Source of the DNA: an uncultured Gammaproteobacteria bacterium
GTDB lineage: Bacteria; Pseudomonadota; Gammaproteobacteria; UBA4575
Reading direction: 5' to 3'
Length of the DNA: 64,000 nt
NCBI GenBank assembly: GCA_963976865.1
Contig: CAXBLY010000001.1
Coordinates: 671,224 to 735,223, forward strand
A program made the translations under genes and the position numbers. Below are positions 1 to 64,000 of the stretch, in pieces (the stretch's first letter is position 1; every line of letters begins with the position of its first letter). The notes under the pieces are model-generated. The model made no database searches. It saw nothing but the letters and a program-made list of their open reading frames with translations, and was not told the DNA's origin.

Positions 1-163
1 ATCGTTTAAAATTTGTTCACGAATATAACATATTGAATTATAAGGAATAATATATATAGCATTAATCGATTAATGGTTTATTCAAGACGCTGTATATACA
101 TTTTTTGATGATTGTTGCCTGCTGTGCATAACACGCTTCATTTTCCCGGAAATTTGCACAAAA

Positions 164-361
164 TTAGCACGATTCGTCTGCCCGAAAACAACGAAATAAT
201 GGCGTTTCCCCTTCAGTATTTGGGGTTAATCGAATTAGTATTGGTTGGCAGCAAACCTGGCAATCTTCATAGTATTGCTGTTCTGAGTCGAGTGATTCAA
301 ACAGGAATTCGATGAGCTCTCCACAGTAAGGGCATGAGGCAGTAGTACTTTCCAGATACAT
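164..361 (-). CDS. Small CPXCG-motif cysteine-rich protein
   Basis: 65 aa with CPYCG and YYEDCQVCCQP; directly downstream of hemW. Confidence 0.8.
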   Translation of the reverse strand: MYLESTTASCPYCGELIEFLFESLDSEQQYYEDCQVCCQPILIRLTPNTEGETPLFRCFRADESC

Positions 362-363
362 TA

Positions 364-1527
364 TTAGTCAGGTAAAAATCTTTGGGTTAGTTCGTCGAGG
401 TATTGATAACCGTGAGCACTGGCCCGATACCGATCATTCACTCTTTCCATTAATCCCTCAGCTATCTGTACATTAACAAGCGGCTCGACATGAGACCAGT
501 CAAGTCCTGTGGTTCGGCTAAACAGGTCTGTCGTAAATCCCTCTGTTAGACGGAGATTGTTAAGCATAAATTCAAATATCAATTGATCGCTGGCTACAAA
601 GTGTTGCTGCAAAACATGGGACTGCTCAAATACGGCCTGTATATAACTATTCGGCTGGCGCGTACGCTGATTGCGAAGAACACCTTCGTGAGTCGTGATT
701 TTACTGTGTGCGCCGGCGCCTATGCCAAGGTAGTCACCATACTGCCAGTAATTAGTGTTATGGACACACTGTGAATTCGTGTGTGCAAAGGCTGATACTT
801 CATAGCGCTGGAAATCAGCCGCCTCCAGAATTTGCAGGCCATTGACCTGGATTTCCCAGTTGATGTCTTCACTGGGCAGTCTGGGAGGGTAGCGATGAAA
901 TACAGTATTGGGTTCAAGTGTGAGCTGATAATAAGAAATGTGATTTACCTTTTGCTGGCAGGCAGTCTGGATATCGGCCAATGCTTCTTCGGGCGACTGG
1001 TCCGGTAAACCAAACATCAAATCAACATTGATATTGTTAAAACCTATCTGATGGGCGGTTTCCAATGCATTGATCGCTTCGCCGGCATCATGAATTCTTC
1101 CCAGCGCAGAAAGATGTTTATTATTAAAACTCTGGGCACCCACTGAAATACGATTAATACCGGCAGACAGAAACTCTGCGAATTTCTGATACTCAAATGT
1201 GCCTGGATTGGTTTCAAGGGTGACTTCACAATCCGGTGCTAACCTGGTCAGGTGTTTACACGCTGATAAAATTTTTGCGATAGATTCGGGTGAAAACAGA
1301 CTGGGTGTCCCACCACCAATAAAGACAGACTGTACAGTGCGCTCGCGAATAAACGGGGCCGATTGTGTCAGATCAGTGATTAATTGCTGTGTATATAGTT
1401 GTTCAGGAAACTGATTAACACTGGTTGCATGGGAATTGAAGTCGCAATAGGCACATTTGTGCAAACACCAGGGAAGATGGATGTAAATGCTTACAGGATG
1501 TTGCTGCATTGAGTCAGCAGTTTTCAT
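364..1527 (-). CDS. hemW: Radical SAM heme chaperone HemW (YggW)
   Basis: YIHLPWCLHKCAYCDFNS (CxxxCxxC), GGGTPS, HNTNYW; adjacent to rdgB. Confidence 0.93.
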   Translation of the reverse strand: MKTADSMQQHPVSIYIHLPWCLHKCAYCDFNSHATSVNQFPEQLYTQQLITDLTQSAPFIRERTVQSVFIGGGTPSLFSPESIAKILSACKHLTRLAPDCEVTLETNPGTFEYQKFAEFLSAGINRISVGAQSFNNKHLSALGRIHDAGEAINALETAHQIGFNNINVDLMFGLPDQSPEEALADIQTACQQKVNHISYYQLTLEPNTVFHRYPPRLPSEDINWEIQVNGLQILEAADFQRYEVSAFAHTNSQCVHNTNYWQYGDYLGIGAGAHSKITTHEGVLRNQRTRQPNSYIQAVFEQSHVLQQHFVASDQLIFEFMLNNLRLTEGFTTDLFSRTTGLDWSHVEPLVNVQIAEGLMERVNDRYRASAHGYQYLDELTQRFLPD

Positions 1528-1531
1528 GTTT

Positions 1532-2158
1532 TCACATGTGGCTTAGAAAAGCGGGGAATTTACTGGCGAGTTCACGTAATGCCTGGCCACGATGACTGAG
1601 ACTGTTCTTAACGTCAGGAGACAGTTCGGCGGATGTACAAGAGTGGGAGGGGACAAAAAACAGTGGATCATAACCAAAACCATTAATGCCAGATTGCTGT
1701 TCCACAATAATGCCTTCCCAGGTTCCACTGCAAATGAGCGGAGTGGGATCTTTGGCGTGGCGCATTAACACGAGTACGCACTGGAAGCGGGCAGTTCTTT
1801 TGTCTTTGGGCACATCTTTTAATTCATTCAATAAGCGATCATTATTGGCCTGATTATTACAGGGTTGCCCTGCGTAACGTGCAGAGTAAATGCCGGGTGC
1901 TCCTTGCAGATAATCCACTTCTATCCCGGAATCATCTGCCAGTGCCATTAAGCCAGTTTGCTCGCATGCATGGCGTGCTTTAATTAATGCATTTTCAACA
2001 AATGTTAAGCCAGTCTCATCAGCGTCACTGATATTCCACTCTGACTGAGGGGCAAGGTCATAAGGCTGATTCTTGAAAATAGCCTGGATCTCACGCAGTT
2101 TGCCCTGATTACTACTGGCTAAAACAATTTTATGTTGATCACTGCTCATGCAAGGCAC
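1532..2158 (-). CDS. rdgB: Non-canonical purine NTP pyrophosphatase RdgB
   Basis: [30 protein letters not shown] motifs; true start may be 2149. Confidence 0.95.
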
Positions 2159-2859
2159 AGTTTCTGTTTTTCAATGATCGAATTGATCCCTGCTTTGCCG
2201 AGTGCCAGCATTTGCTGTAATTCCTGATCATCAAAGCAGTGGCCTTCTGCTGTTCCCTGCACCTCTATGAATTTTTGCTGTTCTGTCATAACAAGATTCA
2301 TATCAGTATCAGCATTGGAGTCTTCAGCGTAGTCAAGATCCAGAACCGGGTTTTGTTCAAATATACCTACCGAGACTGACGCCACAAACCACTGCACAGG
2401 GTTTTGTTTAATGGCACCAGCATTCACCAGCGACTGAATAGCGTCATAAAGAGCAACAAATCCCCCGCTAATAGAGGCTGTGCGGGTACCGCCATCAGCT
2501 TGTATGACATCGCAATCGACAGTAATGGTATTTTCACCTAACAGGCGCATATCAACAGCGGCACGCAGGGAGCGACCAATCAGGCGCTGAATCTCCTGTG
2601 TGCGACCACCCTGTTTGCCCTGAGTAGATTCACGGCGCATGCGTGAGCCGGTAGAACGTGGCAACATGCCATATTCTGCAGTGATCCAGCCTTTACCCTG
2701 ATTTCTCATCCAGGGTGGGACATTAGGTTCAATAGAGGCATTGCATAATACTTTGGTGTCACCAAACTCAACCAGTACTGATCCTTCTGCATGCTTGGTA
2801 TAGTTGCGTGTAAATTGAATGTCACGCAGTTGTTCCGGGGTACGGCCACTAGGTCGCAT
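2146..2859 (-). CDS. rph: Ribonuclease PH
   Basis: Starts MRPSGR; [22 protein letters not shown] motifs; start trimmed from the ORF track. Confidence 0.96.
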
Positions 2860-2946
2860 AGATTTCTCCATATTGTCGAAGGCGCGCATTATACGAGATT
2901 TAGTTGAGCTCGAAAGAATTATTGAAAAGAATTTTAAGGAGATAGC

Positions 2947-3813
2947 ATGCTTAAAAGTATGACCGCGTTTGCGCGTGTCGAAGAAAATCACCCTATAGGG
3001 AGCTTTGTCTGGGAGATTCGTTCGATTAATCACCGTTATCTGGAGGTTGGTTTTCGCCTGCCGGAAGAGCTCAGGTCTTCTGAATTTGATTTGCGTAAAC
3101 AGGTGCAGAATTTATTGAGCCGGGGAAAAGTAGACTGCACGTTTCGCTTAAAAACGACAGCAGCTTCCGATGTGAATTTAAGTATTAATGAAACTTTGCT
3201 GGATAGATTGCTTGAGCAAACACAAATTCTGCGCAACAAGGCTCCAGAAATTACCAGTCCCAATGCGATAGAATTACTGTCATGGCCGGGTGTGACCGAG
3301 CAGGCGCAAATAGATCAGGCCGAGCTGGTGAAAACAGCCAGACAATTATTTGATCAGGCAATCAGATCACTAATCGAGAGTCGAAAGATGGAAGGTGATC
3401 GCATGCGTGAGTTAATTGCACAACGCGGTACACAGTTAAAACGATTAGTTGAAACCGTGCGTGAACGCCGACCAGAAGTTTTATCCGCGATCAGAACAAA
3501 GCTGATGACGCGCATCGAAGACATGAACGTGGATATGGACACAAATCGATTCGAGCAGGAATTAGTGATGATTGCACAAAAGCTGGATGTCGATGAGGAA
3601 CTGGATCGACTGGATAGTCACTTGACAGAACTGGAAGATGTACTGGCCAGTGATAAACCTGTTGGGCGCAGACTGGATTTTCTTATGCAGGAACTAAACA
3701 GAGAAGCAAATACGCTCAGTTCGAAATCCGCAGATATTGTCACAACACAAGCAGCGGTAGATATGAAAGTGAATATTGAACAGATGCGTGAGCAGGTACA
3801 AAACATAGAATAA
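2947..3813 (+). CDS. yicC: YicC/YloC family endoribonuclease
   Basis: [38 protein letters not shown]; divergent from rph. Confidence 0.93.
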
Positions 3814-3841
3814 CTTGAGACGGGTTTCAGGAAGACTAGGT

Positions 3842-4324
3842 ATGGATTTAAAAATATTTTGCACGGGTGGTACTTTCGACAAAGTATATTACGATGCTCT
3901 AAGTGATTATCAAATTGGTGAGCCGCAGGTTGAATGGATACTGAAACAGGCGGGTGTCAATTTTTCTTATGAGATTGAAAGTATACTTAAGAAAGATAGC
4001 CTGGAAATTACTGATGAAGACAGGGAACACATTGTTGCCAAGGTCAAGGCTGAGTCATGCAATAAAATCGTGATAACACATGGTACGGACACAATGGTGG
4101 AAACTGCGCAGGCTTTAAAGGCTGTTGGTGACAAGACAGTAGTGTTGGTAGGTGCCATGCTGCCAGCAAGGTTTAAAGATAGCGATGCGACATACAATGT
4201 TGGTTTTGCAACTTCAGCAGCTAGCGTATTGTCAGCTGGTATTTATATCGCAATGAACGGCCAGTTATTTAATGCTGATGAGGTGAAGAAGAATCGTGAT
4301 GCGGGGCGCTTTGAGAGTAAATAA
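3842..4324 (+). CDS. Short asparaginase-domain protein
   Basis: TGGTFDK and HGTDTM motifs. Confidence 0.85.
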   Translation: MDLKIFCTGGTFDKVYYDALSDYQIGEPQVEWILKQAGVNFSYEIESILKKDSLEITDEDREHIVAKVKAESCNKIVITHGTDTMVETAQALKAVGDKTVVLVGAMLPARFKDSDATYNVGFATSAASVLSAGIYIAMNGQLFNADEVKKNRDAGRFESK

Positions 4325-4349
4325 ATCTGGTCTGTAGTGCTTGCCAGGA

Positions 4350-4377
4350 CTTGAAATACAGATTATCGACACCATAT
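4350..4377 (+). promoter_or_regulatory. Sigma-32 (RpoH)-like promoter 1 of hsp20
   Basis: CTTGAAA-N13-CACCATAT versus consensus CTTGAAA-N13/14-CCCCATNT. Confidence 0.65.
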
Positions 4378-4396
4378 TTAATGCATATAGACAGGG

Positions 4397-4425
4397 CTTG
4401 AATTGTTAAATTGATAGCCCAATAT
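4397..4425 (+). promoter_or_regulatory. Sigma-32-like promoter 2 of hsp20
   Basis: CTTGAAT-N14-CCCAATAT upstream of the GGAGG RBS. Confidence 0.6.
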
Positions 4426-4456
4426 ATCAATTAGGCAATAAATTTTGGAGGTAGTT

Positions 4457-4879
4457 ATGTTAGCAAGAATGAATGTAAAACCAGTGAGCCTTTGGCGTGA
4501 ATTTAACGATATGGAGAACTGGCTATCGGCAGCAAATGGACAGTTGGAAACAGCGTCAGGCTGGGTACCAACAGTGGATGTGATTGAGCAGCAAGATCAC
4601 TATGTGCTGAAAGCAGATCTTCCAGGTATTGATCGCGATAACATCGAAATTATTTTTGAAGATGGTGCGCTAACGCTGAAAGGTGAACGAAACGAAAGTG
4701 TTGACAGCAATCATGATGGATATAAGCGTATTGAAAGAACTTACGGAAGATTCCAGAGAACTTTTAGTATGCCGGATAATATCGACGCTGATGCTATTAC
4801 TGCCAAATGTGAACACGGTGTGCTGGAAGTGCGTGTTCCCAAGCAGGAAAGAGCACAAAAGAAAATTGAAGTACAGTAA
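4457..4879 (+). CDS. Hsp20/alpha-crystallin small heat shock protein
   Basis: WVPTVDVIE, ADLPG, ERTYGRFQRTF, HGVLEVRVPK; RBS at 4447. Confidence 0.92.
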   Translation: MLARMNVKPVSLWREFNDMENWLSAANGQLETASGWVPTVDVIEQQDHYVLKADLPGIDRDNIEIIFEDGALTLKGERNESVDSNHDGYKRIERTYGRFQRTFSMPDNIDADAITAKCEHGVLEVRVPKQERAQKKIEVQ

Positions 4880-4945
4880 TTGCATCGTGGTGACTATCTA
4901 ATGATTGCATAACAGGCGATTATCATTTGAGCGTAACTTGGAGAA

Positions 4946-4977
4946 CAAAGGCGCCGCGTTAATTCGCGGCGCCTTTG
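4946..4977 (+). terminator. Perfect 13-bp stem-loop between hsp20 and cbpA
   Basis: CAAAGGCGCCGCG-TTAATT-CGCGGCGCCTTTG; only a short T tail. Confidence 0.6.
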
Positions 4978-4996
4978 GTTGGAATATTAATAAAGT

Positions 4997-5905
4997 ATGG
5001 AATATAAAGACTACTATAAAATTCTTGATGTAGAGCGAGATGCAAGTGAGGCTGAGATTAAAAAGTCTTACCGTCGTCTTGCGCGCAAGTATCATCCGGA
5101 TGTGAGCAAAGAGCCAGATGCAGAAAAACGATTCAAGGAATTGGGTGAGGCTTATGAGGTACTTAAAGATGCAAAAAAACGTCAGTCATATGATCTGCTA
5201 GGTGCCAACTGGAAAGCCGGACAGGATTTTAATCCACCCCCTGGATGGGATGGGGCGGGATTTGGTGGCTTTGGCGGTCATGCGGGCGGTTTTAATAACG
5301 CCAGTGGGTTTAGTGACTTTTTTGAAAGCATGTTTGGTGCGGATTTTTCCCAATCCGCTGGTGGTGGTCATCGCGCGTTCAGACAGGCAGGACAGGATCA
5401 GACTGCAAAAATCGATGTTTCTATTCGGGATGCATTCAATGGCGCGAGCAGAACTATCCGATTAAGTGATGGCAAGTCTTTGCAGGTTAAAATACCGAAA
5501 GGCATCACAACCGGTAAAAAAATTCGCCTTGGCGGCCAGGGTTCCCCGGGTATTAATGGTGGCGCGAATGGCGATCTGTACCTGGAAGTGACTGTCGTCA
5601 ATGATGCTGAATTTGAACTTAAAGGCAAAGATGTTTATGTGAATGTGAATATCGCACCATGGGAAGCGGCATTAGGTGAAAAAATACCTGTTAGAACACT
5701 GGATGGGCAGGTAGAAATTAAAGTGCCGGCAAACTCAAAAAGTGGTCGCAAGATGCGTCTGGCGGGAAAAGGTTTACCGGGCAATCCTGCGGGAGACTTA
5801 TATGTACGTTTAGTCATCTCTACGCCGCCAGCCGACAGCGATGATCAAAAAGAATTTTATCAGCAAATGAAATCCAGATTTTCATTTGATCCGCGGGCAA
5901 AATAA
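4997..5905 (+). CDS. cbpA: DnaJ-class co-chaperone, CbpA-like
   Basis: J domain with HPD, G/F region, DnaJ C-terminal domain, no zinc finger. Confidence 0.85.
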
Positions 5906-5977
5906 GGTATTTACAGGGAACTGAACAAAAATATTTAACTCAAAAAAATCTAGAGAGATCACGGTAACGAAACTGAT

Positions 5978-7360
5978 ATGGATAATAAAATAACAAAATT
6001 TCTGTTGACCTGTCTGGCTGTCTTCATTGGTTTTTCAGGTATGTCAAACATTGCTCAGGCTGCTGGATTGCCACTGAGTGTTGGAGATGAGGCGCTGCCA
6101 ACCTTGGCACCAATGCTGGAGAAGGTGACACCCAGTGTTGTCAATATTGCAACCACAGGTACCATCGTTCAGCAAAGCCCATTATATAACGATCCATTCT
6201 TCAGAAGATTTTTTGATATACCGATGCAAAAGCGTGAGCGAAAACGCACGGGACTAGGCTCGGGTGTCATTCTGGACGCCGAAGAAGGTTACATCGTGAC
6301 GAATAATCATGTCATTGAAAAAGCTGATGACATAGTGGTTACCCTGAATGACGGAAGAAAGCTGGCAGCAACGATTGTCGGAAGAGACCCGGGTGCGGAT
6401 GTCGCCATTATTCAGGTGGAAGCTAAGAACCTGACAGAGATAAAAACGGCTAACTCGAACAATTTGCGAGTGGGTGATTTTGTCGTGGCAATTGGTAATC
6501 CATTTGGCCTCGGTCAAACAGTAACATCTGGCATTGTCAGTGCGCTTGGTCGTAGTGGTCTGGGGATCGAGTCTTATGAAGATTTTATACAAACAGATGC
6601 CTCCATTAATCCGGGAAACTCAGGTGGCGCGCTGGTGAATTTACGCGGTGAATTAGTCGGAATTAATACGGCTATTGTTGGGCCAAATGGTGGCAGCGTG
6701 GGCATTGGATTTGCTATTCCCGTAAATATGGCAAAGCAGATAATTACGCAACTTATTGAGCACGGTGAAGTGAAGCGAGGGCGCCTTGGGTTTACTGCGC
6801 AGGACTTAACGCCTGAACTGGCAGAAGCTTTTGATATCGATCAGCATCGGGGTGTAGTGGTTGCCAGGGTTGAAGTCGACTCGGCCGCTGAAAAAGCGGG
6901 AATGCGTGCGGGCGATGTGATTGTATCCGTGAATGGTGAGCCAGTAGATGATTCTGCAGATGTGCGCAATATAATTGGCCTGATCCGTGTCGGGACGAAA
7001 ATAAAAATTGATATCATTCGCGATGGCAAGAAGAAGCACCTGATTGCAAAGATTGCGGAAAAGATATCAAAATCCATTGCTGGCAAAAAAATATCCAGCA
7101 AACTGGAAGGGGCGGAATTAACCATGACGGAAGTTGAACACCGTAATGGTGAAGCAGCGCAAGTGATATTAATTTCAAAACTGGAACCGGGTAGCCCGGC
7201 ATCAAACTCGGGGTTGCGGGGTAACGATATTATACTGTCGGTGAACAAACGTCCGGTGAGTACCTTTGAAGAAATGGAGCAGGCGATCAAAGTAGAATCG
7301 CGCGGTCTGTTATTAAATGTTCAGCGAGGTAATCGTGGACTCTTTATTCTGATTAGATAA
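5978..7360 (+). CDS. Periplasmic Do/DegQ family serine protease with two PDZ domains
   Basis: Signal peptide, TNNHV, QTDASINPGNSGGAL. Confidence 0.93.
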   Translation: MDNKITKFLLTCLAVFIGFSGMSNIAQAAGLPLSVGDEALPTLAPMLEKVTPSVVNIATTGTIVQQSPLYNDPFFRRFFDIPMQKRERKRTGLGSGVILDAEEGYIVTNNHVIEKADDIVVTLNDGRKLAATIVGRDPGADVAIIQVEAKNLTEIKTANSNNLRVGDFVVAIGNPFGLGQTVTSGIVSALGRSGLGIESYEDFIQTDASINPGNSGGALVNLRGELVGINTAIVGPNGGSVGIGFAIPVNMAKQIITQLIEHGEVKRGRLGFTAQDLTPELAEAFDIDQHRGVVVARVEVDSAAEKAGMRAGDVIVSVNGEPVDDSADVRNIIGLIRVGTKIKIDIIRDGKKKHLIAKIAEKISKSIAGKKISSKLEGAELTMTEVEHRNGEAAQVILISKLEPGSPASNSGLRGNDIILSVNKRPVSTFEEMEQAIKVESRGLLLNVQRGNRGLFILIR

Positions 7361-7367
7361 AGAGTCA

Positions 7368-7601
7368 TCACCCTCCCGTGACGGGAGGGAAAAATGCCAC
7401 CTCATCCCCATCCTGAACCTGGTCACTGAAGCTGACGTATTCCTGATTGACTGCTACCAGCATGTTTGTCGGCACGTCCGGTTGATTCGTGCTTAGATCC
7501 CACACATCATTAACGGTTAAATCGGGCTGAAAATTTAACGCCACTTCGCTGACACCGAGTTGCTCTCGTAAACTGGCAAAAAATCGTACACTAATTGTCA
7601 T
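7368..7601 (-). CDS. moaD: Molybdopterin synthase sulfur carrier
   Basis: FFASLRE; C-terminal FFPPVTGG. Confidence 0.93.
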   Translation of the reverse strand: MTISVRFFASLREQLGVSEVALNFQPDLTVNDVWDLSTNQPDVPTNMLVAVNQEYVSFSDQVQDGDEVAFFPPVTGG

Positions 7602-7670
7602 ATTGGAAATAATTCTGAACAGTGAGTTGGTGTATCATCGTACATAAATACTTTCTACGTAAATATTATC

Positions 7671-8147
7671 ATGTCTCAGTTAACTCATTTTAACACTTCA
7701 GGTGAAGCCCATATGGTCGATGTGGGCGAAAAGCCCCTAACTCAGCGAATTGCCGTAGCAGAAGGCCGCATTAATATGAATGCGGATACGCTGGCACTGA
7801 TTCAGCAAGGGGGTCATAAAAAGGGGGATGTGCTCGGCATTGCGAGAATTGCCGGCATTATGGCTGCAAAGAAAACAGCTGATCTAATACCCTTATGCCA
7901 TCCATTGCAATTGTCGTCCGTGAAAGTGGATTTTACCTGTGATCCCGCAGTCAATGAGGTGCATTGTGCTGTCACCGTTAAAACAACCGGGCCAACAGGT
8001 GTGGAAATGGAAGCGCTGACCGCGGTGCAGATTGCTTTGTTAACTATTTACGATATGTGTAAAGCAGTTGATCGGGGCATGGCGATGTCAGGAATTCAGT
8101 TATTAGAGAAACAGGGCGGGAAGTCTGGCACCTGGACAAGAGACTAA
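7671..8147 (+). CDS. moaC: Cyclic pyranopterin monophosphate synthase
   Basis: [26 protein letters not shown]. Confidence 0.96.
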
Positions 8148-8188
8148 CCCGTTTGCAAATCACTACATAAGGTTGAGGAGCCGTCACA

Positions 8189-10030
8189 ATGAAAATAATT
8201 AAATATCTCATTATTGCTATCGTTGTTCTGTTAGTTGTGTTTGTTGCCGGAGCAGCAATACTGGTGGCAACAGTGGATCCCAATGATCATAAGGAAAGTA
8301 TTGTTGCTGCTGTCAAAGACGCCACCGGACGGGATCTCAAACTGGAAGGTGATATCGGGTTTTCGTTTTTCCCTAAACTGGGCGTAAAACTGGGTCAGGC
8401 GGAATTTAGCAATGCCAAAGGCTTTGGTAGTGAACCATTTGCCAGCGTGGATAAAGTGGGAGTCAGTGTTGATTTGCTAAGCCTGCTTAAAATGAAAGTT
8501 CAGGCGGACACCATTGAGCTGAAAGGCCTGAGAGTCAATCTGCAAAAAAACAAAAATGGCCAAACAAACTGGGATGATCTCACAGCCAGCTCAGGTGATA
8601 AAAGCAGCGATGCTGCACCCTCAGGTGATGGTGCAGATATTGGTCTGGAAGTGGCTGGAATTCATATCACGGATTCACAGGTTATTTATGATGATCGTCA
8701 GGCAGGCAACAAAATTACATTAAATCCAATTGAATTAAAGACAGGTTCTGTTGGCAGCGGCAAGCCTTCAAAAATAAGTGCGCAACTTGGTCTCGAACAG
8801 ACTAATCCGCCTCTTATTGCCGAAGTGGATTTAAATACCAACGCGCGTTTGAATATCAGTACAGCGGTTTACCAGCTTGCCGATCTTGTTTTATCGGTCA
8901 ACGCCAAAGGTGATACCTTGCCAAATGGTGAATTGAACTTACAGGTTAAGAGTGATGTAGAAGCCAATTTAAAGAGTGAGTCACTAAAACTTGATCCGGT
9001 TGATATTAGCCTGGCAGATGTTCTGCTGGACGGCAGCTTAAGTGTTAAATCATTTTCCAGACCAAACATAAAATTTGCGCTGCATTCAGATGAAATTGAT
9101 TTGGCAAAATTAATTCCTGCGAGCGATAGTTCGGCTGCTTCTTCAAATGCAAATTCAGAAGCACAGGCAGATACTGACGCAAAAATCGAATTGCCGGTCG
9201 ATATGCTGAGATCATTGAAAATTGATGGTTCTCTCAAAGTCGGCAAGCTGCTGGCGTCTGGATTAACAATGACGGATATCAGTGCCAACATTAATGGCAA
9301 TGGCGGAGTGATTAAGCTCAATCCATTGACGATGAATTTATATCAGGGTGTGTATACGGGAAGTGCAGGGTTAAACGTCAGTGAAAAAACACCCAAATAC
9401 TCGGCCAGCAGTGATTTGAAAAACCTGGCCATTGCCGGTCTGATGGAAGACCTGTCTGAAGATGGCAAGTCGATCATACGCGGTAAAACAGAAATGGCAT
9501 TTAATGTCACCACCTCAGGAGACCGTCCCTCGATTCTGACCAAGCGCCTCAATGGTAACGCCAGTTTCAAAGCGGCAGACGGTGCACTGCAAAGTGAGAA
9601 GCTTGCACAAAATGTTGAAAGAGTCATTGCGTTCCTGAAAGGCCGTGAACCAAAACCGGCAGGCGAAGAACTTGTGTTTGATTCACTGGCTGGCACATTT
9701 AATATTCAAAATGGTGTTGCTAAAAACGATGATCTTAAATTGATTACCCCTCTCATATATGTCGATGGTAAAGGTGACATTGATATCGGCGAGTCTGATC
9801 TGGATTATGTGATGGCTGTTGGTGTATCTGATGAACCAGGGAAAGCCGCCATTCCGATTACCATTAAAGGACCATTTGACAAGCCAAAATATGGTGTAGA
9901 TTTCAAAGCGGCCCTGAGTGAAAAGCAAAAGCAGGTTGTTGAAGAAAAGAAAGAAGAAATAAAAGAAAAAATTAACGATAAAGTTAAAGACAAACTGGGT
10001 GATAAGCTAAAAGGCATCAAACTGTTTTAA
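8189..10030 (+). CDS. AsmA family protein
   Basis: N-terminal TM anchor, DPND..ATGR.L.L.GDI pattern; typical asmA-mutY-yggX context. Confidence 0.85.
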   Translation: MKIIKYLIIAIVVLLVVFVAGAAILVATVDPNDHKESIVAAVKDATGRDLKLEGDIGFSFFPKLGVKLGQAEFSNAKGFGSEPFASVDKVGVSVDLLSLLKMKVQADTIELKGLRVNLQKNKNGQTNWDDLTASSGDKSSDAAPSGDGADIGLEVAGIHITDSQVIYDDRQAGNKITLNPIELKTGSVGSGKPSKISAQLGLEQTNPPLIAEVDLNTNARLNISTAVYQLADLVLSVNAKGDTLPNGELNLQVKSDVEANLKSESLKLDPVDISLADVLLDGSLSVKSFSRPNIKFALHSDEIDLAKLIPASDSSAASSNANSEAQADTDAKIELPVDMLRSLKIDGSLKVGKLLASGLTMTDISANINGNGGVIKLNPLTMNLYQGVYTGSAGLNVSEKTPKYSASSDLKNLAIAGLMEDLSEDGKSIIRGKTEMAFNVTTSGDRPSILTKRLNGNASFKAADGALQSEKLAQNVERVIAFLKGREPKPAGEELVFDSLAGTFNIQNGVAKNDDLKLITPLIYVDGKGDIDIGESDLDYVMAVGVSDEPGKAAIPITIKGPFDKPKYGVDFKAALSEKQKQVVEEKKEEIKEKINDKVKDKLGDKLKGIKLF

Positions 10031-10596
10031 TGCGAGGTTTCATCTGTGCGCTGTGGTTATTAATTTCTGCAGCGCACGCTGGTACAGCAGCAGAACAGCC
10101 GGTTATTGTCGACGTTCAGCGTGAAGCCGGAAATGTTTATCGTTTTAGTATGCAGTTTGTTGCAAATGCAGCTCCTGAATCGGTGTTTGCAGTTATTACC
10201 AACTATAACCAGCTCACTGAGTTGAATCCGTTAATTAAGTCCAGTCGTTTGCTACCGTCTAATTCACCTGGCGTTGACCGGGTTGAGCTCATCACAGAAG
10301 GCTGCCTGCTGTTTTTTTGCAAGAAAATTCGGCGTGTAGAAGACGCGAGAGTGGATGACGATCTCAATATTACTACGGTGATTGTGCCATCAATGAGCGA
10401 TTTTAAATCCGGGGATACCCGCTGGACATTTAAATCTGATGGGGATAAAACAATTGTGAATTACATAGCTTCTATGCAGCCGGATTTCTGGTTGCCACCC
10501 TTTGTGGGGCCTTACGCACTCAAAAGACAGATACGATCCCAGCTTCAGTACACTGCACGCAAGATCAATTCCATACTCGCATCGAATGCAAGCTAA
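10030..10596 (+). CDS. Secreted SRPBCC/polyketide-cyclase-like protein
   Basis: Signal peptide; VITNYNQL...P, GCLLFFCK, PDFWLPP. Confidence 0.6.
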   Translation: MRGFICALWLLISAAHAGTAAEQPVIVDVQREAGNVYRFSMQFVANAAPESVFAVITNYNQLTELNPLIKSSRLLPSNSPGVDRVELITEGCLLFFCKKIRRVEDARVDDDLNITTVIVPSMSDFKSGDTRWTFKSDGDKTIVNYIASMQPDFWLPPFVGPYALKRQIRSQLQYTARKINSILASNAS

Positions 10597-11635
10597 GCCA
10601 TCATTTGCCAAACGAGTCTTAATGTGGGCATCAGAGCATGGTCGCAAACAGTTACCCTGGCAGCAGCAACGAACGGCTTATCGTGTCTGGGTATCAGAAA
10701 TCATGTTGCAACAAACGCAAGTCGATACCGTCATTCCATACTTTCAAAAATTTATGCAGGCATTCCCGTCGATAGAAAAGCTTGCCAGTGCCGCGCAGGA
10801 TGAAGTGTTACATTACTGGTCGGGGCTGGGTTATTACGCGCGTGCGCGTAATTTACATAAAGCGGCGCAGTTGATTTGTGATCAACATAAAGGCGAATTT
10901 CCAGAGGATATTGACACAGTGATTACGCTTCCCGGAATTGGGCGATCAACAGCGGGTGCAATTCTGTCACTCAGTTTTAATCAGAAACACACGATTCTTG
11001 ACGGGAATGTAAAGCGAGTCTTGGCAAGGCATGAAGCGCTTGAAGGGTGGCCGGGCAGTTCAGCCAATGAAAAAATATTATGGGCCATTGCAGAAGAATA
11101 CACTCCGGAAACAGACTGTGCAGACTATACCCAGGCGATGATGGATCTGGGTGCGACGCTGTGTAAAAGATCTAAACCCCAATGCGAATTATGCCCGGTG
11201 AACAATGACTGTCTGGCCTTGAAGCATGGCATGCAAAACGAGCTGCCTCACTCAAAACCCAAAAAACAGATTCCTACACGCAATACGGTTATGTTGGCGG
11301 TCAACAGCGAACAAACGGGCTTGCTCATGCAACGCAGGCCCAGTCATGGAGTATGGGGTGGATTGTGGAGCTTCCCTGAATTTGAAAGCGAAAAGAGCGC
11401 ACTGGACTGGTGTTCCCGAACATTCAGGAAGGCGCCTGACAACTACCGGACACTGGATCAGCTGACTCATATGTTTAGTCATTTTCGATTACAGATCACC
11501 CCTGTAACAGTCAGGTACAGCACCCCTATACACTGGGTAATGGAAGCAGATGAGTGGGTCTGGTATAAACACGGGTCTTCACAAGTGGGCTTGGCGGCAC
11601 CTGTGGATCAACTGATTAAACAACTGGCAAATTAA
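10586..11635 (+). CDS. mutY: A/G-specific adenine glycosylase
   Basis: VSEIMLQQT, WSGLGYY.RARN, LPGIG, DGNVKRV, Fe-S cysteine motif. Confidence 0.96.
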   Translation: MQAKPSFAKRVLMWASEHGRKQLPWQQQRTAYRVWVSEIMLQQTQVDTVIPYFQKFMQAFPSIEKLASAAQDEVLHYWSGLGYYARARNLHKAAQLICDQHKGEFPEDIDTVITLPGIGRSTAGAILSLSFNQKHTILDGNVKRVLARHEALEGWPGSSANEKILWAIAEEYTPETDCADYTQAMMDLGATLCKRSKPQCELCPVNNDCLALKHGMQNELPHSKPKKQIPTRNTVMLAVNSEQTGLLMQRRPSHGVWGGLWSFPEFESEKSALDWCSRTFRKAPDNYRTLDQLTHMFSHFRLQITPVTVRYSTPIHWVMEADEWVWYKHGSSQVGLAAPVDQLIKQLAN

Positions 11636-11645
11636 GGAGACACTG

Positions 11646-11918
11646 GTGGCTAGAATGGTGCAATGTGTTAAAACAGGCAAAGAAGGGGAAGGGCTGGATT
11701 TTGCTCCATACCCTGGGGATCTGGGTAAACGTATCTACGAAAATATATCTAAGGAAGCATGGGAAGCATGGGTAGGGCACCAGACAATGCTGATAAATGA
11801 GTACAGATTAACTCCGGTTGACCCCAAGAATCGAAAATTTCTTGAAGAGGAAATGGAAAAATTCCTGTTTGGCGAAGGCTCAGATATACCCAAAGAATTT
11901 GTCGCTCCTAAAGAGTAA
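11646..11918 (+). CDS. yggX: Fe(II)-trafficking/oxidative damage protection protein
   Basis: RMVQC, GKRIYENISKEAW, HQTMLINEYRL; follows mutY. Confidence 0.93.
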   Translation: MARMVQCVKTGKEGEGLDFAPYPGDLGKRIYENISKEAWEAWVGHQTMLINEYRLTPVDPKNRKFLEEEMEKFLFGEGSDIPKEFVAPKE

Positions 11919-11920
11919 GG

Positions 11921-11956
11921 TTGACTCATTCGCCCGGACCCGGTTTAATGTCGCCC
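11921..11956 (+). promoter_or_regulatory. Sigma-70 promoter of tRNA-Phe
   Basis: TTGACT-N17-TTTAAT followed by a GC-rich discriminator GTCGCCC. Confidence 0.6.
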
Positions 11957-12063
11957 TTTCTATCAGCGAATAAATCTAAATTCCTGATTTAAAACGAATA
12001 TGAATACAAGGATCAGCGATTTCAATATCGCGCCAAGGATGGATCTTAATTCACTTCAGTATT

Positions 12064-12140
<77 letters not shown>

Positions 12141-12440
12141 TACATGCGGCTGGCTATTAGTCGCAAATTAATTATCGCGAAGCGCTGCTGAATAAATAGT
12201 TACAGATACTTTTATTCAGGTTTACAGTGGATAGACAATTATTCACTAAAGTTTATTCATAAATTAGTGCAAGTGAGATTTGGATAGCCACCAACACCAA
12301 GAATTTTATGACTTGGTTTGTCTGGCCATTTCAAGTGCATCTTCTATCTCTATACCCGGATATATACTAGTACTTGCCAATTTGTATACCCGAGCAAGGG
12401 CTGAATAGCGCATAAATAGTTAGTACGCTTAAAAAACAAT

Positions 12441-13115
12441 TTAACGAGGCGGATCAATATTGTTATCAATGGATGCATTAACGCGAAACCAGCCTGCCAC
12501 AGAATATCTGTCTCTGATTGCAGGCAGGACTTCATGTGGAAACTCTTCGCTTAGAAATACCACAATGGTTCCGTATAGTGGGACAACTTTTAGTCCTTCC
12601 CGATCCTGGTCATCAGCATAAAGTACCAGTTCCCCACCCTCAGAATTCCCCCAGGCAGGGTTTAAATAAGTGACAACAGACAGAATGCGATTTGCTTCCC
12701 CCCGAAAAGCGTCGTAGTGCCGTTTGTAATAAGCACCAGGAGAATAGTGAGCAAAGTGGCTTTCAAATGAAAAGAGCCCAAGAAAAAGCTGTTGATTCAA
12801 AAAGCGCTGTAACCTGGATGTCCAACCTATCCACCGGCTACCCGCATCTGAGTCATCAGTGATCCAGCAAATTTCATCGGTTCTTACAAAATCTGTTTTT
12901 ACAAAATTTGCACCACGCCCTATGCCTGCATCAGTGTATTTGCTTGCAGTGAATTCTTGCTGATAAGCATATAAAGCACTGGATATATCATCTGGTAACG
13001 CCGCATGCCGAATGCTGTAGCCTTGCTTTTCAATATCATCAGCAATTAGCCCAAATAGCGTTTCGTCTACTGTGTTATCGCCGCCAGTATTGGGGAAAAG
13101 TTTTAATGCCAGCAA
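12441..13115 (-). CDS. 2OG-Fe(II) oxygenase, prolyl-hydroxylase-like
   Basis: RTDEICW, YKRHYDAF, GGEL, HEVLPA, RYSVAGWF; start uncertain. Confidence 0.88.
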   Translation of the reverse strand: MLALKLFPNTGGDNTVDETLFGLIADDIEKQGYSIRHAALPDDISSALYAYQQEFTASKYTDAGIGRGANFVKTDFVRTDEICWITDDSDAGSRWIGWTSRLQRFLNQQLFLGLFSFESHFAHYSPGAYYKRHYDAFRGEANRILSVVTYLNPAWGNSEGGELVLYADDQDREGLKVVPLYGTIVVFLSEEFPHEVLPAIRDRYSVAGWFRVNASIDNNIDPPR

Positions 13116-13430
13116 TTTTATTACCTGCCCATTATAAATGTCATGCTCAGAAATAATCTGTGTATTGTGGTTAATTCCGACGGACGAGTACTATTGGCGC
13201 AAGTTCTGAGTTGCACTAATAGCTAAAATGTATGATTGCTTATATTCAATGCGTTAGCATTGAAAGAAAAAATGGCATCAAATGCATTCGCAAATAAACG
13301 ACCGTAAAGACCGACGTTATCAAACTTGGGTTAATAAATATAATAAAATTTTCATTTAAATAAACACTATAGATAGTGCATGGTACTGAAATATAGAAAT
13401 GGGTATCGTGAGCCAATTATTTGAAATTTC

Positions 13431-13461
13431 AATGTCTGCTTTCGGCTCAATAGCGGTCATT
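13431..13461 (-). repeat. Palindromic cassette repeat R1
   Basis: + strand AATGTCTGCTTTCGGCTCAATAGCGGTCATT. Confidence 0.9.
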
Positions 13462-13467
13462 CATGGT

Positions 13468-13710
13468 TTAATTTCTGATTGAGTATACAGTGAAAAGAAC
13501 TCCTGCCCAGAACAGGAAACCCAACAGCATCACCCAGTCACAAGCTAAATATTTTTGGTCATTATCAATATAGACTAATTTCCCGAATTTCCACTTTTCA
13601 TGTCTAAGTTTAAAGAACTGAGCATCAGCTTTTAATATTCCAAAAGTCAGAATTGGAGTTAATATAAATCCTGTGGAATAGAAAAATAAATAAATTAGTC
13701 CTTCTGGCAT
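13468..13710 (-). CDS. Hypothetical small membrane protein (cassette 1)
   Basis: 80 aa, two hydrophobic segments; fills the R1-R2 interval. Confidence 0.7.
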   Translation of the reverse strand: MPEGLIYLFFYSTGFILTPILTFGILKADAQFFKLRHEKWKFGKLVYIDNDQKYLACDWVMLLGFLFWAGVLFTVYSIRN

Positions 13711-13721
13711 TACTTACTTCT

Positions 13722-13752
13722 TTAGTCAGTTATCGGCGCAATAGCGGTCATT
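13722..13752 (-). repeat. Palindromic cassette repeat R2
   Basis: TTAGTCAGTTATCGGCGCAATAGCGGTCATT; contains the stop codon of cassette 2. Confidence 0.88.
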
Positions 13753-14173
13753 TGCTTTTCTTTGGAAGGCCGAGGAAGTCTCTGAAAATATAAATCATCC
13801 AGGCTGTACATCCCAATGGAAGATATATCAAGAGAATAGTCTCCAGCTGATATAGATTTGCCCATACAACTGGTACTAATAAGTTGTAGCCAGCAATTAT
13901 TACAGATGTAATACCCATAACAAGAAACAATAATGTCAATTTTTTATTTAGTAGCAGCTTTGGTTGACCTAACGTAATTGAAATCAATGAAACAATTCCT
14001 ATGATGCCCGCTGCACCTAGTAGAATGATGTAAAAAGCAGTGCTGTAAAAATCGAGTTCCATTAATATCTCATCAAATAACAGTATTGAAAGAAGTATCG
14101 ACCAAAAATAAATTGGAACTGTGAAACAAAATGAAACAATAAACCAAATTAATACCTTAAAAGATAACTTCAT
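13748..14173 (-). CDS. Hypothetical four-TM membrane protein (cassette 2)
   Basis: Hydrophobic ORF filling R2-R3; an alternative in-frame ATG lies at 14212 inside R3. Confidence 0.7.
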   Translation of the reverse strand: MKLSFKVLIWFIVSFCFTVPIYFWSILLSILLFDEILMELDFYSTAFYIILLGAAGIIGIVSLISITLGQPKLLLNKKLTLLFLVMGITSVIIAGYNLLVPVVWANLYQLETILLIYLPLGCTAWMIYIFRDFLGLPKKSK

Positions 14174-14182
14174 CTTCTGATT

Positions 14183-14213
14183 TTTGTCTGCTTCCGGCTC
14201 AAAAGCGGTCATA
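14183..14213 (-). repeat. Palindromic cassette repeat R3
   Basis: TTTGTCTGCTTCCGGCTCAAAAGCGGTCATA. Confidence 0.9.
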
Positions 14214-14215
14214 AT

Positions 14216-14542
14216 CTAATTTAGAATCAATGTTACAACGTTAATAATAACTAGCAAAATAATTAATGGTATCGAGTACCATATAATCTTTGTCTGAAAC
14301 AACCAGAGATTTCTTACAAGCTTAGCCTGTCTTCTAGTTGTAGAATCGTTGAGTTGATTATATCGCTCAAGTAAATAAAAATCGTGCCAATAAAAAATAG
14401 AGATTGGAAGAGGATGTTTCTCATTTTCCCAATACTCTTTATCGCTTTCGCGAATTCTTCTATATACGTTCAAATGCAATATGTGACTAATCAATAAATA
14501 TAAAAAAAGAATTGCAAATATAGATTTACCGATCAATTCCAT
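14216..14542 (-). CDS. Hypothetical membrane protein (cassette 3)
   Basis: 108 aa with N- and C-terminal TM segments; fills R3-R4. Confidence 0.7.
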   Translation of the reverse strand: MELIGKSIFAILFLYLLISHILHLNVYRRIRESDKEYWENEKHPLPISIFYWHDFYLLERYNQLNDSTTRRQAKLVRNLWLFQTKIIWYSIPLIILLVIINVVTLILN

Positions 14543-14575
14543 AAATTATTATATATTGGGGCTGGTTGATGATTA

Positions 14576-14606
14576 ATTGTCCGCTTTCGGCGCAAAAGCG
14601 GTCATT
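14576..14606 (-). repeat. Palindromic cassette repeat R4
   Basis: ATTGTCCGCTTTCGGCGCAAAAGCGGTCATT; contains the stop codon of cassette 4. Confidence 0.9.
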
Positions 14607-14976
14607 CATTCTTCTCAGTAATAAGAATCTTTCCATTTGAATCTTTAACTTCAAGAAACTTAAGTTTCCAATTCTCACTGCCATAATCATTTACAACTAC
14701 TGCTTCAAAAGTCATAAAGATGGGGCGTAAGTTTTTATTATTTTCTGTAACCACAGATTGAACTTTATGTGTGCATTCGCCCAAGTAGGTAACCTGTGTG
14801 TCTTTGGATGAATATCCAGCAACTAATCCTCCCATGTGTGGTAACTTATCTTGACGACCTGCAAAATATAGTTCAGCAATAAGATAAGCTTCTTCTTGAT
14901 TTTCACATCGTATATTTGGATCGCTACAATTTGTTAATAGCACCACACAAACAACAGCAATAGCTAATCTATTCAT
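14602..14976 (-). CDS. Hypothetical putative lipoprotein (cassette 4)
   Basis: MNRLAIAVVCVVLLTNC lipobox-like N-terminus; both ends touch repeats. Confidence 0.7.
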   Translation of the reverse strand: MNRLAIAVVCVVLLTNCSDPNIRCENQEEAYLIAELYFAGRQDKLPHMGGLVAGYSSKDTQVTYLGECTHKVQSVVTENNKNLRPIFMTFEAVVVNDYGSENWKLKFLEVKDSNGKILITEKNE

Positions 14977-15005
14977 TGTCTCATTTCGGCTCAAAAGCGG
15001 TCATT
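14975..15005 (-). repeat. Palindromic cassette repeat R5
   Basis: ATTGTCTCATTTCGGCTCAAAAGCGGTCATT. Confidence 0.88.
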
Positions 15006-15016
15006 CGTGTATACAT

Positions 15017-15409
15017 CTAACCTCCACGAGTTGTTACCAATAACAATATACATATAACTACAACTAGCAGTATGAATGTGTTTCCAAATTTCCTTCTCTC
15101 TTGAGATTCTTCAGAAGTTATTTTCGACATTGGCAATGAAGCCAGCTCCCAAAGTGAGCCAATACCCCAAAATAAAGGAATCAATAATAGATATTCAAAT
15201 ACATTAGAAATATAAAATATATAAATACTGGCAGCGTAGCCTGCTATTTTAAAAACCGTAGGCCATGCTGTTTGGAATCCAAAACGATATTTCGAGTGTA
15301 CGTAGCTCAAATTACCGCATAATCTGCACTTAGATGGTGTGTCTGATCCTGACCAAATTTTTGACCAGAATCCAATACCTTTGCAATTACAATATGGGCA
15401 ATTAAACAT
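15017..15409 (-). CDS. Hypothetical membrane protein with N-terminal CxxC...CxxC (cassette 5)
   Basis: CPYC and CRLC motifs followed by three TM segments. Confidence 0.72.
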   Translation of the reverse strand: MFNCPYCNCKGIGFWSKIWSGSDTPSKCRLCGNLSYVHSKYRFGFQTAWPTVFKIAGYAASIYIFYISNVFEYLLLIPLFWGIGSLWELASLPMSKITSEESQERRKFGNTFILLVVVICILLLVTTRGG

Positions 15410-15414
15410 TAATG

Positions 15415-15444
15415 CATGACTGCTTTCGGCTCATAGCGGTCATC
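15415..15444 (-). repeat. Palindromic cassette repeat R6
   Basis: CATGACTGCTTTCGGCTCATAGCGGTCATC. Confidence 0.9.
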
Positions 15445-15453
15445 TCGTAATTG

Positions 15454-16029
15454 TTAAACAAGAAGTAATTCATTTGTAACAACCCACGCATCAATTACAT
15501 TCTCGGTCTTATCCCACTCTCTTTCATTTCCTATGCCATATATTGGGAGTCTGTTAGTTTCACTTGGTAATTCCAACAAATGTTTTACACCAGCATTGAA
15601 AATCTCAAATGCACTATAATTTGTATCTATTTCAACATTAACTATTGTGCCTCCAACTAGCAATTCGCTAACACCATCCCACTCCATATCTCCGCCATAA
15701 TTGCTAGACAAAGGGTTTTTGAAAGCATAATAGTCTGGATGTGCTTCCACCCAATGATCATCTAATAGCAACCATTGGCATGCACCCCAAAGTGTTAAAA
15801 TTAAATTTTCTTTCCCATATTTTTTTGTCTCATTTAGTTCGATGCCAAAGAAGCCTGGGCCACCCATTCCATAGCTTCCATGATGGCCGCACCATGAACC
15901 AATTTCACGACACATAATTCTCTCTAAACCAACTTCTCGAATTGTTTTTGGTGGCATACCACTTACTTTTTCTTTGCTCTCAATAATATTGCCCATGAAT
16001 ATTTTCGGCTTATTTATGTGGAATAGCAT
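15454..16029 (-). CDS. Hypothetical soluble protein (cassette 6)
   Basis: 191-aa ORF with GSYGMGGPGFFG; start may be 15996. Confidence 0.7.
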   Translation of the reverse strand: MLFHINKPKIFMGNIIESKEKVSGMPPKTIREVGLERIMCREIGSWCGHHGSYGMGGPGFFGIELNETKKYGKENLILTLWGACQWLLLDDHWVEAHPDYYAFKNPLSSNYGGDMEWDGVSELLVGGTIVNVEIDTNYSAFEIFNAGVKHLLELPSETNRLPIYGIGNEREWDKTENVIDAWVVTNELLLV

Positions 16030-16071
16030 ATTATTAAATTAGTAAATTATCGAGTCCACTAGAAATTTTGA

Positions 16072-16101
16072 AATGTCTGCTTAGGGTCGAAAGCAGTCAT
16101 T
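16072..16101 (+). repeat. Palindromic cassette repeat R7
   Basis: AATGTCTGCTTAGGGTCGAAAGCAGTCATT; loop orientation opposite to R1-R6. Confidence 0.88.
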
Positions 16102-16153
16102 AATCACTATACAATATTAGCATCCTCAAATATACTAATCTAGAATCGTTCTG

Positions 16154-16183
16154 AGTTTCTGCTTTCGACCCTAAGCAGACAAT
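16154..16183 (-). repeat. Palindromic cassette repeat R8 (inverted twin of R7)
   Basis: 16159-16181 is the exact reverse complement of 16074-16096 (23 bp). Confidence 0.88.
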
Positions 16184-16246
16184 CTATTATTTTATAAATT
16201 CTTATTATTTCATATGATGCTCATGTACAATTTGATAAGGTAATTA

Positions 16247-17146
16247 TTGATTAACCATAACTTCAGAAAGCCAATGCTTATTAGAATTATATTTAGAACG
16301 CTTGTATTGATGATTATCACAACACATGCAGCCAGCTCAGCAGAAATTTCTTTTGATCGTTTTGTGGGACTTAGCAACATAGCCGTATCTGATCAGACTG
16401 TCTCGTGTGTAACTGTTAGTGGTGGAAGACCAGCAGGAACATGTGGCGCAGGCGAGACAATTCTTGCGAGTCAAGCGCCAGGCTTGGGATTCTTGTTTCC
16501 TCGTTTTAATACTAGTTTGGGCACACTCAATCAAGTAAATCTTACTTATAATCTAAATACTGGTGGTGTTTGGATAGGCAGACCTGAAGACTCTTTCTTA
16601 AGTTTATCAACTGACTTTAATTTCAGTAGTGTTGTAGGGTTGTATTCAGATCATTTCGGTGATCAAAGTAATGTTGATGATAGACTTCCAACTTGGAATG
16701 GGGTAGATCGATCTTTGTTACGAGACATTGCTGCATCAGGTCTAGACACTATAGATGGAGGTTCTACATCTATGGAGTTTAATTCAAGAATTGATTCGCG
16801 AGCAGAGGGTTGGTCAATTTCTTTAAATGGTACAAGAGATTTTGCTGCAAGTGATGCTTTTTTGTTTGTAGAAGGCGAAACTCCTAACGATTTACGTGAG
16901 AACGTGCAAATATTGCTTCTCTACCAACTTTTTGCATCGCTCGATGGTAGAGGAGAGGATTGTAATGCATTGATTGCCGTGGCCCCATGTGGTGCAACTA
17001 ACAGGATTACTTCCCTGACTAGCGCAAGGATCACTTTATCTTACGATTATGATCCGCCCACTGTAGTACCAATTCCAGCTACAGCCTGGTTACTTGGTTC
17101 TGCACTTGGTTTTATTGGATTATTTAAAAGGAAAAAGAGTTTATAG
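16247..17146 (+). CDS. Secreted VPLPA-CTERM (PEP-CTERM-like) protein
   Basis: Signal peptide; C-terminal VPIPATAWLLGSAL, TM segment, KRKK; start probably 16274. Confidence 0.82.
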   Translation: MINHNFRKPMLIRIIFRTLVLMIITTHAASSAEISFDRFVGLSNIAVSDQTVSCVTVSGGRPAGTCGAGETILASQAPGLGFLFPRFNTSLGTLNQVNLTYNLNTGGVWIGRPEDSFLSLSTDFNFSSVVGLYSDHFGDQSNVDDRLPTWNGVDRSLLRDIAASGLDTIDGGSTSMEFNSRIDSRAEGWSISLNGTRDFAASDAFLFVEGETPNDLRENVQILLLYQLFASLDGRGEDCNALIAVAPCGATNRITSLTSARITLSYDYDPPTVVPIPATAWLLGSALGFIGLFKRKKSL

Positions 17147-17157
17147 TTTAATTTATA

Positions 17158-17188
17158 TTTGTCCGCTTTTGAGCCGATAGCGGTCATT
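17158..17188 (+). repeat. Palindromic cassette repeat R9
   Basis: TTTGTCCGCTTTTGAGCCGATAGCGGTCATT, 11 bp after the stop codon. Confidence 0.9.
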
Positions 17189-17435
17189 CTCGAATTGTTT
17201 ACATAACGCTGGAGTTACTTTGTAAACGCCTCAGATGGTTAATATCTATTTTAAGAAAATGGAATAAGTAACTGAAAAAATTCCAGTCGTTTAATAATGA
17301 GCTATAATTAATTGTACATAACATTCATTACGTGTGAGTATGGTTAAAATTTTACAGTGCAAATAGTTATCGCATTCTAAATCATAAGTTATGAATGCCT
17401 TCGTTTAGTAAGGCTCAACAGCTGGGAATAAAATA

Positions 17436-18089
17436 ATGAAGTATTGTAAAGCAGTTGCACTAGCAGGATTCATTGCGGTTCTTTTGGTCAGCAGTGTGCA
17501 GGCGGCTATAATAACAACCTACACAGACAAGGCTGCTTTCTTGGCTGATACGGGTGCGGCGAGCGTCTCTGGGACATTGCCGAACTTAGGAGGTTTGGGT
17601 GTGGGAAACCCGGTCATATTAGGTGGGGTAACATTAAATCTTGCAGGTAATAGCACCCAATTTTTTGTAGATAATCGTACTCCAGTAAATCCAGGCTTTG
17701 ATATAGCAATAAGTGGAGACGAAAATTTTGATGCTGTTTTAGATGTTCCTACATATTCTTTTGGATTTGATGTCGTAGAGCCAGATGCAGTTTGTTTTCC
17801 AGGTGTTGGTTGCTTTAATCAGTCGCAGTTTACTGTCACGGTGGGATCGGACAGTGAAATTTTTACGCTCATGGGACTCAGTTCTGATTTATCTACTCCG
17901 ATTCTTGATTTTGTTGGAATAGTTTCTGATACGCCATTTAGTTTCGTTGAAGTCAGAGAAACCATTACAAGTGGTAGTACCAACGAATATTTTGGTGAAT
18001 TTTATGCAGCTCCTGTACCTATACCTGCGTCTATATGGTTATTTGGATCAGCAATTGGATTGCTGGGGTGGATAAAGCGTAAAGTCTGA
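17436..18089 (+). CDS. Secreted VPLPA-CTERM (PEP-CTERM-like) protein
   Basis: Signal peptide ending VQA; C-terminal PVPIPASIWLFGSAIGLLGWIKRKV. Confidence 0.85.
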   Translation: MKYCKAVALAGFIAVLLVSSVQAAIITTYTDKAAFLADTGAASVSGTLPNLGGLGVGNPVILGGVTLNLAGNSTQFFVDNRTPVNPGFDIAISGDENFDAVLDVPTYSFGFDVVEPDAVCFPGVGCFNQSQFTVTVGSDSEIFTLMGLSSDLSTPILDFVGIVSDTPFSFVEVRETITSGSTNEYFGEFYAAPVPIPASIWLFGSAIGLLGWIKRKV

Positions 18090-18112
18090 GTCTATTAATA
18101 ATTTTTTGCAAT

Positions 18113-18136
18113 AAACCCAGTACATGCTGGTTTTTT
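18113..18136 (+). terminator. Probable intrinsic terminator
   Basis: CCAGTA-CA-TGCTGG followed by TTTTTT. Confidence 0.45.
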
Positions 18137-18145
18137 ATGAGCGTT

Positions 18146-18176
18146 AATGACCGCTATTGAATCGAAAGCTGACGTT
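18146..18176 (+). repeat. Palindromic cassette repeat R10
   Basis: AATGACCGCTATTGAATCGAAAGCTGACGTT. Confidence 0.85.
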
Positions 18177-18194
18177 AGTTGTAGTCAGGTTTTA

Positions 18195-18224
18195 AACGAC
18201 AGTTTTCGACTCATAGCCGTCATA
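18195..18224 (-). repeat. Palindromic cassette repeat R11 (degenerate)
   Basis: AACGACAGTTTTCGACTCATAGCCGTCATA. Confidence 0.72.
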
Positions 18225-18264
18225 GAAGAATCAGTATTACGCCTTTTTGTTTAGTAGCAGCGAT

Positions 18265-20031
18265 TTAATTTCGTCTTTTTGATTTTTTCGGATTATCCGA
18301 GTTCACGAGGAAAACATTATCCTGTATTTCTCTGCCAATACGTGTGTTGCGACGAATCACTTGTGCAAGAGACGTACGCTCAATTGAACGTATTTCACGA
18401 GATGACATGCTGTTTTCATACCAGAAGCGGTCACCATCACGCAGTCGTTCAAATTGATCTTTCAAAATAGCAAGGAACACCTCGCCTACTAGCGCGTCTT
18501 TTACTTTATCTTCTGCCAGCCCACCTATCCAAAGATCAACATCATTAACAGTAGAATAAGCCTCGGCTAGTTTGGCCTGGGTATCCGGGTCTGAAGAAAT
18601 CTCTGAAAAACTGGCAGCAGGCGGTAAGCCTAATGCGATGCGTGTATCATTATAGCTAGCTAAACCATGGTCACGTCCACGTTGAATATTAAGTGAAGCT
18701 AAATCAAAGCCCCCGTTACCAGGTAAGCCAAATAAAAAGTTTCGAACATCATCAATAATAAGTACATCAAGATCCTGGCAGGCCTGTTTTGCCAACCCTC
18801 TTAATATAGGTTCAATGCCACCTTCATCGATAATGCTGCCGGGCGAGAAAAATGCGTCTCGTAACGAGAGATTTCCAAATGCAATTTCATTGCCTCTTCT
18901 ATCTAGTCGCAGTAATTGTGGAGAAAGCAGGCTATGCCCTAATCGGTAAGCGGCAGTCGAGAATTCATTGCGAATGCTTGCATCCACATCAGGGTTATAA
19001 CCGCTGTATTCACTTAATGCATTTGGCCCCAGAAGTACTGGAATAAATTCTTGATAGGTAATAACCTGCATAAGTGCGGCTACTGTATTGCGTGCACGTT
19101 GATAAATTTCATCACCACTTAAGCTGGATTGACGTCTAGCGATCCTCGTTGCCAGCCGGTTATGTTCACGTACAAATAAGGTATGCATGGTTGTGAGTCC
19201 AACTTGCTCATTGGCCCTGACATCGCCGGCTATAAATAAAGTGTCGCTCGGACCACCAGCATTACTTAAACCTGCGGTATTAAAAGGTAGCAGATTGCCC
19301 TCACTGGTTTTTAATTTTCCAGTACCATCTAATGTTCTTAATGCTAAGGCACGTTCGTCATCCGATCCGTATACATTGGATGCATCAATCCAGCCGGTGA
19401 TTTCATTGATTTGTTGCCGTGGATTATCTACATCGATTCCTGTCAATTCATCAAAGATGGACCGGTTGAATGGTAAAACGACATCAGCGTTATTATTAGG
19501 ATCAAAATATTCGTCACCAGCAGGAATGGCAATATTAGCTGGTTCCGGTATTGGTACGCCTTCTGTTAAATCAATATCATGATCTAGAAACTGGCCCCAC
19601 TGCCATAGAAAGTCACTGGCGGCATTTGGCGTTTGTGTTGAAACTGCTTGAGCTAATACCGTATTACTAACAACGCGTGGGTTAGGTCGTGTTGCACCCG
19701 CCAACGCTGATATGCCGTCACTATAAGCATTCGGTGCAATGCGAACCAGTTGTGTATGGGGTGTATTCATATCTGGAGAGGAAATATTATTATTTGCTCC
19801 ATCAATTGATCGAATAAACACGTTGGTGGTGTTTTGTTTGTTGCGGCGATTATGATCACGTTCGATTCGTCGTACTGGGGAAGCATTCCGGTCAAGTACG
19901 GTTTGATCGGCTTCTTTTAATAATTCGCTGCCAGAAAGCCTGTGTCGTTGCGCTCCAATAACAATTGTCGATACAAGTACAGTAGATGCGACTATAACAA
20001 TAAAAATATTTTTATTTTTCATGGCAGACAC
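18265..20031 (-). CDS. Secreted heme peroxidase, peroxidase-cyclooxygenase (animal-type) superfamily
   Basis: WGQFLDHD, AGDVRANE, AYRLGHS, NIQRGRDHG, LRDGDRFWYE; signal peptide. Confidence 0.92.
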   Translation of the reverse strand: MSAMKNKNIFIVIVASTVLVSTIVIGAQRHRLSGSELLKEADQTVLDRNASPVRRIERDHNRRNKQNTTNVFIRSIDGANNNISSPDMNTPHTQLVRIAPNAYSDGISALAGATRPNPRVVSNTVLAQAVSTQTPNAASDFLWQWGQFLDHDIDLTEGVPIPEPANIAIPAGDEYFDPNNNADVVLPFNRSIFDELTGIDVDNPRQQINEITGWIDASNVYGSDDERALALRTLDGTGKLKTSEGNLLPFNTAGLSNAGGPSDTLFIAGDVRANEQVGLTTMHTLFVREHNRLATRIARRQSSLSGDEIYQRARNTVAALMQVITYQEFIPVLLGPNALSEYSGYNPDVDASIRNEFSTAAYRLGHSLLSPQLLRLDRRGNEIAFGNLSLRDAFFSPGSIIDEGGIEPILRGLAKQACQDLDVLIIDDVRNFLFGLPGNGGFDLASLNIQRGRDHGLASYNDTRIALGLPPAASFSEISSDPDTQAKLAEAYSTVNDVDLWIGGLAEDKVKDALVGEVFLAILKDQFERLRDGDRFWYENSMSSREIRSIERTSLAQVIRRNTRIGREIQDNVFLVNSDNPKKSKRRN

Positions 20032-20216
20032 TTAAATTCTCCAAATGAGCTTGTGTTATTTCATATCCAGCTCCTTTTAATATGAGTTACTTGAATACTG
20101 TGGTGATTCAGGGTCAGCGGTAGTTTTAGCCTGATGAATGGTATGGAGATACAGCTAATCAATTGAATTGATTAGAATTTATCTTTTGTGAACTTCATAA
20201 CGATTAAATCAAACTG

Positions 20217-20247
20217 TATGACCGCTATTGGGCCGAAAGTGTGCATT
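20217..20247 (+). repeat. Palindromic cassette repeat R12
   Basis: TATGACCGCTATTGGGCCGAAAGTGTGCATT. Confidence 0.8.
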
Positions 20248-20512
20248 GAATAATTTCATAGGTCGGATTCATACCTGGTTTATCGATACTCGATAAAAGC
20301 TCAGGAATAAAATTATTTCGACTCTGTTCCTGGAAGAAATTGTGTAAGTTAAAAAAACAGCATGGAAAGAATACTTTTAAATTACATTAAAACTGGAATT
20401 ATTGTTAATGGGTTCTGTAGAGTTAAATTTAATAAAAGATATAGCGATGAATTTTTACTTTTAGAAATAATGTGGATAACATTTATGTAATAGATACCAG
20501 GGGAGAAAGGTC

Positions 20513-20731
20513 ATGAATCTAGCAGCAGCAACAATCATCAGTTGGCATCTATTTGTTCAATCGTATAGCGACTTCAATCCTTTGACGTATGGGATAATGA
20601 GTATATCTGGTATACGTGACCATGATATCTGTATGGAGCTTGGCATGGAGTGGCAGAAGAACTGGACTAACGATGAAATGACGGCAACATTTGAATGCAA
20701 GCCAGAATATAGAGATGCCAAAGGCGCATAA
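20513..20731 (+). CDS. Small hypothetical protein
   Basis: 72 aa preceded by a GGGGAGAAAGG RBS; two Cys; followed by the half repeat AAGCAGTCATT (20757-20767). Confidence 0.5.
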   Translation: MNLAAATIISWHLFVQSYSDFNPLTYGIMSISGIRDHDICMELGMEWQKNWTNDEMTATFECKPEYRDAKGA

Positions 20732-20882
20732 AAATAATATTGGATAAATTTGCAGTAAGCAGTCATTCAGTGTTGGTCAAGTGACTAAGTAGAAGGCGTC
20801 AGCTTGTGTCAGGCTATTTATCGTGAATATAAGTCAGGTATGATAGCGGCTCATATTAAAATATCTCAAACCGTGTTTAATA

Positions 20883-21578
20883 ATGAGTGTAAATACAAAT
20901 AATCGACTTGCAGTAATTGCGGGTGCAGGTCAGGGGTTAGGGAAAAGTATCGCAATCATGTTGGCAAAGGCGGGTTATCACGTTATTGGGCTGAACCGTT
21001 CAGAAGTTTCATGTGAAGACAGTAATGTCACTATGATGCAGCTGGATGTCGCATCGGGTCATGATGTAGCGAATACCCTCTCAAGTATTATTGAACAATT
21101 TGGTGCGCCGGAAGTGTTAATCCATAACCCGGCAGAATTACTGATAAAGCCATTTCAGCAAACCTCGCCCGAGGACTTTGAACTTGCCTGGAAGTCGATG
21201 GTACTAAGCGCAGTAAATATATTTCATACAGTATTACCGGCAATGGTTGATCAGGGGAAAGGAACAATTCTGGTATCCGGCGCTACGGCCAGTTTGCGTG
21301 CTGGTGCGAATTTCTCTGCATTTGCATCCGCCAAGTTTGCGCTGCGTGGGCTGACTCAATCTGTGGCACGTGAATATCAAAAGCAGGGCATTCATATAGC
21401 GCATGTTGTACTGGATGGCATACTTGATACGCCAAATAGCCGTACCCTGCACTCGCTTGATCCGGATGACATGATGTCTACTCATGACGTCGCAGAAGCA
21501 TATCTTCAACTCATCCAGCAGAAACCGTCTGCATGGTCACATGAGATTGACCTGAGGCCCAAAAACGAAATATTTTAA
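20883..21578 (+). CDS. Short-chain dehydrogenase/reductase
   Basis: AGAGQGLG, SGATASLR, FASAKFALRGL, HVVLDG. Confidence 0.9.
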   Translation: MSVNTNNRLAVIAGAGQGLGKSIAIMLAKAGYHVIGLNRSEVSCEDSNVTMMQLDVASGHDVANTLSSIIEQFGAPEVLIHNPAELLIKPFQQTSPEDFELAWKSMVLSAVNIFHTVLPAMVDQGKGTILVSGATASLRAGANFSAFASAKFALRGLTQSVAREYQKQGIHIAHVVLDGILDTPNSRTLHSLDPDDMMSTHDVAEAYLQLIQQKPSAWSHEIDLRPKNEIF

Positions 21579-22678
21579 TGCAGACAGAGGTATTGATTAT
21601 TGGTGGAGGGCTAAGTGGTCTGCACACAGCCTATGAATGTCACAAACGTGGCATCAAGTATTTATTGCTTGAGGCAAGAGACCGTCTTGGCGGAAGAGTG
21701 CTTTCCCTGAATAAGGATGAACAGTCATATGACTCAAGGCAGGCCGGTGTTGACCTGGGGCCGAGCTGGTTCTGGCCGCAACAGCAACGAATAAATTCTT
21801 TGATATCTGAGCTGGATCTGAAAAATGATGTGTTTTTTCAGAACTGCAATGGTGATGCATTGTATGAAGATAATCAGGGGAACATTCAGCGTGGGATTGA
21901 TGGAATATCCATGGCGGGTGCGTATCGGTTAAGAGGCGGAATACGTCAGTTAACGAATGCGTTAAGCAGTCAGCTATCACGTGAAACGCTTTTTACAAAT
22001 GCAGTGGTGAAGAGTGTTAATTATGCCGATGGTGAAATAACAACAATGTATGAAACGAATAACAGTATTAAACACATATTAAGCAAGCAGGTCGTAATGG
22101 CATTGCCTCCGAGAGTCGCATTGCAACAAATTAATTTTGAGCCTGCTTTTACTGAAAGCCGCACACATGAGCTTAACCAAATAGCAACGTGGATGGCAGG
22201 ACATGCGAAAGTAGTGTGTATTTACAAACTGCGGTTCTGGCAAGACAACGGTTATTCAGGTGATGTAATTAGTCACCGCGGGCCTTTGCAGGAAATACAT
22301 GATGCGTCTTCAGAGGATGGCGGACTGAATGCATTATTCGGTTTCGTCGGTGTGCCGCCTGTTCATAGAAAACACAGGCAAGATGAGTTAAAGAAAATGG
22401 CAGTGGCTCAATTAGCCAGGATATTTGGCGATCAAGCATTAGAGCCTCTTGCAGTGTATTTTCAGGACTGGTCGACTGAACCGTGTACATCCACACAGTT
22501 AGATCAGGAGATTCAACGATTCCATCCGGCGAATAACATCGGCAGCGTGACAGAGCAATCCTGGGACAATCGTTTGATATGGTCAGGCACAGAAGCAGCC
22601 AACTATAGCTTACAGAATAACGGTTTACTTGAAGGTGCGCTGGAAGCAAGCATGAATGCTGTGTCAATGCTGAAATGA
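21578..22678 (+). CDS. Flavin monoamine oxidase family protein
   Basis: IIGGGLSGL, EARDRLGGR, DLGPSWFWP, GLLEGALE. Confidence 0.88.
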   Translation: MQTEVLIIGGGLSGLHTAYECHKRGIKYLLLEARDRLGGRVLSLNKDEQSYDSRQAGVDLGPSWFWPQQQRINSLISELDLKNDVFFQNCNGDALYEDNQGNIQRGIDGISMAGAYRLRGGIRQLTNALSSQLSRETLFTNAVVKSVNYADGEITTMYETNNSIKHILSKQVVMALPPRVALQQINFEPAFTESRTHELNQIATWMAGHAKVVCIYKLRFWQDNGYSGDVISHRGPLQEIHDASSEDGGLNALFGFVGVPPVHRKHRQDELKKMAVAQLARIFGDQALEPLAVYFQDWSTEPCTSTQLDQEIQRFHPANNIGSVTEQSWDNRLIWSGTEAANYSLQNNGLLEGALEASMNAVSMLK

Positions 22679-22688
22679 CTAAATAGAT

Positions 22689-23558
22689 ATGAAAGATTTC
22701 TGTGTTTGGGTGCAGGATACATTAAGTAATTTCAGGGCACATATAGCGATATTCTCACTACTGCTTGTATTGCTATGTGTAATATTTTTCTCAAACATGA
22801 TAATCATCGCACTATGTATGATAGTGCTTCTGTATGCGTTGATACCAATTTCATCCTGGCAGAATCAGACAAAAAATTCTGCTCGCACAGGTCAGCAATC
22901 ATTTGTCGTATCCAGTTTTAATATTCAGTGGAATGGAGAAAACCATGAAAACTCGCTTCGTTACATAAAAGAAAGTAAGGCCGATATACTTGTGTTACAG
23001 GAGGTAACTGAGGCGCTGAGAAGTGAAATAAATGAATATCGATCAACATTTCCTCATCAGCTGGGAAGTGGGCATAGCCATGTAATGGTATTGTCAAAGC
23101 ATGAATTGGAATTTGTGAGTTACCTGCCATGGCCAGGCAAGTTTCAAAATCGTGCAATGCATGTAAAGTGCAATATAAATGGAAGATGTATAAATATTAT
23201 AGGAATCCATTTACAAGTGACTCGTACATGGAATGAAATAGGCATAAGAGATCAGCAGATTGCTACACTGATTGCAAGCGTTTCAAAGTTGACTGATCCT
23301 GTGGCAGTAGTTGGAGATTTTAACGCCAGCGTTGGATCAAGTGTGTTAAGAAGAATTCAACACAAAACAGGCTTACAAAGTAATACAAGTTTATGCAAAT
23401 ACCTGGGAACGTGGCCTGCGAATTCAGGATTACTGGCGATACAGTTAGATCACTGTCTGGTAAAAGCACCGTTAGCCGTGACCGATATGGCATTGGGTCC
23501 AAGACTGGACTCTGACCACAAACCAGTTACCGCAGATATTTCCTGGATAAATAGTTAG
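22689..23558 (+). CDS. Membrane-anchored endonuclease/exonuclease/phosphatase family protein
   Basis: N-terminal TMs; SFNI, LQEV, GDFNA, LDH, SDH. Confidence 0.88.
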   Translation: MKDFCVWVQDTLSNFRAHIAIFSLLLVLLCVIFFSNMIIIALCMIVLLYALIPISSWQNQTKNSARTGQQSFVVSSFNIQWNGENHENSLRYIKESKADILVLQEVTEALRSEINEYRSTFPHQLGSGHSHVMVLSKHELEFVSYLPWPGKFQNRAMHVKCNINGRCINIIGIHLQVTRTWNEIGIRDQQIATLIASVSKLTDPVAVVGDFNASVGSSVLRRIQHKTGLQSNTSLCKYLGTWPANSGLLAIQLDHCLVKAPLAVTDMALGPRLDSDHKPVTADISWINS

Positions 23559-25012
23559 GAAGCCATTGCGAACCTGGCATGCCCTCGAATGGCATTAAGA
23601 AAAACAGGATTCATTTTATCCTGTCTTTGCAGATCAACAATGCCGTAGGTTTCTAAAAACATGCCAAAGAGATCTTTTAACGGGAAAGAAGCAGGTAGCT
23701 CGCCTTTCATAAATCCGGTGTCTGAGTAATAGCCAACACCATGATGATGCGTATTTTTAACCTGAGCTAAAGACACAAGCTTGCCAAAATTATTAATCAC
23801 TACATCATCACACTGGATTTTAGCAGTTTCCGGAATAAGTCTGGCGACAGGCTTTAACTGTATATATATGTCCTTGCCTCGATTTTCTGTGTGGAATATT
23901 TGCGAACTTTTATTTAGTGTACGTACAGCAACATCTGCAGTTTCAATATAGAAAATTTCGTCAGTATCCAATGTGTGGACATTCAGTATTTTTTGTTCGG
24001 CCTGTCTGGCGAGCTCTTCATTATCAAAACACAATACAAAATCCTCGGTCATCAGGTTATATGTGGATTTGTATGTGATACCAAGATTCTTTAATAAATC
24101 TTCATGGTCATCTATACGGTAGTAATATGTTTCACGTTCATGTGCATTCTGGTGTAAGCCGGTAGCAATAATAACTCTTCCATTTTCGACGTTATTGGCA
24201 AATTCAAGGGTGGTTTTAAGAGCGTCATCATATAGTTTGAATATGTCCAGTAATGGATCAGCACCTTTGGGCACATGCCACTCGGGGTTTGTTCTCTCTC
24301 CATGGTAGGCGCTGGATGAGAATAAATAGTGATGCTGCAAGTGAGCGCCACCATTTAAAAATACAGTTGAAAAGAGTGGGTTGTGTTTTGTACATTGAGT
24401 AATGTATGTATCCAGTAACAAACGGTCACATATTATCGCACGGTACCACGGTCTACCTTTAACAAAAGATAATGTCTCACTCAGGTATTTATGTAGATGC
24501 TTGAAATTGGCATTAGCCATCGCACCAAGGACAAGGTCTATGTAAGATTGTAAGGATATTTTATTTTTGGCGTAATCATTTGTCACCTGGCAGAGAGCAT
24601 TGAAAATTCTTTGCAGGCTTTTTGAGCCGGAGAATTTTGTTTTTGTCCAGGGGTCCGGCATGAAAAATTTTGAATCCTTGGTGTTGTTAGCTGCATTAAA
24701 TGCAGCTAACGCGGCAACAGAGATGCCATTTTTCTCTAATGCCTCATAAATCATTTCATGTTTTGTCTTTACAATATCACCAAGTCTGAACACTTTGTGC
24801 TCATCATAATTCATGCCTGTGTGAACAGTTGGCCACTGTATCCAGGGGTTTGCCAGGTGGTGCTCTGTTTCAGAAGTGGTTTCTACATAACCATGCTTTT
24901 CAAATAAATACTTGAACGTGGGTAAATGCCCTTGCTGAATATATTCATCAAGATATTCAAAGTTGATTTCATTAATTTGAATGAAAAATATATGGGGGTG
25001 ATTCATGATCAA
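23555..25012 (-). CDS. Hypothetical protein, possibly alkaline phosphatase/phosphodiesterase superfamily
   Basis: QINEINF, PWIQWPTVHTG, FLNGGAHLQHHY, IATGLHQ. Confidence 0.6.
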   Translation of the reverse strand: MIMNHPHIFFIQINEINFEYLDEYIQQGHLPTFKYLFEKHGYVETTSETEHHLANPWIQWPTVHTGMNYDEHKVFRLGDIVKTKHEMIYEALEKNGISVAALAAFNAANNTKDSKFFMPDPWTKTKFSGSKSLQRIFNALCQVTNDYAKNKISLQSYIDLVLGAMANANFKHLHKYLSETLSFVKGRPWYRAIICDRLLLDTYITQCTKHNPLFSTVFLNGGAHLQHHYLFSSSAYHGERTNPEWHVPKGADPLLDIFKLYDDALKTTLEFANNVENGRVIIATGLHQNAHERETYYYRIDDHEDLLKNLGITYKSTYNLMTEDFVLCFDNEELARQAEQKILNVHTLDTDEIFYIETADVAVRTLNKSSQIFHTENRGKDIYIQLKPVARLIPETAKIQCDDVVINNFGKLVSLAQVKNTHHHGVGYYSDTGFMKGELPASFPLKDLFGMFLETYGIVDLQRQDKMNPVFLNAIRGHARFAMAS

Positions 25013-25370
25013 TTTTCCTGATATCTCACTGCTTATTATGTGCAGCTTATAGAGTTAGACAAATATACAGGCAGATTTTGGTATAAATCTGTCGACATTA
25101 ATGAGACTTATGTAACGTAATAGACATAGCCTGCGAGACATCAGGTGAAATGAATTTATAAACAGTTGAATCAAGCGGTCGTAGCTAATTGAGTAGCATG
25201 TGTATATAGAATGTCGACTAGATCACACTTTTATTAATAAAGCACGGAATAAGAAGTAGTTGAAATAGATATTTGGGGTGTTGTTAGCAACTTTATGTCA
25301 GTGTGAAAGATATATTTCATCAGGAATTATTCTTATTGAAGCTCAACCAAATATTATTGAAAGGTTTCCC

Positions 25371-26354
25371 ATGGATACTACAGACACAGCCTATGATGGG
25401 GCGGACAGCTGGATGAAACAAAAGTACGCTACCTTAAAGCCATATATAAATATAGCGCGCCCGGATCACTGGTTTAAAAATGTATTTATGCTGCCAGGTC
25501 TGTTGTTAGCGCTAGCATTGGGAGCCACTCTGCCTGACAACTACATGTGGGTGTTTATAGCCGGCATTGTGAGTGTGTGTTTGATCGCGTCCGCGAATTA
25601 TACTATCAACGAATGGCTCGATGCCGAATTTGACCGACATCATCCTGTAAAGAAAAACAGGCCTTCAGTATCTGGTGCGATAAAACCCCAGTTTGTTGTG
25701 TTGCAATGGTTGCTACTTTCAGCGGCAGGACTTTATTTGTCGCATTTGATAAAAGTAGAGTTTTTAATAGCCAATGCTGCATTGCTGGTAATGGGAATAT
25801 TATATAACGTTAATCCGATACGGACTAAAGATCGTGTATATATAGATGTCCTCTCTGAAGCGATAAATAATCCATTGAGGTTTTTGCTGGGCTGGTATCT
25901 GGTTGTAGCGCCATTAATTCCGCCTTCGAGTGTACTATTGTCCTATTGGATGGGTGGAGCATTTTTAATGGCTGTTAAACGGTATGCGGAGTACAGGTTT
26001 ATAGATGATCCGGCAAGAGCAGGCCTGTATCGAAAGTCATTTGTCAGTTACACCGAAGAAAAACTTCTGCTATCTGCATTTTTCTATGCGTTAATGTCCG
26101 CAGTCTTCCTGGGCGTCTTTTTGGTCAAGTATAAAATCGAATTTTTATTAACGTTGCCACTATTTGCAATTTTATTTGTCTGGTATTTGTACATAGGTAT
26201 GCAGACTAATTCTGTTTCACAGGCACCAGAAAAATTATATAAGCAGAAAAAATTTGTCACATTCGTAACGATACTGGGTGTGGTAGCTGTAGGAGTACTG
26301 TTTATGGAGTTGCCATGGCTTAATGTATTGCTAGAGGTTCATCAACCAAACTAA
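25371..26354 (+). CDS. UbiA family prenyltransferase (polyprenyl-phosphate phosphoribosyltransferase-like)
   Basis: ARPDHWFKN, NYTINEWLDAEFDRHHP.KK.RP, KRYAE; multiple TM segments. Confidence 0.85.
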   Translation: MDTTDTAYDGADSWMKQKYATLKPYINIARPDHWFKNVFMLPGLLLALALGATLPDNYMWVFIAGIVSVCLIASANYTINEWLDAEFDRHHPVKKNRPSVSGAIKPQFVVLQWLLLSAAGLYLSHLIKVEFLIANAALLVMGILYNVNPIRTKDRVYIDVLSEAINNPLRFLLGWYLVVAPLIPPSSVLLSYWMGGAFLMAVKRYAEYRFIDDPARAGLYRKSFVSYTEEKLLLSAFFYALMSAVFLGVFLVKYKIEFLLTLPLFAILFVWYLYIGMQTNSVSQAPEKLYKQKKFVTFVTILGVVAVGVLFMELPWLNVLLEVHQPN

Positions 26355-26355
26355 T

Positions 26356-26781
26356 ATGACAAATTTATATCGTTGGTTGATTAAATTTAATCAATCAAAA
26401 ATAGGAGAGCTATTTCGCTACGGGATGGCAGGTGGATCTGCGTTCCTGGTATGGATTGGCGTACTGATTGTTCTTGTTGAATGGTTTGGTGTGAATGAGA
26501 TAGTCGCATCTGCAGCGGGCTTTATAGCTGCAACACCGATTAACTATGCACTACAAAAACGATATGTATTTAAATCTGCAGAAAACATAGGGTCAAGATT
26601 TTTTGTTTACTGTGTTGTGACAGTGATAGCACTTGGCTTGAATACATTACTGTTTTGGATGATGATTAATTTCACAAACATTCATTATACTTTGGCACAG
26701 ATAATAACGACTGGTGTGATAGTGCTCGTGAATTATTATGTTAACCGAACATATACATTTTCAGCGGGAGCAGCAACGTGA
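26356..26781 (+). CDS. GtrA family flippase-like protein
   Basis: RYGMAGG, NYALQKRYVF, NYYVNRTYTF; four TM segments. Confidence 0.88.
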   Translation: MTNLYRWLIKFNQSKIGELFRYGMAGGSAFLVWIGVLIVLVEWFGVNEIVASAAGFIAATPINYALQKRYVFKSAENIGSRFFVYCVVTVIALGLNTLLFWMMINFTNIHYTLAQIITTGVIVLVNYYVNRTYTFSAGAAT

Positions 26782-27437
26782 AGGATAAAGCTCCTTTGAT
26801 AGTATTTGATCTTGATGGAACCTTGACAAGAAAAGACACGTACATACCCTTTTTGCTGGGATTTCTAGTCAGAAACCCCTGGAGAATATATCGTACCATA
26901 CATCTCCCGCTGGCAGTTTTAATGTATCTATTCAAGATGAAAGACAACACCTGGTTGAAGCTAGTGTTTCTGAACGCCTTCATGGGCGGGGTAAGCAGAA
27001 AAAAACTTGAACCCTGGGTAAACAGTTTTTCCGAGACGGTTGTAAATCAAGGGATGCGTGTTAATGCGTTAGAGATATTATCCAAACACAAGAAGCAGGA
27101 TTGTAAACTGGTATTGGCAAGTGCCAGTCTTGATATATATGTTGAAGCGATTGGAAAAAAGTTAGGGTTCGACACTATTATCAGTACAAAGGCGGAGTAT
27201 GAACGAGATTGTTTAACCGGAAATATCACCACAAAAAATTGCTATGGAGATGAGAAAGTTAACAGAGTTAATGAGTGGTTAGCGCATAACAACTATGGTC
27301 AGGTTGATATTGCATATTCTGACCATCATTCAGATCTTCCATTATTGCAAAGGGCGAATAAAGGAATAGCAGTTAATCCTACGGATGCTTTACGTGCAAT
27401 GTCAGAATCTAAGCAGCTTGAAATAGTAGACTGGTAA
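26778..27437 (+). CDS. HAD-IB family phosphatase
   Basis: FDLDGTL, ASAS, NCYGDEK, AYSDHHSDLPLL, AVNP. Confidence 0.9.
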   Translation: MKDKAPLIVFDLDGTLTRKDTYIPFLLGFLVRNPWRIYRTIHLPLAVLMYLFKMKDNTWLKLVFLNAFMGGVSRKKLEPWVNSFSETVVNQGMRVNALEILSKHKKQDCKLVLASASLDIYVEAIGKKLGFDTIISTKAEYERDCLTGNITTKNCYGDEKVNRVNEWLAHNNYGQVDIAYSDHHSDLPLLQRANKGIAVNPTDALRAMSESKQLEIVDW

Positions 27438-27451
27438 TAACAAGGGTATTT

Positions 27452-29137
27452 ATGACTGGCGTAGATGTAAAGAGTAATACGGTAAATAATAATTATCTGA
27501 CTTACCTGTTGATACTAATATTATTGTTTCTGGAAGCCGTTACATTACAGTGGTTAAACGGCTCATTTGAAAAAGAATACGCAAACTTCCCTGATGAAGC
27601 GGCACATTATGTCAGTGCGCTTATGGTGCATGACTATTTGCTGGAAGGAAACTTTAGCAATCCAATGAAGTTTGCCGAAGAGTACTATCTGGATTATCCC
27701 AAGGTAGCTATCGGGCACTGGCCACCGCTGCTATACGGTCTTTTAGCATTATGGTTTATTGTATTTGGTATATCCAAAGTATCAGCGCTATGCTTTATGG
27801 CGTTAACTTCAGCGGGAGTGGGGTTAGCAATATATTCAATCGCTAAATCCTCACTTGGCAATGTTGCAGCTTTGTTTGCAGCAATCCTGTTTGTTGCCTT
27901 GCCATTATCACAGGTATGTGCAAATGCGATTATGCTTGAACATCTGGTGACGTTAATGACTTTGTTATCAGTAATATTTTTAGCAAAATTTGTCGATAAT
28001 GAAAAAGTAATAAATATACTTCTGTTTTCCATGTTTGCAGTACTGGCAATATTTACACGTGGGTCTGCCTGGTCTATTGGTCTCATTCCCGGATTGCTAA
28101 TGATTATCGCATGGAGATTTAACCTGTTGAAAAACATCTATTTCTGGATGAGTGCGATACCGGTGCTTGTGATATGTCTGCCATGGTATCTTGCCATGCC
28201 AAGTATCAATCTTGGTGCGTTTTCAGAGGTGTCGCTATTTAGTTATGAGTTTACCAAAAAGGCATTTGTGTGGTTTGGTAATCAGATATATGTACAGACT
28301 GGAGCACTTGTAATTATTCTGGCACTTATTGGAGTGTGGTCCAAAATATTCAAGCAGTATTTTATTAATCAAAAAGTTGAAGTTGTATGGGCGGCACTTG
28401 CTGCCATGTTCATTGCCAGTTACTTTATGCACATCATAATACCGGCTGCTTTTACGCATCGTTATTTACTTGTGATGATGCCAGCAGTTGTTTTGTTTTC
28501 AGCCGCGGGTGTGGTACAGATAGTGGAGTGGTTTTCGATATTGTCTAGGAAGAACAGTGTCTACGTCAGTACATTTGTAGGTTTTGCAGTTTTATATGGT
28601 GTCACAAGCTTCTATTTGAATGGTGTAGATAACCACGGCTATAAGCAGGCATACCAGTCAGTCTCGGGACTTCAGGTGGATGAAAAGTCAGTCGTACTCA
28701 TAGTTTCTGATGTGTATGGTGAAGGAAGCGTAGTTGCCAGTGCGGCATCAGAAGCCAGTACTACAGAAATGACTGTACTCAGAGGAAGTAAGCTGTTTAT
28801 TTATGAAGACTGGATGGGCCGGAATTCTGAAGAGAAATTCAGCTCATATGAAGAAGTGCTTGAGGTGCTCTCAAATATACCTGTTGATGTGGTCATACTG
28901 GATAATAAGGTATCAGAACAGTGGCATCGCAATTACCATGATTTGGTTAAAGCGGCTATGAAAGATACAAACTCAGGCTGGCACCTAAGAAGAAAATTCC
29001 CTGTGACAAAATATGGTGTATATCATAATGAGGGCATAGAAGTGTATGTATCAGAAAGTATTAAGGCAGAAAAACAAAATGGCATAGATTACCAACTAGT
29101 GAAAGCATTATACGGAATGGATAAGCATCTCAAATAG
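27452..29137 (+). CDS. GT-C fold (ArnT/PMT-like) membrane glycosyltransferase
   Basis: PDEAAHY, GHWPPL, many TM segments, RYLL, periplasmic C-terminal domain. Confidence 0.75.
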   Translation: MTGVDVKSNTVNNNYLTYLLILILLFLEAVTLQWLNGSFEKEYANFPDEAAHYVSALMVHDYLLEGNFSNPMKFAEEYYLDYPKVAIGHWPPLLYGLLALWFIVFGISKVSALCFMALTSAGVGLAIYSIAKSSLGNVAALFAAILFVALPLSQVCANAIMLEHLVTLMTLLSVIFLAKFVDNEKVINILLFSMFAVLAIFTRGSAWSIGLIPGLLMIIAWRFNLLKNIYFWMSAIPVLVICLPWYLAMPSINLGAFSEVSLFSYEFTKKAFVWFGNQIYVQTGALVIILALIGVWSKIFKQYFINQKVEVVWAALAAMFIASYFMHIIIPAAFTHRYLLVMMPAVVLFSAAGVVQIVEWFSILSRKNSVYVSTFVGFAVLYGVTSFYLNGVDNHGYKQAYQSVSGLQVDEKSVVLIVSDVYGEGSVVASAASEASTTEMTVLRGSKLFIYEDWMGRNSEEKFSSYEEVLEVLSNIPVDVVILDNKVSEQWHRNYHDLVKAAMKDTNSGWHLRRKFPVTKYGVYHNEGIEVYVSESIKAEKQNGIDYQLVKALYGMDKHLK

Positions 29138-29201
29138 GCGTATATAAAACTGGAAACGAGCGTATAAATAATAAATTCATTAAAATTGTGTAATCACACA
29201 T

Positions 29202-30080
29202 ATGAGTGCTATAAAAAAAGATGTGTGCTGGATATGTGCCAGAAGCGATCTTAAGCTTGTAAAAGCATCTAATATAAAACTGCCTTTATCATCAGTGGAT
29301 TTTAAAATTACTGATTCAAATTATGGTCATACAGGTGATATATATAGCTGTAATAATTGCGGCTTTCATCAGTGTATGACAATGCCTGATGTACTTGAAT
29401 ACTATGAGAATATGGATGATCCGGTCTATGAGATGACTCGATCGCAAAGAGCTATTCAGGAAAAAAATATACTTGACGTATTAAAGCGATTTGATACGGG
29501 CGATATGCTATTGGATGTCGGTGCAGGGAGTGGAATTATGGTTGAGGTGGCGACTCAGGCAGGTTATCAGGCATGCGGTGTTGAACCTTCCATAGCACTT
29601 CAGAGGAAAGCGGGAGAGTTGGGACATGATGTAATTTCTGGAACAATAGATTCGCTTCAGCAAGATAATAAATATGACGTGATAACAAGCATTGATGTTC
29701 TGGAGCATGTGTCTGACCCGGTAGATTTTTTAAAAAAGATAAATCAGTTTCTTGATAAAGAGGGGCTGGCAATTATAGTCACGCCAGACAGAAAATCATT
29801 TTTTGCAAGAGTGTTAGGCTGGCGATGGTGGCATTATCGAATAGCCCATATTGGCTACTTTGATAAACAAACGCTAAAGCTTGCACTGGGGAAAGCTGGT
29901 TTGACCCCGGTGTTGTTTAAGCGACCTGTATGGTATCTTCCGGCAAACTATATTTTCGATCGTTTGATGAAATATATACCAAAAATAATCCGCTGTGAGT
30001 CGCCCGGATTTTTAAAGAAAATTGTGATCCCATTAAATCTGCGGGATTCAATACTGGTTGTATGCAAGAAATCACCATAG
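29202..30080 (+). CDS. Class I SAM-dependent methyltransferase with N-terminal Cys motifs
   Basis: CWIC...CNNC; LDVGAGSG; DVLEHV. Confidence 0.88.
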   Translation: MSAIKKDVCWICARSDLKLVKASNIKLPLSSVDFKITDSNYGHTGDIYSCNNCGFHQCMTMPDVLEYYENMDDPVYEMTRSQRAIQEKNILDVLKRFDTGDMLLDVGAGSGIMVEVATQAGYQACGVEPSIALQRKAGELGHDVISGTIDSLQQDNKYDVITSIDVLEHVSDPVDFLKKINQFLDKEGLAIIVTPDRKSFFARVLGWRWWHYRIAHIGYFDKQTLKLALGKAGLTPVLFKRPVWYLPANYIFDRLMKYIPKIIRCESPGFLKKIVIPLNLRDSILVVCKKSP

Positions 30081-30089
30081 TTGTATTTA

Positions 30090-30368
30090 ATGAAAAATTC
30101 AGAGCCAGAGAAGTTAATAAAAAAACACGAAAAACTCGTTCATTCGGATATGATGAAAGTCACGTCACATGTGCAGCGTGAAGCAGGCAAGTGGATAATC
30201 AATACATTAATGGTTGAAGGTTGTGATGTGCCTTTCAGATATAAACGGCAAGTTAAATATAAAAATCTGAAAGGGCAAAGAGTTAATCTTACGTATTATC
30301 CAAGCAGAGAAATAATAGCCGGTATAGAGATGGAAATAATGAATGTAGTAAGGATTAAAGTTTCCTGA
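30090..30368 (+). CDS. Hypothetical protein
   Basis: Basic ORF with SHVQRE, VPFRYKR, RVNLTYYP. Confidence 0.65.
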   Translation: MKNSEPEKLIKKHEKLVHSDMMKVTSHVQREAGKWIINTLMVEGCDVPFRYKRQVKYKNLKGQRVNLTYYPSREIIAGIEMEIMNVVRIKVS

Positions 30369-30425
30369 TCCTGGCTTATGTGACTGCGTTAATACTGTAT
30401 TGCTGTATATCTTGAATAGTATTTT

Positions 30426-30980
30426 CTATTCGCTCTCATCCTCACTATATTCTTCCAGAGTGACATTCTGCATCGAATAACCGGCAAAGGCCTGCGGACT
30501 GTCTTTGCTTTGAGTGCTTAACAAGCCAGTTGCCCAGACTGCATAATCAAGCCATTCCTGTTTAAGGGCTGAGCTGGATGTCACATGAACAATCTGGTTG
30601 GAAGGTGGTGGTGGAGTGTGAATACATGCGCCGAAATACGGAACGAGTAAAAACGTTTGAAATGTTTCTGTGTCAAAGTCAAAATCAAGGGGAACAATAA
30701 AGCCAGCAATTTTAACGCGTTGATTGTTAAGCTCCGGGACAATTGGCGCAGAAGCTAAAGTAGCTCTTAATTCATCATAAGCATTTTGAGCTTCTTCAGT
30801 GTCATCATCAAAACTGAATGCGTCTGAAGCACTAAATCCCTTATTTTCACTGAGTTTTAATAACGACTCAACAAAACCTTCCGGCATCATTTCATCCCAC
30901 TCCAGGATACGTGCAGCATCGGCAAAGAGTGAATGACTGGCAATTAAACAAAATAGTAGAAATGAGAGAACTGGTTTCAT
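30426..30980 (-). CDS. DUF3299 family protein (ZrgD-like)
   Basis: GFIVPL, FLLVPYFGACIHTPPPPSNQIV. Confidence 0.88.
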   Translation of the reverse strand: MKPVLSFLLFCLIASHSLFADAARILEWDEMMPEGFVESLLKLSENKGFSASDAFSFDDDTEEAQNAYDELRATLASAPIVPELNNQRVKIAGFIVPLDFDFDTETFQTFLLVPYFGACIHTPPPPSNQIVHVTSSSALKQEWLDYAVWATGLLSTQSKDSPQAFAGYSMQNVTLEEYSEDESE

Positions 30981-32239
30981 GTGCGAATCGTTAATCCATC
31001 CTGTAAAGTGCTACGGTAGGCATTAAATGCAGGAATTAGTGAAATAAGTAACCCTGCCAATAATACTGATCCAAGTAACTGCCACTGAAATAAAGAAAGG
31101 GGAGTCATCATGATAGTAATGCCGTATGTATGATGCAGTATTGGTGCGAATAATAGTATAGATAAATATAGTAATGCGATAGCCAGAATCATACTGAAAA
31201 TTATAATTAACTCGGTCTCAATAATCATTAATAGGGAAATACTCAACGGAGATGCACCCACAGATCTCAATACTGCTAACTCATGTCTGCGTGAATTCAG
31301 ATTGGTTAGAATAATCGAGAGCATACTAATCAGGGTAGTAGCGATCACGAAGCCTGAAATTATTATTAATATCTTCTCGATTATTCCAACTACTTTCCAT
31401 AATTCCAGTAAAGCAACACCAGGCAATATAGCGAGTAGTGGTTCTTTTCGATAATCATTAATCGCTCTTTGAATATTAAATACATCATGCTTGCTTTTTA
31501 GTTTAAGCAAAAATGCAGTAATTGATTTTGGTTGCAGTGTCTCATTGTCTGAATTGAGAGCAGAGTGTTCAGTGCTGGTGGCTATGCCATGTTCCCAGCC
31601 AATATGGATTGCTTCTAACGCTTTTAAATCGATCACAATGCTGTCATCGAGAGGTGAACCGGTTGGGCTCAGAATGCCGCTAATCGTAAATGGCATATTA
31701 TTGTGCTGAGCAAGACTGATATTGCCCATGCCATGTGCAAGGATGATTTCATCATTAAGTGAATAGTTTAATTTTTTGGCGACATTTGAGCCAATAACTG
31801 CATCAGATAATTGAGTAAAATTGTTGCCCGCAAGAAGCGACAAACTACGGTCGTTCCTGTACTGATAATCTTTGAGGAACTTTTCGCTTGTGCCAATAAC
31901 ACGAAACCCTTTATGAGAGTCGCCCAGGGAAATAGGAATACTCGATTCTATGCGAGGGTGTTTGATAATTTTCTGATAACTTTCCCAGGAGACATTATTG
32001 GTTGCATTTCCAATATGGAAAATCGAATATAAAAGCAGTTGCACCGAGCCACTGCGTGAACCGACGATTAAATCAATCCCTGAAACAGTATTAACGAAAT
32101 TATTTTTTGCCTGGACTCTAATGGTATCGACAGCTAAAAATAACAGGATACTGATGCCTACAGAGAATATGGTCATGCCGACTGTAAACTTCCTGAATTT
32201 TAAACTTTTCAGCGCAAGACGCAGAGTGGTTAATGTCAT
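30977..32239 (-). CDS. ABC transporter permease, FtsX/MacB-like (ZrgC-like)
   Basis: DLIVGSRSG.VQLLLYSIF, PISLGDSH.GFRV, RRHELAVLRSVGA. Confidence 0.9.
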   Translation of the reverse strand: MTLTTLRLALKSLKFRKFTVGMTIFSVGISILLFLAVDTIRVQAKNNFVNTVSGIDLIVGSRSGSVQLLLYSIFHIGNATNNVSWESYQKIIKHPRIESSIPISLGDSHKGFRVIGTSEKFLKDYQYRNDRSLSLLAGNNFTQLSDAVIGSNVAKKLNYSLNDEIILAHGMGNISLAQHNNMPFTISGILSPTGSPLDDSIVIDLKALEAIHIGWEHGIATSTEHSALNSDNETLQPKSITAFLLKLKSKHDVFNIQRAINDYRKEPLLAILPGVALLELWKVVGIIEKILIIISGFVIATTLISMLSIILTNLNSRRHELAVLRSVGASPLSISLLMIIETELIIIFSMILAIALLYLSILLFAPILHHTYGITIMMTPLSLFQWQLLGSVLLAGLLISLIPAFNAYRSTLQDGLTIRT

Positions 32240-32946
32240 GATGAAGTTTCAGGTGTGAAATTGCTGATGGATAACGTTGTGTCAAACATTGAGGCAAGCG
32301 AAGAGTCGTGGCTGACCAGTATTAAGGTGCTATTGGAGATCTTGACCTGATTAAAAAGCAACTCAATAAACCCACGTTTGGCGTCAGCATCTAACGCAGA
32401 TGTAGGCTCGTCAGCAATGATGATTTCAGGTGAACCAATCAATGCACGTGCAGCGGCAATACGTTGCTGTTGCCCTGTGCTCAGCTCGGTAATATTGCGG
32501 TCACGGATTTTAGAGTCATTTAAGCCTAATGAACTTAAAAGTGATAAGGCGTGCTGTTGGATTGTGTGCCGGTTTTTATTCAGTTTCGCTTGTCTGTGTT
32601 TAGAAAACGATAATGGAAGAATAATATTGTCCATTACAGATAAGTAGGGAATTAGATTAAAATGCTGGAATATAATTCCGTAGTGGTCGGCACGAAATGA
32701 ATCGTGTCGTGATTTGCTGGCATTTGTAATGTCATGATCCAGTATTGTTATGTTTCCCTCGGTTGGTGCTAACACGCCTGCAAGTAAATTAAGCAGGGTT
32801 GACTTGCCGCTACCGCTAGCGCCCTGGACAAACACTTTTTCACCCTGACTTATTGATAATTCTGGAATGTTAAGTAAGTCGTTACGCGCGCCAGGCCATC
32901 GAAATGATAGTTTGGATATATCGACACAACGTTTAGGTGAGCTCAT
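32236..32946 (-). CDS. ABC transporter ATP-binding protein (ZrgB-like)
   Basis: GASGSGKST, LSTGQQQR, ADEPT, SHD. Confidence 0.93.
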   Translation of the reverse strand: MSSPKRCVDISKLSFRWPGARNDLLNIPELSISQGEKVFVQGASGSGKSTLLNLLAGVLAPTEGNITILDHDITNASKSRHDSFRADHYGIIFQHFNLIPYLSVMDNIILPLSFSKHRQAKLNKNRHTIQQHALSLLSSLGLNDSKIRDRNITELSTGQQQRIAAARALIGSPEIIIADEPTSALDADAKRGFIELLFNQVKISNSTLILVSHDSSLASMFDTTLSISNFTPETSS

Positions 32947-33485
32947 TAATCAATTGTCATAATGTAATTATCATTATCCAGGGTAATGAGTCTTTGCTTA
33001 GTATCAGATACGTATTGTACTTCTATCTGGTCAATACCTGGCAATGAGTGAAATAATGAAAATGTAATAATGGTGGAATCACTGCTTGGACAGCTAAACA
33101 TGTATTCAAGTTCCACATCATAATGTTTGTCTGTTGTGCCAGAATTGTTTTCTTGAGAGTTGATTGTATTGATGGCAGTTGGATCACAGTCTGGCTGCAG
33201 TTTAATGACATTGCCTGGTTGAGAAAGCATTTTAAGTATCCTGTCGACTAAGGATTGCTCTTCCTTATTCCTGGGGCCATGTTCAAATCCAAATACGTTG
33301 AATGCTGGCAGTACGAGATGCAGATTAAGTTGATTGTTACTGTGTGAAATAGTCGCAAGCACTTTGCCGTGCTCATGAGCGTGTTGTGCGGAGAATTCAA
33401 TATCATGCTCTTCGTGTGAGTGCTCAGCAGATACGCTTCCTAACAAGGAATATAATGCTACCGTCACGTAGATTATGGGTTTCAT
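32946..33485 (-). CDS. DUF2796/ZrgA-like His-rich periplasmic protein
   Basis: Signal peptide; HSHEEH, HAHEHG, FGFEH. Confidence 0.8.
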   Translation of the reverse strand: MKPIIYVTVALYSLLGSVSAEHSHEEHDIEFSAQHAHEHGKVLATISHSNNQLNLHLVLPAFNVFGFEHGPRNKEEQSLVDRILKMLSQPGNVIKLQPDCDPTAINTINSQENNSGTTDKHYDVELEYMFSCPSSDSTIITFSLFHSLPGIDQIEVQYVSDTKQRLITLDNDNYIMTID

Positions 33486-33492
33486 GGCTAAC

Positions 33493-33912
33493 TTAATGAC
33501 AGCAAGGTGTATGTTTCTTTCTTGTTGCCTGCAGATTGAGTATATGTCCGGCAGCATGTGTTAATCCGCCAATAATGGTAAGAAGTGTTTCACCCTCATG
33601 CGCTATGACATTATCCAGTAACAGCTGTTCTGCGAATAATGCAATAAACGTTAATATTAATAGGCCAATACCCGCGATGACGATAGGTAGCAATTTGCCA
33701 TGAGAACGATAGCCGGTAATTAATGCGATTAAGCTTGCAGGTAATATGAATAGTAAAATGAACTGGTGAAACCAGAATTCATGCACTTCATTATCATGAT
33801 GGATTGTTGCAGTAAGCAGTGGCGTTATGCTGGCAATGAGTGGCAGGGCGATGCAGTGTATGGCGCATAAACCTGACAGCATAATTGCAAATTTGTCAAA
33901 GCGTTCTTGCAT
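33493..33912 (-). CDS. MerC-domain membrane protein
   Basis: DK.AI.LSGLCAIHC, EFWFH, GYRSH, GHILN. Confidence 0.82.
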   Translation of the reverse strand: MQERFDKFAIMLSGLCAIHCIALPLIASITPLLTATIHHDNEVHEFWFHQFILLFILPASLIALITGYRSHGKLLPIVIAGIGLLILTFIALFAEQLLLDNVIAHEGETLLTIIGGLTHAAGHILNLQATRKKHTPCCH

Positions 33913-33913
33913 G

Positions 33914-34372
33914 TTATTTGGCACACCTTGCACACGTTCCATGAATCTCTATTGACGTCTGGTTTGGTATGAACCCCTGTTTCTGGCTGGTTTCTAGTAG
34001 CGTTTTATCAAGTTTTGGTTCATGCATTTCTTTAACTTCATCGCACTCATCACAGACGAAAAATTTACTATCCAGTTTATTGTGATCGATCTCGCAACCA
34101 ATGAAAGCATTGCTGCTTTCAATTTTGTGGATCAGGTGATTTTCTAATAGAAAGTCTAGTGCGCGATAGACTGTAGGGGGTTTTTCAATATGGCCTTCAG
34201 TACTAAGGGAGGCAAGCAGGTCGTAAGCTTTAACCGGCTTATGGCTTTGCCAGATGAGCTCAAGGACTTTTCTTCGTATGGGCGTGAGGCGTATAGCCCG
34301 TTTAGCGCACACTCTTTCGGCACGCGCGAGGGCATCTTTGATGCAAACATTGTGTCGATGTCGCTCTCTCAT
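33914..34372 (-). CDS. zur: Fur family regulator, Zur-like
   Basis: LTPIRR.VL, KAYDLL, PPTVYRALDFL, CDEC, CARC; Zur box upstream. Confidence 0.8.
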   Translation of the reverse strand: MRERHRHNVCIKDALARAERVCAKRAIRLTPIRRKVLELIWQSHKPVKAYDLLASLSTEGHIEKPPTVYRALDFLLENHLIHKIESSNAFIGCEIDHNKLDSKFFVCDECDEVKEMHEPKLDKTLLETSQKQGFIPNQTSIEIHGTCARCAK

Positions 34373-34391
34373 ATCTCTGTGGCATATTAAC

Positions 34392-34434
34392 TGTTATAAC
34401 ATAACATGATATATGTATGATTACAGACAGTCAA
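34392..34434 (-). promoter_or_regulatory. Zur box next to a sigma-70 promoter
   Basis: TGTTAT-AAC-ATAACA (34392-34406); minus-strand TTGACT (34434-34429)-N17-TATCAT (34411-34406). Confidence 0.75.
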
Positions 34435-34541
34435 TAATCGCTCAACTTAAGAACGAGCGATATGCTATTGAAACAGCTCAGATGAACGACTGGTTGTGAA
34501 CAGTCAAGCGGATATCAGGTCAATACGCTGACACAGCAAGG

Positions 34542-34655
34542 CTAATGGATATCAAATATAAACGCTAAAATGAAAAAACCATAAAGGAAAAATGCTCCCG
34601 CAATCACGGCTTTCACAAGGTCTGTAATGGCAGTCTTATATTCATTATCGGTCAT
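34542..34655 (-). CDS. Unannotated 37-aa single-TM small protein
   Basis: MTDNEYKTAITDLVKAVIAGAFFLYGFFILAFIFDIH; GGAGG RBS upstream. Confidence 0.55.
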   Translation of the reverse strand: MTDNEYKTAITDLVKAVIAGAFFLYGFFILAFIFDIH

Positions 34656-34719
34656 GGTATGTGCCTCCGGGAATAGTGATAATTACATGAGCTTAAGTGA
34701 GATTAAGATACATGATAGC

Positions 34720-34739
34720 ATTCAATAGATCAATTGAAT
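34720..34739. promoter_or_regulatory. Putative ArsR/SmtB operator
   Basis: ATTCAAT-AGATCA-ATTGAAT inverted repeat just upstream of the ArsR gene. Confidence 0.6.
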
Positions 34740-34762
34740 AAAAGGATTGAGCCAATACCCGT

Positions 34763-35413
34763 ATGACATTCAAAAAAGAGTTATTTGCCCAGTTTGCCCA
34801 GGTAGGAAAATCGCTTAGTAATGGTAACCGACTGGAAATACTGGAATTTTTAGCGCAGGGTGAGCGAACAGTAGACGAGCTGTCAAAAGCATCTGGTCTT
34901 TCTGTAGCCAATACGTCACAACATCTGCAAGGGCTTAGAAGATCCGGGCTGGTTAAAAACAGATCAGAGGGGCAGAAGTCTTATTATCGTTTAAGTGATT
35001 ATTCTGTGGTGGCGTTACTGGCACTGATGAGAAAAGTGGCTGAAGATAACCTGGCTGAGATAAACGTTCTGGTCTCAAATTATCTGGAGTCGAAAGATCA
35101 ACTGGAACCCATATCGAGAGATGAATTACTCAAGCGAGTAAAAGCGGGTGAAGTTACCCTCATTGATGTTAGACCTGAAACAGAATACGTATCAGGCCAC
35201 TTGCCAAAGGCAATGAATATCCCTCTATCGAATATAAAAAAGCAACTCAGTACACTGCCACGTAATAAAGAAGTGATTGCCTATTGTCGTGGGCCGTATT
35301 GCGTATTAGCGTATGACGCTATTCAAATGCTACGCACACATGGATTTAATGCACGCAGGCTAGAAGACGGATTTCCCGAATGGAAACTACAGGGCCTGCC
35401 GGTAGAGCAGTAA
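34763..35413 (+). CDS. ArsR/SmtB regulator fused to a rhodanese domain
   Basis: RLEILE.LAQGER.V, NTSQHL; IDVRP..EY..GHLP, YCRGPYC. Confidence 0.92.
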   Translation: MTFKKELFAQFAQVGKSLSNGNRLEILEFLAQGERTVDELSKASGLSVANTSQHLQGLRRSGLVKNRSEGQKSYYRLSDYSVVALLALMRKVAEDNLAEINVLVSNYLESKDQLEPISRDELLKRVKAGEVTLIDVRPETEYVSGHLPKAMNIPLSNIKKQLSTLPRNKEVIAYCRGPYCVLAYDAIQMLRTHGFNARRLEDGFPEWKLQGLPVEQ

Positions 35414-35455
35414 ACAAAAAATAATATTAGCAATAGTCGCGACACTAACAGGGAG

Positions 35456-36148
35456 GTGATAGTGCAAGGGAATAAATATTTGCAGACACTAAAAGAGCAG
35501 TTATTAAAGCATGCTATGTTTGATGATCCGTTTATACAAAAGATCGCTACGCTTTCCCGGTTTGAAATCGACAAGGCTCAATTATTTGCTGAGTTATATT
35601 ATCCGCATATTCTTAGAACAAGATTATATCAGGCAAATGCATTAGGGATTACACCTGATGAAAATATACAATATGTGTTAGCAGATATTCTGCACGACGA
35701 GTATGGACAGGGCGAACAGAACAATTCACATATGCAGCTATACCGTAATTTTATGCATGCGATAGGGCTTGATATTAAAGACTCCGCTGAATATACCATT
35801 ATCCCGGAACTGCAAATGTACATTAGTACCATGGAACAATTAACGCGAAATGGTGACTGGTTGACTGCAATAGCCGCGGTGGGTGTCGCCAGTGAATGGC
35901 CGATACCAAAATATTACGGTCTGCTGCTAAATGGTTTGAGAAAAATACAGGGAATAAAAGAGAAGGACCTGGAATTATTTACCGGGCATATTGAGCTGGA
36001 TGTTGAGCATGCAAATATGATTGAGCAGTCTGTTGTGCCATATCTTGATAATGAGCAAAATCAAGAGCGTTTTAACCAGGGGATTACTCTTAACATGGAA
36101 GCGCGTCGTGTATTTCACGCGGGTTTGTATCGTGAAATCTTTGGATGA
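35456..36148 (+). CDS. Heme-oxygenase-like iron-containing redox enzyme (TenA/PqqC/CADD-like)
   Basis: DEYGQG...SH, ASEW, GHIELDVEH metal-ligand pattern. Confidence 0.75.
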   Translation: MIVQGNKYLQTLKEQLLKHAMFDDPFIQKIATLSRFEIDKAQLFAELYYPHILRTRLYQANALGITPDENIQYVLADILHDEYGQGEQNNSHMQLYRNFMHAIGLDIKDSAEYTIIPELQMYISTMEQLTRNGDWLTAIAAVGVASEWPIPKYYGLLLNGLRKIQGIKEKDLELFTGHIELDVEHANMIEQSVVPYLDNEQNQERFNQGITLNMEARRVFHAGLYREIFG

Positions 36149-36154
36149 TAAAGT

Positions 36155-37090
36155 CTATTTGTCGGATATCAGGCCTATCTGGTTACGGCCCTTGCGTTTG
36201 GCTTTGTACATGGCTTTATCAGCATAGGCAATAAACTGGGAGACACATTTTATTTCATTGTCCGGAAAGTTGGAGACACCAATACTTAAGGTGGTGTAAA
36301 TTTTTTTATCACCAACAGAAAATTTCATTGCTTCAATATTGTTTCTGACTTTTTCGGCGAGTTGTAGGCCGCTCAGGGAATCTATGTTTGGGCATACTAT
36401 TGCAAATTCATCGCCACCATAACGACAAACAATGTCTGCTGAGCGTACGGTTTGTATTAGCTTGTCAGCAATATGCTTGAGAATTTTATCACCAACCTGG
36501 TGTCCGTACGTATCATTGATGGTTTTAAAATTATCGACATCAATCATAAATAAACAAAGTGAGCTGAAATCTCTTTTGGCAGCAATATAGGCACTATTGA
36601 GAAAATGAGCAAAAGCTTTTCGGTTGTATGCATTGGTAAGAATATCTTTGGAAAGCTGCTCTTCGATGTAGTCTTTGTATTCTGCATCCAGTTGATTGTT
36701 TAATGAGAATTTGAGCACGGTTGATACACCAATGGATACCTGATCACCATTCCTGATGACGATTTTGCCTGTAAGCTTGGTGCCATTAACGTAAGTACCG
36801 TTGGCACTATTTAAGTCTTCTACTTCTACAGATGAGCCATCAAAACGCATTCTTATATGAGTTCTTGATATTCCTGTATCTACAACCTGTATGTCAGCTT
36901 CGGGTGAGCGACCCAGTGTTATGTCTGTATCTGGTTCCAGCTGAAACGATAAACCGGTTCTGGGGCCAGAGATTGCTGTGATGGACACACTAATATTTGA
37001 ACGGCATTGTTTTTTTAACAATCCATCTGAAGGGCGTGTAACAATTGTGTCGTCAGACAATAATTTTAATATTTGACTGGTGTCTTCCAC
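36155..37090 (-). CDS. FHA-domain diguanylate cyclase
   Basis: LGR, ISRTH, DLNSANGT (FHA); DVDNFK.INDTYGH, RYGGDEF. Confidence 0.92.
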   Translation of the reverse strand: MEDTSQILKLLSDDTIVTRPSDGLLKKQCRSNISVSITAISGPRTGLSFQLEPDTDITLGRSPEADIQVVDTGISRTHIRMRFDGSSVEVEDLNSANGTYVNGTKLTGKIVIRNGDQVSIGVSTVLKFSLNNQLDAEYKDYIEEQLSKDILTNAYNRKAFAHFLNSAYIAAKRDFSSLCLFMIDVDNFKTINDTYGHQVGDKILKHIADKLIQTVRSADIVCRYGGDEFAIVCPNIDSLSGLQLAEKVRNNIEAMKFSVGDKKIYTTLSIGVSNFPDNEIKCVSQFIAYADKAMYKAKRKGRNQIGLISDK

Positions 37091-37253
37091 AGATATGGCT
37101 TTAATTTATATTGGACTCTGACTATCCTTAAATTGACTATTTCATTCCACAAAATCAAGCACATACCCAATAAATTATTGCTGACGGAATGTAAAATATG
37201 CCAATAATGTTAGCTGGCGCACACTGGCAGATGGGTAAAAGGCTGATATCTGG

Positions 37254-38030
37254 TTAAAGCCAGTGTTCACATTTTTTAACTAAATCAGTCTGGTTTCTGG
37301 CATTAAGGCGATTTCTGGCATTTCTAAACTGATTTTCAATCGTGCGAGTGGACTTGCTCAACTGGTCGGCAATCTGTTTGTAGGTCAGACCTTTTGCAGC
37401 AAGCCGGATCGCTATAAGTTCAGATTCAGAAGGCTTGGAAAACATATTATGTAACTTGGGATTGAACCAGTAGTTACTAATGCCAGCCAGCGGGCCAAGA
37501 AAATCAGAGCAAAATGTATGCATGAACCTGATTTCCTGATCGCTCCAGACATGTGAGTCGACGGTATAGTCGATACAGGCAATACCAATAGGTTCCCCTT
37601 CCCAGTCGAGTTTTTGTAACAGCATTGATCTGCAGGCAGCATCCAGAAAAACATCCTTGAGTTCTTTCAGCGTGTCATCTGCTGCTACATCGTTAATAAC
37701 AACGGGAGAAGATGACTGCCAAATAGCCTGCATGGCAGCATGTCGATTGGGTAACAGTAAACCTGTAATGGAAGGTGGAGATGTTGCTGAATTCCGAAAT
37801 TCAGTAATAGGTGTGTAGTGTTTATGTGAGGGAGTCGCAAAGCCTGCGTCTGCGCGGCAGACATTGAGTTCGTTCACCAAATATTCCAGTCCAACCTGTA
37901 CTAGTTGCTTGGGATCTTCTATGACGATAATCATGTGTGCAGCACAATTGAGCATGCGATTACCGCATTCTTTATTTGAATCGAGGTATTCTTTTCTTAA
38001 AGACTGAATTGATGGCAGTTGATCTTTCAA
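37254..38030 (-). CDS. GAF domain plus LuxR-type HTH regulator
   Basis: PVVINDV...PIGIAC...WSDQE; C-terminal GLTYKQIADQL.KS.RTIE. Confidence 0.82.
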   Translation of the reverse strand: MKDQLPSIQSLRKEYLDSNKECGNRMLNCAAHMIIVIEDPKQLVQVGLEYLVNELNVCRADAGFATPSHKHYTPITEFRNSATSPPSITGLLLPNRHAAMQAIWQSSSPVVINDVAADDTLKELKDVFLDAACRSMLLQKLDWEGEPIGIACIDYTVDSHVWSDQEIRFMHTFCSDFLGPLAGISNYWFNPKLHNMFSKPSESELIAIRLAAKGLTYKQIADQLSKSTRTIENQFRNARNRLNARNQTDLVKKCEHWL

Positions 38031-38141
38031 GAAGGCTATCGTGTTGTAGTCTGAATTTCTGTTCTAGGGGTTATTTGCCATATACGAGATATGAGCACTA
38101 ACATATTATCGCTATCTGGTTTATACATGAAAGGAATAATA

Positions 38142-38492
38142 ATGGGAATGAAACATTTTGATAAAGCGCAATCGAAGGATATTAATTCACTCGGTATTGA
38201 AGGCATAAATGCATATTTACAGGATACAGTGTCATCCAGTAACGATGCCGCGCCAATATCTGGAGGGTTCTTCAGAATGGAGGCAGGCAATCCACTTGAG
38301 TACACTTACTCTTATGATGAATGCAAGATCATGCTGGAAGGTGAAATGACAATTACCGAGAGCAATGGAGAAACGGTAAATCTAAAGCCAGGTGATGTTG
38401 TTTATTTTGATAGTGGAACCACTGTTACATTTACTTCGCAATCTTCAGGAACCGCATTTTATGTCGGACAGCGAAAATTTGGTGTGTTGTAG
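38142..38492 (+). CDS. Cupin (EutQ-like) protein
   Basis: YTYSYDECKIMLEGE, LKPGDVVYF; start uncertain. Confidence 0.8.
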   Translation: MGMKHFDKAQSKDINSLGIEGINAYLQDTVSSSNDAAPISGGFFRMEAGNPLEYTYSYDECKIMLEGEMTITESNGETVNLKPGDVVYFDSGTTVTFTSQSSGTAFYVGQRKFGVL

Positions 38493-38592
38493 AATCCAGA
38501 TATTACTTGATCTGAATTGTGTTGTACTGAACATGCTTTAGTAGATTTACTATAGATTTGTGATTAATTAAATTATTACTGTACTCATCTGG

Positions 38593-39285
38593 TTATTCTG
38601 CGGCGAATTCGTTTAAGCGTTTTTCAAAAGTGGATTTCCAGCTACTTGATAATTGCCTGCATTCCAGAATGGATGCAATATCTTTTTTAATCTGTCCAGG
38701 CTGATACATAAGCTGATTTGCACGTGCGATGCTCCATGCTGGGTTATCTCTTTGAGTTAATACAATTGGGTCGGTCGCCTGTACGTGGCCTTCCTGTAGA
38801 ACACGAAAATACCAGCCAGTTCTGCTTGTCTGTTGCACCCAAAAAGGAAGTTTGGCCTGATTGAATTTACGGGCTAACTTCCAGCACGGTTGGCGCGGTT
38901 GAGACACTTCAACAATGCAAGAACCAATTTTATAAATATCACCAATACAGACATCTTTTTCCAGTAACCCTGATACGGTGAAATTTTCACCGAATGAACC
39001 ATTGCAGGGCACAGGTAAATTAATTCGTTTGCGTAACAGGAAGCGGGCACGCTGATTCCAGTAAGTATAATGTTCAATGGGATAGACGTTAACGGCTTTA
39101 TCCAGTCCGCCATGTACAGTCAAATCAGCCTGTTGGTCGCCAGCAAGATTATACTTACTGAGAAAAACCGGACCCTGGACAGGAGATTTATAGATAGATG
39201 TTGTCCAGTCGGCTGCGATGGTTTTAGGTTTTCCTACTTGAATGCTTTCAATATGCATGATGCAATCATAACTGTTTAAATTCAC
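38593..39285 (-). CDS. MOSC domain protein (YiiM-like)
   Basis: GDQQAD..HGG.DKA, FGEN, SQPRQPCWK, TGWY.RV. Confidence 0.92.
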   Translation of the reverse strand: MNLNSYDCIMHIESIQVGKPKTIAADWTTSIYKSPVQGPVFLSKYNLAGDQQADLTVHGGLDKAVNVYPIEHYTYWNQRARFLLRKRINLPVPCNGSFGENFTVSGLLEKDVCIGDIYKIGSCIVEVSQPRQPCWKLARKFNQAKLPFWVQQTSRTGWYFRVLQEGHVQATDPIVLTQRDNPAWSIARANQLMYQPGQIKKDIASILECRQLSSSWKSTFEKRLNEFAAE

Positions 39286-39331
39286 ATAATAGTGAAATTA
39301 ATTGGGATACAACAGATTAGGGAATTGATGT

Positions 39332-40120
39332 ATGAGCTGGTGGGGTAAAATTGCAGGTGGTGGTATTGGTCTGGTACTGGGCGGTCCACTGGGAGGCATG
39401 CTTGGTGCTGTGCTCGGACATCAGGTGGATAAAGCGAAAAAAAATAAAGTGGGTATCGAGGGGAGCTCGCAAGAAACAGCACAGGCCGCATTCTTCACAG
39501 CAACATTTTCTGTCATGGGGCATATTGCTAAAGCTGATGGTCAAGTAACCCGGCAGGAAATTCAGGCGGCCGAACAGGTTTTTGAACATATGAATTTTCA
39601 GCAGGCTCAACGCGAGGCTGCAATTGAGCTGTTCAATAAAGGCAAACAAAGCGATTTTGATCTTGATGAGGTGTTAATTCAGTTCAAAAAAGAATGTGGA
39701 CGAAAGATTACGTTGATTCAGATGTTTATGCAGATTCAATTGCAGGCCGCCTACGCTGATGGAAGCAAGCACCCGGCAGAAGACAAAATATTAAAAGATA
39801 TTTGCAAGGTGCTGGGGTATCCCGTGTCTATGTTGAGTCAGCTGGAAGCCATGCTCTACACTCAGCAGAAAAGCTATTCAAACAATCCAAATCAACCGCC
39901 CAATCGCTCACAGATTTCTAATGCATATTCAGCGCTAGGGTTAAAGGAGGATGCGAGTAATGAAGAAGTTAAAAAAGCCTATCGGCGCCTAATGAGTCAG
40001 CATCACCCTGATAAATTGATATCCAAGGGATTGCCTGAAGAAATGATACAAGTTGCAACAGATAAATCGAAGCAAATTCAAAAAGCGTATGAAATTATTA
40101 AAAGTGCCAGAAATAATTAA
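39332..40120 (+). CDS. djlA: Co-chaperone DjlA
   Basis: N-terminal TM, AKADG (TerB-like), C-terminal J domain HHPDKL. Confidence 0.92.
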   Translation: MSWWGKIAGGGIGLVLGGPLGGMLGAVLGHQVDKAKKNKVGIEGSSQETAQAAFFTATFSVMGHIAKADGQVTRQEIQAAEQVFEHMNFQQAQREAAIELFNKGKQSDFDLDEVLIQFKKECGRKITLIQMFMQIQLQAAYADGSKHPAEDKILKDICKVLGYPVSMLSQLEAMLYTQQKSYSNNPNQPPNRSQISNAYSALGLKEDASNEEVKKAYRRLMSQHHPDKLISKGLPEEMIQVATDKSKQIQKAYEIIKSARNN

Positions 40121-40137
40121 ATGCTGATTCTGCTGAA

Positions 40138-40404
40138 TTAATGTAGCGCTACCTGGAGTTCTTGCTGGCTGAATTCTGGAATTGGATTATTTTGTATTAA
40201 CTCAAGTACTAACTGCAATGCAAAATCCATTTGTTCCAGATCGACACGATCTGCCTCCTGGCATTGCGCAAGAGAGGCTTCATAGGATACTTGAGAAACA
40301 ACAGACAAAGCATAGTCCCGTTCACGTTTACTGGAGCAGGTCTCGAAGTTGTGTATAGCACTGAATACGCGATTGGTTAACTCTCGATACTCTTCAATAT
40401 TCAT
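40138..40404 (-). CDS. Hypothetical protein
   Basis: 88-aa ORF with a GGGAGG RBS. Confidence 0.65.
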   Translation of the reverse strand: MNIEEYRELTNRVFSAIHNFETCSSKRERDYALSVVSQVSYEASLAQCQEADRVDLEQMDFALQLVLELIQNNPIPEFSQQELQVALH

Positions 40405-40546
40405 GTGGACCTCCCTGTTTTCTCATACATGAGGACCAGACTAATAGTTAGTAAAATAAGTTTCAATTACATGTAGCCTGGCTTTACTACCGTCTAGAAC
40501 ATAAATCTATCTGAGTGTTAACTGGCGCACACTTACAGACACAAAA

Positions 40547-40582
40547 TCACCTGGCTTATCGGGAATTGAATAAGTCAGGTGA
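40547..40582. terminator. Stem-loop downstream of the 40598 gene
   Basis: TCACCTGGCTTAT-N10-ATAAGTCAGGTGA. Confidence 0.45.
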
Positions 40583-40597
40583 CTGGAAAGATTACGA

Positions 40598-41131
40598 CTA
40601 GTTGTGTTCGAGAGTGCTGAATGGATTTAAGAAATGACTATCTTTGGCGGCCAGCTTCACGCCTGGGAATTTGTGACTCATGATGTATTGAATACGCGGC
40701 TCATTTTTCCTCGTTGTGTAAATGAGGATCAGGTATTTTCCGTCAGCTATATCCTGGTCAAATTCGGCTAATTTTCTGTTTTTACTGGCAATCCCAGCGA
40801 GTCCACCTTCCCAGAGTCCAAATAGCGTCATTAAACCAATCAGGAAGGCATAAACAACGTAAGGCAAATTACCACCAAACGGTTGCAGGTAAGCGAACAC
40901 AGCAGCAATAAAGGCACCAATGATAAAGCCCAATATAGCGCCAATAACGCCATCGCGAAGCAGATCCAGTGTTTCCAGATAATTACTTGAATGCAGGTGT
41001 TTTTTTTGAAGACCTGATTCGTCTTTAGAGACAATGTGAATGAACCAGTCCTGAACACCGGCCTGATGTAGTTCATCAGCAATATTTTCAGTGCTGCCGA
41101 GTGTAGACGCCAAATAGTATATTGTTTTCAT
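40598..41131 (-). CDS. Hypothetical two-TM membrane protein
   Basis: 177 aa, Gly-rich TM hairpin, GKYLILI; GGAGG RBS. Confidence 0.75.
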   Translation of the reverse strand: MKTIYYLASTLGSTENIADELHQAGVQDWFIHIVSKDESGLQKKHLHSSNYLETLDLLRDGVIGAILGFIIGAFIAAVFAYLQPFGGNLPYVVYAFLIGLMTLFGLWEGGLAGIASKNRKLAEFDQDIADGKYLILIYTTRKNEPRIQYIMSHKFPGVKLAAKDSHFLNPFSTLEHN

Positions 41132-41391
41132 TGTTGTCCTCCTAATCAGCTACATAGTTATTGACTATGCTTGTTTGAATTTTAATTCATTCCAGTGAAT
41201 AGATATTTTGTACTCTTTTGCGATGGGTATATCAAGACGCATTAAGACTCTGCAAATGCAATGCATAAATCATGCAGTTGTCACTAATTTATTGATCCTG
41301 GTTGCGATATGCAAACGGGTAGCCAGTGAAATAATTAATATTAATAAGTACTGTTTATGTGTATTAATAATTATTTAAATGAAGACATGGT

Positions 41392-41787
41392 TTATTCGGT
41401 ATTTGAGCCTGTCAGGCTGGTTGGCTCTGGTGTTCTCCATAACATAACTGTGAGAAATACACCGAGAAGGAAGATCGCAATACGTAACCAGAATATTTTC
41501 AATAGAAAGATAGAAATGGCAAGTGTGCTCCAGATAAAAATGATGGCTTTAACCTTTACATGTCTGGGGATACATCTGTCACCTTGATAGCTTTTAATTA
41601 AGGGACCAAAAAAAGAGTGTTCAAGTAGCCATTGATGAAATTCTGGTGATGATCTGGCAAAACACCCGGCTGCCAATAGAATAAAAGGGGTAGTTGGAAG
41701 TAATGGCAATACGATGCCAATAACACCAAGAATGATGAAAAACCACCCAGAGCAAATCAGGAAATATTTTTTAGCTTTATTTTGCAT
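41392..41787 (-). CDS. YbaN/DUF454 family membrane protein
   Basis: GIVLPLLPTTPF.LLA..CF.RSS, WLL.H..FGP; start uncertain. Confidence 0.88.
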   Translation of the reverse strand: MQNKAKKYFLICSGWFFIILGVIGIVLPLLPTTPFILLAAGCFARSSPEFHQWLLEHSFFGPLIKSYQGDRCIPRHVKVKAIIFIWSTLAISIFLLKIFWLRIAIFLLGVFLTVMLWRTPEPTSLTGSNTE

Positions 41788-42154
41788 TAGTGGTGTTTCT
41801 GGAGTGCCATCCCGTCCTGGTGGGTCCTGGTAGTTAAATCCCATCATAGCTTTTTTTAACTGCAGCTTATTTGTCAGGTCCCAAATCAGTCCGATTGCGG
41901 CAAAAAGAAGATTTTATCCATTTATTTCAGAGGGTTAATTGGCAAAGTGTTAACTTCGTCAAATAATTTACTATTACTGTTCAATACGTCGTTAAATTGA
42001 CGCTTTTAAGCCGAATCTGGCTGCTACGTACCCATTGTTATCTCTAAGCTTACTGCGTGGAACTATATCCTATACCGGGGTATTTCCATAACTTATTGAA
42101 TAACAAGAATATTATACGGAAAGACGGTTTTCTGTCACATAAAGACTGAGAATC

Positions 42155-44602
42155 GTGCAACCAGGGAGCAGGCGTCGTTTGGACACTAGTCTAAAAATTA
42201 GATCAGAGATGGAATCAAGTGTGTCTAGAGCTTTTAGACAATGGATCACTCTGGGCGCCCTGTTTTTTATGTCTTTAAACAGTCAGGCCGAAGTGGCGGC
42301 TCAGCTTGACTGGGATACATTGACCTGGCCGGCAGGATCAACAAGCCAGACATACACAATTGGATCAGGTGATGTATCGATTACATTCAACGGTACGAGT
42401 GATACCCCACCTGGAGATACCGGAGCATTAAGCACTAATGACAATGGTATAGATTCACCTTCAATCGATAACACTAAAACCGGTGGACTGTCACCCGTTG
42501 AAGATTCACTTGATATCTATGTGAATTACTCAACAACTCCTTCAGGGTTACAGGAAATTCCCATATTGATTGACTTTTCACATCCGGGAGGTGTGAGCAA
42601 TGTCAGTTTTAGTATTTTTGATGTAGATCGAGACCTTAGTGCAAACGGGTTTGTCGACTATGTTGAGGTAACCGCAACTACTGATGGTATTAATTATTTT
42701 AATCCAACAAGCATAACAGATAGTTCAGCAAACAGTTCTGATGGCACGAAAACAGTTACTGGAACGAATGCATCTAATGATAGTGCAAATGGAACAGCAA
42801 CTTTTGCATTTAGTCACAGTGGTATCACGCAGATAAAAGTCGTTTACGGCAATATCACAACAGCCTATCAGGCTGCTTCTATTCACGATATAAATTTCAG
42901 TTATCTGGCGCCGGATTTAGCAATAACAAAAACACATTCGGGAGTGTTCAATCAGGACGATATTGAATCATATGTAATCAGCGTCAGTAATAGTGCAACG
43001 GCGATTGATGAACCCGGTGCAATTACTGTGACAGATACTTTGCCTGCAGGATTGAGCTATGACTTGGCATCCGGTGCAGGCTGGTCATGCGGCGCGTCGG
43101 GACAAAATGTGACATGCACGCATGCCGGCCCATTGGCTGCAGGTGATTCTTTACCGGATATTACACTTGATGTTTTGGTATCCGCTGCTGCCGTGCCATC
43201 AGTAATTAATACGGCCAGTGTGGCGGGTACATTGCCGGATGCAAATGAGTCAGATAATTCAGACACCGACACTGCAACGGTAACAGGTACATCAGGAATA
43301 ATAGCTGGTAATAAGCCTTTGTATCTATATTCAGATCCAGGTCTGGATTTGTCGAGAACACCACCGTCTACGTCACAGTCAAGCGTAAGAATCAGGAAAA
43401 ATGTAGAAGTCTCAAGGTCATGGGTAATCACTCCTCAAACACAGGCGCCATTAGTGATAGACGGGGATGTAGCAGAGATACCTGTTGAATTAATACTGGA
43501 AAGATGTAACGGCACATGTTCCAGCAGGACGCGCAGTGTTGAAGTGACTTTATCAACATCACTAGGCGTTATCGGAACAGTCACGCGAAACTTAAGCTTA
43601 AACGGTAACCCAACAGCTTATACATTTTTGGTGCCGATAAGTGCAGATATAGCCTTGCCAGCATCATCGACAATAACGCTGACGGTAAGCAATGTAAGTT
43701 CTGGTGGAGGAGGCAGACAGATATTTGTGTTGCCTGAGAATGGCGGAGACAACTCGCGTGTCGAACTAACATCTGAAACAGTCATAAATATAGAATCCGT
43801 AAAGTTTTATGATGCGGCATACCCTGCGGGAAATGAAGTTACGTCATACATGCCTGGTGATACGGCATATATACGAGCAGAAGTGAGTGATCCGTTTGGC
43901 AGCTTTGATATTAGCAGTGCATTAATAAGCATTATTGATGCGCAAGGTAATAATGTCGTTACTAATGATGGTATGACAGAAATACCTGGGGCTAGCGGTG
44001 CATTAAAGTCATTTGAATATTCTTATTTAATTCCAGCTGCATCTTCAGGAGTCTGGGACGCAGTCATTATTGCAAATGAAGGCAGCGAAGGAATAGTTAG
44101 CGATAGTGAAATTGCATCGATCAACGTGGGTGGAACACCCGATTTAGTTTTCCTGAAAACGTCACAAGTGATAAGTGACGGTACAGGTGCGACAGCACCA
44201 ATAGCCAAAGCGATTCCAGGCGCTACAGTATTATACAGGCTGTCAATTACAAATCAGGGCGATGGTGCAACAGATGCGGGTCTGATGTTGGTCGACCCTA
44301 TTCCTGCAAGTACTAGCTTGTGTGTTTCAGATCCCTGTGCGCAGGGAGCAGACCCGATTCAATTTATTGATGCACCAGCAGGGACCAGTACAAGTGGATT
44401 GGTATTTGATTATGCAAGTGATGTTGAATTCTCTAAAAGCAGTGGGCCTGCATATATTTATGGAGCAACGTTAACACCAGATGCAGATGGTTACGATCAG
44501 GGTGTAACTAGTATCAGGGTAAGCCCAGACGGACAATTCAATCCTGCAAGTGGATCGACGCCGGCAGGGTTTGAAATCTTATTCAGAGTGCAGGTGAAAT
44601 GA
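42155..44602 (+). CDS. Secreted DUF11-domain protein (putative filament tip/adhesin)
   Basis: Signal peptide (start probably 42209 or later); one complete internal DUF11 and a truncated C-terminal DUF11. Confidence 0.82.
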   Translation: MQPGSRRRLDTSLKIRSEMESSVSRAFRQWITLGALFFMSLNSQAEVAAQLDWDTLTWPAGSTSQTYTIGSGDVSITFNGTSDTPPGDTGALSTNDNGIDSPSIDNTKTGGLSPVEDSLDIYVNYSTTPSGLQEIPILIDFSHPGGVSNVSFSIFDVDRDLSANGFVDYVEVTATTDGINYFNPTSITDSSANSSDGTKTVTGTNASNDSANGTATFAFSHSGITQIKVVYGNITTAYQAASIHDINFSYLAPDLAITKTHSGVFNQDDIESYVISVSNSATAIDEPGAITVTDTLPAGLSYDLASGAGWSCGASGQNVTCTHAGPLAAGDSLPDITLDVLVSAAAVPSVINTASVAGTLPDANESDNSDTDTATVTGTSGIIAGNKPLYLYSDPGLDLSRTPPSTSQSSVRIRKNVEVSRSWVITPQTQAPLVIDGDVAEIPVELILERCNGTCSSRTRSVEVTLSTSLGVIGTVTRNLSLNGNPTAYTFLVPISADIALPASSTITLTVSNVSSGGGGRQIFVLPENGGDNSRVELTSETVINIESVKFYDAAYPAGNEVTSYMPGDTAYIRAEVSDPFGSFDISSALISIIDAQGNNVVTNDGMTEIPGASGALKSFEYSYLIPAASSGVWDAVIIANEGSEGIVSDSEIASINVGGTPDLVFLKTSQVISDGTGATAPIAKAIPGATVLYRLSITNQGDGATDAGLMLVDPIPASTSLCVSDPCAQGADPIQFIDAPAGTSTSGLVFDYASDVEFSKSSGPAYIYGATLTPDADGYDQGVTSIRVSPDGQFNPASGSTPAGFEILFRVQVK

Positions 44603-45612
44603 TGAAGCTGAGTGCTAGCATTATTTCACTGTTAATAACGTTGATCTTTTCGGCGACAGCCAATGCTGTAGGTGTTGCAGCAGGCACATCTATAGCAAAT
44701 ACCGCCACAGTTGATTTCACAATAGGTGGCACGGCGGGAGTAGCGACAGACACTGATATTTTTCAGGTACAGGAAATTATAAACGTAGATGTCGCATGGC
44801 AAGATGCTGCAAATGTAATGGTATCGCCGGGTGCTTCGCAACAGGTTTTAACATTTATTGTCACCAATACGGGAAATGGTGTTGAAGCATTTTCGCTACA
44901 GATAGATAACACCGTCATAGTGACAGATGATTTTGATCCTGTTAACGGGCTTATCTATTTGGATGGGAATGGTAACGGTGTGTTTGATGGAGCGCCAATA
45001 GATCCCGTATACACGGCGGGTTCAAATGACCCTGTGCTTAATGCCAATGGTATAGACACACAAATAATATTTCTGGTTAGTGATATCCCTGCTGGTGGAA
45101 CAGCAGGTCAGACAGGTGAAAGCGAGTTAACCGTGGATGCGCTAACACCAGGGGCATCGGGTGCCGCAGCAGGTACAAATCTTGATGGTGCCGGTGATGG
45201 TGGTATCGATGCAGTTGTAGGTGTCAGTCAGGCAAATGATAGAACGACCGGCATATACGAAATAGATGTATCTCCAGTTGATGTTGGTATCGTCAAATCA
45301 TCCCAGGTAATCAGCAATGGTAATGGCTGTTCAGCTGCACCGTGCTCACCAGTGCCAGGTGCCACGATACGTTATTCGCTGCAAGTAAACATTTCAGGTG
45401 TAGGCACAGTAAACAGTCTCGTCATCACCGACCCGATTCCAAACAACACGACTTATCTTACAGAGAGTATCAGTCTGAATAATGCTTCTCTGACGGATAG
45501 TAGTGCTGATGCGGATGCAGGAAACTTTTCTGCAAATACGGTAACTGTCGACTTGGGAGATATCTCGAGTGCAGCTACTCATCTTATAACTTTCGATGTA
45601 ACCATAAACTAA
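44599..45612 (+). CDS. Secreted DUF11-type subunit
   Basis: Signal peptide; N-terminal GTSIANTATV; C-terminal VK...PGATIRY...ITDPIP...ITFDVTIN. Confidence 0.82.
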   Translation: MMKLSASIISLLITLIFSATANAVGVAAGTSIANTATVDFTIGGTAGVATDTDIFQVQEIINVDVAWQDAANVMVSPGASQQVLTFIVTNTGNGVEAFSLQIDNTVIVTDDFDPVNGLIYLDGNGNGVFDGAPIDPVYTAGSNDPVLNANGIDTQIIFLVSDIPAGGTAGQTGESELTVDALTPGASGAAAGTNLDGAGDGGIDAVVGVSQANDRTTGIYEIDVSPVDVGIVKSSQVISNGNGCSAAPCSPVPGATIRYSLQVNISGVGTVNSLVITDPIPNNTTYLTESISLNNASLTDSSADADAGNFSANTVTVDLGDISSAATHLITFDVTIN

Positions 45613-45625
45613 AAAGGAGAACAAA

Positions 45626-46129
45626 GTGAATAAATACTTCCTGACATTCACAAAAACACTCTGTGTGTTCTTAATGGCATCAGTCTATTCAATGGTCAAT
45701 GCCAATTCCTCCGACGCAATTGAAGTAAGTTCTATCGTTGAGCTGGAGATTGTTTCACTGGATAAGCAAGGTAATGAAATTATCAAGCGTATTCCTGCTG
45801 AAAAAGTAACTCCTGGTAGCGAAGTAATTTATACAACGCGTTTCAAACATAACGGTACTGAGCCAGCAGCGGATATTGTCATTTCGAATCCAATTCCTGA
45901 GCACACTACATATAAAGTAGGTAGTGCAAAAGGTGATGATGCAGAAATGTTTTATTCCATAGATGGCGGTAAATCGTTTCATCAGCCAGATCAACTTGTT
46001 GTAGTGGGTAAAGACGGTAGTACGCGTGTAGCCGAAGCAAAGGATTACACGGATATCCGCTGGATTTACAAAAGAGAGTTGCAACAAGGTGACGTGGGGA
46101 CGGTCGAGTTTCGAGTTGTTCTTAAATAA
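45626..46129 (+). CDS. Secreted single truncated DUF11-like protein
   Basis: Signal peptide; PGSEVIY, ISNPIP, YSIDGG, IRW, VEFRV. Confidence 0.82.
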   Translation: MNKYFLTFTKTLCVFLMASVYSMVNANSSDAIEVSSIVELEIVSLDKQGNEIIKRIPAEKVTPGSEVIYTTRFKHNGTEPAADIVISNPIPEHTTYKVGSAKGDDAEMFYSIDGGKSFHQPDQLVVVGKDGSTRVAEAKDYTDIRWIYKRELQQGDVGTVEFRVVLK

Positions 46130-46164
46130 TCGTATCCAAGAGTAAAGTACAAGGAGTACATAGT

Positions 46165-47274
46165 ATGGATAATATAAGCAATAGATATTTTGCAAGAATT
46201 GTGATGAGTTTAATGCTCATTGCAGGTTTTGTTTCACAGGTGCATGCAGTTGGTACACCAGCTGGAACACAAGTGGATAACCAGGCGACCCTGAATTACT
46301 CGGTTGGTGGAACAGCGCAAATCCCGGTGACTTCGGATGACCCAAATCAGGGTGGAGCAAATGATGCTACAAGTTTCATCGTCGATACCAAGGTTGATGT
46401 GACAGTGACCTGGCAGGACGGTGCAAACGTACAGGTAGCACCTGGACAGGATGGAGCAACTCCATTGCCAAATCCACCATCAGTGCTGGAATTTCTGGTA
46501 ACTAATGAAGGTAATGCTGATTTCCAGGATTTCGCATTAAGTTCTGCAAATGTTGGTGGAGATGATTTTGACCCAAGTGCAGTGCAGATTTATGTTGATG
46601 ATGGTGACGGTGTTTATAACTCAGCGCTAGATACAGCAACATTTATTGATGAATTGAGTTCTGATTCAACGGGTGGTGCGAATGAAATAACAGTATTTGT
46701 TGTTGGTTCAATTCCATCATCACAGACAAATGGTCAGACATCAAATATCGCGTTAATTGCGACTGCGCATGAAGCCTCGGGTTCAACAGGTTCACTGGGT
46801 GCGTTAACAGTAGCGGATACACTCGATAATGATATTGCATTTGGTGCAGGTGCAAATCAAATAGTGTTTGCAGACGCAGCAGGTACGGCAGCGACAGATC
46901 TGGTCACTGACGGTGAGCACTCTGCAACGGGTACTTATGTCATTGCGGCAACATCAGTGGCTGTACGCAAGTCATCTACTGTGACGGATGATGGTCTTGG
47001 CAATACTTCTGCAACTGCAAAAGCAATCCCGGGTGCAACTGTCACTTACTCAATTGAGATTGAGAATTCGGGTGCAACTGGTGCAACTGCGATAACGTTA
47101 ACTGATCCAATCGATGTGAGTAATTTGTCATACAACAACCCTAGCGTGTCATTTGATGCGGGTTGTGGTGGTGCGACCAGTGAAAGTTTTAGTAGTCCAA
47201 ATCTTACGGTCAATGTGGGATCGATAGCAGCTGGTACTACATGCACGGTTACGTTTGACGTGACTATTCTTTAG
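46165..47274 (+). CDS. Secreted DUF11-type subunit (putative major subunit)
   Basis: Signal peptide; GTPAGTQVDNQATL; C-terminal RK...AIPGATVTY...LTDPI...VTFDVTIL; paralog of 44599. Confidence 0.82.
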   Translation: MDNISNRYFARIVMSLMLIAGFVSQVHAVGTPAGTQVDNQATLNYSVGGTAQIPVTSDDPNQGGANDATSFIVDTKVDVTVTWQDGANVQVAPGQDGATPLPNPPSVLEFLVTNEGNADFQDFALSSANVGGDDFDPSAVQIYVDDGDGVYNSALDTATFIDELSSDSTGGANEITVFVVGSIPSSQTNGQTSNIALIATAHEASGSTGSLGALTVADTLDNDIAFGAGANQIVFADAAGTAATDLVTDGEHSATGTYVIAATSVAVRKSSTVTDDGLGNTSATAKAIPGATVTYSIEIENSGATGATAITLTDPIDVSNLSYNNPSVSFDAGCGGATSESFSSPNLTVNVGSIAAGTTCTVTFDVTIL

Positions 47275-47300
47275 TTACTCAATGTAATTTGTCAGGAAGC

Positions 47301-47327
47301 GCACGCGAACAGATAATGTTCGCGTGC
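47301..47327 (+). other. Intergenic 11-bp stem-loop inside the DUF11 operon
   Basis: GCACGCGAACA-GATAA-TGTTCGCGTGC; no U tract. Confidence 0.6.
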
Positions 47328-47334
47328 AATACTG

Positions 47335-50300
47335 ATGCGAAGGATTGCAAATACAAGTATGGCTTGCATACATAACGAGTGTATGCAGATAGATCAGGCG
47401 CCAAAGTCTGATGATCGTCTGTGGATGCAGCTTGTCCTTGTATTGAATTTACTGATACTAATTATACTAAATACAGTGTTTTCAGTGGCGTATGCGGTAC
47501 CACCAGGGACTGTCATTACTAATACGGCTGTTGCCAATTTCGAAATAGCATCAGTGCCACAATCACGCTTTTCTAATTCTGTTGATGTCACGACAACTGT
47601 CAATCTCAGTCCTGCAACAATCTCTTTTTTACAGTATTCACCAACAGGAGCAGGATCAACGCCTACCAACTCATCTCCAACGGGATGCAGCAGCAGTGGC
47701 GAAAGTGGGCCTTTTGTACCTTTAGCTAACCCAACTTTCCCGGGTACGGGCGTGTTGAATGTTGCTAGTCCTGTTGATCTGGCCCCTGCGAATAGTTATC
47801 ACCAGGGAGAACCTGTTTTCATTAGAGTCAATGATGCGAATAGAAATTTAAACAGTGCCATCCGGGACACGCTGGTAGTCACAATCAGATCGACGAATAT
47901 CGGGGATCTTGAAGTTTTGGAATTATATGAAACTGATGTTAATACGGGCGAGTTTGTAGGCTTTATACAAACAGTAACAACACCAGTAACCCCTAATGAC
48001 TGTGTGCTGGCAGTTGTTACGAATGGGTTGATCGAGGTCAGTTATACAGATATTTATGACAATACCGACACAGTGAGTACAAATGTCTTGGTTGATCCGT
48101 TTGGTATCGTATTTAATAGTTCAACAGGTGCTCCTGTGAATGGAATATCTGTGACACTGATCAACACAGTTACAAATTTACCTGCCGCGGTGTTTGGAGA
48201 CGACCTGGTAAGTGCCTATCCGTCTACTGTAATAACGGGATCTAGCGTGACGGATGCCGGGGGTACTGTATATAACTTTGGGTCTGGCGAGTATCGCTTT
48301 CCATCTGTTGCACCCGGTACTTATCGCCTGCAAATTGATAATGATACATTTGTTGCTCCATCAACAATATCGATAGCGCAGTTACAGGCATTACCAAATG
48401 CACCATTTGCGCTGGACGCAAATGCCTCATATGGACAGAATTTTACATTGGTAGTGGGTCCGCCACTGAATGTGGATATACCTGTTGATCCTGTTGAAGA
48501 CGTGTTGTTTGTTACTAAAAATGCTTCTAAAGATGAAGTTGCGATCGGTGATTTCATGCAATATGAAATTATTGTCGCGAATAATCGACTATCGAATGTT
48601 GCTGCAAATGCAGTATTGACTGACACATTGCCGACTGGGTTTCGATTTCAGCAAGACTCGTTACAGATAGGGGGAAGCTACGTTGCTGACCCTGTCATAT
48701 CTTCAGATGGTCGCACGATGTCAGTTTCGCTAGGTGATATTGCTGCATCAAACACGGTGACGGCAAGGTATGTCGTTGAAATTACTTCAGGCGCAGCATT
48801 TGGCACTGCGATAAACTCGGCACAGGTTAGTGATGCAGCAAACGTCTCATCAAATGTTGCGCAAGCGGCTGTACAGGTGATTGATGATTTACTAGGCACA
48901 CGAAGTTTCCTGATAGGAACAGTTGCACAGAATGCATGTCAGGAACCTGGAAAGAATTATAGTGAAATAAATTACACTCTGAAGAGCAAGTATCAGGGCA
49001 ATGAATTCATACATACTCTCGAAATCAGTCCGTCAGGTGATTTTAATGAAATGCTGGACGTTGAAGTGCAGCTTCCCAGACTGCTGACCTACAAACCTTC
49101 ATCGAGCAGGCTGAATGGAAATATTTATAATGATCCATTATCGCAAGCAGAAACATTATTGTTTACAGTCAAGCCTGGTCGCGCTAAACAGGTGCTGAGT
49201 TTCAGTACAATTGGTGATGCTGAATATACAGGCAGGTTTGAAATAAAGGCAAGGCTGCTGTCAGATAAAAAGCGCAGAGCAAATGCCAGCAGCGGATGGG
49301 CTTTGAATATCTATAAGGCCGATGGCGATATATCCATATTAGAACCTGTAAGTAGCGAAACAACATTGAAGTTATCACCGTCCAGTGTTGCAAAAGGTGT
49401 TTCAAATATTCGTTTGTTCCTCGAAGATGGGAGATATGTGCTCACAGATGATCGAGGCATGTATCACTTTGAAGCGATAGAGCCTGGTACCCACGTAGTT
49501 CAGTTAGATCCTGAAAGTATTCCCGAGCATCTGGAAATACACGAATGTATTGGCAATACCAGAATTGCAGAAGCTAAATATTCACAGTTCGTTGATATAC
49601 AGCCGGGTCTGCTATGGCGTGCAAATTTTTATTTGCGTGAAAAGCAGCCTGAAACGAAAACGATTCACATGCGGTTAACGAGTGATATGAGTGGTGATGA
49701 TATCGCATATAAATTAGCGCTAGAAGGCAAGTTTGATGGTTTGAATAATGTACGCGCTACAATTGTATTGCCAGACGGAATTGAATATATACCGGGAAGT
49801 TCATCATTAAACGGAGTGGCGGGAACTGAGCCAGGAAATACGTTTGGTTCGCTAACATATCGACTGGCTGAGCTGCTTTCAAAAGATAACAATAACGTCA
49901 TTCGTTTCAAAGCGGCTGGAACACCTCTTGCACAAGGTGAAATAAGTGCTCAGGCATTGATTACATACGATGTTGGCGAACTGAAAAATCAGCGACTAAA
50001 CGCAGTGACTAATACACTGTTACATCAAAAGGAGCGTTCCAGGCAGAATAAGTATGTGTTGAGGTCAAATTTTAACTCGCTCTCTGCGCAGTTGAATATG
50101 AAAGGGCTCAATGATCTTGAAGAGCTGATATCAAACGTGAGCAAACATAAGGTAAATAAAATACAGATAACAGGACATACAGATAATCAGCCTATCCGGA
50201 CTGGATATCAAAATGTGTACTCAGATAATCAGGCTTTATCAGAATCAAGAGCGTCGGCAGTCGCTGATTATTTGCGAAGCGCGCTGAAATTAACAGATGA

Positions 50301-53300
50301 ACAGGTTCATGTAAGAGGTGTGGGTGATTCAATTCCGATTGCGGATAACTCAAGCAGTAATGGCCGAGCAATGAATCGTCGCGTGGAAGTAACAATTAAC
50401 AGTCTGGAAGTGACGAGAGAAAAGCAATTTGAAGTATTAGGCAAGAAGAGTGGAGAAAGCTCAACGGTTGTCACTACTGTGCCCACGCCAGTGTCAGATT
50501 TGGAAAACAAATTGCCTGAAATTAATATTAATAGAGCGCCTGATTACAATAAAGCCTGGCTGGACAGGGCTGACAATACACTGGAGTGGTTATTACCGTT
50601 GGAAAACGCCAATCCTGAAATACCTTCTGTTGATATAGCAGTAAAGCATGCGAGAGGACATAAGATTGTATTGAAATTAAATGGAGAAAAAGTCAGTGCT
50701 CTGAATATAGATAGTAAATTATTTAGCACAGATAATCAGCGCGTGATTTCAAGCTGGCGGGGTGTTGATATTATAGAAGGTGATAACATGCTTGAAGCCA
50801 TCACTTACGACACTAATGATATCGAGCAGGATAGAATTCAAAGAAACCTGCATTTATCAGGGCAACCTGTGAGAGCTGAACTGCTGCCAGAATATTCCCG
50901 ACTACAGGCTAATGGTCGTAGCCCAATTATAATAGCGATTAAATTTTATGATCGTTGGGATTATCCAGCGCGACCAGGTATTGTAGGTTCATATCAGCTT
51001 TCACCAGAATATACTGATGCAGCTCTAAAAGAACAGCTCGACAAGCAACCATTAAATAGTCTTCTCCAAGGGCGCACCAGATATAAAATCGCCGCGGGTG
51101 GAATAGCATATATTGAGCTGGAGCCGAGTTCGCGCAGCGGTAAAGCGGTATTGGATTTTGAGTTTATAGATAACCGCAAACAGACAATCTCCGCATGGTT
51201 AACTGCATCGCAGAGAGAATGGATACTGGTCGGTTTAGCGGAAGGTACAGCTGGTTATAATAAGGTCTCCGGAAATGCGCAGGCGCTTGATGATCATCAA
51301 CACGAAGATGATTTATATGAAGATGGCAGACTGGCTTTTTATGGAAAAGGTAAAGTTAAAGGTGAATGGTTGTTAACACTTGCTTATGACTCGGAACGCA
51401 AAGAAAGAAATTCATCTGAGCGACTGTTCCAGACTATTGATCCAGATGAATACTATAGTTTATACGGTGATGCGACGGAGCAGCAATTTGACGCAGCAAG
51501 TTCACGTAAACTGTATTTGAAGATAGAGAAACAACAGTTTTATGCATTGTTTGGCGATTTCAACACTGATTTAACCGTGACTGAATTAGCTCGTTACAGT
51601 CGTAGTATGACGGGTGTTAAGAGTGAGTTTGAAGGTGAACATTACGGCTATAACGCATTTGCAGCTGATACTGATCAGGTATTTGCGCGAGATGAAATTC
51701 AGGGTAATGGCACATCAGGGCTGTACCGTTTATCGAACACGGGAATTATTGTTAATAGTGAAAAGGTGCGACTGGAAACACGTGATAGATTTCAGCCTCA
51801 GAGAGTAATATCGGAACAGGGACTGAGCCAGTTCCTGGATTATAGTATTGATACTGTTAACGGGACACTATTCTTTAAGCAACCTGTTCAAAGCAGAGAT
51901 GATGACTTTAACCCTGTTTATATTGTTGTCGAATATGAAGTGTCTGGCGCTAACGATCGTCAGGTTACCGCAGGTGGACGTGCCAACATTTTCAGCAAAG
52001 ACAAGAGGATGGAATTAGGACTAAGCGGTGTGAAGCAGGGCGATACGAATACGGAAGGGAATCTGATTGGTGTGGATGCTAGATACCAAATCTCCAGCCA
52101 CACCGAGTTTCAAGTGGAAGCTGCTGTGAGCAAAACAACTGTAGATAATAATACACGTAATGGAACCGCATACCTTGCAGAGTTACAACATGCATCGGAA
52201 CGTGCAGATGCGAACGTCTATTTTCGACGCCAGGCGACCTCGTTTGGACTGGAACAGCAGAGTGCGAACAATGATGGTAGCAAACGATATGGGGTAGATG
52301 CTCGCTATAAAGTGAATGATAGTGTGAACATCAATAGTGAAATTTACCGTGATGAAGTGCTTGCCAATGATAATAAACGCACAGTCGCTGCATTAGAGCT
52401 TGAGAAATCACTAAAGCAATATGAAGTGGCAGCGGGTGTTGCATATGCGAATGACAAAATTGAGGACCAGGATAATAATGATTCAGTACTGGCAACAGGG
52501 CGTGCAGCCAGATATCTGATAGAAAATAAATTAAAAGTGCGTGCAGATGCGGAAATAGAGGTTACCAATGATAATTCTGTCGATCACCCAAGTAGATTAA
52601 TTGGTGGGGCTGATTACCGCCTGAATCAGGCAACTGAATTGTTTGCAGAGCATGAATATACACAGGGAGAAGATCAGGATACAAATACCACCAGAGTGGG
52701 CACGCGTGTAACGCCATGGAATCAAGCCACCATTAACTCTTCAGTAGAACAGCAGTTTAATGAAGATGGCGAGCGTCTCTTTGGCAATCTGGGTCTTGTT
52801 CAGGGCTGGCAATATAATGATAATTTCCAGCTGGACTTTAGTATTGACCGGTCTCATACATTTCGAGATCCGGGTGGGCAAGCATTTAACAGTAATGCTG
52901 CACTCTCTTCCGGAACAGTGACTGATGATTTTACGGCAGCATCGGTGGGTGCAAACTACGTAGAAGATACATGGTCATCATCTTCGCGTGCAGAATATCG
53001 TACGAGTGATGCTGATATTCAGCGCAGTCTGTTTATTGGATATTTTAGAGAGCAGAACACAGGATTTGGTATGTCTCTGGATATGCAGGTATTTGATACT
53101 GATCGACGCAGCGGTTCAGATGAAACCCTGGCCGAGATTAACTATTCAGTTGCATACAGGCCAGATAGCAGTGCATGGACGATATTGAATCGATTTGATC
53201 TTGAATACGATAGTGCGAATAGCGATGATTCCAGTATTCGTACCAGAAAAGCGGTTAATAATCTTAATTTAAACTACACAGTTGATGGTAAACACCAGTT

Positions 53301-53649
53301 TGGTGCTCACTGGGGAATTAAATATACGCTGGATAATATCGATAACGAAGAATACGATGGTGTCACACAATTGCTGGGATTCCAGTACCTGTATGATTTG
53401 CATAAGCGAGTAGACTTGTCGTTACATGGGGATGTGCTGTATTCAAGTAATACCGATAATTATAGATACTCGCTCGGTCCTGCTATCGGTCTCAATGTCT
53501 TTAAGAATATGTGGCTAAGCGTAGGCTATAATATAGATGGATTTGAAGATGAAGACTTTTCTGCTGCTGAGTACACAGCGAATGGTCCTTATGTGAAAAT
53601 GCGTTTCAAGTTTGATAAAAGTACAGTTAAGGGTCTGTTAAACAGGTAA
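47335..53649 (+). CDS. Very large DUF11/OmpA-C domain protein with a predicted C-terminal outer-membrane beta-barrel
   Basis: Complete DUF11; GHTD...NQALSE.RA..V...NRRVEV OmpA motif (~50065-50400); long amphipathic beta-strand C-terminal half; start uncertain. Confidence 0.82.
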   Translation: MRRIANTSMACIHNECMQIDQAPKSDDRLWMQLVLVLNLLILIILNTVFSVAYAVPPGTVITNTAVANFEIASVPQSRFSNSVDVTTTVNLSPATISFLQYSPTGAGSTPTNSSPTGCSSSGESGPFVPLANPTFPGTGVLNVASPVDLAPANSYHQGEPVFIRVNDANRNLNSAIRDTLVVTIRSTNIGDLEVLELYETDVNTGEFVGFIQTVTTPVTPNDCVLAVVTNGLIEVSYTDIYDNTDTVSTNVLVDPFGIVFNSSTGAPVNGISVTLINTVTNLPAAVFGDDLVSAYPSTVITGSSVTDAGGTVYNFGSGEYRFPSVAPGTYRLQIDNDTFVAPSTISIAQLQALPNAPFALDANASYGQNFTLVVGPPLNVDIPVDPVEDVLFVTKNASKDEVAIGDFMQYEIIVANNRLSNVAANAVLTDTLPTGFRFQQDSLQIGGSYVADPVISSDGRTMSVSLGDIAASNTVTARYVVEITSGAAFGTAINSAQVSDAANVSSNVAQAAVQVIDDLLGTRSFLIGTVAQNACQEPGKNYSEINYTLKSKYQGNEFIHTLEISPSGDFNEMLDVEVQLPRLLTYKPSSSRLNGNIYNDPLSQAETLLFTVKPGRAKQVLSFSTIGDAEYTGRFEIKARLLSDKKRRANASSGWALNIYKADGDISILEPVSSETTLKLSPSSVAKGVSNIRLFLEDGRYVLTDDRGMYHFEAIEPGTHVVQLDPESIPEHLEIHECIGNTRIAEAKYSQFVDIQPGLLWRANFYLREKQPETKTIHMRLTSDMSGDDIAYKLALEGKFDGLNNVRATIVLPDGIEYIPGSSSLNGVAGTEPGNTFGSLTYRLAELLSKDNNNVIRFKAAGTPLAQGEISAQALITYDVGELKNQRLNAVTNTLLHQKERSRQNKYVLRSNFNSLSAQLNMKGLNDLEELISNVSKHKVNKIQITGHTDNQPIRTGYQNVYSDNQALSESRASAVADYLRSALKLTDEQVHVRGVGDSIPIADNSSSNGRAMNRRVEVTINSLEVTREKQFEVLGKKSGESSTVVTTVPTPVSDLENKLPEININRAPDYNKAWLDRADNTLEWLLPLENANPEIPSVDIAVKHARGHKIVLKLNGEKVSALNIDSKLFSTDNQRVISSWRGVDIIEGDNMLEAITYDTNDIEQDRIQRNLHLSGQPVRAELLPEYSRLQANGRSPIIIAIKFYDRWDYPARPGIVGSYQLSPEYTDAALKEQLDKQPLNSLLQGRTRYKIAAGGIAYIELEPSSRSGKAVLDFEFIDNRKQTISAWLTASQREWILVGLAEGTAGYNKVSGNAQALDDHQHEDDLYEDGRLAFYGKGKVKGEWLLTLAYDSERKERNSSERLFQTIDPDEYYSLYGDATEQQFDAASSRKLYLKIEKQQFYALFGDFNTDLTVTELARYSRSMTGVKSEFEGEHYGYNAFAADTDQVFARDEIQGNGTSGLYRLSNTGIIVNSEKVRLETRDRFQPQRVISEQGLSQFLDYSIDTVNGTLFFKQPVQSRDDDFNPVYIVVEYEVSGANDRQVTAGGRANIFSKDKRMELGLSGVKQGDTNTEGNLIGVDARYQISSHTEFQVEAAVSKTTVDNNTRNGTAYLAELQHASERADANVYFRRQATSFGLEQQSANNDGSKRYGVDARYKVNDSVNINSEIYRDEVLANDNKRTVAALELEKSLKQYEVAAGVAYANDKIEDQDNNDSVLATGRAARYLIENKLKVRADAEIEVTNDNSVDHPSRLIGGADYRLNQATELFAEHEYTQGEDQDTNTTRVGTRVTPWNQATINSSVEQQFNEDGERLFGNLGLVQGWQYNDNFQLDFSIDRSHTFRDPGGQAFNSNAALSSGTVTDDFTAASVGANYVEDTWSSSSRAEYRTSDADIQRSLFIGYFREQNTGFGMSLDMQVFDTDRRSGSDETLAEINYSVAYRPDSSAWTILNRFDLEYDSANSDDSSIRTRKAVNNLNLNYTVDGKHQFGAHWGIKYTLDNIDNEEYDGVTQLLGFQYLYDLHKRVDLSLHGDVLYSSNTDNYRYSLGPAIGLNVFKNMWLSVGYNIDGFEDEDFSAAEYTANGPYVKMRFKFDKSTVKGLLNR

Positions 53650-53693
53650 CTATTACGGTTAGGATTCTTGCTGTTGTTTTTAGGAGAAACATA

Positions 53694-53942
53694 GTGGGAT
53701 TTTTTACATCGATTATTTTAGGTCTGCTGGTGGGTGCACTTGCCAAGTGGATTATGCCGGGCAAAGATCCTGGTGGTCTGTTTGTCACTATGGTGCTAGG
53801 TATTGCGGGTGCCATGATTGGTGGATTTATTGGTAATCAATTAGGTGTAGGGAGTGTCACAGGATTTAATCTGCCAAGTATTGGCCTGGCGACACTGGGT
53901 GCGATTATTCTGTTAATCATTTATCGTGTATTGACGAAATAG
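53694..53942 (+). CDS. GlsB/YeaQ/YmgE (transglycosylase-associated) membrane protein
   Basis: GLLVGALAKWIMPG.DPGG, LGIAGA.IGG. Confidence 0.9.
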   Translation: MGFFTSIILGLLVGALAKWIMPGKDPGGLFVTMVLGIAGAMIGGFIGNQLGVGSVTGFNLPSIGLATLGAIILLIIYRVLTK

Positions 53943-53946
53943 GCAA

Positions 53947-54807
53947 GTGTATAAACCTGGTACATTACTGTTCATACTTATCATTGTATTCACGCAGTCA
54001 TCTGTCGCCGATGGTTTAAGTAATCAAAGTAAAAAATTTACGCCACCATCAAAGATCAGCAAGTCTGACTGGTCTGATCTTAACGAAATTAAGCGTACCT
54101 GGGATTCTGCTTTAGTGCGTATCCCGAAATCTAACGGATATTATTCAAGCCATATTATGAGTCATTTGACTCAGCAACCAGACGCTAACTTGAAGACATT
54201 CCCAACCGTTATCTATTTGCATGGCTGCGCAGGCGTCTGGGAAGGAACATATACGAGGATAAACTTTTTGGCCAGATCCGGGTTTGCAGTGATTGCACCG
54301 GTTAGCTTTGCAAGAGCCAAATATCCTCAATCATGTGATCCTGCAAGTGCAAAAGGCGGCATGTATCGAGGCACACTAAGTATGAGACAAAATGATGCCG
54401 GCTATGCAATTGCCAAAGCCAGGCAACTTGACTGGGTGGATAACAATAATGTCTTTTTAATGGGGCATAGCCAGGGTGGTATCACCACCGCTACATTTAA
54501 ACCAGCAGATGAGACAATGTCAGTGAATGCCCGAATTATTGAAGGATGGACATGTCATGCTGGCTGGAGTGAATATCGGGGAATCAATGCACCTGACAAT
54601 GAACCGGTACTAGCCATAGTGGCGAGCAATGATCCATGGTTCCAGAATCACTGGACGAGAGGCAGTTGTAGCACATTTATCAAGAAAGAGAATGGGAGTC
54701 GTTCTATCGTGTTGTCTGAGGGTGAATTAAATGCGAGCCACGAGTTGCTCGAAGATCAGAATCTGCAAAAAATAGTCATAGATTTCATGCATACTCATAT
54801 GCGCTAA
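53947..54807 (+). CDS. Secreted alpha/beta hydrolase (dienelactone hydrolase-like)
   Basis: YLHGCAG, GHSQGG, NDPWF. Confidence 0.82.
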   Translation: MYKPGTLLFILIIVFTQSSVADGLSNQSKKFTPPSKISKSDWSDLNEIKRTWDSALVRIPKSNGYYSSHIMSHLTQQPDANLKTFPTVIYLHGCAGVWEGTYTRINFLARSGFAVIAPVSFARAKYPQSCDPASAKGGMYRGTLSMRQNDAGYAIAKARQLDWVDNNNVFLMGHSQGGITTATFKPADETMSVNARIIEGWTCHAGWSEYRGINAPDNEPVLAIVASNDPWFQNHWTRGSCSTFIKKENGSRSIVLSEGELNASHELLEDQNLQKIVIDFMHTHMR

Positions 54808-54903
54808 TTTTTGTGATGCAGTTATCATTTTAAACCGTCAGCACTAAAGTATTAGTGAAGCTGGCAGCTATCTGTTTAAAGTTGCCAGTCTCTAAGGATA
54901 GTT

Positions 54904-55131
54904 ATGTCAGATTCCATTTTGCAAGCAGGGCTTCAGGGTGTTCGTAGTGGTATTGATCAATTTGGGCGTGCCGCAGGGCAGGTAGCTGCTGCACCGGTTG
55001 CAGAATCATCCTCTAACAGCGTCGATGGCTTGATAGAAGTTAAGCAGGCGCAGCAAACAATTCAGGCGTCAGCAGCCGTAATTAAGGTCGCCGATGAAAC
55101 GCTTGGGTCTTTACTTGACGAGACCGCATAA
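54904..55131 (+). CDS. Small hypothetical protein resembling flagellar rod/hook terminal helices
   Basis: GLQG; ASAAVIKVADETLGSLLD. Confidence 0.6.
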   Translation: MSDSILQAGLQGVRSGIDQFGRAAGQVAAAPVAESSSNSVDGLIEVKQAQQTIQASAAVIKVADETLGSLLDETA

Positions 55132-55133
55132 AT

Positions 55134-55445
55134 TTACTGTTGAGTGTCCGCGTTAATAATCACCGTATGCTGCTCCAGCGCTCCTTTTCGGGTGAACGCT
55201 TCCTCAGGCATTGGATTCTGATGCGCTAATTTAAAATCCTCACTGCCTACCCAGTTTTTAAAGGCGGCCTGGTCTTGCCATTCTGTATACACAACATAGG
55301 GCGTGTCATCAGATTGCGGTTTTAATATCTGCATACGCTTAAAGCCAGGCTGCTTATCTATTTGACCGGCACGTTTCTGAAATCGTGTTTCAAATTCATT
55401 ATGCCAGTCAGGGTGGACAAACACTCGATTCGTTACTACAAACAT
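55134..55445 (-). CDS. Antibiotic biosynthesis monooxygenase (IsdG-like) protein
   Basis: VTNR, FE.RF..R, PGF, W..SEDF..AH. Confidence 0.85.
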   Translation of the reverse strand: MFVVTNRVFVHPDWHNEFETRFQKRAGQIDKQPGFKRMQILKPQSDDTPYVVYTEWQDQAAFKNWVGSEDFKLAHQNPMPEEAFTRKGALEQHTVIINADTQQ

Positions 55446-55520
55446 TATAAATAATCCCTAGTAAAATTAATAACTTAGTATTTTAATAGTGTCTCGGATT
55501 AACACAAGTGAAATCAGCGC

Positions 55521-55549
55521 TTGATAATGAGTGAGTACTCACTTACGAT
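55521..55549 (+). promoter_or_regulatory. Sigma-70 promoter with a TetR operator in the spacer
   Basis: TTGATA-N17-TACGAT; perfect palindrome AGTGAGTACTCACT at 55530-55543. Confidence 0.7.
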
Positions 55550-55577
55550 ATGATCATCGATTCAGGGCGGTACAGAT

Positions 55578-56141
55578 GTGAGTACTCGAGACAAAATAGT
55601 TAAATCAGCGGTGACATTGTTTATACAACAGGGCGTGGCAAAAACAACGACCAAACAAATTGCACACTCAGCATCAGTGGCCGAGGGATCGATATATCGC
55701 TATTTCCCAAGTAAAGAAGAACTCGCGTGGCAGGTCTTTAAAAATTACCATCAATATCTGGCAATCCAGTTACAGGATGCAGCATCACAGGCACTGGATA
55801 TTGAAGGAAAAATAAACTCTCTGGTGAACTGTTTTTTAAAACTGGCAGATGATGACTGGCTAATGTTTAGATACTACCTGACGTCACAACACACTCATAT
55901 GGAAAAAGTCACTGAAGATATGCTAACGCCGTATCAGGTGCTGAGTGATGTAATAAAACAAAGTGCAGAGACAGGGGAGATAAAAAAGGACGATATCAAT
56001 CTGCTAACAGCAATGATGATGGGTGCCGTGCATCAGATTGCAATCAATAAGATTTATTCAAGAATTAATGGCGAGTTGTATGTGCATCGCAAATTTGTGT
56101 CAAACACACTGGTAACCATGCTTAAAGACAAGAGAATATAA
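55578..56141 (+). CDS. TetR/AcrR family regulator
   Basis: TT.QIA..ASVAEGSIYRYFPSKEEL. Confidence 0.92.
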   Translation: MSTRDKIVKSAVTLFIQQGVAKTTTKQIAHSASVAEGSIYRYFPSKEELAWQVFKNYHQYLAIQLQDAASQALDIEGKINSLVNCFLKLADDDWLMFRYYLTSQHTHMEKVTEDMLTPYQVLSDVIKQSAETGEIKKDDINLLTAMMMGAVHQIAINKIYSRINGELYVHRKFVSNTLVTMLKDKRI

Positions 56142-56142
56142 A

Positions 56143-59100
56143 ATGAGACAGCTGTTTCAATTGTTTGCCAGTCAGCGTTTTTCACCGTTATTTATAGTGC
56201 AGTTTCTGGGGGCGTTTAGCGACAATATATTTAAATCTGCATTGTTAATATTAATTACATATAAATTTGCAGACAATGTAGGTGTAGAAGCCTCTATTCT
56301 CAATATGCTTGCTGCAGGTTTATTTATACTTCCTTTCTTTTTGTTTTCGGCATTTGGTGGCTTATTAGCTGACAAATTCAGTAAGCACATATTAATACGT
56401 TATATAAAAGCATTTGAACTGACGATTTTGATGATCGCATCCTTTGCCTTGATTTATGAACAGGTGTGGATGCTGTTTATATGTCTGTGCATGACAGGGC
56501 TGCAGTCAGCATTATTTGGGCCAGCTAAATATGGAATATTGCCGGAGCTTCTGAAAGATCGAGAATTGTTATCAGGTAATGCGCTGGTTGAAGCAGGTAC
56601 TTTCTTGTCTATATTGTTAGGCACAATTGTCGGCGGGCTCCTTATACTCGGGGATCATGGTGCGCTATCTATATCAATAGTTTTATTGATGTGTTCTTTA
56701 ACGGGCTGGATAGCGAGTTTTGTCATACCAAGTATTCCCAGTGCAAATCCAGCGTTAAAATTAACTGCAAATATTTTCAAACAGACTTATGATGTTTACA
56801 CGCTGGGAATTAAGCACTGGGAAATAAGACGAGTAATATTTGCAATATCCTGGTTCTGGTTTCTGGGCTATGTCATTCAATCACAGCTCAATCCCTTAAC
56901 GGCAACAGTTCTGTTTGCAGATGAGCAGGTTGCAGTATTGATGCTGGTGATGTTTACCATAGGGATTGGTGTGGGATCTCTCCTCTGCAGCATTATAATG
57001 GCAGGAGAGATAAGCGCCAGGATAGTTCCATTTGCAGGGATTGCAATGTCGCTATTCAGCTTCGATTTGTATCTGTCTCTGGATAAAGTAGTGCAACAGG
57101 CAATGTCATCCGGGCTGAATACAGTTTCTGAATTTCTGGCGAATAAGCAGCATTGGCGTATTCTGCTGGATATGCTGTTGTTATCTGTCGCAGCAGGTTT
57201 TTATATAGTGCCGTTATATACCTTGCTGCAAAAGCGGGTTGAAGATAAATTGCGTGCACGCACTATTGCAGCAAACAATATATCAAATGCCATGTTCATG
57301 GTGCTGGCATCTGTGCTGGTTATAGCAGTGTTAAGTACTGGATTTGAAATAGCTGATTTATTCTGGATGTTAGCCGTTATTAATTTATTTGTGTCGATAT
57401 ATATCATGAAAATAATACCAAAACAGACATTGAAAACACTGGGAAGAATTATATTTAAACTGCTGTACAGAGTTGAAGTTAAGGGACTTGAAAATTTCCC
57501 AACTGACGATTCAGCTTATGTGATTGTAGCAAACCACACATCATTTCTTGATGGGCCATTATTAATGAGTTATATGCCAGAGCTGCCAGTCTTTGCAATT
57601 AATACTGATGTAAATAAAAAATGGTGGGCAAAAATTTTCACGCAGTTTTTTGAGATGTATCCCCTGGATGCTACCCAGCCAATGGCAGTCAAAGGTCTGG
57701 TTAAAATGCTCAAAAATGGTAGAAAAGTAGTGATATTCCCCGAAGGGAGGATTACAAATAATGGTAGCCTGATGAAAGTGTATGAGGGTCCTGGGAAAAT
57801 TGCCGAACTCGGTGGAGCACAGCTGATACCTGTTCGTATAGATGGGGCGCAATATACACGGTTTGGTCGTTTGAAAGGGCTGGTCAAATTAAAACTGTTC
57901 CCGAAGATTACTATCTCAATATGTCCGCCAGTGGAGACAGGTATTCCTAAAGAAGTGCGTGGTAGTGCTCGCAAGTCAGCATTGAGAAGAAAAGTTTACG
58001 ATGTCATGACTGACATGATGTATAAGACGACGAATACGAATGAAACGTTATATCACGCATTAGCCGCATCAATTGACAAGTACGGTAAGTCTCATGAAGT
58101 ATTAGAGGATATTGAACGCAAGCCTATAACACTGGGCAAGGTATTGTTGGGCAGTATTGTTCTTGGGCGTGTGCTGTCAAGACATGTGAAAAAAGGCGAA
58201 CATGTAGGAATGCTGTTGCCGAATGCAATCCCTACAGGTGTGACATTTTACGCATTACAGGCGATAGGCGCGATACCTGCCATGCTGAATTTCACAGTAG
58301 GGAAGACCAGCATTACATCGGCACTAGATACTGCAAAAGTAAAAACAGTCATAACATCACGCAGATTTATTGAACTGGGACAACTGGAAGAGCTGGAGAA
58401 TGTAATTCAGCAGAATGCTGAGATTATTTATCTGGAGGATGTGAAACAGAGTATACGTCTGTTAGATAAAGTAGCGGGAATATTAGTAGCAAAAACAGGA
58501 ATAGGTCTATATAAACACCAGGCTGATCCAGACGAACCTGCTGTAATACTGTTTACTTCAGGTTCAGAGGGGTCGCCCAAAGGTGTGGTGTTGAGTCATA
58601 AAAACCTGTTGTCAAATCAGGCTCAGGTAAAAGCGTGCCTGGATTTCTCGTCGAAAGACCAGTTTTTTAATGCACTTCCCGTATTCCATTCGTTTGGCCT
58701 GGGTGTGGGTCTGGTATTGCCAGTATCAAGTGGAATAAAGACTTTTCTTTATCCTTCACCATTGCATTACAAGATTGTTCCGGAGCTGGTTTACGACACT
58801 AAATCCACCGTGGTATTTGGGACAGATACATTCTTAAGTGGTTATGCCACGCACGGTGACCCGGAAGACTTTCAATTCACGCGATATGTGATTGCAGGTG
58901 CGGAGAAACTTAAAGCGTCAACAAGAGAAAACTGGTTCAAAAAGTTTGGTGTTAGAATTTTTGAGGGATATGGAGTGACGGAAACATCACCTGCCTTAAG
59001 TATTAATAATTACAGTTTTTGCAAATTTGGAACCGTGGGCAGAATGTTCCCTGGAATACAGACAAAGCTGGAATCTGTTCCTGGAGTCAAGCAGGGTGGA

Positions 59101-59568
59101 CGGCTGTGGGTGAAAGGCAACAATATTATGCTGGGATATTTGCGCGCCGACAATCCTGGTGTGCTGGAGCCGGTGACGGACGGATGGTACGACACTGGTG
59201 ATATCGTTGATATTGATGACGAAGGTTACGTGAGCATATTGGGGCGCGCAAAACGATTTGCTAAAATTGGTGGTGAAATGGTATCTCTGACACAGGTTGA
59301 AGAATGGGTGACAGCGTTGTGGCCAGATCAGGATCACTGTGTATGCGCTATTTCTGATGATCGTAAAGGCGAAAAATTAGTATTGGTCACAACGCGTGAT
59401 GATGCAGACAGAAAGACTGTCCAGAAGCATATTACTTCGAATGGGGGTGCTGAAATCATGGTGCCTAAAGAAATATTACTGGTAAAACAAATACCGGTCT
59501 TGGGTACGGGTAAATTAGATTATCCAGCAATACAGGAGTTAGCAAATGATTATGAGAAACACCAATAA
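56143..59568 (+). CDS. aas: MFS (LplT-like)-acyltransferase-acyl-ACP synthetase fusion (Aas-like)
   Basis: N-terminal MFS; NHTSFLD and FPEG (acyltransferase); FTSGSEG.PKG, YGVTE, YDTGD (AMP-binding). Confidence 0.88.
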   Translation: MRQLFQLFASQRFSPLFIVQFLGAFSDNIFKSALLILITYKFADNVGVEASILNMLAAGLFILPFFLFSAFGGLLADKFSKHILIRYIKAFELTILMIASFALIYEQVWMLFICLCMTGLQSALFGPAKYGILPELLKDRELLSGNALVEAGTFLSILLGTIVGGLLILGDHGALSISIVLLMCSLTGWIASFVIPSIPSANPALKLTANIFKQTYDVYTLGIKHWEIRRVIFAISWFWFLGYVIQSQLNPLTATVLFADEQVAVLMLVMFTIGIGVGSLLCSIIMAGEISARIVPFAGIAMSLFSFDLYLSLDKVVQQAMSSGLNTVSEFLANKQHWRILLDMLLLSVAAGFYIVPLYTLLQKRVEDKLRARTIAANNISNAMFMVLASVLVIAVLSTGFEIADLFWMLAVINLFVSIYIMKIIPKQTLKTLGRIIFKLLYRVEVKGLENFPTDDSAYVIVANHTSFLDGPLLMSYMPELPVFAINTDVNKKWWAKIFTQFFEMYPLDATQPMAVKGLVKMLKNGRKVVIFPEGRITNNGSLMKVYEGPGKIAELGGAQLIPVRIDGAQYTRFGRLKGLVKLKLFPKITISICPPVETGIPKEVRGSARKSALRRKVYDVMTDMMYKTTNTNETLYHALAASIDKYGKSHEVLEDIERKPITLGKVLLGSIVLGRVLSRHVKKGEHVGMLLPNAIPTGVTFYALQAIGAIPAMLNFTVGKTSITSALDTAKVKTVITSRRFIELGQLEELENVIQQNAEIIYLEDVKQSIRLLDKVAGILVAKTGIGLYKHQADPDEPAVILFTSGSEGSPKGVVLSHKNLLSNQAQVKACLDFSSKDQFFNALPVFHSFGLGVGLVLPVSSGIKTFLYPSPLHYKIVPELVYDTKSTVVFGTDTFLSGYATHGDPEDFQFTRYVIAGAEKLKASTRENWFKKFGVRIFEGYGVTETSPALSINNYSFCKFGTVGRMFPGIQTKLESVPGVKQGGRLWVKGNNIMLGYLRADNPGVLEPVTDGWYDTGDIVDIDDEGYVSILGRAKRFAKIGGEMVSLTQVEEWVTALWPDQDHCVCAISDDRKGEKLVLVTTRDDADRKTVQKHITSNGGAEIMVPKEILLVKQIPVLGTGKLDYPAIQELANDYEKHQ

Positions 59569-59608
59569 TATTAAAGTCAACAAGGTAAATAAAAGTATAG
59601 GACACACC

Positions 59609-60022
59609 ATGAAAAATACATTGCTAATTATGTTCACCATCCTGATTTCGCTATTGATATTGACTGCTTGTAATACTAATCCCAGAAAAGAAGCAGAAGA
59701 CCTGAATTACAAAGCCAAAGCCTACGGCAAGTTGATACGCTGGAAAGCATATGACGATGCGAGTAGCTATATTAAATTGCGCGATGGTGGAAATGTTGTG
59801 GTCGATTCAGATTTGCTTAATGAAATAAGAGTCACCAAGTACGAAGTAACTTCTATCATAATGAATGATGAACGTGACGAAGCTGTTATTGTCGCAGAGA
59901 TTGCCTATTATCATGAGAGAGTGAATAGTGTGCGTGAAATTAAAAACCAGCAAATATGGTGGAAAGAAGAGAGTACGGGTGCATGGTATCTGGATGGGCA
60001 GTTGCCACCGTTTATTAGGTAG
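59609..60022 (+). CDS. Hypothetical lipoprotein
   Basis: LTAC lipobox. Confidence 0.75.
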   Translation: MKNTLLIMFTILISLLILTACNTNPRKEAEDLNYKAKAYGKLIRWKAYDDASSYIKLRDGGNVVVDSDLLNEIRVTKYEVTSIIMNDERDEAVIVAEIAYYHERVNSVREIKNQQIWWKEESTGAWYLDGQLPPFIR

Positions 60023-60860
60023 CTTTGTGTTTCCATCTTTTATGCGTCCATAACCATGAAGATGGATTTTTTACGATTAGTTCTTCTACACAACTGGCAT
60101 ATTTTCGGGTTAATGTATACGCGTCAGTATTTTTTGGGTTAAGACTTAATCTGCTGGCGCTGGCTTTATAGTGGCCGCGTGTGGTTTTCTCGATGCCAAT
60201 AAAAAAAGTCGGATAGCCTGTAAGCTTTATTATCTTCTCGCTGCCAAGGAAAAACCTGGTTGGCTGGTTCAGAAACATTACCTCAAGCGACTGATCCCTT
60301 GAGCGAGGCTCCAGGTCTGCAAGCATGGCGATAGATCTTTTGGCATTTTTTCTTAAGACAACATCCTTAGCTAACTTTTTGTAAGGTATGGGCGTGCTGT
60401 GATGTCTGGAGCGCATTGAAAAAATAAATTTATCCAGGCCTTTGGCGTGCACTGGTTTATAAACCGGGTCTATGATGAAGTTATATTTCAAGTGTGCCGC
60501 AAACGATATCCATTCAACAGGTGCAGTATGTGCAGTTAACATGAATACAGATTTGCCTGCTTGCACCAGGTGCTGAATTTCCTCAAACCCTTCTAAAGTA
60601 ATTCTGGATTCAATATCAGTGTCCGAAATGGTGTTGGCCTTGATGGACTCAAGGAGAGTGTCAGTCAAGTGTCGATAGGCAGACTTCTGAATATAGCAAA
60701 TTTGGTGGTCTGTCTTTTCAGGGAAGGAATTGCGAATATTCTGATAACTGGTGCTTCGTCTGTACCTGACAATATGAAATAAAATAAATGATGATAAATC
60801 AGATAAAAAATACAGCGTGCCATAAGGCAGTTTTGATAGGGCTCTATATATAAACATCAA
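60015..60860 (-). CDS. Lipid A acyltransferase (LpxL/HtrB) family protein
   Basis: AH...E motif, LAD, P..WLW.HKRWK. Confidence 0.85.
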   Translation of the reverse strand: MMFIYRALSKLPYGTLYFLSDLSSFILFHIVRYRRSTSYQNIRNSFPEKTDHQICYIQKSAYRHLTDTLLESIKANTISDTDIESRITLEGFEEIQHLVQAGKSVFMLTAHTAPVEWISFAAHLKYNFIIDPVYKPVHAKGLDKFIFSMRSRHHSTPIPYKKLAKDVVLRKNAKRSIAMLADLEPRSRDQSLEVMFLNQPTRFFLGSEKIIKLTGYPTFFIGIEKTTRGHYKASASRLSLNPKNTDAYTLTRKYASCVEELIVKNPSSWLWTHKRWKHKAT

Positions 60861-60866
60861 GCATAT

Positions 60867-61673
60867 TTACCTGGAAATATATGTGTTCCAGTCTGGTTCT
60901 CTATTAGCAAATGCCAGGAATGATGGGTTTAGTAAGGATTTTTTGTTGTAGGAAAGCGCGTGCATATCCAGTCCGGTAAGGTGCCCCCCAGCCTGCTCAA
61001 TAATGCATTGTGAAGCTGCAGTATCCCACTCCCAGGTGGGGCCAAATCTGGGGTATATATCTGCGCTACCGTCCGCAACCAGACAGGACTTGATGGAGCT
61101 GCCAATAGCCAGTAATTCATGTTCTCCCACATTGGATAAAAACTTTTGCATCAATTTGCTATTGTGAGAGCGGCTGCCGCATATGCGAGGCCTAGAGTGA
61201 GTTTTAGCTGAGACATTAATCGCGACGGGTGACTTGTCCTGATCGCATCGGTATGCGTTATCTCCGGTCACGGCGTAATAAAGCTGATCTTTAATCGGTA
61301 AATAAATTGACCCAAGAACTGGCTGGTTGTGATGAATTAATGCAATATTCACTGTAAAATCAGGCCGGTTTTTAATGAACTCTCTGGTACCGTCTAGTGG
61401 ATCGATTAGCCAGAAAGTGTCCCAGTGCTTGCGAATTTCATAACTGGTATTATCAGTTTCTTCGGATATACGAGGAATATCTGGCGTAAGGATACCTAGT
61501 TGACGTTCAATATGCTCATTGGCTGCAAGGTCTGCTGTTGTCACCGGAGATTTGTCATCTTTAATATCCACTTCGTAGGATGTGTGGAAGTATTTGCGAA
61601 TAATATTTCCCGAGGTGCGTGCCACTTCGTTTATGTCGGTGACTAGATTTTTTAGTTCATTGTTAGCAAACAT
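60867..61673 (-). CDS. cysQ: 3'(2'),5'-bisphosphate nucleotidase
   Basis: SPVT.AD, SEE, IDPLDGTREF, GSSIK, WDTAA. Confidence 0.93.
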   Translation of the reverse strand: MFANNELKNLVTDINEVARTSGNIIRKYFHTSYEVDIKDDKSPVTTADLAANEHIERQLGILTPDIPRISEETDNTSYEIRKHWDTFWLIDPLDGTREFIKNRPDFTVNIALIHHNQPVLGSIYLPIKDQLYYAVTGDNAYRCDQDKSPVAINVSAKTHSRPRICGSRSHNSKLMQKFLSNVGEHELLAIGSSIKSCLVADGSADIYPRFGPTWEWDTAASQCIIEQAGGHLTGLDMHALSYNKKSLLNPSFLAFANREPDWNTYISR

Positions 61674-61730
61674 TGCCAGATTCTAGTATCGATAACGGGT
61701 TGATGTAATTTAATTTAAAAGTTGATTGTA

Positions 61731-62417
61731 ATGAATGATAGTCGTTCTTTAGATTGGGCTCAAATAGAAACGGTGTTCCTGGATATGGATGGAACGCTGA
61801 TGGACTTGGCATTCGATAATTATTTTTGGCGTGAATATGTGCCACTAATATACAGTAAAAATAATGGCATGGACGATAATGAAGCAAAGCAGTTTCTGCT
61901 TGGCAAGTATCAGAGTCAACAAGGGAGTTTGAACTGGTACTGCACGGATTACTGGTCAGACCAATTAGGTTTGAATATAAAACAGTTGAAGCAGCAAGTT
62001 TCGGCCAGAGTGAGTCTGTTTCCATTGGTGAACGAGTTCCTGACCTGGCTAAATGATCATGGAAAAAGGGCGGTATTGCTCACGAATGCGCATATGGATA
62101 GTGTTGAGATCAAAATGAATCAGACGGGAATAGGGGATAAGTTTGATCGTATTATTACTTCCCACAGCTATGGTTATGCTAAAGAGCAGGATGAGTTTTG
62201 GCAGCTATTGGCTGTTGATGAGGATTATCAACAGGAAGCAACACTGTTAGTTGACGATAATATTTCAGTATTACAGGCTGCAGACCGTCACGGTATTAAA
62301 TATCTGCGAAGTGTGTTCAAGCCTGATACTACTTTGCCAATTCAGGATACGCAGGGATATCTGGCCATAAATGGCTTTCATGATATTGTGGATGACCTGT
62401 CAGGTGATTCGCTATAG
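61731..62417 (+). CDS. yrfG: GMP/IMP nucleotidase (HAD family)
   Basis: LDMDGTL.DLAFDN.FW, WYCTDYWS, TNAH, GYAKE. Confidence 0.9.
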   Translation: MNDSRSLDWAQIETVFLDMDGTLMDLAFDNYFWREYVPLIYSKNNGMDDNEAKQFLLGKYQSQQGSLNWYCTDYWSDQLGLNIKQLKQQVSARVSLFPLVNEFLTWLNDHGKRAVLLTNAHMDSVEIKMNQTGIGDKFDRIITSHSYGYAKEQDEFWQLLAVDEDYQQEATLLVDDNISVLQAADRHGIKYLRSVFKPDTTLPIQDTQGYLAINGFHDIVDDLSGDSL

Positions 62418-62430
62418 ACAGGTGAGGCTA

Positions 62431-62847
62431 TTAACCTCGTTTCCAGTGCTTGAACTTTTTCTTGCAATACGTGAGTAATTCATCGTAATTGCGGAAATAT
62501 AATTCAAATCCTTCTTCCGAAGGGGAGTCAAATTCACAATAATCGTTGGTATGATCTCGGCATATCTGGGGGCGTGCGTCATAAATACCGCAGCCACCAC
62601 CCGGTAGAATATGCGTACATCGGCCTGTAATTAAGAGACACCAGCCCTCGTCATCCCGATATACTTCGATATGATCGTGCGATACCTGCCAAAGTAAATA
62701 TTCATATTCCTGCTTGCTTCTGGGTGTGTCAATCGGCTGCGTCACATAAGTACAGCAAATTGAATTTGTACAAAAGCCACATTTATTTTCTGGCGTGATC
62801 TCTATACTGGGGTCTAGTGTTACTTTAATATCGTCGAGTCTTAACAT
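62431..62847 (-). CDS. YkgJ family cysteine cluster protein
   Basis: CGFC...CC, C..., CGIY..RPQICR. Confidence 0.85.
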   Translation of the reverse strand: MLRLDDIKVTLDPSIEITPENKCGFCTNSICCTYVTQPIDTPRSKQEYEYLLWQVSHDHIEVYRDDEGWCLLITGRCTHILPGGGCGIYDARPQICRDHTNDYCEFDSPSEEGFELYFRNYDELLTYCKKKFKHWKRG

Positions 62848-62883
62848 GGTGCTTACTTGAAAAAGTTAATCGTAAGTTGCTCA

Positions 62884-63270
62884 TCAGGAGCCAGAGCGGT
62901 CCCAGGCGTATGCGCAATCCAATTCCGAGCGAACTAATAATAATCCTTTATCGCTGTTCAACATAGTAGCAATTGGTGTATTGTTTTTAAATCGCCTATG
63001 CGGCGTGTTTAGCCAGCGAGAGCCCATCTGTATATTGCGTGGATAGGTCGTCCTTAAGGCATCAGCGATACCTGCAATATGTTCAATGCGAGTCACCGTT
63101 TCGCTATTCATGGGGAATGCAGCGCCATTTCTGAATTTATCTAAATGACGTGTGCGAGTATTGCCAGGTAATGCGAGTAATTGAATTATTTGTTTCCCAT
63201 CCAGGCCCCAGTCGTCCATCAGCTGCATAGTCATCTGGGTGATAATGGATTTATCTGTGTCAGTGTTCAT
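62884..63270 (-). CDS. Xre/MbcA/ParS antitoxin-like (DUF2384-type) protein
   Basis: N-terminal helical region; WL.TP...F...TP C-terminal pattern. Confidence 0.65.
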   Translation of the reverse strand: MNTDTDKSIITQMTMQLMDDWGLDGKQIIQLLALPGNTRTRHLDKFRNGAAFPMNSETVTRIEHIAGIADALRTTYPRNIQMGSRWLNTPHRRFKNNTPIATMLNSDKGLLLVRSELDCAYAWDRSGS

Positions 63271-63285
63271 TGAGTAGTGCGACGC

Positions 63286-63585
63286 TTATTCTGTCTCGTC
63301 GGGTTTGTTGGGTTTTTTGAGTGCATCGATAGATATTACCGAGGACTGCCTGGGTTCGTCCGCATATCTGGGCCTTTCCTTAATGTCCAGGCCAGACTGC
63401 TGTGCCAACTCGTGTTCTCTGGCAGTGATCAGTCCAAAACACATGCGTATGTCTTCGCGAGTAGTTTCACTTAATACATGTTTCATGCCCGGGCTGGGTG
63501 TTGTTTCCCGAATAATAGCGGACAGCACTTTTCGCATAACTAGTAGAGTACGTTGTTCTTTTCCAGGTTTGATATCTGATGGCAT
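63286..63585 (-). CDS. Conserved hypothetical protein
   Basis: 99 aa; MRKVL..IIRETTP.PGMKH.LS, IT.RE.ELA. Confidence 0.7.
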   Translation of the reverse strand: MPSDIKPGKEQRTLLVMRKVLSAIIRETTPSPGMKHVLSETTREDIRMCFGLITAREHELAQQSGLDIKERPRYADEPRQSSVISIDALKKPNKPDETE

Positions 63586-63711
63586 GTGCTTAATTATATT
63601 GTATATTATGTCGAATACTTAGTGGATTTAAGCATACCACGAACTGCATTATTCCGCTTGTGACACCACGATGGAACTAATGTCACAGATTTTATCTAAT
63701 AGCTAAATATT

Positions 63712-64000
63712 ATGACCACTAGCAAAATTAAATTTCACGTTGGGCAAATAATTGAGCATAACCATTTTGGTTACAGGGGAGTAATTTACGATGTGGATGC
63801 TGAGTTTAATGGCACGGATTCATGGTATAGAAGCGTCGCAAAGTCACAGCCACCAAAAAACGAGCCCTGGTACCATGTTCTGGTAGATAGCTCAGACGAT
63901 ACTACCTACGTGGCTGAACGAAATCTCCTGCCCACCAGTAATACAGCAGAAATCGATCATCCACTGGTTAATGCGTATTTTTCAAGTTTTTCCAGTAACC
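63712..64000 (+). CDS. hspQ: Heat shock protein HspQ (YccV-like), partial
   Basis: Manual translation: KFHVGQIIEH..FGYRGVIYDVD...PWYHVLVD...TYVAERNL; runs off the window edge. Confidence 0.88.
   Translation, partial: MTTSKIKFHVGQIIEHNHFGYRGVIYDVDAEFNGTDSWYRSVAKSQPPKNEPWYHVLVDSSDDTTYVAERNLLPTSNTAEIDHPLVNAYFSSFSSN

Follow-up and report, generated by a model that had tools for sequence, protein, structure and literature searches.

A probable non-integron gene-cassette system on short lox/dif-like sites in an uncultured marine gammaproteobacterium

In the genome of an uncultured marine bacterium, dozens of small unrelated genes each end at the same kind of 29-base site. This raises the question of what the site is, and which machinery could have placed one gene after another between its copies. 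We analyzed a 64,000-nucleotide stretch of this genome (the window) that contains one such array, and compared it with the remainder of the genome, with other genomes of the genus and with metagenome contigs.

Repeat copies and layout of the arrays

All twelve repeat copies listed in an initial annotation of the window are present at their reported starts (Table 1), and scans with the consensus and with an iterated nhmmer model added none, in agreement with its statement that the rest of the 64 kb has no complete copy. The iterated model recovered 11 of the 12 copies at E<0.01, spanning 13426-20254; the twelfth, at 16154, is the inverted partner of the copy at 16072. With the strict consensus and at most three mismatches, we found five matches in the window and none in each of 100 shuffles. 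The annotated contents also held: each interval contains a single unrelated ORF or a short empty spacer, and the leftmost six ORFs all lie on the minus strand in an AT-rich left wing (34.9% GC, versus 41.7% for the whole window).

The repeat is not confined to this locus. A model scan with nhmmer identified 47 copies in about 10 clusters across the genome, 44 of which have a neighboring copy within 3 kb (random placement, n=1000: mean 4.7, maximum 16). The site occurs in 10 of 15 genus-mates, or 11 of 16 genus genomes when the host is counted, leaving five without it; pattern matches number 39 in G012, 25 in G006, 10 in G002 and 13 in G011. A pattern search of 25 genomes outside the genus found the site in none of them. 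Site variants are biased by species.

Table 1. Features of the array locus, from left to right along the window
Feature	Coordinates	Strand	Remarks
tRNA-Phe (GAA)	12065..12140	+	conserved left landmark of the locus, by synteny
Decayed 3' end of 208-aa tyrosine recombinase gene	12309..12420 (about)	-	matches residues ~165-208, frameshift
2OG-Fe(II) oxygenase gene	12441..13115	-	PF13640, E 5.6e-23; no site after gene
Site 1, cassette type	13431..13461	-	at stop of 80-aa ORF
Cassette ORF, 80 aa	13468..13710	-	no Pfam family
Site 2, cassette type	13722..13752	-	TGA within conserved arm is the next ORF's stop
Cassette ORF, ~141-154 aa, membrane-like	13748..14173	-	no Pfam family
Site 3, cassette type	14183..14213	-	
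Cassette ORF, 108 aa	14216..14542	-	no Pfam family
Site 4, cassette type	14576..14606	-	
Cassette ORF, ~124-130 aa, lipoprotein-like	14602..14976	-	
Site 5, cassette type	14975..15005	-	unusual gene-distal arm, moves with duplicated cassette
Cassette ORF, 130 aa	15017..15409	-	no Pfam family
Site 6, cassette type, one base shorter	15415..15444	-	
Cassette ORF, 191 aa	15454..16029	-	no Pfam or NCBIfam family
Centre module, gene-free, 81 bp	16072..16183	.	inverted variant sites 16072-16101 and 16154-16183
Right-wing cassette ORF, 299 aa	16247..17146	+	choice-of-anchor E domain, VPLPA-CTERM-like tail
Site 9, cassette type	17158..17188	+	
Right-wing cassette ORF, 217 aa	17436..18089	+	VPLPA-CTERM-like tail, below cut-off
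Site 10	18146..18176	+	
Site 11	18195..18225	-	3' side of peroxidase ORF; breakpoint in related strain
Animal haem peroxidase family ORF, 588 aa	18265..20031	-	PF03098, E 2e-160
Site 12, right boundary of array	20217..20247	+	no ORF end at site

The arrays have two wings, which point away from a conserved module; this module comprises a pair of variant sites in inverted orientation whose starts are exactly 81 bp apart. Within one wing, the sites are direct repeats. These centre-type sites carry a central GGGTCG / CGACCC, versus GCCG in cassette-type sites. The spacer of the module is conserved and contains TTAGCA-N18-TAGAAT, reading rightward, with a promoter-like match at 16117-16146 in a regional scan whose 24 matches did not exceed the shuffled mean of 27.2. 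The 81-bp module may carry an outward promoter. In the right wing of the window, the 299-aa ORF scores 26.8 bits against NF033208 (cut-off 23.8) and below cut-off against TIGR03370, sites 10 and 11 are convergent with a 20-bp gap between them, and the haem peroxidase ORF is oriented opposite to the remaining wing.

Site anatomy and cassette junctions

The cassette-type site is 29 bp long: a conserved arm (AATGACCGCTWTTGM) lies at the gene's stop codon, followed by the centre GCCG and a looser inverted arm (AAAGCAGACAT). It has the layout of lox, FRT and dif core sites, in which two inverted arms of about 11-13 bp enclose a short asymmetric centre. Information content across 230 unique copies is 1.0-1.9 bits per position in the conserved arm and centre, compared with 0.2-1.1 bits in the other arm. 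An exchange within the invariant centre would leave no visible trace. Because the centre is asymmetric, each site has an orientation, and in 35 of 47 sites this matches the ORF: a frame of at least 60 codons ends between -45 and +7 nt of the conserved arm on its sense side, compared with 4 of 47 on the antisense side. Seven of the 35 sense-side frames terminate at a TGA within the conserved arm itself.

We searched the 230 copies for covariation at 13 mirrored pairs, and found that the paired fraction equals the shuffled expectation at all 13; at the 11 outer pairs, mutual information does not leave the range of the shuffles. With no covariation between mirrored positions, the site is not a selected hairpin. 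The "palindromic repeat" of the initial annotation has inverted arms, one of them the weaker. Judged from sequence patterns, it is better read as two unequal, putatively protein-binding arms around an asymmetric centre, that is, a double-stranded core site of the lox/dif type.

Single-gene units with leaders of 6-43 bp predominate, and these repeat one ORF and one site head to tail, as integron cassettes do. Some site-bounded units hold several genes: a 3.2-kb LysR block is present in G000 (contig C5) and G006 (L068), and a 4-kb module common to two organisms at 93% identity has both ends in sites. Eight of nine window ORFs scanned belong to no Pfam family, the 52 cassette proteins of relatives gave 24 families with one or two members each, and Pfam families named for immunity had no match among the 61 cassette proteins scanned. 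An IS30-family element targets the sites here.

Three cassettes occur in duplicate in different arrays (98.9-99.5% identity), and the change of neighbors falls inside sites; the lipoprotein-like cassette, for example, has a second copy on contig C2 that is 99.3% identical and has other neighbors. From such natural duplicates, rather than from an assay, we read five informative junction intervals at a resolution set by the positions of arm polymorphisms: 21/22 to 31/32, 25/26 to 29/30, 25/26 to 34/35, 17/18 to 33/34 and 15/16 to 30/31, in model positions. All five share positions 26-29 (GCCG). We infer that strands are probably exchanged within the central region, with the arms staying with their flanks. 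Among duplicated segments of at least 150 bp, 9 of 11 distinct segments have at least one homology end in a site.

Strain variation also falls at sites. Contigs of a related strain (run X4) diverge from the window at 13734, 14185/14606 and 18198, each of which is a site, and leave 15170-15903 and 16271-18105 uncovered. In three samples from two studies (X1-X3), every site-spanning contig has the same cassette order. No recombination products were seen in the run contigs, where site "joints" mostly have sides of 23-39 letters and are possibly derived from other arrays. The units behave as the single-gene cassettes that had been annotated, and their neighbors change within the repeat.

A 208-residue recombinase and rival accounts of the arrays

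In relatives, the arrays adjoin a gene for a 208-aa tyrosine recombinase that matches PF00589 only and consists of the catalytic domain alone. Its R, K, H-x-x-R, H and Y residues are invariant across 41 sequences, and its closest solved folds are XerA, XerH and Cre, based on a fold model of middling confidence (pLDDT 72.6, low beyond residue 155). Of five intact genus copies, four have a site 25-82 bp from the gene and the fifth has one at 1.5 kb; in both of two metagenome contigs the distance is 28 bp, which places six of the seven intact copies within 100 bp of a site. It is found in 4 of 15 genus-mates, all four with sites, and in none of 40 genomes from the family's other genera; seven site-bearing genus genomes, two of them complete, also lack it. 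Since its NCBIfam scores are far below the cut-offs, we place the enzyme outside the FimB/FimE-type invertases (NF007370 and NF007371, 16-30 bits versus cut-offs of 221-222) and the Xer family (35-78 bits versus 220-335). The integron integrase model TIGR02249 was likewise rejected (20-24 bits versus 265).

The host assembly holds a remnant and no intact copy. This remnant lies about 1 kb left of the array in the window, beside tRNA-Phe; tblastn aligns residues 184-208 (60% identity over 25 aa, E 2.6e-4), and by eye the conserved GH is replaced by GY. In the genus-mate L075, the intact gene sits between tRNA-Phe and the array, and the DNA behind it matches the DNA downstream of the remnant. 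A 2OG-Fe(II) oxygenase gene, matched at E<1e-100 in only 2 of 15 genus-mates, occupies the position expected for the recombinase gene body. The initial annotation had proposed a trans-encoded recombinase; this is not simply the case, as relatives carry the gene beside their arrays and a decayed 3' end is kept in the window. Farther afield, two Sphingomonadaceae genomes carry recombinase pseudogenes flanked by inverted copies of the same site, and degenerate sites, single or inverted, accompany homologs in other Gammaproteobacteria; in the stretches read outside the genus, no family member adjoins an array.

These data suggest that the arrays are probably a non-integron cassette system on double-stranded lox/dif-type sites, now likely inert in the host genome. 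The repeat would be the core recombination site of the 208-aa enzyme, and a cassette would begin at a site's centre, comprise the looser arm of that site, a short leader and a single ORF, and end with the following site's conserved arm and centre. Given the direct-repeat arrangement within a wing, recombination between two sites would excise a circle with one site; the reverse reaction would insert the circle at any site, as in Cre/lox, with an outcome like that of integrons. The data show how the site is built, that it is polar and clustered, that junctions fall within it and that the recombinase gene adjoins it in relatives; we infer catalysis by the 208-aa enzyme, circular intermediates and the capture of new genes. 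Only a stub of the recombinase gene remains here, so the arrays are probably frozen, barring a copy missed by the assembly, and active capture in the host genome is doubtful. The earlier description of a gene-capture and shuffling platform is consistent with neighbors that change inside sites, but less so with the constant cassette order in X1-X3 and with the doubt over active capture.

A bolder version, which we regard as speculative, is a second, integron-independent cassette system with one minimal tyrosine recombinase, two site classes, a wing-switching promoter flip and a plasmid-borne seed family. The same recombinase would serve sites that share arms and differ in central (overlap) sequence: direct repeats with GCCG centres would allow excision and insertion of single genes, and the inverted centre-type pair, at a constant distance of 81 bp, would invert a 52-bp segment carrying a promoter. 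If so, the flip would decide which wing of stored cassettes is expressed, and the recombinase family, which is common on plasmids of proteobacteria, would provide the starting point for such arrays.

The sites could also be real and the arrays relics of serial whole-circle (mini-island) integration at tRNAs or hot spots, with an island integrase or resolvase as the enzyme and no shuffling. We consider this unlikely. The recombinase or its remnant adjoins a tRNA in the window, L075 and L015; it is often tRNA-adjacent, as island integrases are, and therefore its primary role could be island integration. Multi-gene units, the stable order across three samples and the family's occurrence as single genes on 445 plasmid records point the same way. 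However, just two of the five intact genus copies (L075 and L015) are tRNA-adjacent, the predominant units have one gene and a short leader, and one single-gene cassette recurs in different arrays with different neighbors on both sides. A REP-like or terminator-like hairpin, either an RNA-stabilizing or terminating stem-loop or a REPIN moved by RAYT, might instead have accumulated behind the genes of AT-rich islands, and the repeat is indeed an imperfect palindrome directly behind stop codons. This is very unlikely given the lack of covariation, the much weaker second arm, and the linkage of the site to a tyrosine recombinase across classes. PF01797 (Y1/RAYT transposase) has no match in the 97.8% complete genome and the copies are clustered rather than scattered genome-wide, both of which speak against the REP alternative raised in the initial annotation. 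The site is also absent from the eight terminator-like matches, themselves not clearly above shuffles (mean 5.0, sd 2.0), and an Rfam search returned no match.

Two remaining accounts dispense with the 208-aa enzyme. The host's own recombinases might use the sites, IntI acting on atypical attC or XerC/XerD on dif-like modules: all three proteins are encoded in the genome, an 11-base stretch of the conserved arm lies at or inside two cassettes of its true integron, and Acinetobacter has Xer-dependent module arrays, according to the part of that literature used here. The chance of this is slim, as IntI passes its family cut-off in just two (G000 and G010) of the 16 genus genomes and is missing from the site-bearing G012, G006, G002 and G011, and Xer genes also occur in the five genus genomes that lack sites. 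Moreover, the attC sites of the true integron measure ~60-75 bp and have TAACAA...GTTA boxes, which are absent from the 29-bp site, and the chromosomal dif is unlike that site. Least probable of all, to our minds, is homologous or microhomology-mediated exchange between the 29-bp repeats with no dedicated enzyme. Every cassette border offers 29-bp identity and the genome has no intact recombinase, but identity on this scale is generally too short for efficient RecA-dependent exchange, and the five junction intervals overlap in the same four bases though the longest identical run differs between copies. Such exchange also leaves the strict polarity, the two central-sequence classes and the adjacent recombinase unexplained.

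Comparison with known systems

The closest precedents for the favored reading, a non-integron cassette system, are integrons, Bacteroidales rAID-1 clusters and Acinetobacter pdif modules. The annotated view that the repeat is not attC, dif or CRISPR is borne out by the genome itself, which carries both a canonical dif and, on another contig, a canonical integron with canonical attC sites. An attC site is about 55-140 bp long, has R''/L''...L'/R' boxes with conserved AAC/GTT, and is recombined as a folded strand; the logo of the 29-bp site has no conserved GTT/AAC, and its arms do not covary. The true integron's IntI (487 bits, cut-off 265) lies on that other contig with its own cassettes, and none adjoins the 29-bp-site arrays. 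A search with the generally known dif consensus, an XerC arm and an XerD arm 6 bp apart, gave a single dif-like sequence, C6:60841, which is unlike the site and argues against a pdif-type Xer/dif module. Start-to-start spacings of 82-2183 bp, with intervals filled by ORFs, do not fit CRISPR, in which almost identical repeats alternate with short, uniform, non-coding spacers.

As in integrons, sedentary chromosomal ones included, the units here are head-to-tail, mostly single-ORF and promoterless-looking, with a site at each ORF's 3' end and two site halves per unit, and they carry varied, mostly unannotated contents (SnoaL-like, glyoxalase, DUFs). Species-biased site variants are a further likeness, as is the persistence of arrays without a recombinase, which recalls CALINs (integrase-less attC clusters). 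In contrast to IntI, the 208-aa recombinase has no N-terminal SAM-like domain or IntI-specific insertion, and the site has no R/L boxes and no folding selection, with a crossover that maps to its centre. Arrays here also occupy about 10 loci per genome as two wings around the 81-bp module; heading both wings, this conserved module might be a counterpart of attI and Pc.

The rAID-1 (recombinase-associated acquired interbacterial defence) clusters of Bacteroidales, in the part of the report used here, have an XerD-family recombinase with >44% identity to BF9343_RS08045 at the 5' end of a co-directional, low-GC array that holds T6SS immunity genes (bioRxiv 10.1101/471110). That description sets them apart from our arrays, which are bidirectional, are linked to a much smaller and different protein in Gammaproteobacteria, and gave no match to immunity-named families. 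In Acinetobacter, as far as the sources used here describe it, small gene modules move between replicons and are delimited by short, double-stranded tyrosine-recombinase sites of the 28-bp class. These pdif sites resemble chromosomal dif and use the housekeeping XerC/XerD; insertion sequences target them (PMC10132070). Our arrays share with this partial account the short double-stranded sites around small gene modules, and the targeting of sites by an insertion sequence. The pdif modules lie on plasmids, between sites that face opposite ways; the sites here differ from the host dif, are direct repeats within a wing, and lie at chromosomal loci to which a dedicated recombinase is linked.

In simple tyrosine-recombinase systems, direct repeats lead to excision or integration and inverted repeats to inversion. 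The sites of Cre/loxP, XerH/difH and FimB/FimE likewise consist of inverted arms flanking a short asymmetric centre at which strands are exchanged, and the FimB/FimE invertases are of the same size as the 208-aa recombinase, but none of those systems is known to build gene-cassette arrays. If our reading is correct, genes in this bacterium would have been shuffled much as in integrons, but by different machinery, at the docking site of a very small recombinase.

The 29-bp site and what it is not

The initial annotation had placed 12 copies of a palindromic repeat in the window, and all 12 were found where it had placed them, with repeat grouping placing them in direct and inverted families. 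A strict consensus of this 29-bp site, allowing up to three mismatches, matched five times in the window and not once in 100 shuffles. A profile built from the 12 copies, iterated twice against the whole genome, picked up 11 of them at E<0.01; the twelfth, at 16154, is the inverted partner of the copy at 16072. Pattern and profile searches revealed no further copy in the 64 kb, and each interval between copies contains a single ORF or a short gap, both as first described. The leftmost ORFs are AT-rich as claimed (34.9% GC in the left wing versus 41.7% in the window), with leaders of ~6-43 bp from site to next start codon.

For information content and covariation, we oriented 230 unique copies from the source genome (G000) and its relatives. 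Across these copies, information per position is 1.0-1.9 bits in the gene-proximal arm and centre (AATGACCGCTWTTGMGCCG) and only 0.2-1.1 bits in the distal arm (AAAGCAGACAT). Watson-Crick or G-T pairing at mirrored positions equals the shuffled expectation in 13/13 pairs, and mutual information in the 11 outer mirrored pairs lies inside the shuffled range; the two innermost pairs are outliers solely because a second, "centre-type" class of site has a different centre from the GCCG of cassette-type sites. The lack of covariation at mirrored positions means that nothing selects for base pairing in the site; the symmetry first described as a palindrome is that of two related half-sites. Judged from sequence, the site has the architecture of a putative lox-, FRT- or dif-type core site, not of an attC site, a REP element or a terminator hairpin. 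Its polarity is strict: 35 of the 47 copies have a reading frame of at least 60 codons that ends, on the sense side, between -45 and +7 nt of the conserved arm, and four have one on the other side. A TGA within the arm is the stop codon of seven ORFs.

The 47 copies in the G000 assembly (2.57 Mb, 13 contigs, with the window at C1:671224-735223) form about ten clusters, five of them at contig ends. A neighbouring site lies within 3 kb of 44 of the 47, compared to 4.7 on average and at most 16 under random placement. Using a 23-base degenerate pattern with up to two mismatches, whose reversed control matched nowhere, we detected the site in 10 of 15 same-genus genomes and in none of 25 from other genera. 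Scanning one genome for each of 185,579 species for exact matches returned 61 stretches, mostly from uncultured "Gammaproteobacteria bacterium" MAGs, along with single matches in unrelated taxa; from the information content of the pattern, we estimate that ~9 chance matches are expected. In metagenomes the site occurs at at least 80 loci, with at least two sites by profile in 38 of the 80 listed, and the runs that contain the stretch are labeled as marine or aquatic. One variable base of the site, M, is species-biased: it is C in 37/39 copies in G012 and 22/25 in G006, and A in 13/13 in G011 and 9/10 in G002 (all genus-mates), with 14 A, 14 C and 1 G in G000. Sedentary integrons have species-specific attC sites, which this bias resembles.

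G000 encodes three PF00589 proteins, two of them Xer-sized and the third a 328-aa integron integrase (IntI) with SAM-like and catalytic domains, which scores 487 bits against TIGR02249 (cut-off 265). Its gene diverges from at least five small cassettes, separated by 60-75 bp imperfect inverted repeats starting ...TAACAA and ending GTTA..., which we take to be canonical attC sites; one of the cassettes scanned encodes an XRE/HigA-like HTH protein and the other four have no Pfam family. G000 therefore has a normal integron whose attC sites are not the 29-bp repeat, in agreement with the original view that the repeat is not attC. The idea that IntI nonetheless serves the 29-bp site is made very unlikely by its distribution: just two of the 16 genus genomes have an IntI above cut-off, and it is absent from the repeat-rich G012, G006, G002 and G011. 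The earlier exclusions of dif and CRISPR also hold, as the single canonical dif-like sequence of G000, which lies 9 kb from a small array on the same contig, shows no likeness to the repeat, and the spacings and ORF-filled intervals do not fit a CRISPR array. A REP element was rejected, with no Y1/RAYT transposase found in G000, and an Rfam search of window positions 12000-22000 at E up to 1 returned only tRNA. Eleven bases identical to the conserved arm (AATGACCGCTA / TGACCGCTATT) are present at the stop codon of one integron cassette and inside the attC of another, touching the ends of the 301-aa and 134-aa cassettes; this match may have arisen by chance or may record an exchange between the integron and the 29-bp system.

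Coordinates of features in the window, other G000 contigs (C) and fetched loci (L)
Feature	Location	Strand	Remarks
tRNA-Phe	window 12065-12140
Secreted-looking ORF	window 16247-17146	+	NCBIfam choice-of-anchor E domain, above cut-off
Secreted-looking ORF	window 17436-18089	+
Animal haem peroxidase family protein, 588 aa	window 18265-20031	-	PF03098, E 2e-160; N-terminal hydrophobic segment
72-aa ORF at right array border	window 20513-20731	+
Same ORF bordering G006 array	L067 6031-6249	-
Other end of that G006 array	L067 13164-15586		abuts ychF
G000 array likewise at ychF	C8:1-3708
Five-gene block, G000	C5:2103-5437		bounded by sites
Five-gene block, G006	L068 10496-13992		bounded by sites
IS30-family IS	C5:140122-141306 (L186)		389-aa HTH_38 + rve transposase
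IS30 junctions seen again	C4 end (~225170); C8 start (~56)
Chromosomal integron (L187)	C3:220900-225463
intI	C3:224477-225463
dif-like sequence	C6:60841		sole one in G000
Duplicated cassette	C1/C2		428 bp, 99.3% identity
Duplicated cassette	C2/C4		272 bp, 98.9% identity
Duplicated cassette	C2/C11		394 bp, 99.5% identity

Probable cassette movement and array architecture

Three single-gene cassettes are duplicated between G000 arrays, and in all three pairs homology begins within one site and ends within the next. In these duplicates, rare distal-arm variants move together with the ORF downstream of them, and variants of the conserved arm and base M with the ORF upstream. We bounded each junction by the nearest diagnostic polymorphisms, which set the resolution. 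The five informative intervals (21/22-31/32, 25/26-29/30, 25/26-34/35, 17/18-33/34 and 15/16-30/31 in model numbering) all overlap at positions 26-29 (GCCG), a localization limited by where the polymorphisms lie. More broadly, homology stops within a site on at least one side in 9 of 11 distinct duplicated segments in G000 and fetched relatives (at least 150 bp and 88% identity). A 4-kb multi-gene module that is 93% identical between two organisms has sites at both ends, and a 1.1-kb cassette shared by G000 contig C11 and G012 (92.5% identity) spans from a site to a centre-type site in both, with the two sequences differing beyond the cassette-type site.

Assembled contigs from metagenome sample X4 represent a related strain (pieces 90-99% identical) that has cassettes 2 and 3 and the peroxidase side in common with the window. 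The points of departure from the window are 14606 and 18198 for contigs of 6.2 and 7.3 kb and 13734 for a shorter contig, and all three are sites. One contig links 18198 to 16099 on opposite strands, and X4 cover is absent over 15170-15903 and 16271-18105. Because these departures fall at sites, the possibility that gene content never varies at repeat boundaries among relatives, on which the initial annotation's reading would have foundered, does not apply. Site-spanning contigs of samples X1-X3 have the same cassette order as the window, and we found no new order for the G000 species among metagenome contigs, whose matches are 99-100% identical and collinear. We listed 14 joints from assembled contigs, 13 with at least one end at a site and 11 with sides of 23-32 letters; one, from 18438 to 19580 inside the peroxidase gene, has no relation to sites. 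Short-sided joints were rejected as excision events and are not counted, because other arrays sharing the repeat can produce them; only the long X4 contigs were used. We consider it fairly probable that the arrays are the product of cassette recombination.

Each larger array consists of two cassette wings transcribed away from a centre, which is formed by two inverted sites with arms like those of cassette sites and a central GGGTCG / CGACCC instead of GCCG. The two are spaced exactly 81 bp apart in 8/8 complete pairs, and the module is 77-97% identical across five genomes, with a conserved ATATTAG...TCAAATATACT.AT.TAGAAT block in the spacer that includes TTAGCA-N18-TAGAAT. Centre-type sites also occur singly in arrays. 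Tyrosine recombinases require matching overlap sequences, so the cassette-type and centre-type sites should recombine only within their own class. A consensus scan of positions 13300-20500 returned 24 promoter-like matches, not above shuffles (mean 27.2), and we therefore do not count a centre promoter as shown; the eight terminator-like matches in the same interval are not clearly above shuffles either (5.0, sd 2.0). An IS30-family IS is inserted at the exact dyad of one centre-type site (...GCTTTCGAC, IS, ACCCTTAGCGGACAT) with an apparent 2-bp duplication. By analogy, this element appears to be a site-hunting IS; some IS target attC or pdif sites.

Eight of nine scanned window ORFs match no Pfam family, the ninth being the haem peroxidase, a site-bounded unit that is oriented against its own wing and is an unusual passenger for a bacterial cassette array. 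The two secreted-looking ORFs have VPIPA...W-L-x-G-S-A...KRK tails, with a VPLPA-CTERM match below cut-off. A set of 52 cassette proteins from relatives matched 24 families, each through 1-2 of the proteins and none widely shared (SnoaL-like, glyoxalase, DUF1428, ASCH, SET, GAF-GGDEF and others). Clustering of 157 site-linked ORFs (some counted twice in overlapping loci) gave 118 families, 86 of them singletons. Judged by reading its ORFs, the five-gene block has genes for a LysR-type regulator, an NAD(P)H-oxidoreductase-like protein and three further products; sites bound this block in two species, so units can be multi-gene too. The 72-aa ORF at the right array border and the gene ychF recur at opposite ends of one G006 array, and arrays seem to mark breakpoints at which chromosomes have rearranged between species.

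A 208-aa tyrosine recombinase near the sites

Each of two arrays in the complete G006 genome terminates at a 208-aa ORF that has PF00589 as its sole match and scores far below cut-off for Xer, IntI and invertase models. In both G006 copies, 25-28 bp separate the stop codon of this recombinase from an inverted site. G012 has one copy with a site 37 bp downstream and another with a site ~80 bp upstream, the nearest site to the G002 copy is 1.5 kb off, and two metagenome contigs have an 87.5% identical gene 28 bp from a site in each. The recombinase is found in 4 of 15 genus-mates, all four of which have the site and one of which (G015) carries a fragment interrupted by a stop codon, and in none of 40 genomes from ten other genera of the same taxonomic family. 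The promoter-like element of the centre points away from the recombinase side in 4/4 arrays where that side is known, giving no sign in these four that the centre flips.

We found no intact recombinase gene in the G000 assembly. A remnant of its last ~45 codons lies between tRNA-Phe and a 2OG-Fe(II) oxygenase gene in the window; residues 184-208 are 60% identical, and a frameshift lies upstream of them, where GY stands in place of the conserved GH. The DNA behind this remnant matches that behind an intact recombinase gene in G012 (L075), where the locus runs MutY, YggX, tRNA-Phe, recombinase, site, cassettes, centre. This makes the window locus orthologous to an array that has a recombinase gene, with a wholly different set of cassettes. 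Since five G000 arrays run into contig ends, an intact copy could hide in assembly gaps.

The protein family is very large and tightly conserved: among the matches listed, at least 8000 homologues all score E 1e-10 or better, with ~70% identity in Burkholderiales and Methylophilales MAGs. The family occurs in 445 plasmid records, including pMOL30 and Pseudomonas aeruginosa plasmids, and in 14 of 400 sampled genomes of the class (12/398 without the unpublished G196 and G362). R59, K87, H156, R159, H182 and Y191 are invariant in 41 aligned members. The nearest structures to an AlphaFold model (pLDDT 72.6, weak beyond residue 155) are XerA, XerH and Cre, which are longer by 60-140 residues, so the N-terminal core-binding domain is predicted to be cut to two helices. 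The available part of PMC8138268 does not name this recombinase subgroup.

Outside the genus, we found no arrays in the 3.6-8.6 kb around the gene at three plasmid loci and 21 class-sample loci; single or inverted degenerate copies of the site lie beside it, at most one or two per locus. The plasmid genes, on pMOL30 (L082), P. aeruginosa pPA942-IMP45 (L083) and Methylomonas pLM6 (L084), are single genes of ~68% identity on large plasmids. The latter two each carry a single degenerate site-like sequence, 76-127 bp past the recombinase stop codon, and pMOL30 has just a loose site-like stretch upstream, recognized by eye. Two loci from uncultured Sphingomonadaceae (L023, L054) contain decayed recombinase genes, one frameshifted and the other split by a 1.3-kb insertion, between inverted copies of the 29-bp site, with more sites in the vicinity (3-4 per 8 kb). 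This pairing of site and enzyme therefore spans more than one class of Proteobacteria.

Relation to known systems

The textbook example of a bacterial system for storing and re-sorting single genes is the integron. Here, an integron-like outcome appears to be reached via another tyrosine recombinase, one of much smaller size, and a plain double-stranded site of 29 bp, in a system with about ten chromosomal loci per genome from an uncultured genus of marine Gammaproteobacteria. If this is true, cassette-style gene storage would have evolved more than once, attC models would no longer limit the search for cassette arrays, and a compact recombinase with its site, in two classes that look insulated from each other, could serve as a tool. 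The arrays also offer a handle on hundreds of orphan genes, a large share of the accessory genome of the lineage.

We found no published description of the site or system in the openly accessible main text of the literature searched, where the site sequence turned up only in unrelated primer text, and to our knowledge few other recombinase-linked array systems, such as rAID-1 and pdif modules, have been noticed. The 29-bp site arrays are like integrons in outcome, with single-gene units that each have a site at the 3′ end and are stacked and re-sorted; they have neither of the features that define integron membership, IntI and attC. In presumed chemistry the system is like Cre/lox and Xer/dif, although curated models place the recombinase outside the Xer, Fim and IntI families. 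The nearest non-integron recombinase-linked arrays, as far as the partial sources describe them, are Bacteroidales rAID-1 and Acinetobacter pdif modules, which differ in their recombinases, sites and hosts.

What the first reader, a model, noticed from the sequence alone, without database searches (positions are those of the whole stretch)
42155..53649. Five-gene DUF11 operon with split Ig domains: candidate donor-strand-complemented pilus
Seen: complete DUF11 domains here run from a K-bearing first strand through TD.LP to a final INTA/INSA...V hairpin (internal domains of 42155 and 47335). The C-terminal DUF11 domains of 42155, 44599 and 46165 stop just before that hairpin (FRVQVK*, FDVTIN*, FDVTIL*). 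The missing piece appears at the mature N-termini of 44599 (GTSIANTATV...ATDTDIFQV), 46165 (GTQVDNQATL) and 47335 (GTVITNTAVA...SNSVDVTTTV). So 42155 is acceptor-only, 44599 and 46165 are donor plus acceptor, and 47335 is donor-only. Inference: a head-to-tail polymer of tip, shaft and outer-membrane base, distinct from chaperone-usher, type IV, type V and curli systems.
Basis: partly seen in the sequence, partly recalled or inferred. Interest (0 to 1): 0.88.

Follow-up and report, generated by a model that had tools for sequence, protein, structure and literature searches.

The report
Split, self-ligating surface adhesin fibre operon
Five neighbouring genes appear to encode pieces of a long cell-surface adhesin that click together end to end by sharing halves of one protein domain, probably locking with a chemical bond, a way of building surface fibres not yet described for bacteria with an outer membrane.

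Summary
Five co-directional genes (42155-53649) carry DUF11/"CLIPPER" (CnaA-like isopeptide) domains. The C-terminal domains of genes 1, 2 and 4, and also gene 3, stop after strand 7. A conserved I-x-N-x-A hairpin sits at the mature N-termini of genes 2, 4 and 5.

New points:
- The truncated domains keep the Lys and catalytic Asp; the hairpins keep the partner Asn.
- The cassette 2-3-4-5 is conserved in order in 68 of 80 loci from many phyla.
- Gene-1-like proteins form a very large family with variable lectin-like heads. They carry the truncated domain at the extreme C-terminus (142 of 150 best representatives), lack a hairpin, and are often unlinked.
- Gene 5's body is homologous to the anchor end of unsplit giant adhesins.
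- Gene 3 is an acceptor lacking Lys and Asp.

Best reading (0.65): a modular adhesin fibre, tip←2←4←5(base). It is joined by hairpin complementation in trans and probably sealed by Lys-Asn isopeptide bonds.

No structure or complex prediction could be run. Three things therefore stay inferred: cis versus trans closure for genes 2 and 4, polymer versus fixed chain, and the bond itself.

The parts
42155..44602 (+). Gene 1 (P0001, 815 aa): variable tip or cargo protein. It is acceptor-only and has no N-terminal hairpin.
   Evidence: The donor HMM hits 0/16 class-1 ORFs.
42914..43273 (+). Complete CLIPPER/DUF11 domain of P0001 (res 254-373) with K259, D294 and N352.
   Evidence: Pfam 1-113/114, E 4.6e-12; residues. 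The spacing is like K715/D748/N806 of PDB 9IFR as reported in PMC12617251.
44141..44599 (+). C-terminal truncated CLIPPER 'acceptor' of P0001 (about res 663-815). It has K668 and D714 and ends ...FRVQVK*.
   Evidence: TIGR01451 hit at 680-722. In A4, Lys and Asp are invariant in 19/19. Residues.
44599..45612 (+). Gene 2 (P0002, 337 aa): donor hairpin, Ig-like middle domain and truncated acceptor.
44668..44772 (+). P0002 mature N-terminal hairpin (res 24-58) with N34.
   Evidence: Asn is present in 95% of 85 sequences. DCA pairs 35-52 and 39-48 indicate an antiparallel hairpin.
45274..45609 (+). P0002 truncated acceptor domain (res 226-337) with K233 and D278.
   Evidence: K233 and D278 are invariant in 85 sequences. 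hhalign aligns it to positions 6-96/129 of a complete domain.
45626..46129 (+). Gene 3 (P0003, 167 aa): single truncated CLIPPER-like acceptor. It has no hairpin and no conserved Lys, and carries Asn (N88) in place of the catalytic Asp.
   Evidence: (n=75). Three further class-3-like proteins of variant systems have G, N and G at that place.
46165..47274 (+). Gene 4 (P0004, 369 aa): a paralog of gene 2. It has a hairpin (res 29-75, N39; nt 46249-46389) and a truncated acceptor (about res 259-369; K269, D314).
   Evidence: N/K/D are intact in 68/68. It forms a separate clade from class 2 with support 1.0.
47335..53649 (+). Gene 5 (P0005, 2104 aa; the annotated form starts at M17): donor-only base or anchor.
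47497..47607 (+). P0005 mature N-terminal hairpin (about res 55-91) with N63.
   Evidence: The class-5 alignment (n=66) shows G..I.NTA.A....SN.V. Asn is present in 63/66.
48508..48867 (+). Complete internal CLIPPER domain of P0005 (res 392-511) with K395, D430 and N494.
   Evidence: Pfam 3-112/114. The triad is intact in 62/66.
50071..50379 (+). OmpA-like peptidoglycan-binding domain (res 913-1015).
   Evidence: Pfam E 5.3e-14; many NCBIfam OmpA/MotB-type hits.
50422..53646 (+). Conserved C-terminal 1075 aa: Ig-like domains, a highly conserved module (res about 1150-1600) and a putative outer-membrane beta-barrel.
   Evidence: In alignment A3, OMP_b-brl hits 7/36 members, Porin_4 hits 2/36 and Invasin_D3 hits 5/36. 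There is no PDB sequence relative. The region is homologous to the C-terminal end of unsplit 3060-5018-aa adhesins.

Best explanation
The operon encodes a fibrillar adhesin that is made in pieces and assembled outside the cytoplasm.

How the pieces join. Each junction is one CLIPPER (DUF11, CnaA-like) Ig domain split in its strand 7-8 loop. The upstream piece ends with strands 1-7, which carry the Lys and the catalytic Asp. The downstream piece begins, right after its signal peptide, with the strand 8-9 hairpin carrying the Asn. Insertion of the hairpin into the neighbour's incomplete domain (two-strand donor complementation) rebuilds the fold. It also brings Lys, Asp and Asn together, so a spontaneous Lys-Asn isopeptide bond probably seals the joint.

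Order of the chain, collinear with the genes: variable tip or cargo (gene 1, acceptor only) <- gene 2 <- gene 4 <- gene 5. Gene 5 is donor-only. It anchors the chain through an OmpA-like peptidoglycan-binding domain and a large C-terminal outer-membrane module.

Gene 3 is an acceptor without Lys and Asp. It is inferred to bind a hairpin reversibly, as a chaperone or a cap.

Shown: the domain truncations, the conserved residues, the gene order, co-occurrence, and homology of gene 5 to unsplit adhesins. Inferred: trans rather than cis closure for genes 2 and 4, the covalent bond, surface location, the export route and the role of gene 3. Whether gene 2 repeats (a true pilus shaft) is open.
For: 1. 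Truncation at one point. The acceptors align to positions 6-96 of a 129-column complete domain (Prob 97.8). Pfam places them at 12-84 and 6-84 of 114. Class 3 aligns likewise to 7-97.

2. A triad divided between partners.
- Class 2 (n=85): K233 and D278 100%, N34 95%.
- Class 4: N/K/D in 68/68. Class 5: donor Asn in 63/66.
- Class-1 acceptors: Lys and Asp in 19/19, and 98% and 92% of 142 representatives.
- PMC12617251 (passages read) shows by crystal structure that DUF11 forms a Lys(first strand)-Asn(penultimate strand) bond catalysed by Asp.

3. Orphans that need a partner in trans. Acceptor-only proteins have no N-terminal hairpin in 0/16, 0/11 and 1/142 cases. Class 5 has a hairpin, and its other CLIPPER-like domains read as complete.

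4. Conservation. The order 2-3-(2/4)n-5 is kept in 68/80 loci from Gamma-, Alpha- and Deltaproteobacteria, Nitrospirota, Spirochaetales and others.

5. Co-occurrence in one 400-genome sample. The cargo acceptor is found in 11/17 genomes with a full class-5 match, against 2/383 others.

6. Unsplit relatives. The body of gene 5 is homologous to the C-terminal 900-1700 aa of 3060-, 3728- and 5018-aa single-chain adhesins. One of them has 24 tandem CLIPPER repeats upstream.

7. Variant systems show the same grammar with 881-1130-aa multi-domain subunits. Folding back in cis is hard to picture there.

8. Independent loss. 7 class-2 proteins lack the donor Asn but keep their own Lys and Asp. 2 lack their own Lys but keep the Asn. 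There is no joint loss.

9. Cargo heads are lectin-like: Lectin_L-type, Laminin_G_3 x2 and beta-helix.
Against: - No structure or complex prediction ran, so no model shows the hairpin in the groove or the triad geometry.
- Sequence evidence that the hairpin equals strands 8-9 is weak: hhalign is not significant and HMM enrichment is modest, with class 4 barely above shuffles.
- DCA on 272 class-2/4 sequences (Meff 188) gave no hairpin-to-acceptor couplings above noise. Its best hairpin ladder (res 42-46 with 178-182, sum 3.0, against 4.0-4.7 for true strand pairs) is to the protein's own middle domain. If real, that fits cis closure or a homotypic contact.
- In 3 loci (L026, L048, L059) the class-2 donor lacks Asn although a linked class-1 acceptor keeps Lys and Asp.
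- 6 of 17 genomes with class 5 showed no cargo match. They are mostly fragmented assemblies, and few candidates were scored.
- Surface exposure and the barrel rest on weak Pfam hits.
- The tiers were set after seeing a gap in the E-values.
Confidence: 0.65

Rival explanations
1. Cis closure. Genes 2 and 4 are monomers with a circularly permuted CLIPPER domain: their own N-terminal hairpin completes their own C-terminal domain and forms an intramolecular isopeptide bond. Only the gene-5 hairpin acts in trans, taking one gene-1-type cargo (or gene 3) directly.
For: - Both termini of a two-domain protein could meet if the middle domain lies alongside; nothing in the sequence forbids it.
- The weak DCA ladder between the hairpin turn (42-46) and the protein's own middle domain (178-182) would fit.
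- The donor Asn and the protein's own Lys and Asp are all highly conserved within one chain.
Against: - It leaves genes 2 and 4 without a role, although they are conserved, position-fixed paralogs.
- 9 class-2 proteins lose the Asn or the Lys singly, never jointly.
- Variant systems have the same ends on 881-1130-aa rod-like subunits.
- Only one residue (Q58) separates invariant V57 of the hairpin from E59, which DCA places in the first strand of the middle domain (pairs 59-92/94/96). That fits a straight continuation better than a U-turn. This last point is inference.
Confidence: 0.15
2. True pilus. Gene 2 (or gene 4) homopolymerises head to tail into a long shaft. Gene 4 is an adaptor, gene 5 the terminator and anchor, and gene 1 the tip.
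For: - Class-2 and class-4 hairpins are alike (GT.AGT.I.N.A..Y), and class-1 and class-2 acceptors share DPIPA.T, so a class-2 hairpin might fit a class-2 acceptor.
- Gene 2 is first in the conserved core.
- The DCA hairpin-to-middle-domain ladder could be a homotypic contact.
Against: - This genome has 3 donors for 3 Lys/Asp acceptors, so nothing needs to repeat.
- Some loci add extra class-2/4 genes (patterns 23445 x3, 23225, 2325), as if length were set by gene number.
- 6 class-2 hairpins carry S, T or A in place of the Asn.
- There are no expression data.
Confidence: 0.2
3. No complementation. The C-terminal domains are simply short, degenerate Ig domains, and the N-terminal segments belong to the following domain. 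The genes encode separate surface or periplasmic proteins that do not join.
For: - Direct statistical support for hairpin homology is weak.
- There is no structural model.
Against: - Truncation falls at exactly the same place in four classes.
- Lys and Asp are near-invariant in domains that lack any Asn partner.
- Asn is conserved in three hairpin classes.
- There is strict C-terminal placement in 142/150, and genomic co-occurrence.
Confidence: 0.05

Closest known systems
Chaperone-usher pili (type 1 / P pili)
   Same: The subunit grammar matches: a tip adhesin with a lectin head and an acceptor-only pilin domain, middle subunits with donor plus acceptor, and a terminal donor-only anchor. An incomplete Ig fold is completed by a neighbour's N-terminal segment. 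This comparison is from established knowledge, also summarised in PMC11821415.
   Different: - The locus has no PapD-like chaperone or usher. The genome's only such pair is on another contig.
- The donor is a two-strand hairpin.
- The fold is CnaA-like, with an isopeptide triad.
- The base is fused to its own OmpA and outer-membrane module.
Archaeal thread filament (Saci_0406), PMC9715654
   Same: Donor-strand complementation together with a proposed spontaneous intermolecular isopeptide bond (passages read).
   Different: - In threads the bond joins the N-terminal amine of Asp24 to Asn57 of subunit n+2, in an archaeal homopolymer.
- Here a canonical Lys-Asn-Asp triad of a known isopeptide domain is divided between adjacent, different proteins of a diderm bacterium.
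CLIPPER/DUF11 fibrillar adhesins with an OmpA-like anchor (Acinetobacter silvestris B9T28_05395, PDB 9IFR; PMC12617251)
   Same: The domain family and triad are the same. The overall plan is also the same: adhesive head, CLIPPER stalk and OmpA-like anchor. Gene 5 is homologous to the anchor end of such unsplit giants.
   Different: - Those are single chains with intramolecular bonds.
- Here the chain is cut into 4-5 gene products inside CLIPPER domains.
- The paper's text has no occurrence of 'split' or 'permut'. Its supplements could not be seen.
Sortase-built Gram-positive pili, and the engineered SpyTag/SpyCatcher pair (the latter recalled, not from a call)
   Same: Subunits are covalently linked through isopeptide bonds, using CnaA/CnaB-type domains. 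A split isopeptide domain that religates on its own is the principle of SpyTag/SpyCatcher.
   Different: - No sortase was found in the genome, and no LPXTG at the C-termini (read).
- The split would be natural and used for assembly.
Enterococcus Elr/WxL pilus (bioRxiv 10.64898/2026.10.17.759780; abstract and outline read)
   Same: It is a donor-strand-exchange fibre outside the chaperone-usher family. It has a conserved core, and variable tips built as an invariant attachment module plus a variable payload.
   Different: - It uses a different fold (WxL).
- It has a membrane chaperone and sortase anchoring, and is confined to the Bacillota.
- No isopeptide joint is described in what I read.

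Membership tests
DUF11 / CLIPPER domain (PF01345, TIGR01451) | Profile match above the curated cut-off | tested here: met
   Pfam: P0001 46.7 bits and P0005 40.0 bits; P0004 24.6 bits, exactly at the 24.6 cut-off; P0002 (17.0) and P0003 (21.1) fall below it. TIGR01451 is above its 24-bit cut-off for all five: 30.3, 28.2, 35.9, 28.7 and 50.4.
DUF11 / CLIPPER domain (PF01345, TIGR01451) | Lys (first strand), Asp and Asn (penultimate strand) all within one domain | tested here: met
   Met for the two complete domains (K259/D294/N352 and K395/D430/N494). Not met within the truncated domains: Lys and Asp are present, but the Asn is found only in N-terminal hairpins.
DUF11 / CLIPPER domain (PF01345, TIGR01451) | CnaA-like beta-sandwich fold with a formed isopeptide bond | not testable with these tools
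   Structure prediction never accepted a job. There is no PDB sequence match.
Chaperone-usher pilus | PapD-like chaperone and usher encoded with the subunits | tested here: not met
   No such Pfam hits in the five proteins or in 9 neighbouring ORFs. The one usher and PapD_N pair of the genome is on contig C10.
Sortase-assembled pilus | Sortase gene and a C-terminal LPXTG-type signal | tested here: not met
   PF04203 was not found in the 97.8%-complete genome. The C-termini end FRVQVK, FDVTIN, RVVLK, FDVTIL and GLLNR.
Donor-strand-complemented fibre (general mechanism) | An incomplete Ig-like fold in one subunit and the missing strand(s) at the terminus of another | tested here: met
   Shown at sequence level (truncation; hairpins). 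Physical insertion was not tested.
Donor-strand-complemented fibre (general mechanism) | Subunits form head-to-tail oligomers | not tested
   The complex-prediction job (P0002 family, residues 24-337, three copies) never ran: the queue was full or no usable answer came.
OmpA-anchored giant fibrillar adhesins | OmpA-like domain plus the conserved C-terminal module | tested here: met
   P0005 residues 913-1021 and 1263-2100 align to three unsplit proteins of 3060, 3728 and 5018 aa (E 1e-37 to 3e-63). Pfam finds OmpA in one of the two scanned.

The most novel reading that the evidence does not exclude
This would be a natural 'plug-and-display' ligation system of diderm bacteria. A C-terminal strand-7-truncated CLIPPER domain acts as a sorting and ligation tag on hundreds of different lectin-like cargo proteins (>=850 clusters at 50% identity). 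These cargoes are encoded anywhere in the genome. They become covalently coupled, without any enzyme, to a stalk (genes 2 and 4) and an anchor (gene 5) through hairpin insertion and Lys-Asn bond formation. Gene 3, an acceptor that cannot form the bond, would be a new kind of chaperone that holds donor hairpins rather than donating a strand. The large conserved C-terminal module of gene 5 would be the outer-membrane conduit.
Probability: 0.4. Interest if true: 0.92.

Novelty: new variant of a known kind. Interest (0 to 1): 0.82.

Why it matters
If true, this adds a further route by which Gram-negative bacteria build surface fibres. The route would need no enzyme and no usher, and would give covalent assembly by a naturally split isopeptide domain. 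It would be widespread:
- class-5 homologues: 2893 proteins with E <= 0.001 among 7999 scored;
- relatives in 380 of 600 matched stretches of species genomes;
- phyla from Proteobacteria to Nitrospirota.

It would explain thousands of 'OmpA family' and 'TIGR01451 repeat' annotations. It would show how one anchor can display exchangeable adhesive heads. It would also offer natural orthogonal tag/catcher pairs for protein engineering.

Every step can be tested with simple biochemistry: SDS-stable adducts, a mass loss of 17 Da, and Lys/Asp/Asn mutants.

Tried and rejected
No model was made, so no fold search was possible.
It never ran, because the queue was full or no usable answer came. There is no result of any kind.
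- PDB sequence searches found nothing useful. The complete CLIPPER of P0005 gave 0 hits. Profile A3 gave only chance-level hits. Profile A1 gave only chance-level hits, and 9IFR was not retrieved.
- hhalign of the donor alignment against a complete domain was not significant and in another register.
- DCA: hairpin-to-acceptor couplings were at noise level.
- Search for fused forms. The 'longer' search gave one protein, P0125. It is a class-2(1-217)::class-5(1594-2104) chimera in a related MAG, either a deletion or a misassembly. The best 120 class-5 relatives are 1258-2411 aa, with none fused.
- Conserved accessory genes: none beyond 2-3-4-5. Neighbour clusters are housekeeping synteny.
- The promoter and terminator scan was not above shuffles: 32 against 32.9 and 11 against 8.3.
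- No RNA holder is listed for the stretch.
- The treekit clade test did not finish in time. It was replaced by a FastTree split count.
- Giant multi-repeat DUF11 proteins among the A4 hits (P0135, P0143, P0265) are ordinary repeat proteins and do not work as Rosetta stones.
- Literature. Searches for DUF11 with donor strand, DUF11 with isopeptide, intermolecular isopeptide with pilus, CLIPPER domain, Gram-negative autocatalytic, strand complementation with outer membrane, and DUF11 with OmpA found no description of this system. Supplements of PMC12617251 could not be seen and might list such proteins.

Full report
**The locus.**
Five ORFs lie head to tail on the + strand: 42155-44602 (P0001, 815 aa), 44599-45612 (P0002, 337), 45626-46129 (P0003, 167), 46165-47274 (P0004, 369) and 47335-53649 (P0005, 2104). 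They overlap by 4 nt and are then separated by 13, 35 and 60 nt. All begin with signal-peptide-like N-termini, read by eye; no lipobox is visible. The flanking genes are unrelated: DUF454, Transgly_assoc, a hydrolase, TetR and an MFS-acyltransferase-AMP-ligase fusion. All five DUF11 matches of the 2.57-Mb, 97.8%-complete genome are in this operon.

**The observation.**
- Pfam finds complete DUF11 domains in P0001 (254-373, profile 1-113/114) and P0005 (392-511, 3-112/114).
- At the C-termini of P0002 and P0004 the match stops at profile position 84 of 114, one residue before the stop codon.
- A profile of the P0002-family C-terminal domain aligns to a 129-column profile of complete domains only over 6-96 (hhalign Prob 97.8, E 8e-13).
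- P0001's C-terminal domain ends in the same way in 19 of 19 aligned relatives.
- The N-termini of mature P0002, P0004 and P0005 read GT.I.N.A...V.

Statistical support that these segments are strands 8-9 is modest. hhalign is not significant. One of five pieces gave a weak Pfam hit, to the C-terminal part of another isopeptide-domain family. A hairpin HMM from complete domains is enriched in class-2 and class-5 N-termini (19/89 and 14/79 at >=5 bits). It scores in 0/77 class 3, 0/16 class 1 and 1-2 of the shuffles, and it barely separates class 4 (4/71). The donor HMM does find the hairpin part of a complete domain in an unrelated protein (L089 677-700, iE 1e-3). DCA supports an antiparallel hairpin (pairs 35-52 and 39-48).

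**What the domain is.**
PMC12617251 (passages read) renames DUF11 'CLIPPER'. It is a CnaA-like Ig fold. The authors' crystal structure (9IFR) has an isopeptide bond between a first-strand Lys and a penultimate-strand Asn, next to an Asp (K715, D748, N806).

The two complete domains here have K259/D294/N352 and K395/D430/N494, so the spacing is the same. In the truncated domains the Lys and Asp are kept and the Asn is missing. The hairpins carry the Asn.

Conservation of these residues:
- class 2 (n=85): K233 and D278 100%, N34 95%;
- class 4: all three in 68/68;
- class 5: donor Asn in 63/66;
- class-1 acceptors: Lys and Asp in 19/19;
- class 3 (n=75): Asn in place of the Asp in >=90%, and no conserved Lys. 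Three class-3-like proteins of variant systems have G, N and G there.

**Distribution and grammar.**
- P0002 has 457 relatives among 8000 scored candidates.
- A scan of one genome per species gave 380 relatives among 600 matched stretches; 80 loci were kept.
- In 68 of 80 loci the order is 2-3-(2/4)n-5 on one strand. Most of the rest are cut by contig ends.
- The taxa include Gamma-, Alpha-, Beta- and Deltaproteobacteria, Myxococcota, Nitrospirota, Spirochaetales and Eisenbacteria.
- The donor HMM hits the first 150 residues of 87/90 class-2 and 69/71 class-4 ORFs. It hits 0/77 class 3, 0/16 class 1 and 27/65 class 5. Class 5's own alignment shows its conserved hairpin.
- Genes before and after gene 3 form two clades (144 of 145 rows separated, support 1.0; the one exception is my mislabel). 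Classes 2 and 4 are therefore old, non-interchangeable paralogs.
- No other gene family is conserved next to the core.

**Tips are a large, often unlinked family.**
- Only 21 of 80 loci have a further ORF with a C-terminal acceptor, 319-2146 aa long. It lies upstream, downstream or on the other strand.
- In five genomes whose locus lacked one, each had 2-3 full-length matches elsewhere.
- I fetched 11 of them. All 11 have a signal-like N-terminus, a variable body and the acceptor ending at the stop. None has an N-terminal hairpin.
- Against 1.84 billion representatives, the acceptor profile finds 5999, 2684 and 850 proteins at E <= 1e-3, 1e-10 and 1e-30.
- Of the best 150, 142 carry the domain at the very C-terminus, in proteins of 182-3372 aa. 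Lys is kept in 98% and Asp in 92%. A donor-like N-terminus occurs in 1 of 142. The other 8 are ordinary multi-repeat DUF11 giants.
- Ten representatives scanned with Pfam show legume-lectin, Laminin_G_3 (two), P-domain and beta-helix heads, and complete DUF11 stalks.

Domains that keep the bond-forming Lys and Asp but have no Asn strand anywhere in the chain argue strongly that the strand comes from another protein.

**Co-occurrence.**
This test used one evenly drawn sample of the class: 401 genomes, with the same handles in three searches. The conserved module of gene 5 (residues 1150-1600) gives near-full-length matches at E <= 1e-98 in 17 genomes including this one. It gives weaker partial matches in 31 more, one of which is the unpublished G324. 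I set this split after seeing a gap between 1e-98 and 3e-55.

- The cargo acceptor (E <= 1e-15) is in 13 of 400 scored genomes: 11 of the 17, and 2 of the other 383.
- Class 2 is in 16 of 400. These are 11 of the 17, four genomes with variant systems, and G324.
- Kin are not independent, and several of the negative genomes are fragmented.

**Unsplit and variant relatives.**
Three of the weaker matches were fetched. They are single ORFs of 5018, 3060 and 3728 aa whose C-terminal 900-1700 residues align with P0005 from about residue 250-390 to its end, including the OmpA-like domain. Upstream they carry the stalk in cis. One has 24 tandem 129-aa CLIPPER repeats. The others have Calx-beta, Big_1, SdrD_B and DUF11 domains. 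Gene 5 is therefore the anchor end of a known kind of giant adhesin, with the stalk replaced by a free hairpin.

Two variant split systems repeat the grammar with bigger parts:
- class-3-like small acceptors;
- a 2065- or 2363-aa class-5-like base with an N-terminal hairpin;
- subunits of 881-1130 aa with a hairpin at the mature N-terminus, internal complete domains and a truncated acceptor at the stop.

**Reading.**
The simplest account is a fibrillar adhesin cut inside CLIPPER domains, in the strand 7-8 loop, into separately exported pieces. The pieces rejoin by hairpin insertion. The gene order 1-2-(3)-4-5 is collinear with head, stalk and anchor. Three points favour trans over cis closure:
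- the orphan acceptors and the orphan donor;
- the long variant subunits;
- the independent loss of Asn or Lys in nine class-2 proteins.

The bond itself is inferred from the conserved triad and from the published chemistry of the domain.

Three matters stay open. First, whether gene 2 repeats: this genome has exactly three hairpins and three Lys/Asp acceptors. Second, how the pieces cross the outer membrane; the C-terminal module has only weak barrel-type hits and no solved relative. Third, what gene 3 does. My inference for gene 3 is a reversible hairpin-binding chaperone or cap, because it alone lacks the bond-forming residues.

**Against.**
- No structural model could be made, so the central geometry is untested.
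- DCA gave no hairpin-to-acceptor signal. It gave one weak ladder from the hairpin turn to the protein's own middle domain, which would suit cis closure or a homotypic contact.
- Three loci have a class-2 hairpin without Asn beside a class-1 acceptor that keeps Lys and Asp.

**Comparison and novelty.**
- The grammar is that of chaperone-usher pili, but neither a chaperone nor an usher is in the locus. No sortase is in the genome.
- Archaeal threads combine strand complementation with a proposed intermolecular isopeptide bond of another chemistry.
- The enterococcal WxL pilus shows a similar 'invariant attachment module, variable payload' logic in another fold.
- Seven full-text searches found no description of a split CLIPPER system.

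I rate it a new variant of a known kind (donor-strand-complemented fibres), with high interest.

Noticed in passing
window 12065-20031: A tRNA-Phe gene (12065-12140) is followed by a low-GC stretch (0.35-0.39 over 12-18 kb, against about 0.42 elsewhere). The stretch holds a 2OG-Fe(II) oxygenase gene (12441-13115, -) and two ORFs without Pfam hits. At its end lies a 588-aa homologue of animal haem peroxidases (18265-20031, -; Pfam E 2e-160). This may be an island inserted at the tRNA.
   Followed up: partly
P0125 / locus L005 (related genome G013): A 713-aa protein joins the first 217 residues of the gene-2 homologue to the last 511 residues of the gene-5 homologue (70% and 85% identity). It is either a large in-frame deletion of the operon or a MAG misassembly.
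   Followed up: partly
L100 (G021:C1:56-15112): A genome of the same family, which lacks the split system, has a 5018-aa ORF at a contig start. It holds 24 tandem CLIPPER-like repeats of exactly 129 aa, followed by a gene-5-like anchor. An 873-aa CLIPPER protein lies just downstream.
   Followed up: partly
G000 contig C10:65388-68127: The genome's only classical usher (E 1e-36) and PapD-like chaperone (E 3e-24) lie together on another contig. They form a separate chaperone-usher pilus locus.
   Followed up: no
window 56143-59568: A 1141-aa fusion of an MFS transporter, an acyltransferase and an AMP-binding enzyme lies next to a TetR regulator (55578-56141). The architecture resembles lysophospholipid transporter/acyl-ACP synthetase fusions (this comparison is recalled, not from a call).
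   Followed up: no
P0002 res 233-278, P0004 269-314, P0001 668-714: In all truncated acceptors the Lys-to-Asp spacing is 45-46 residues, against 33-35 in complete CLIPPER domains. The difference comes from a conserved inserted loop (D-P-x-N-G...P-K-A-I-P-G-A). This loop marks the split-domain subfamily and might contact the incoming hairpin.
   Followed up: no
loci L103 (G130) and L104 (G325): Divergent variant systems have 881-1130-aa donor+acceptor subunits placed on both sides of the base gene. In L104 there are two class-3-like genes and a separate 253-aa OmpA-like ORF.
   Followed up: partly
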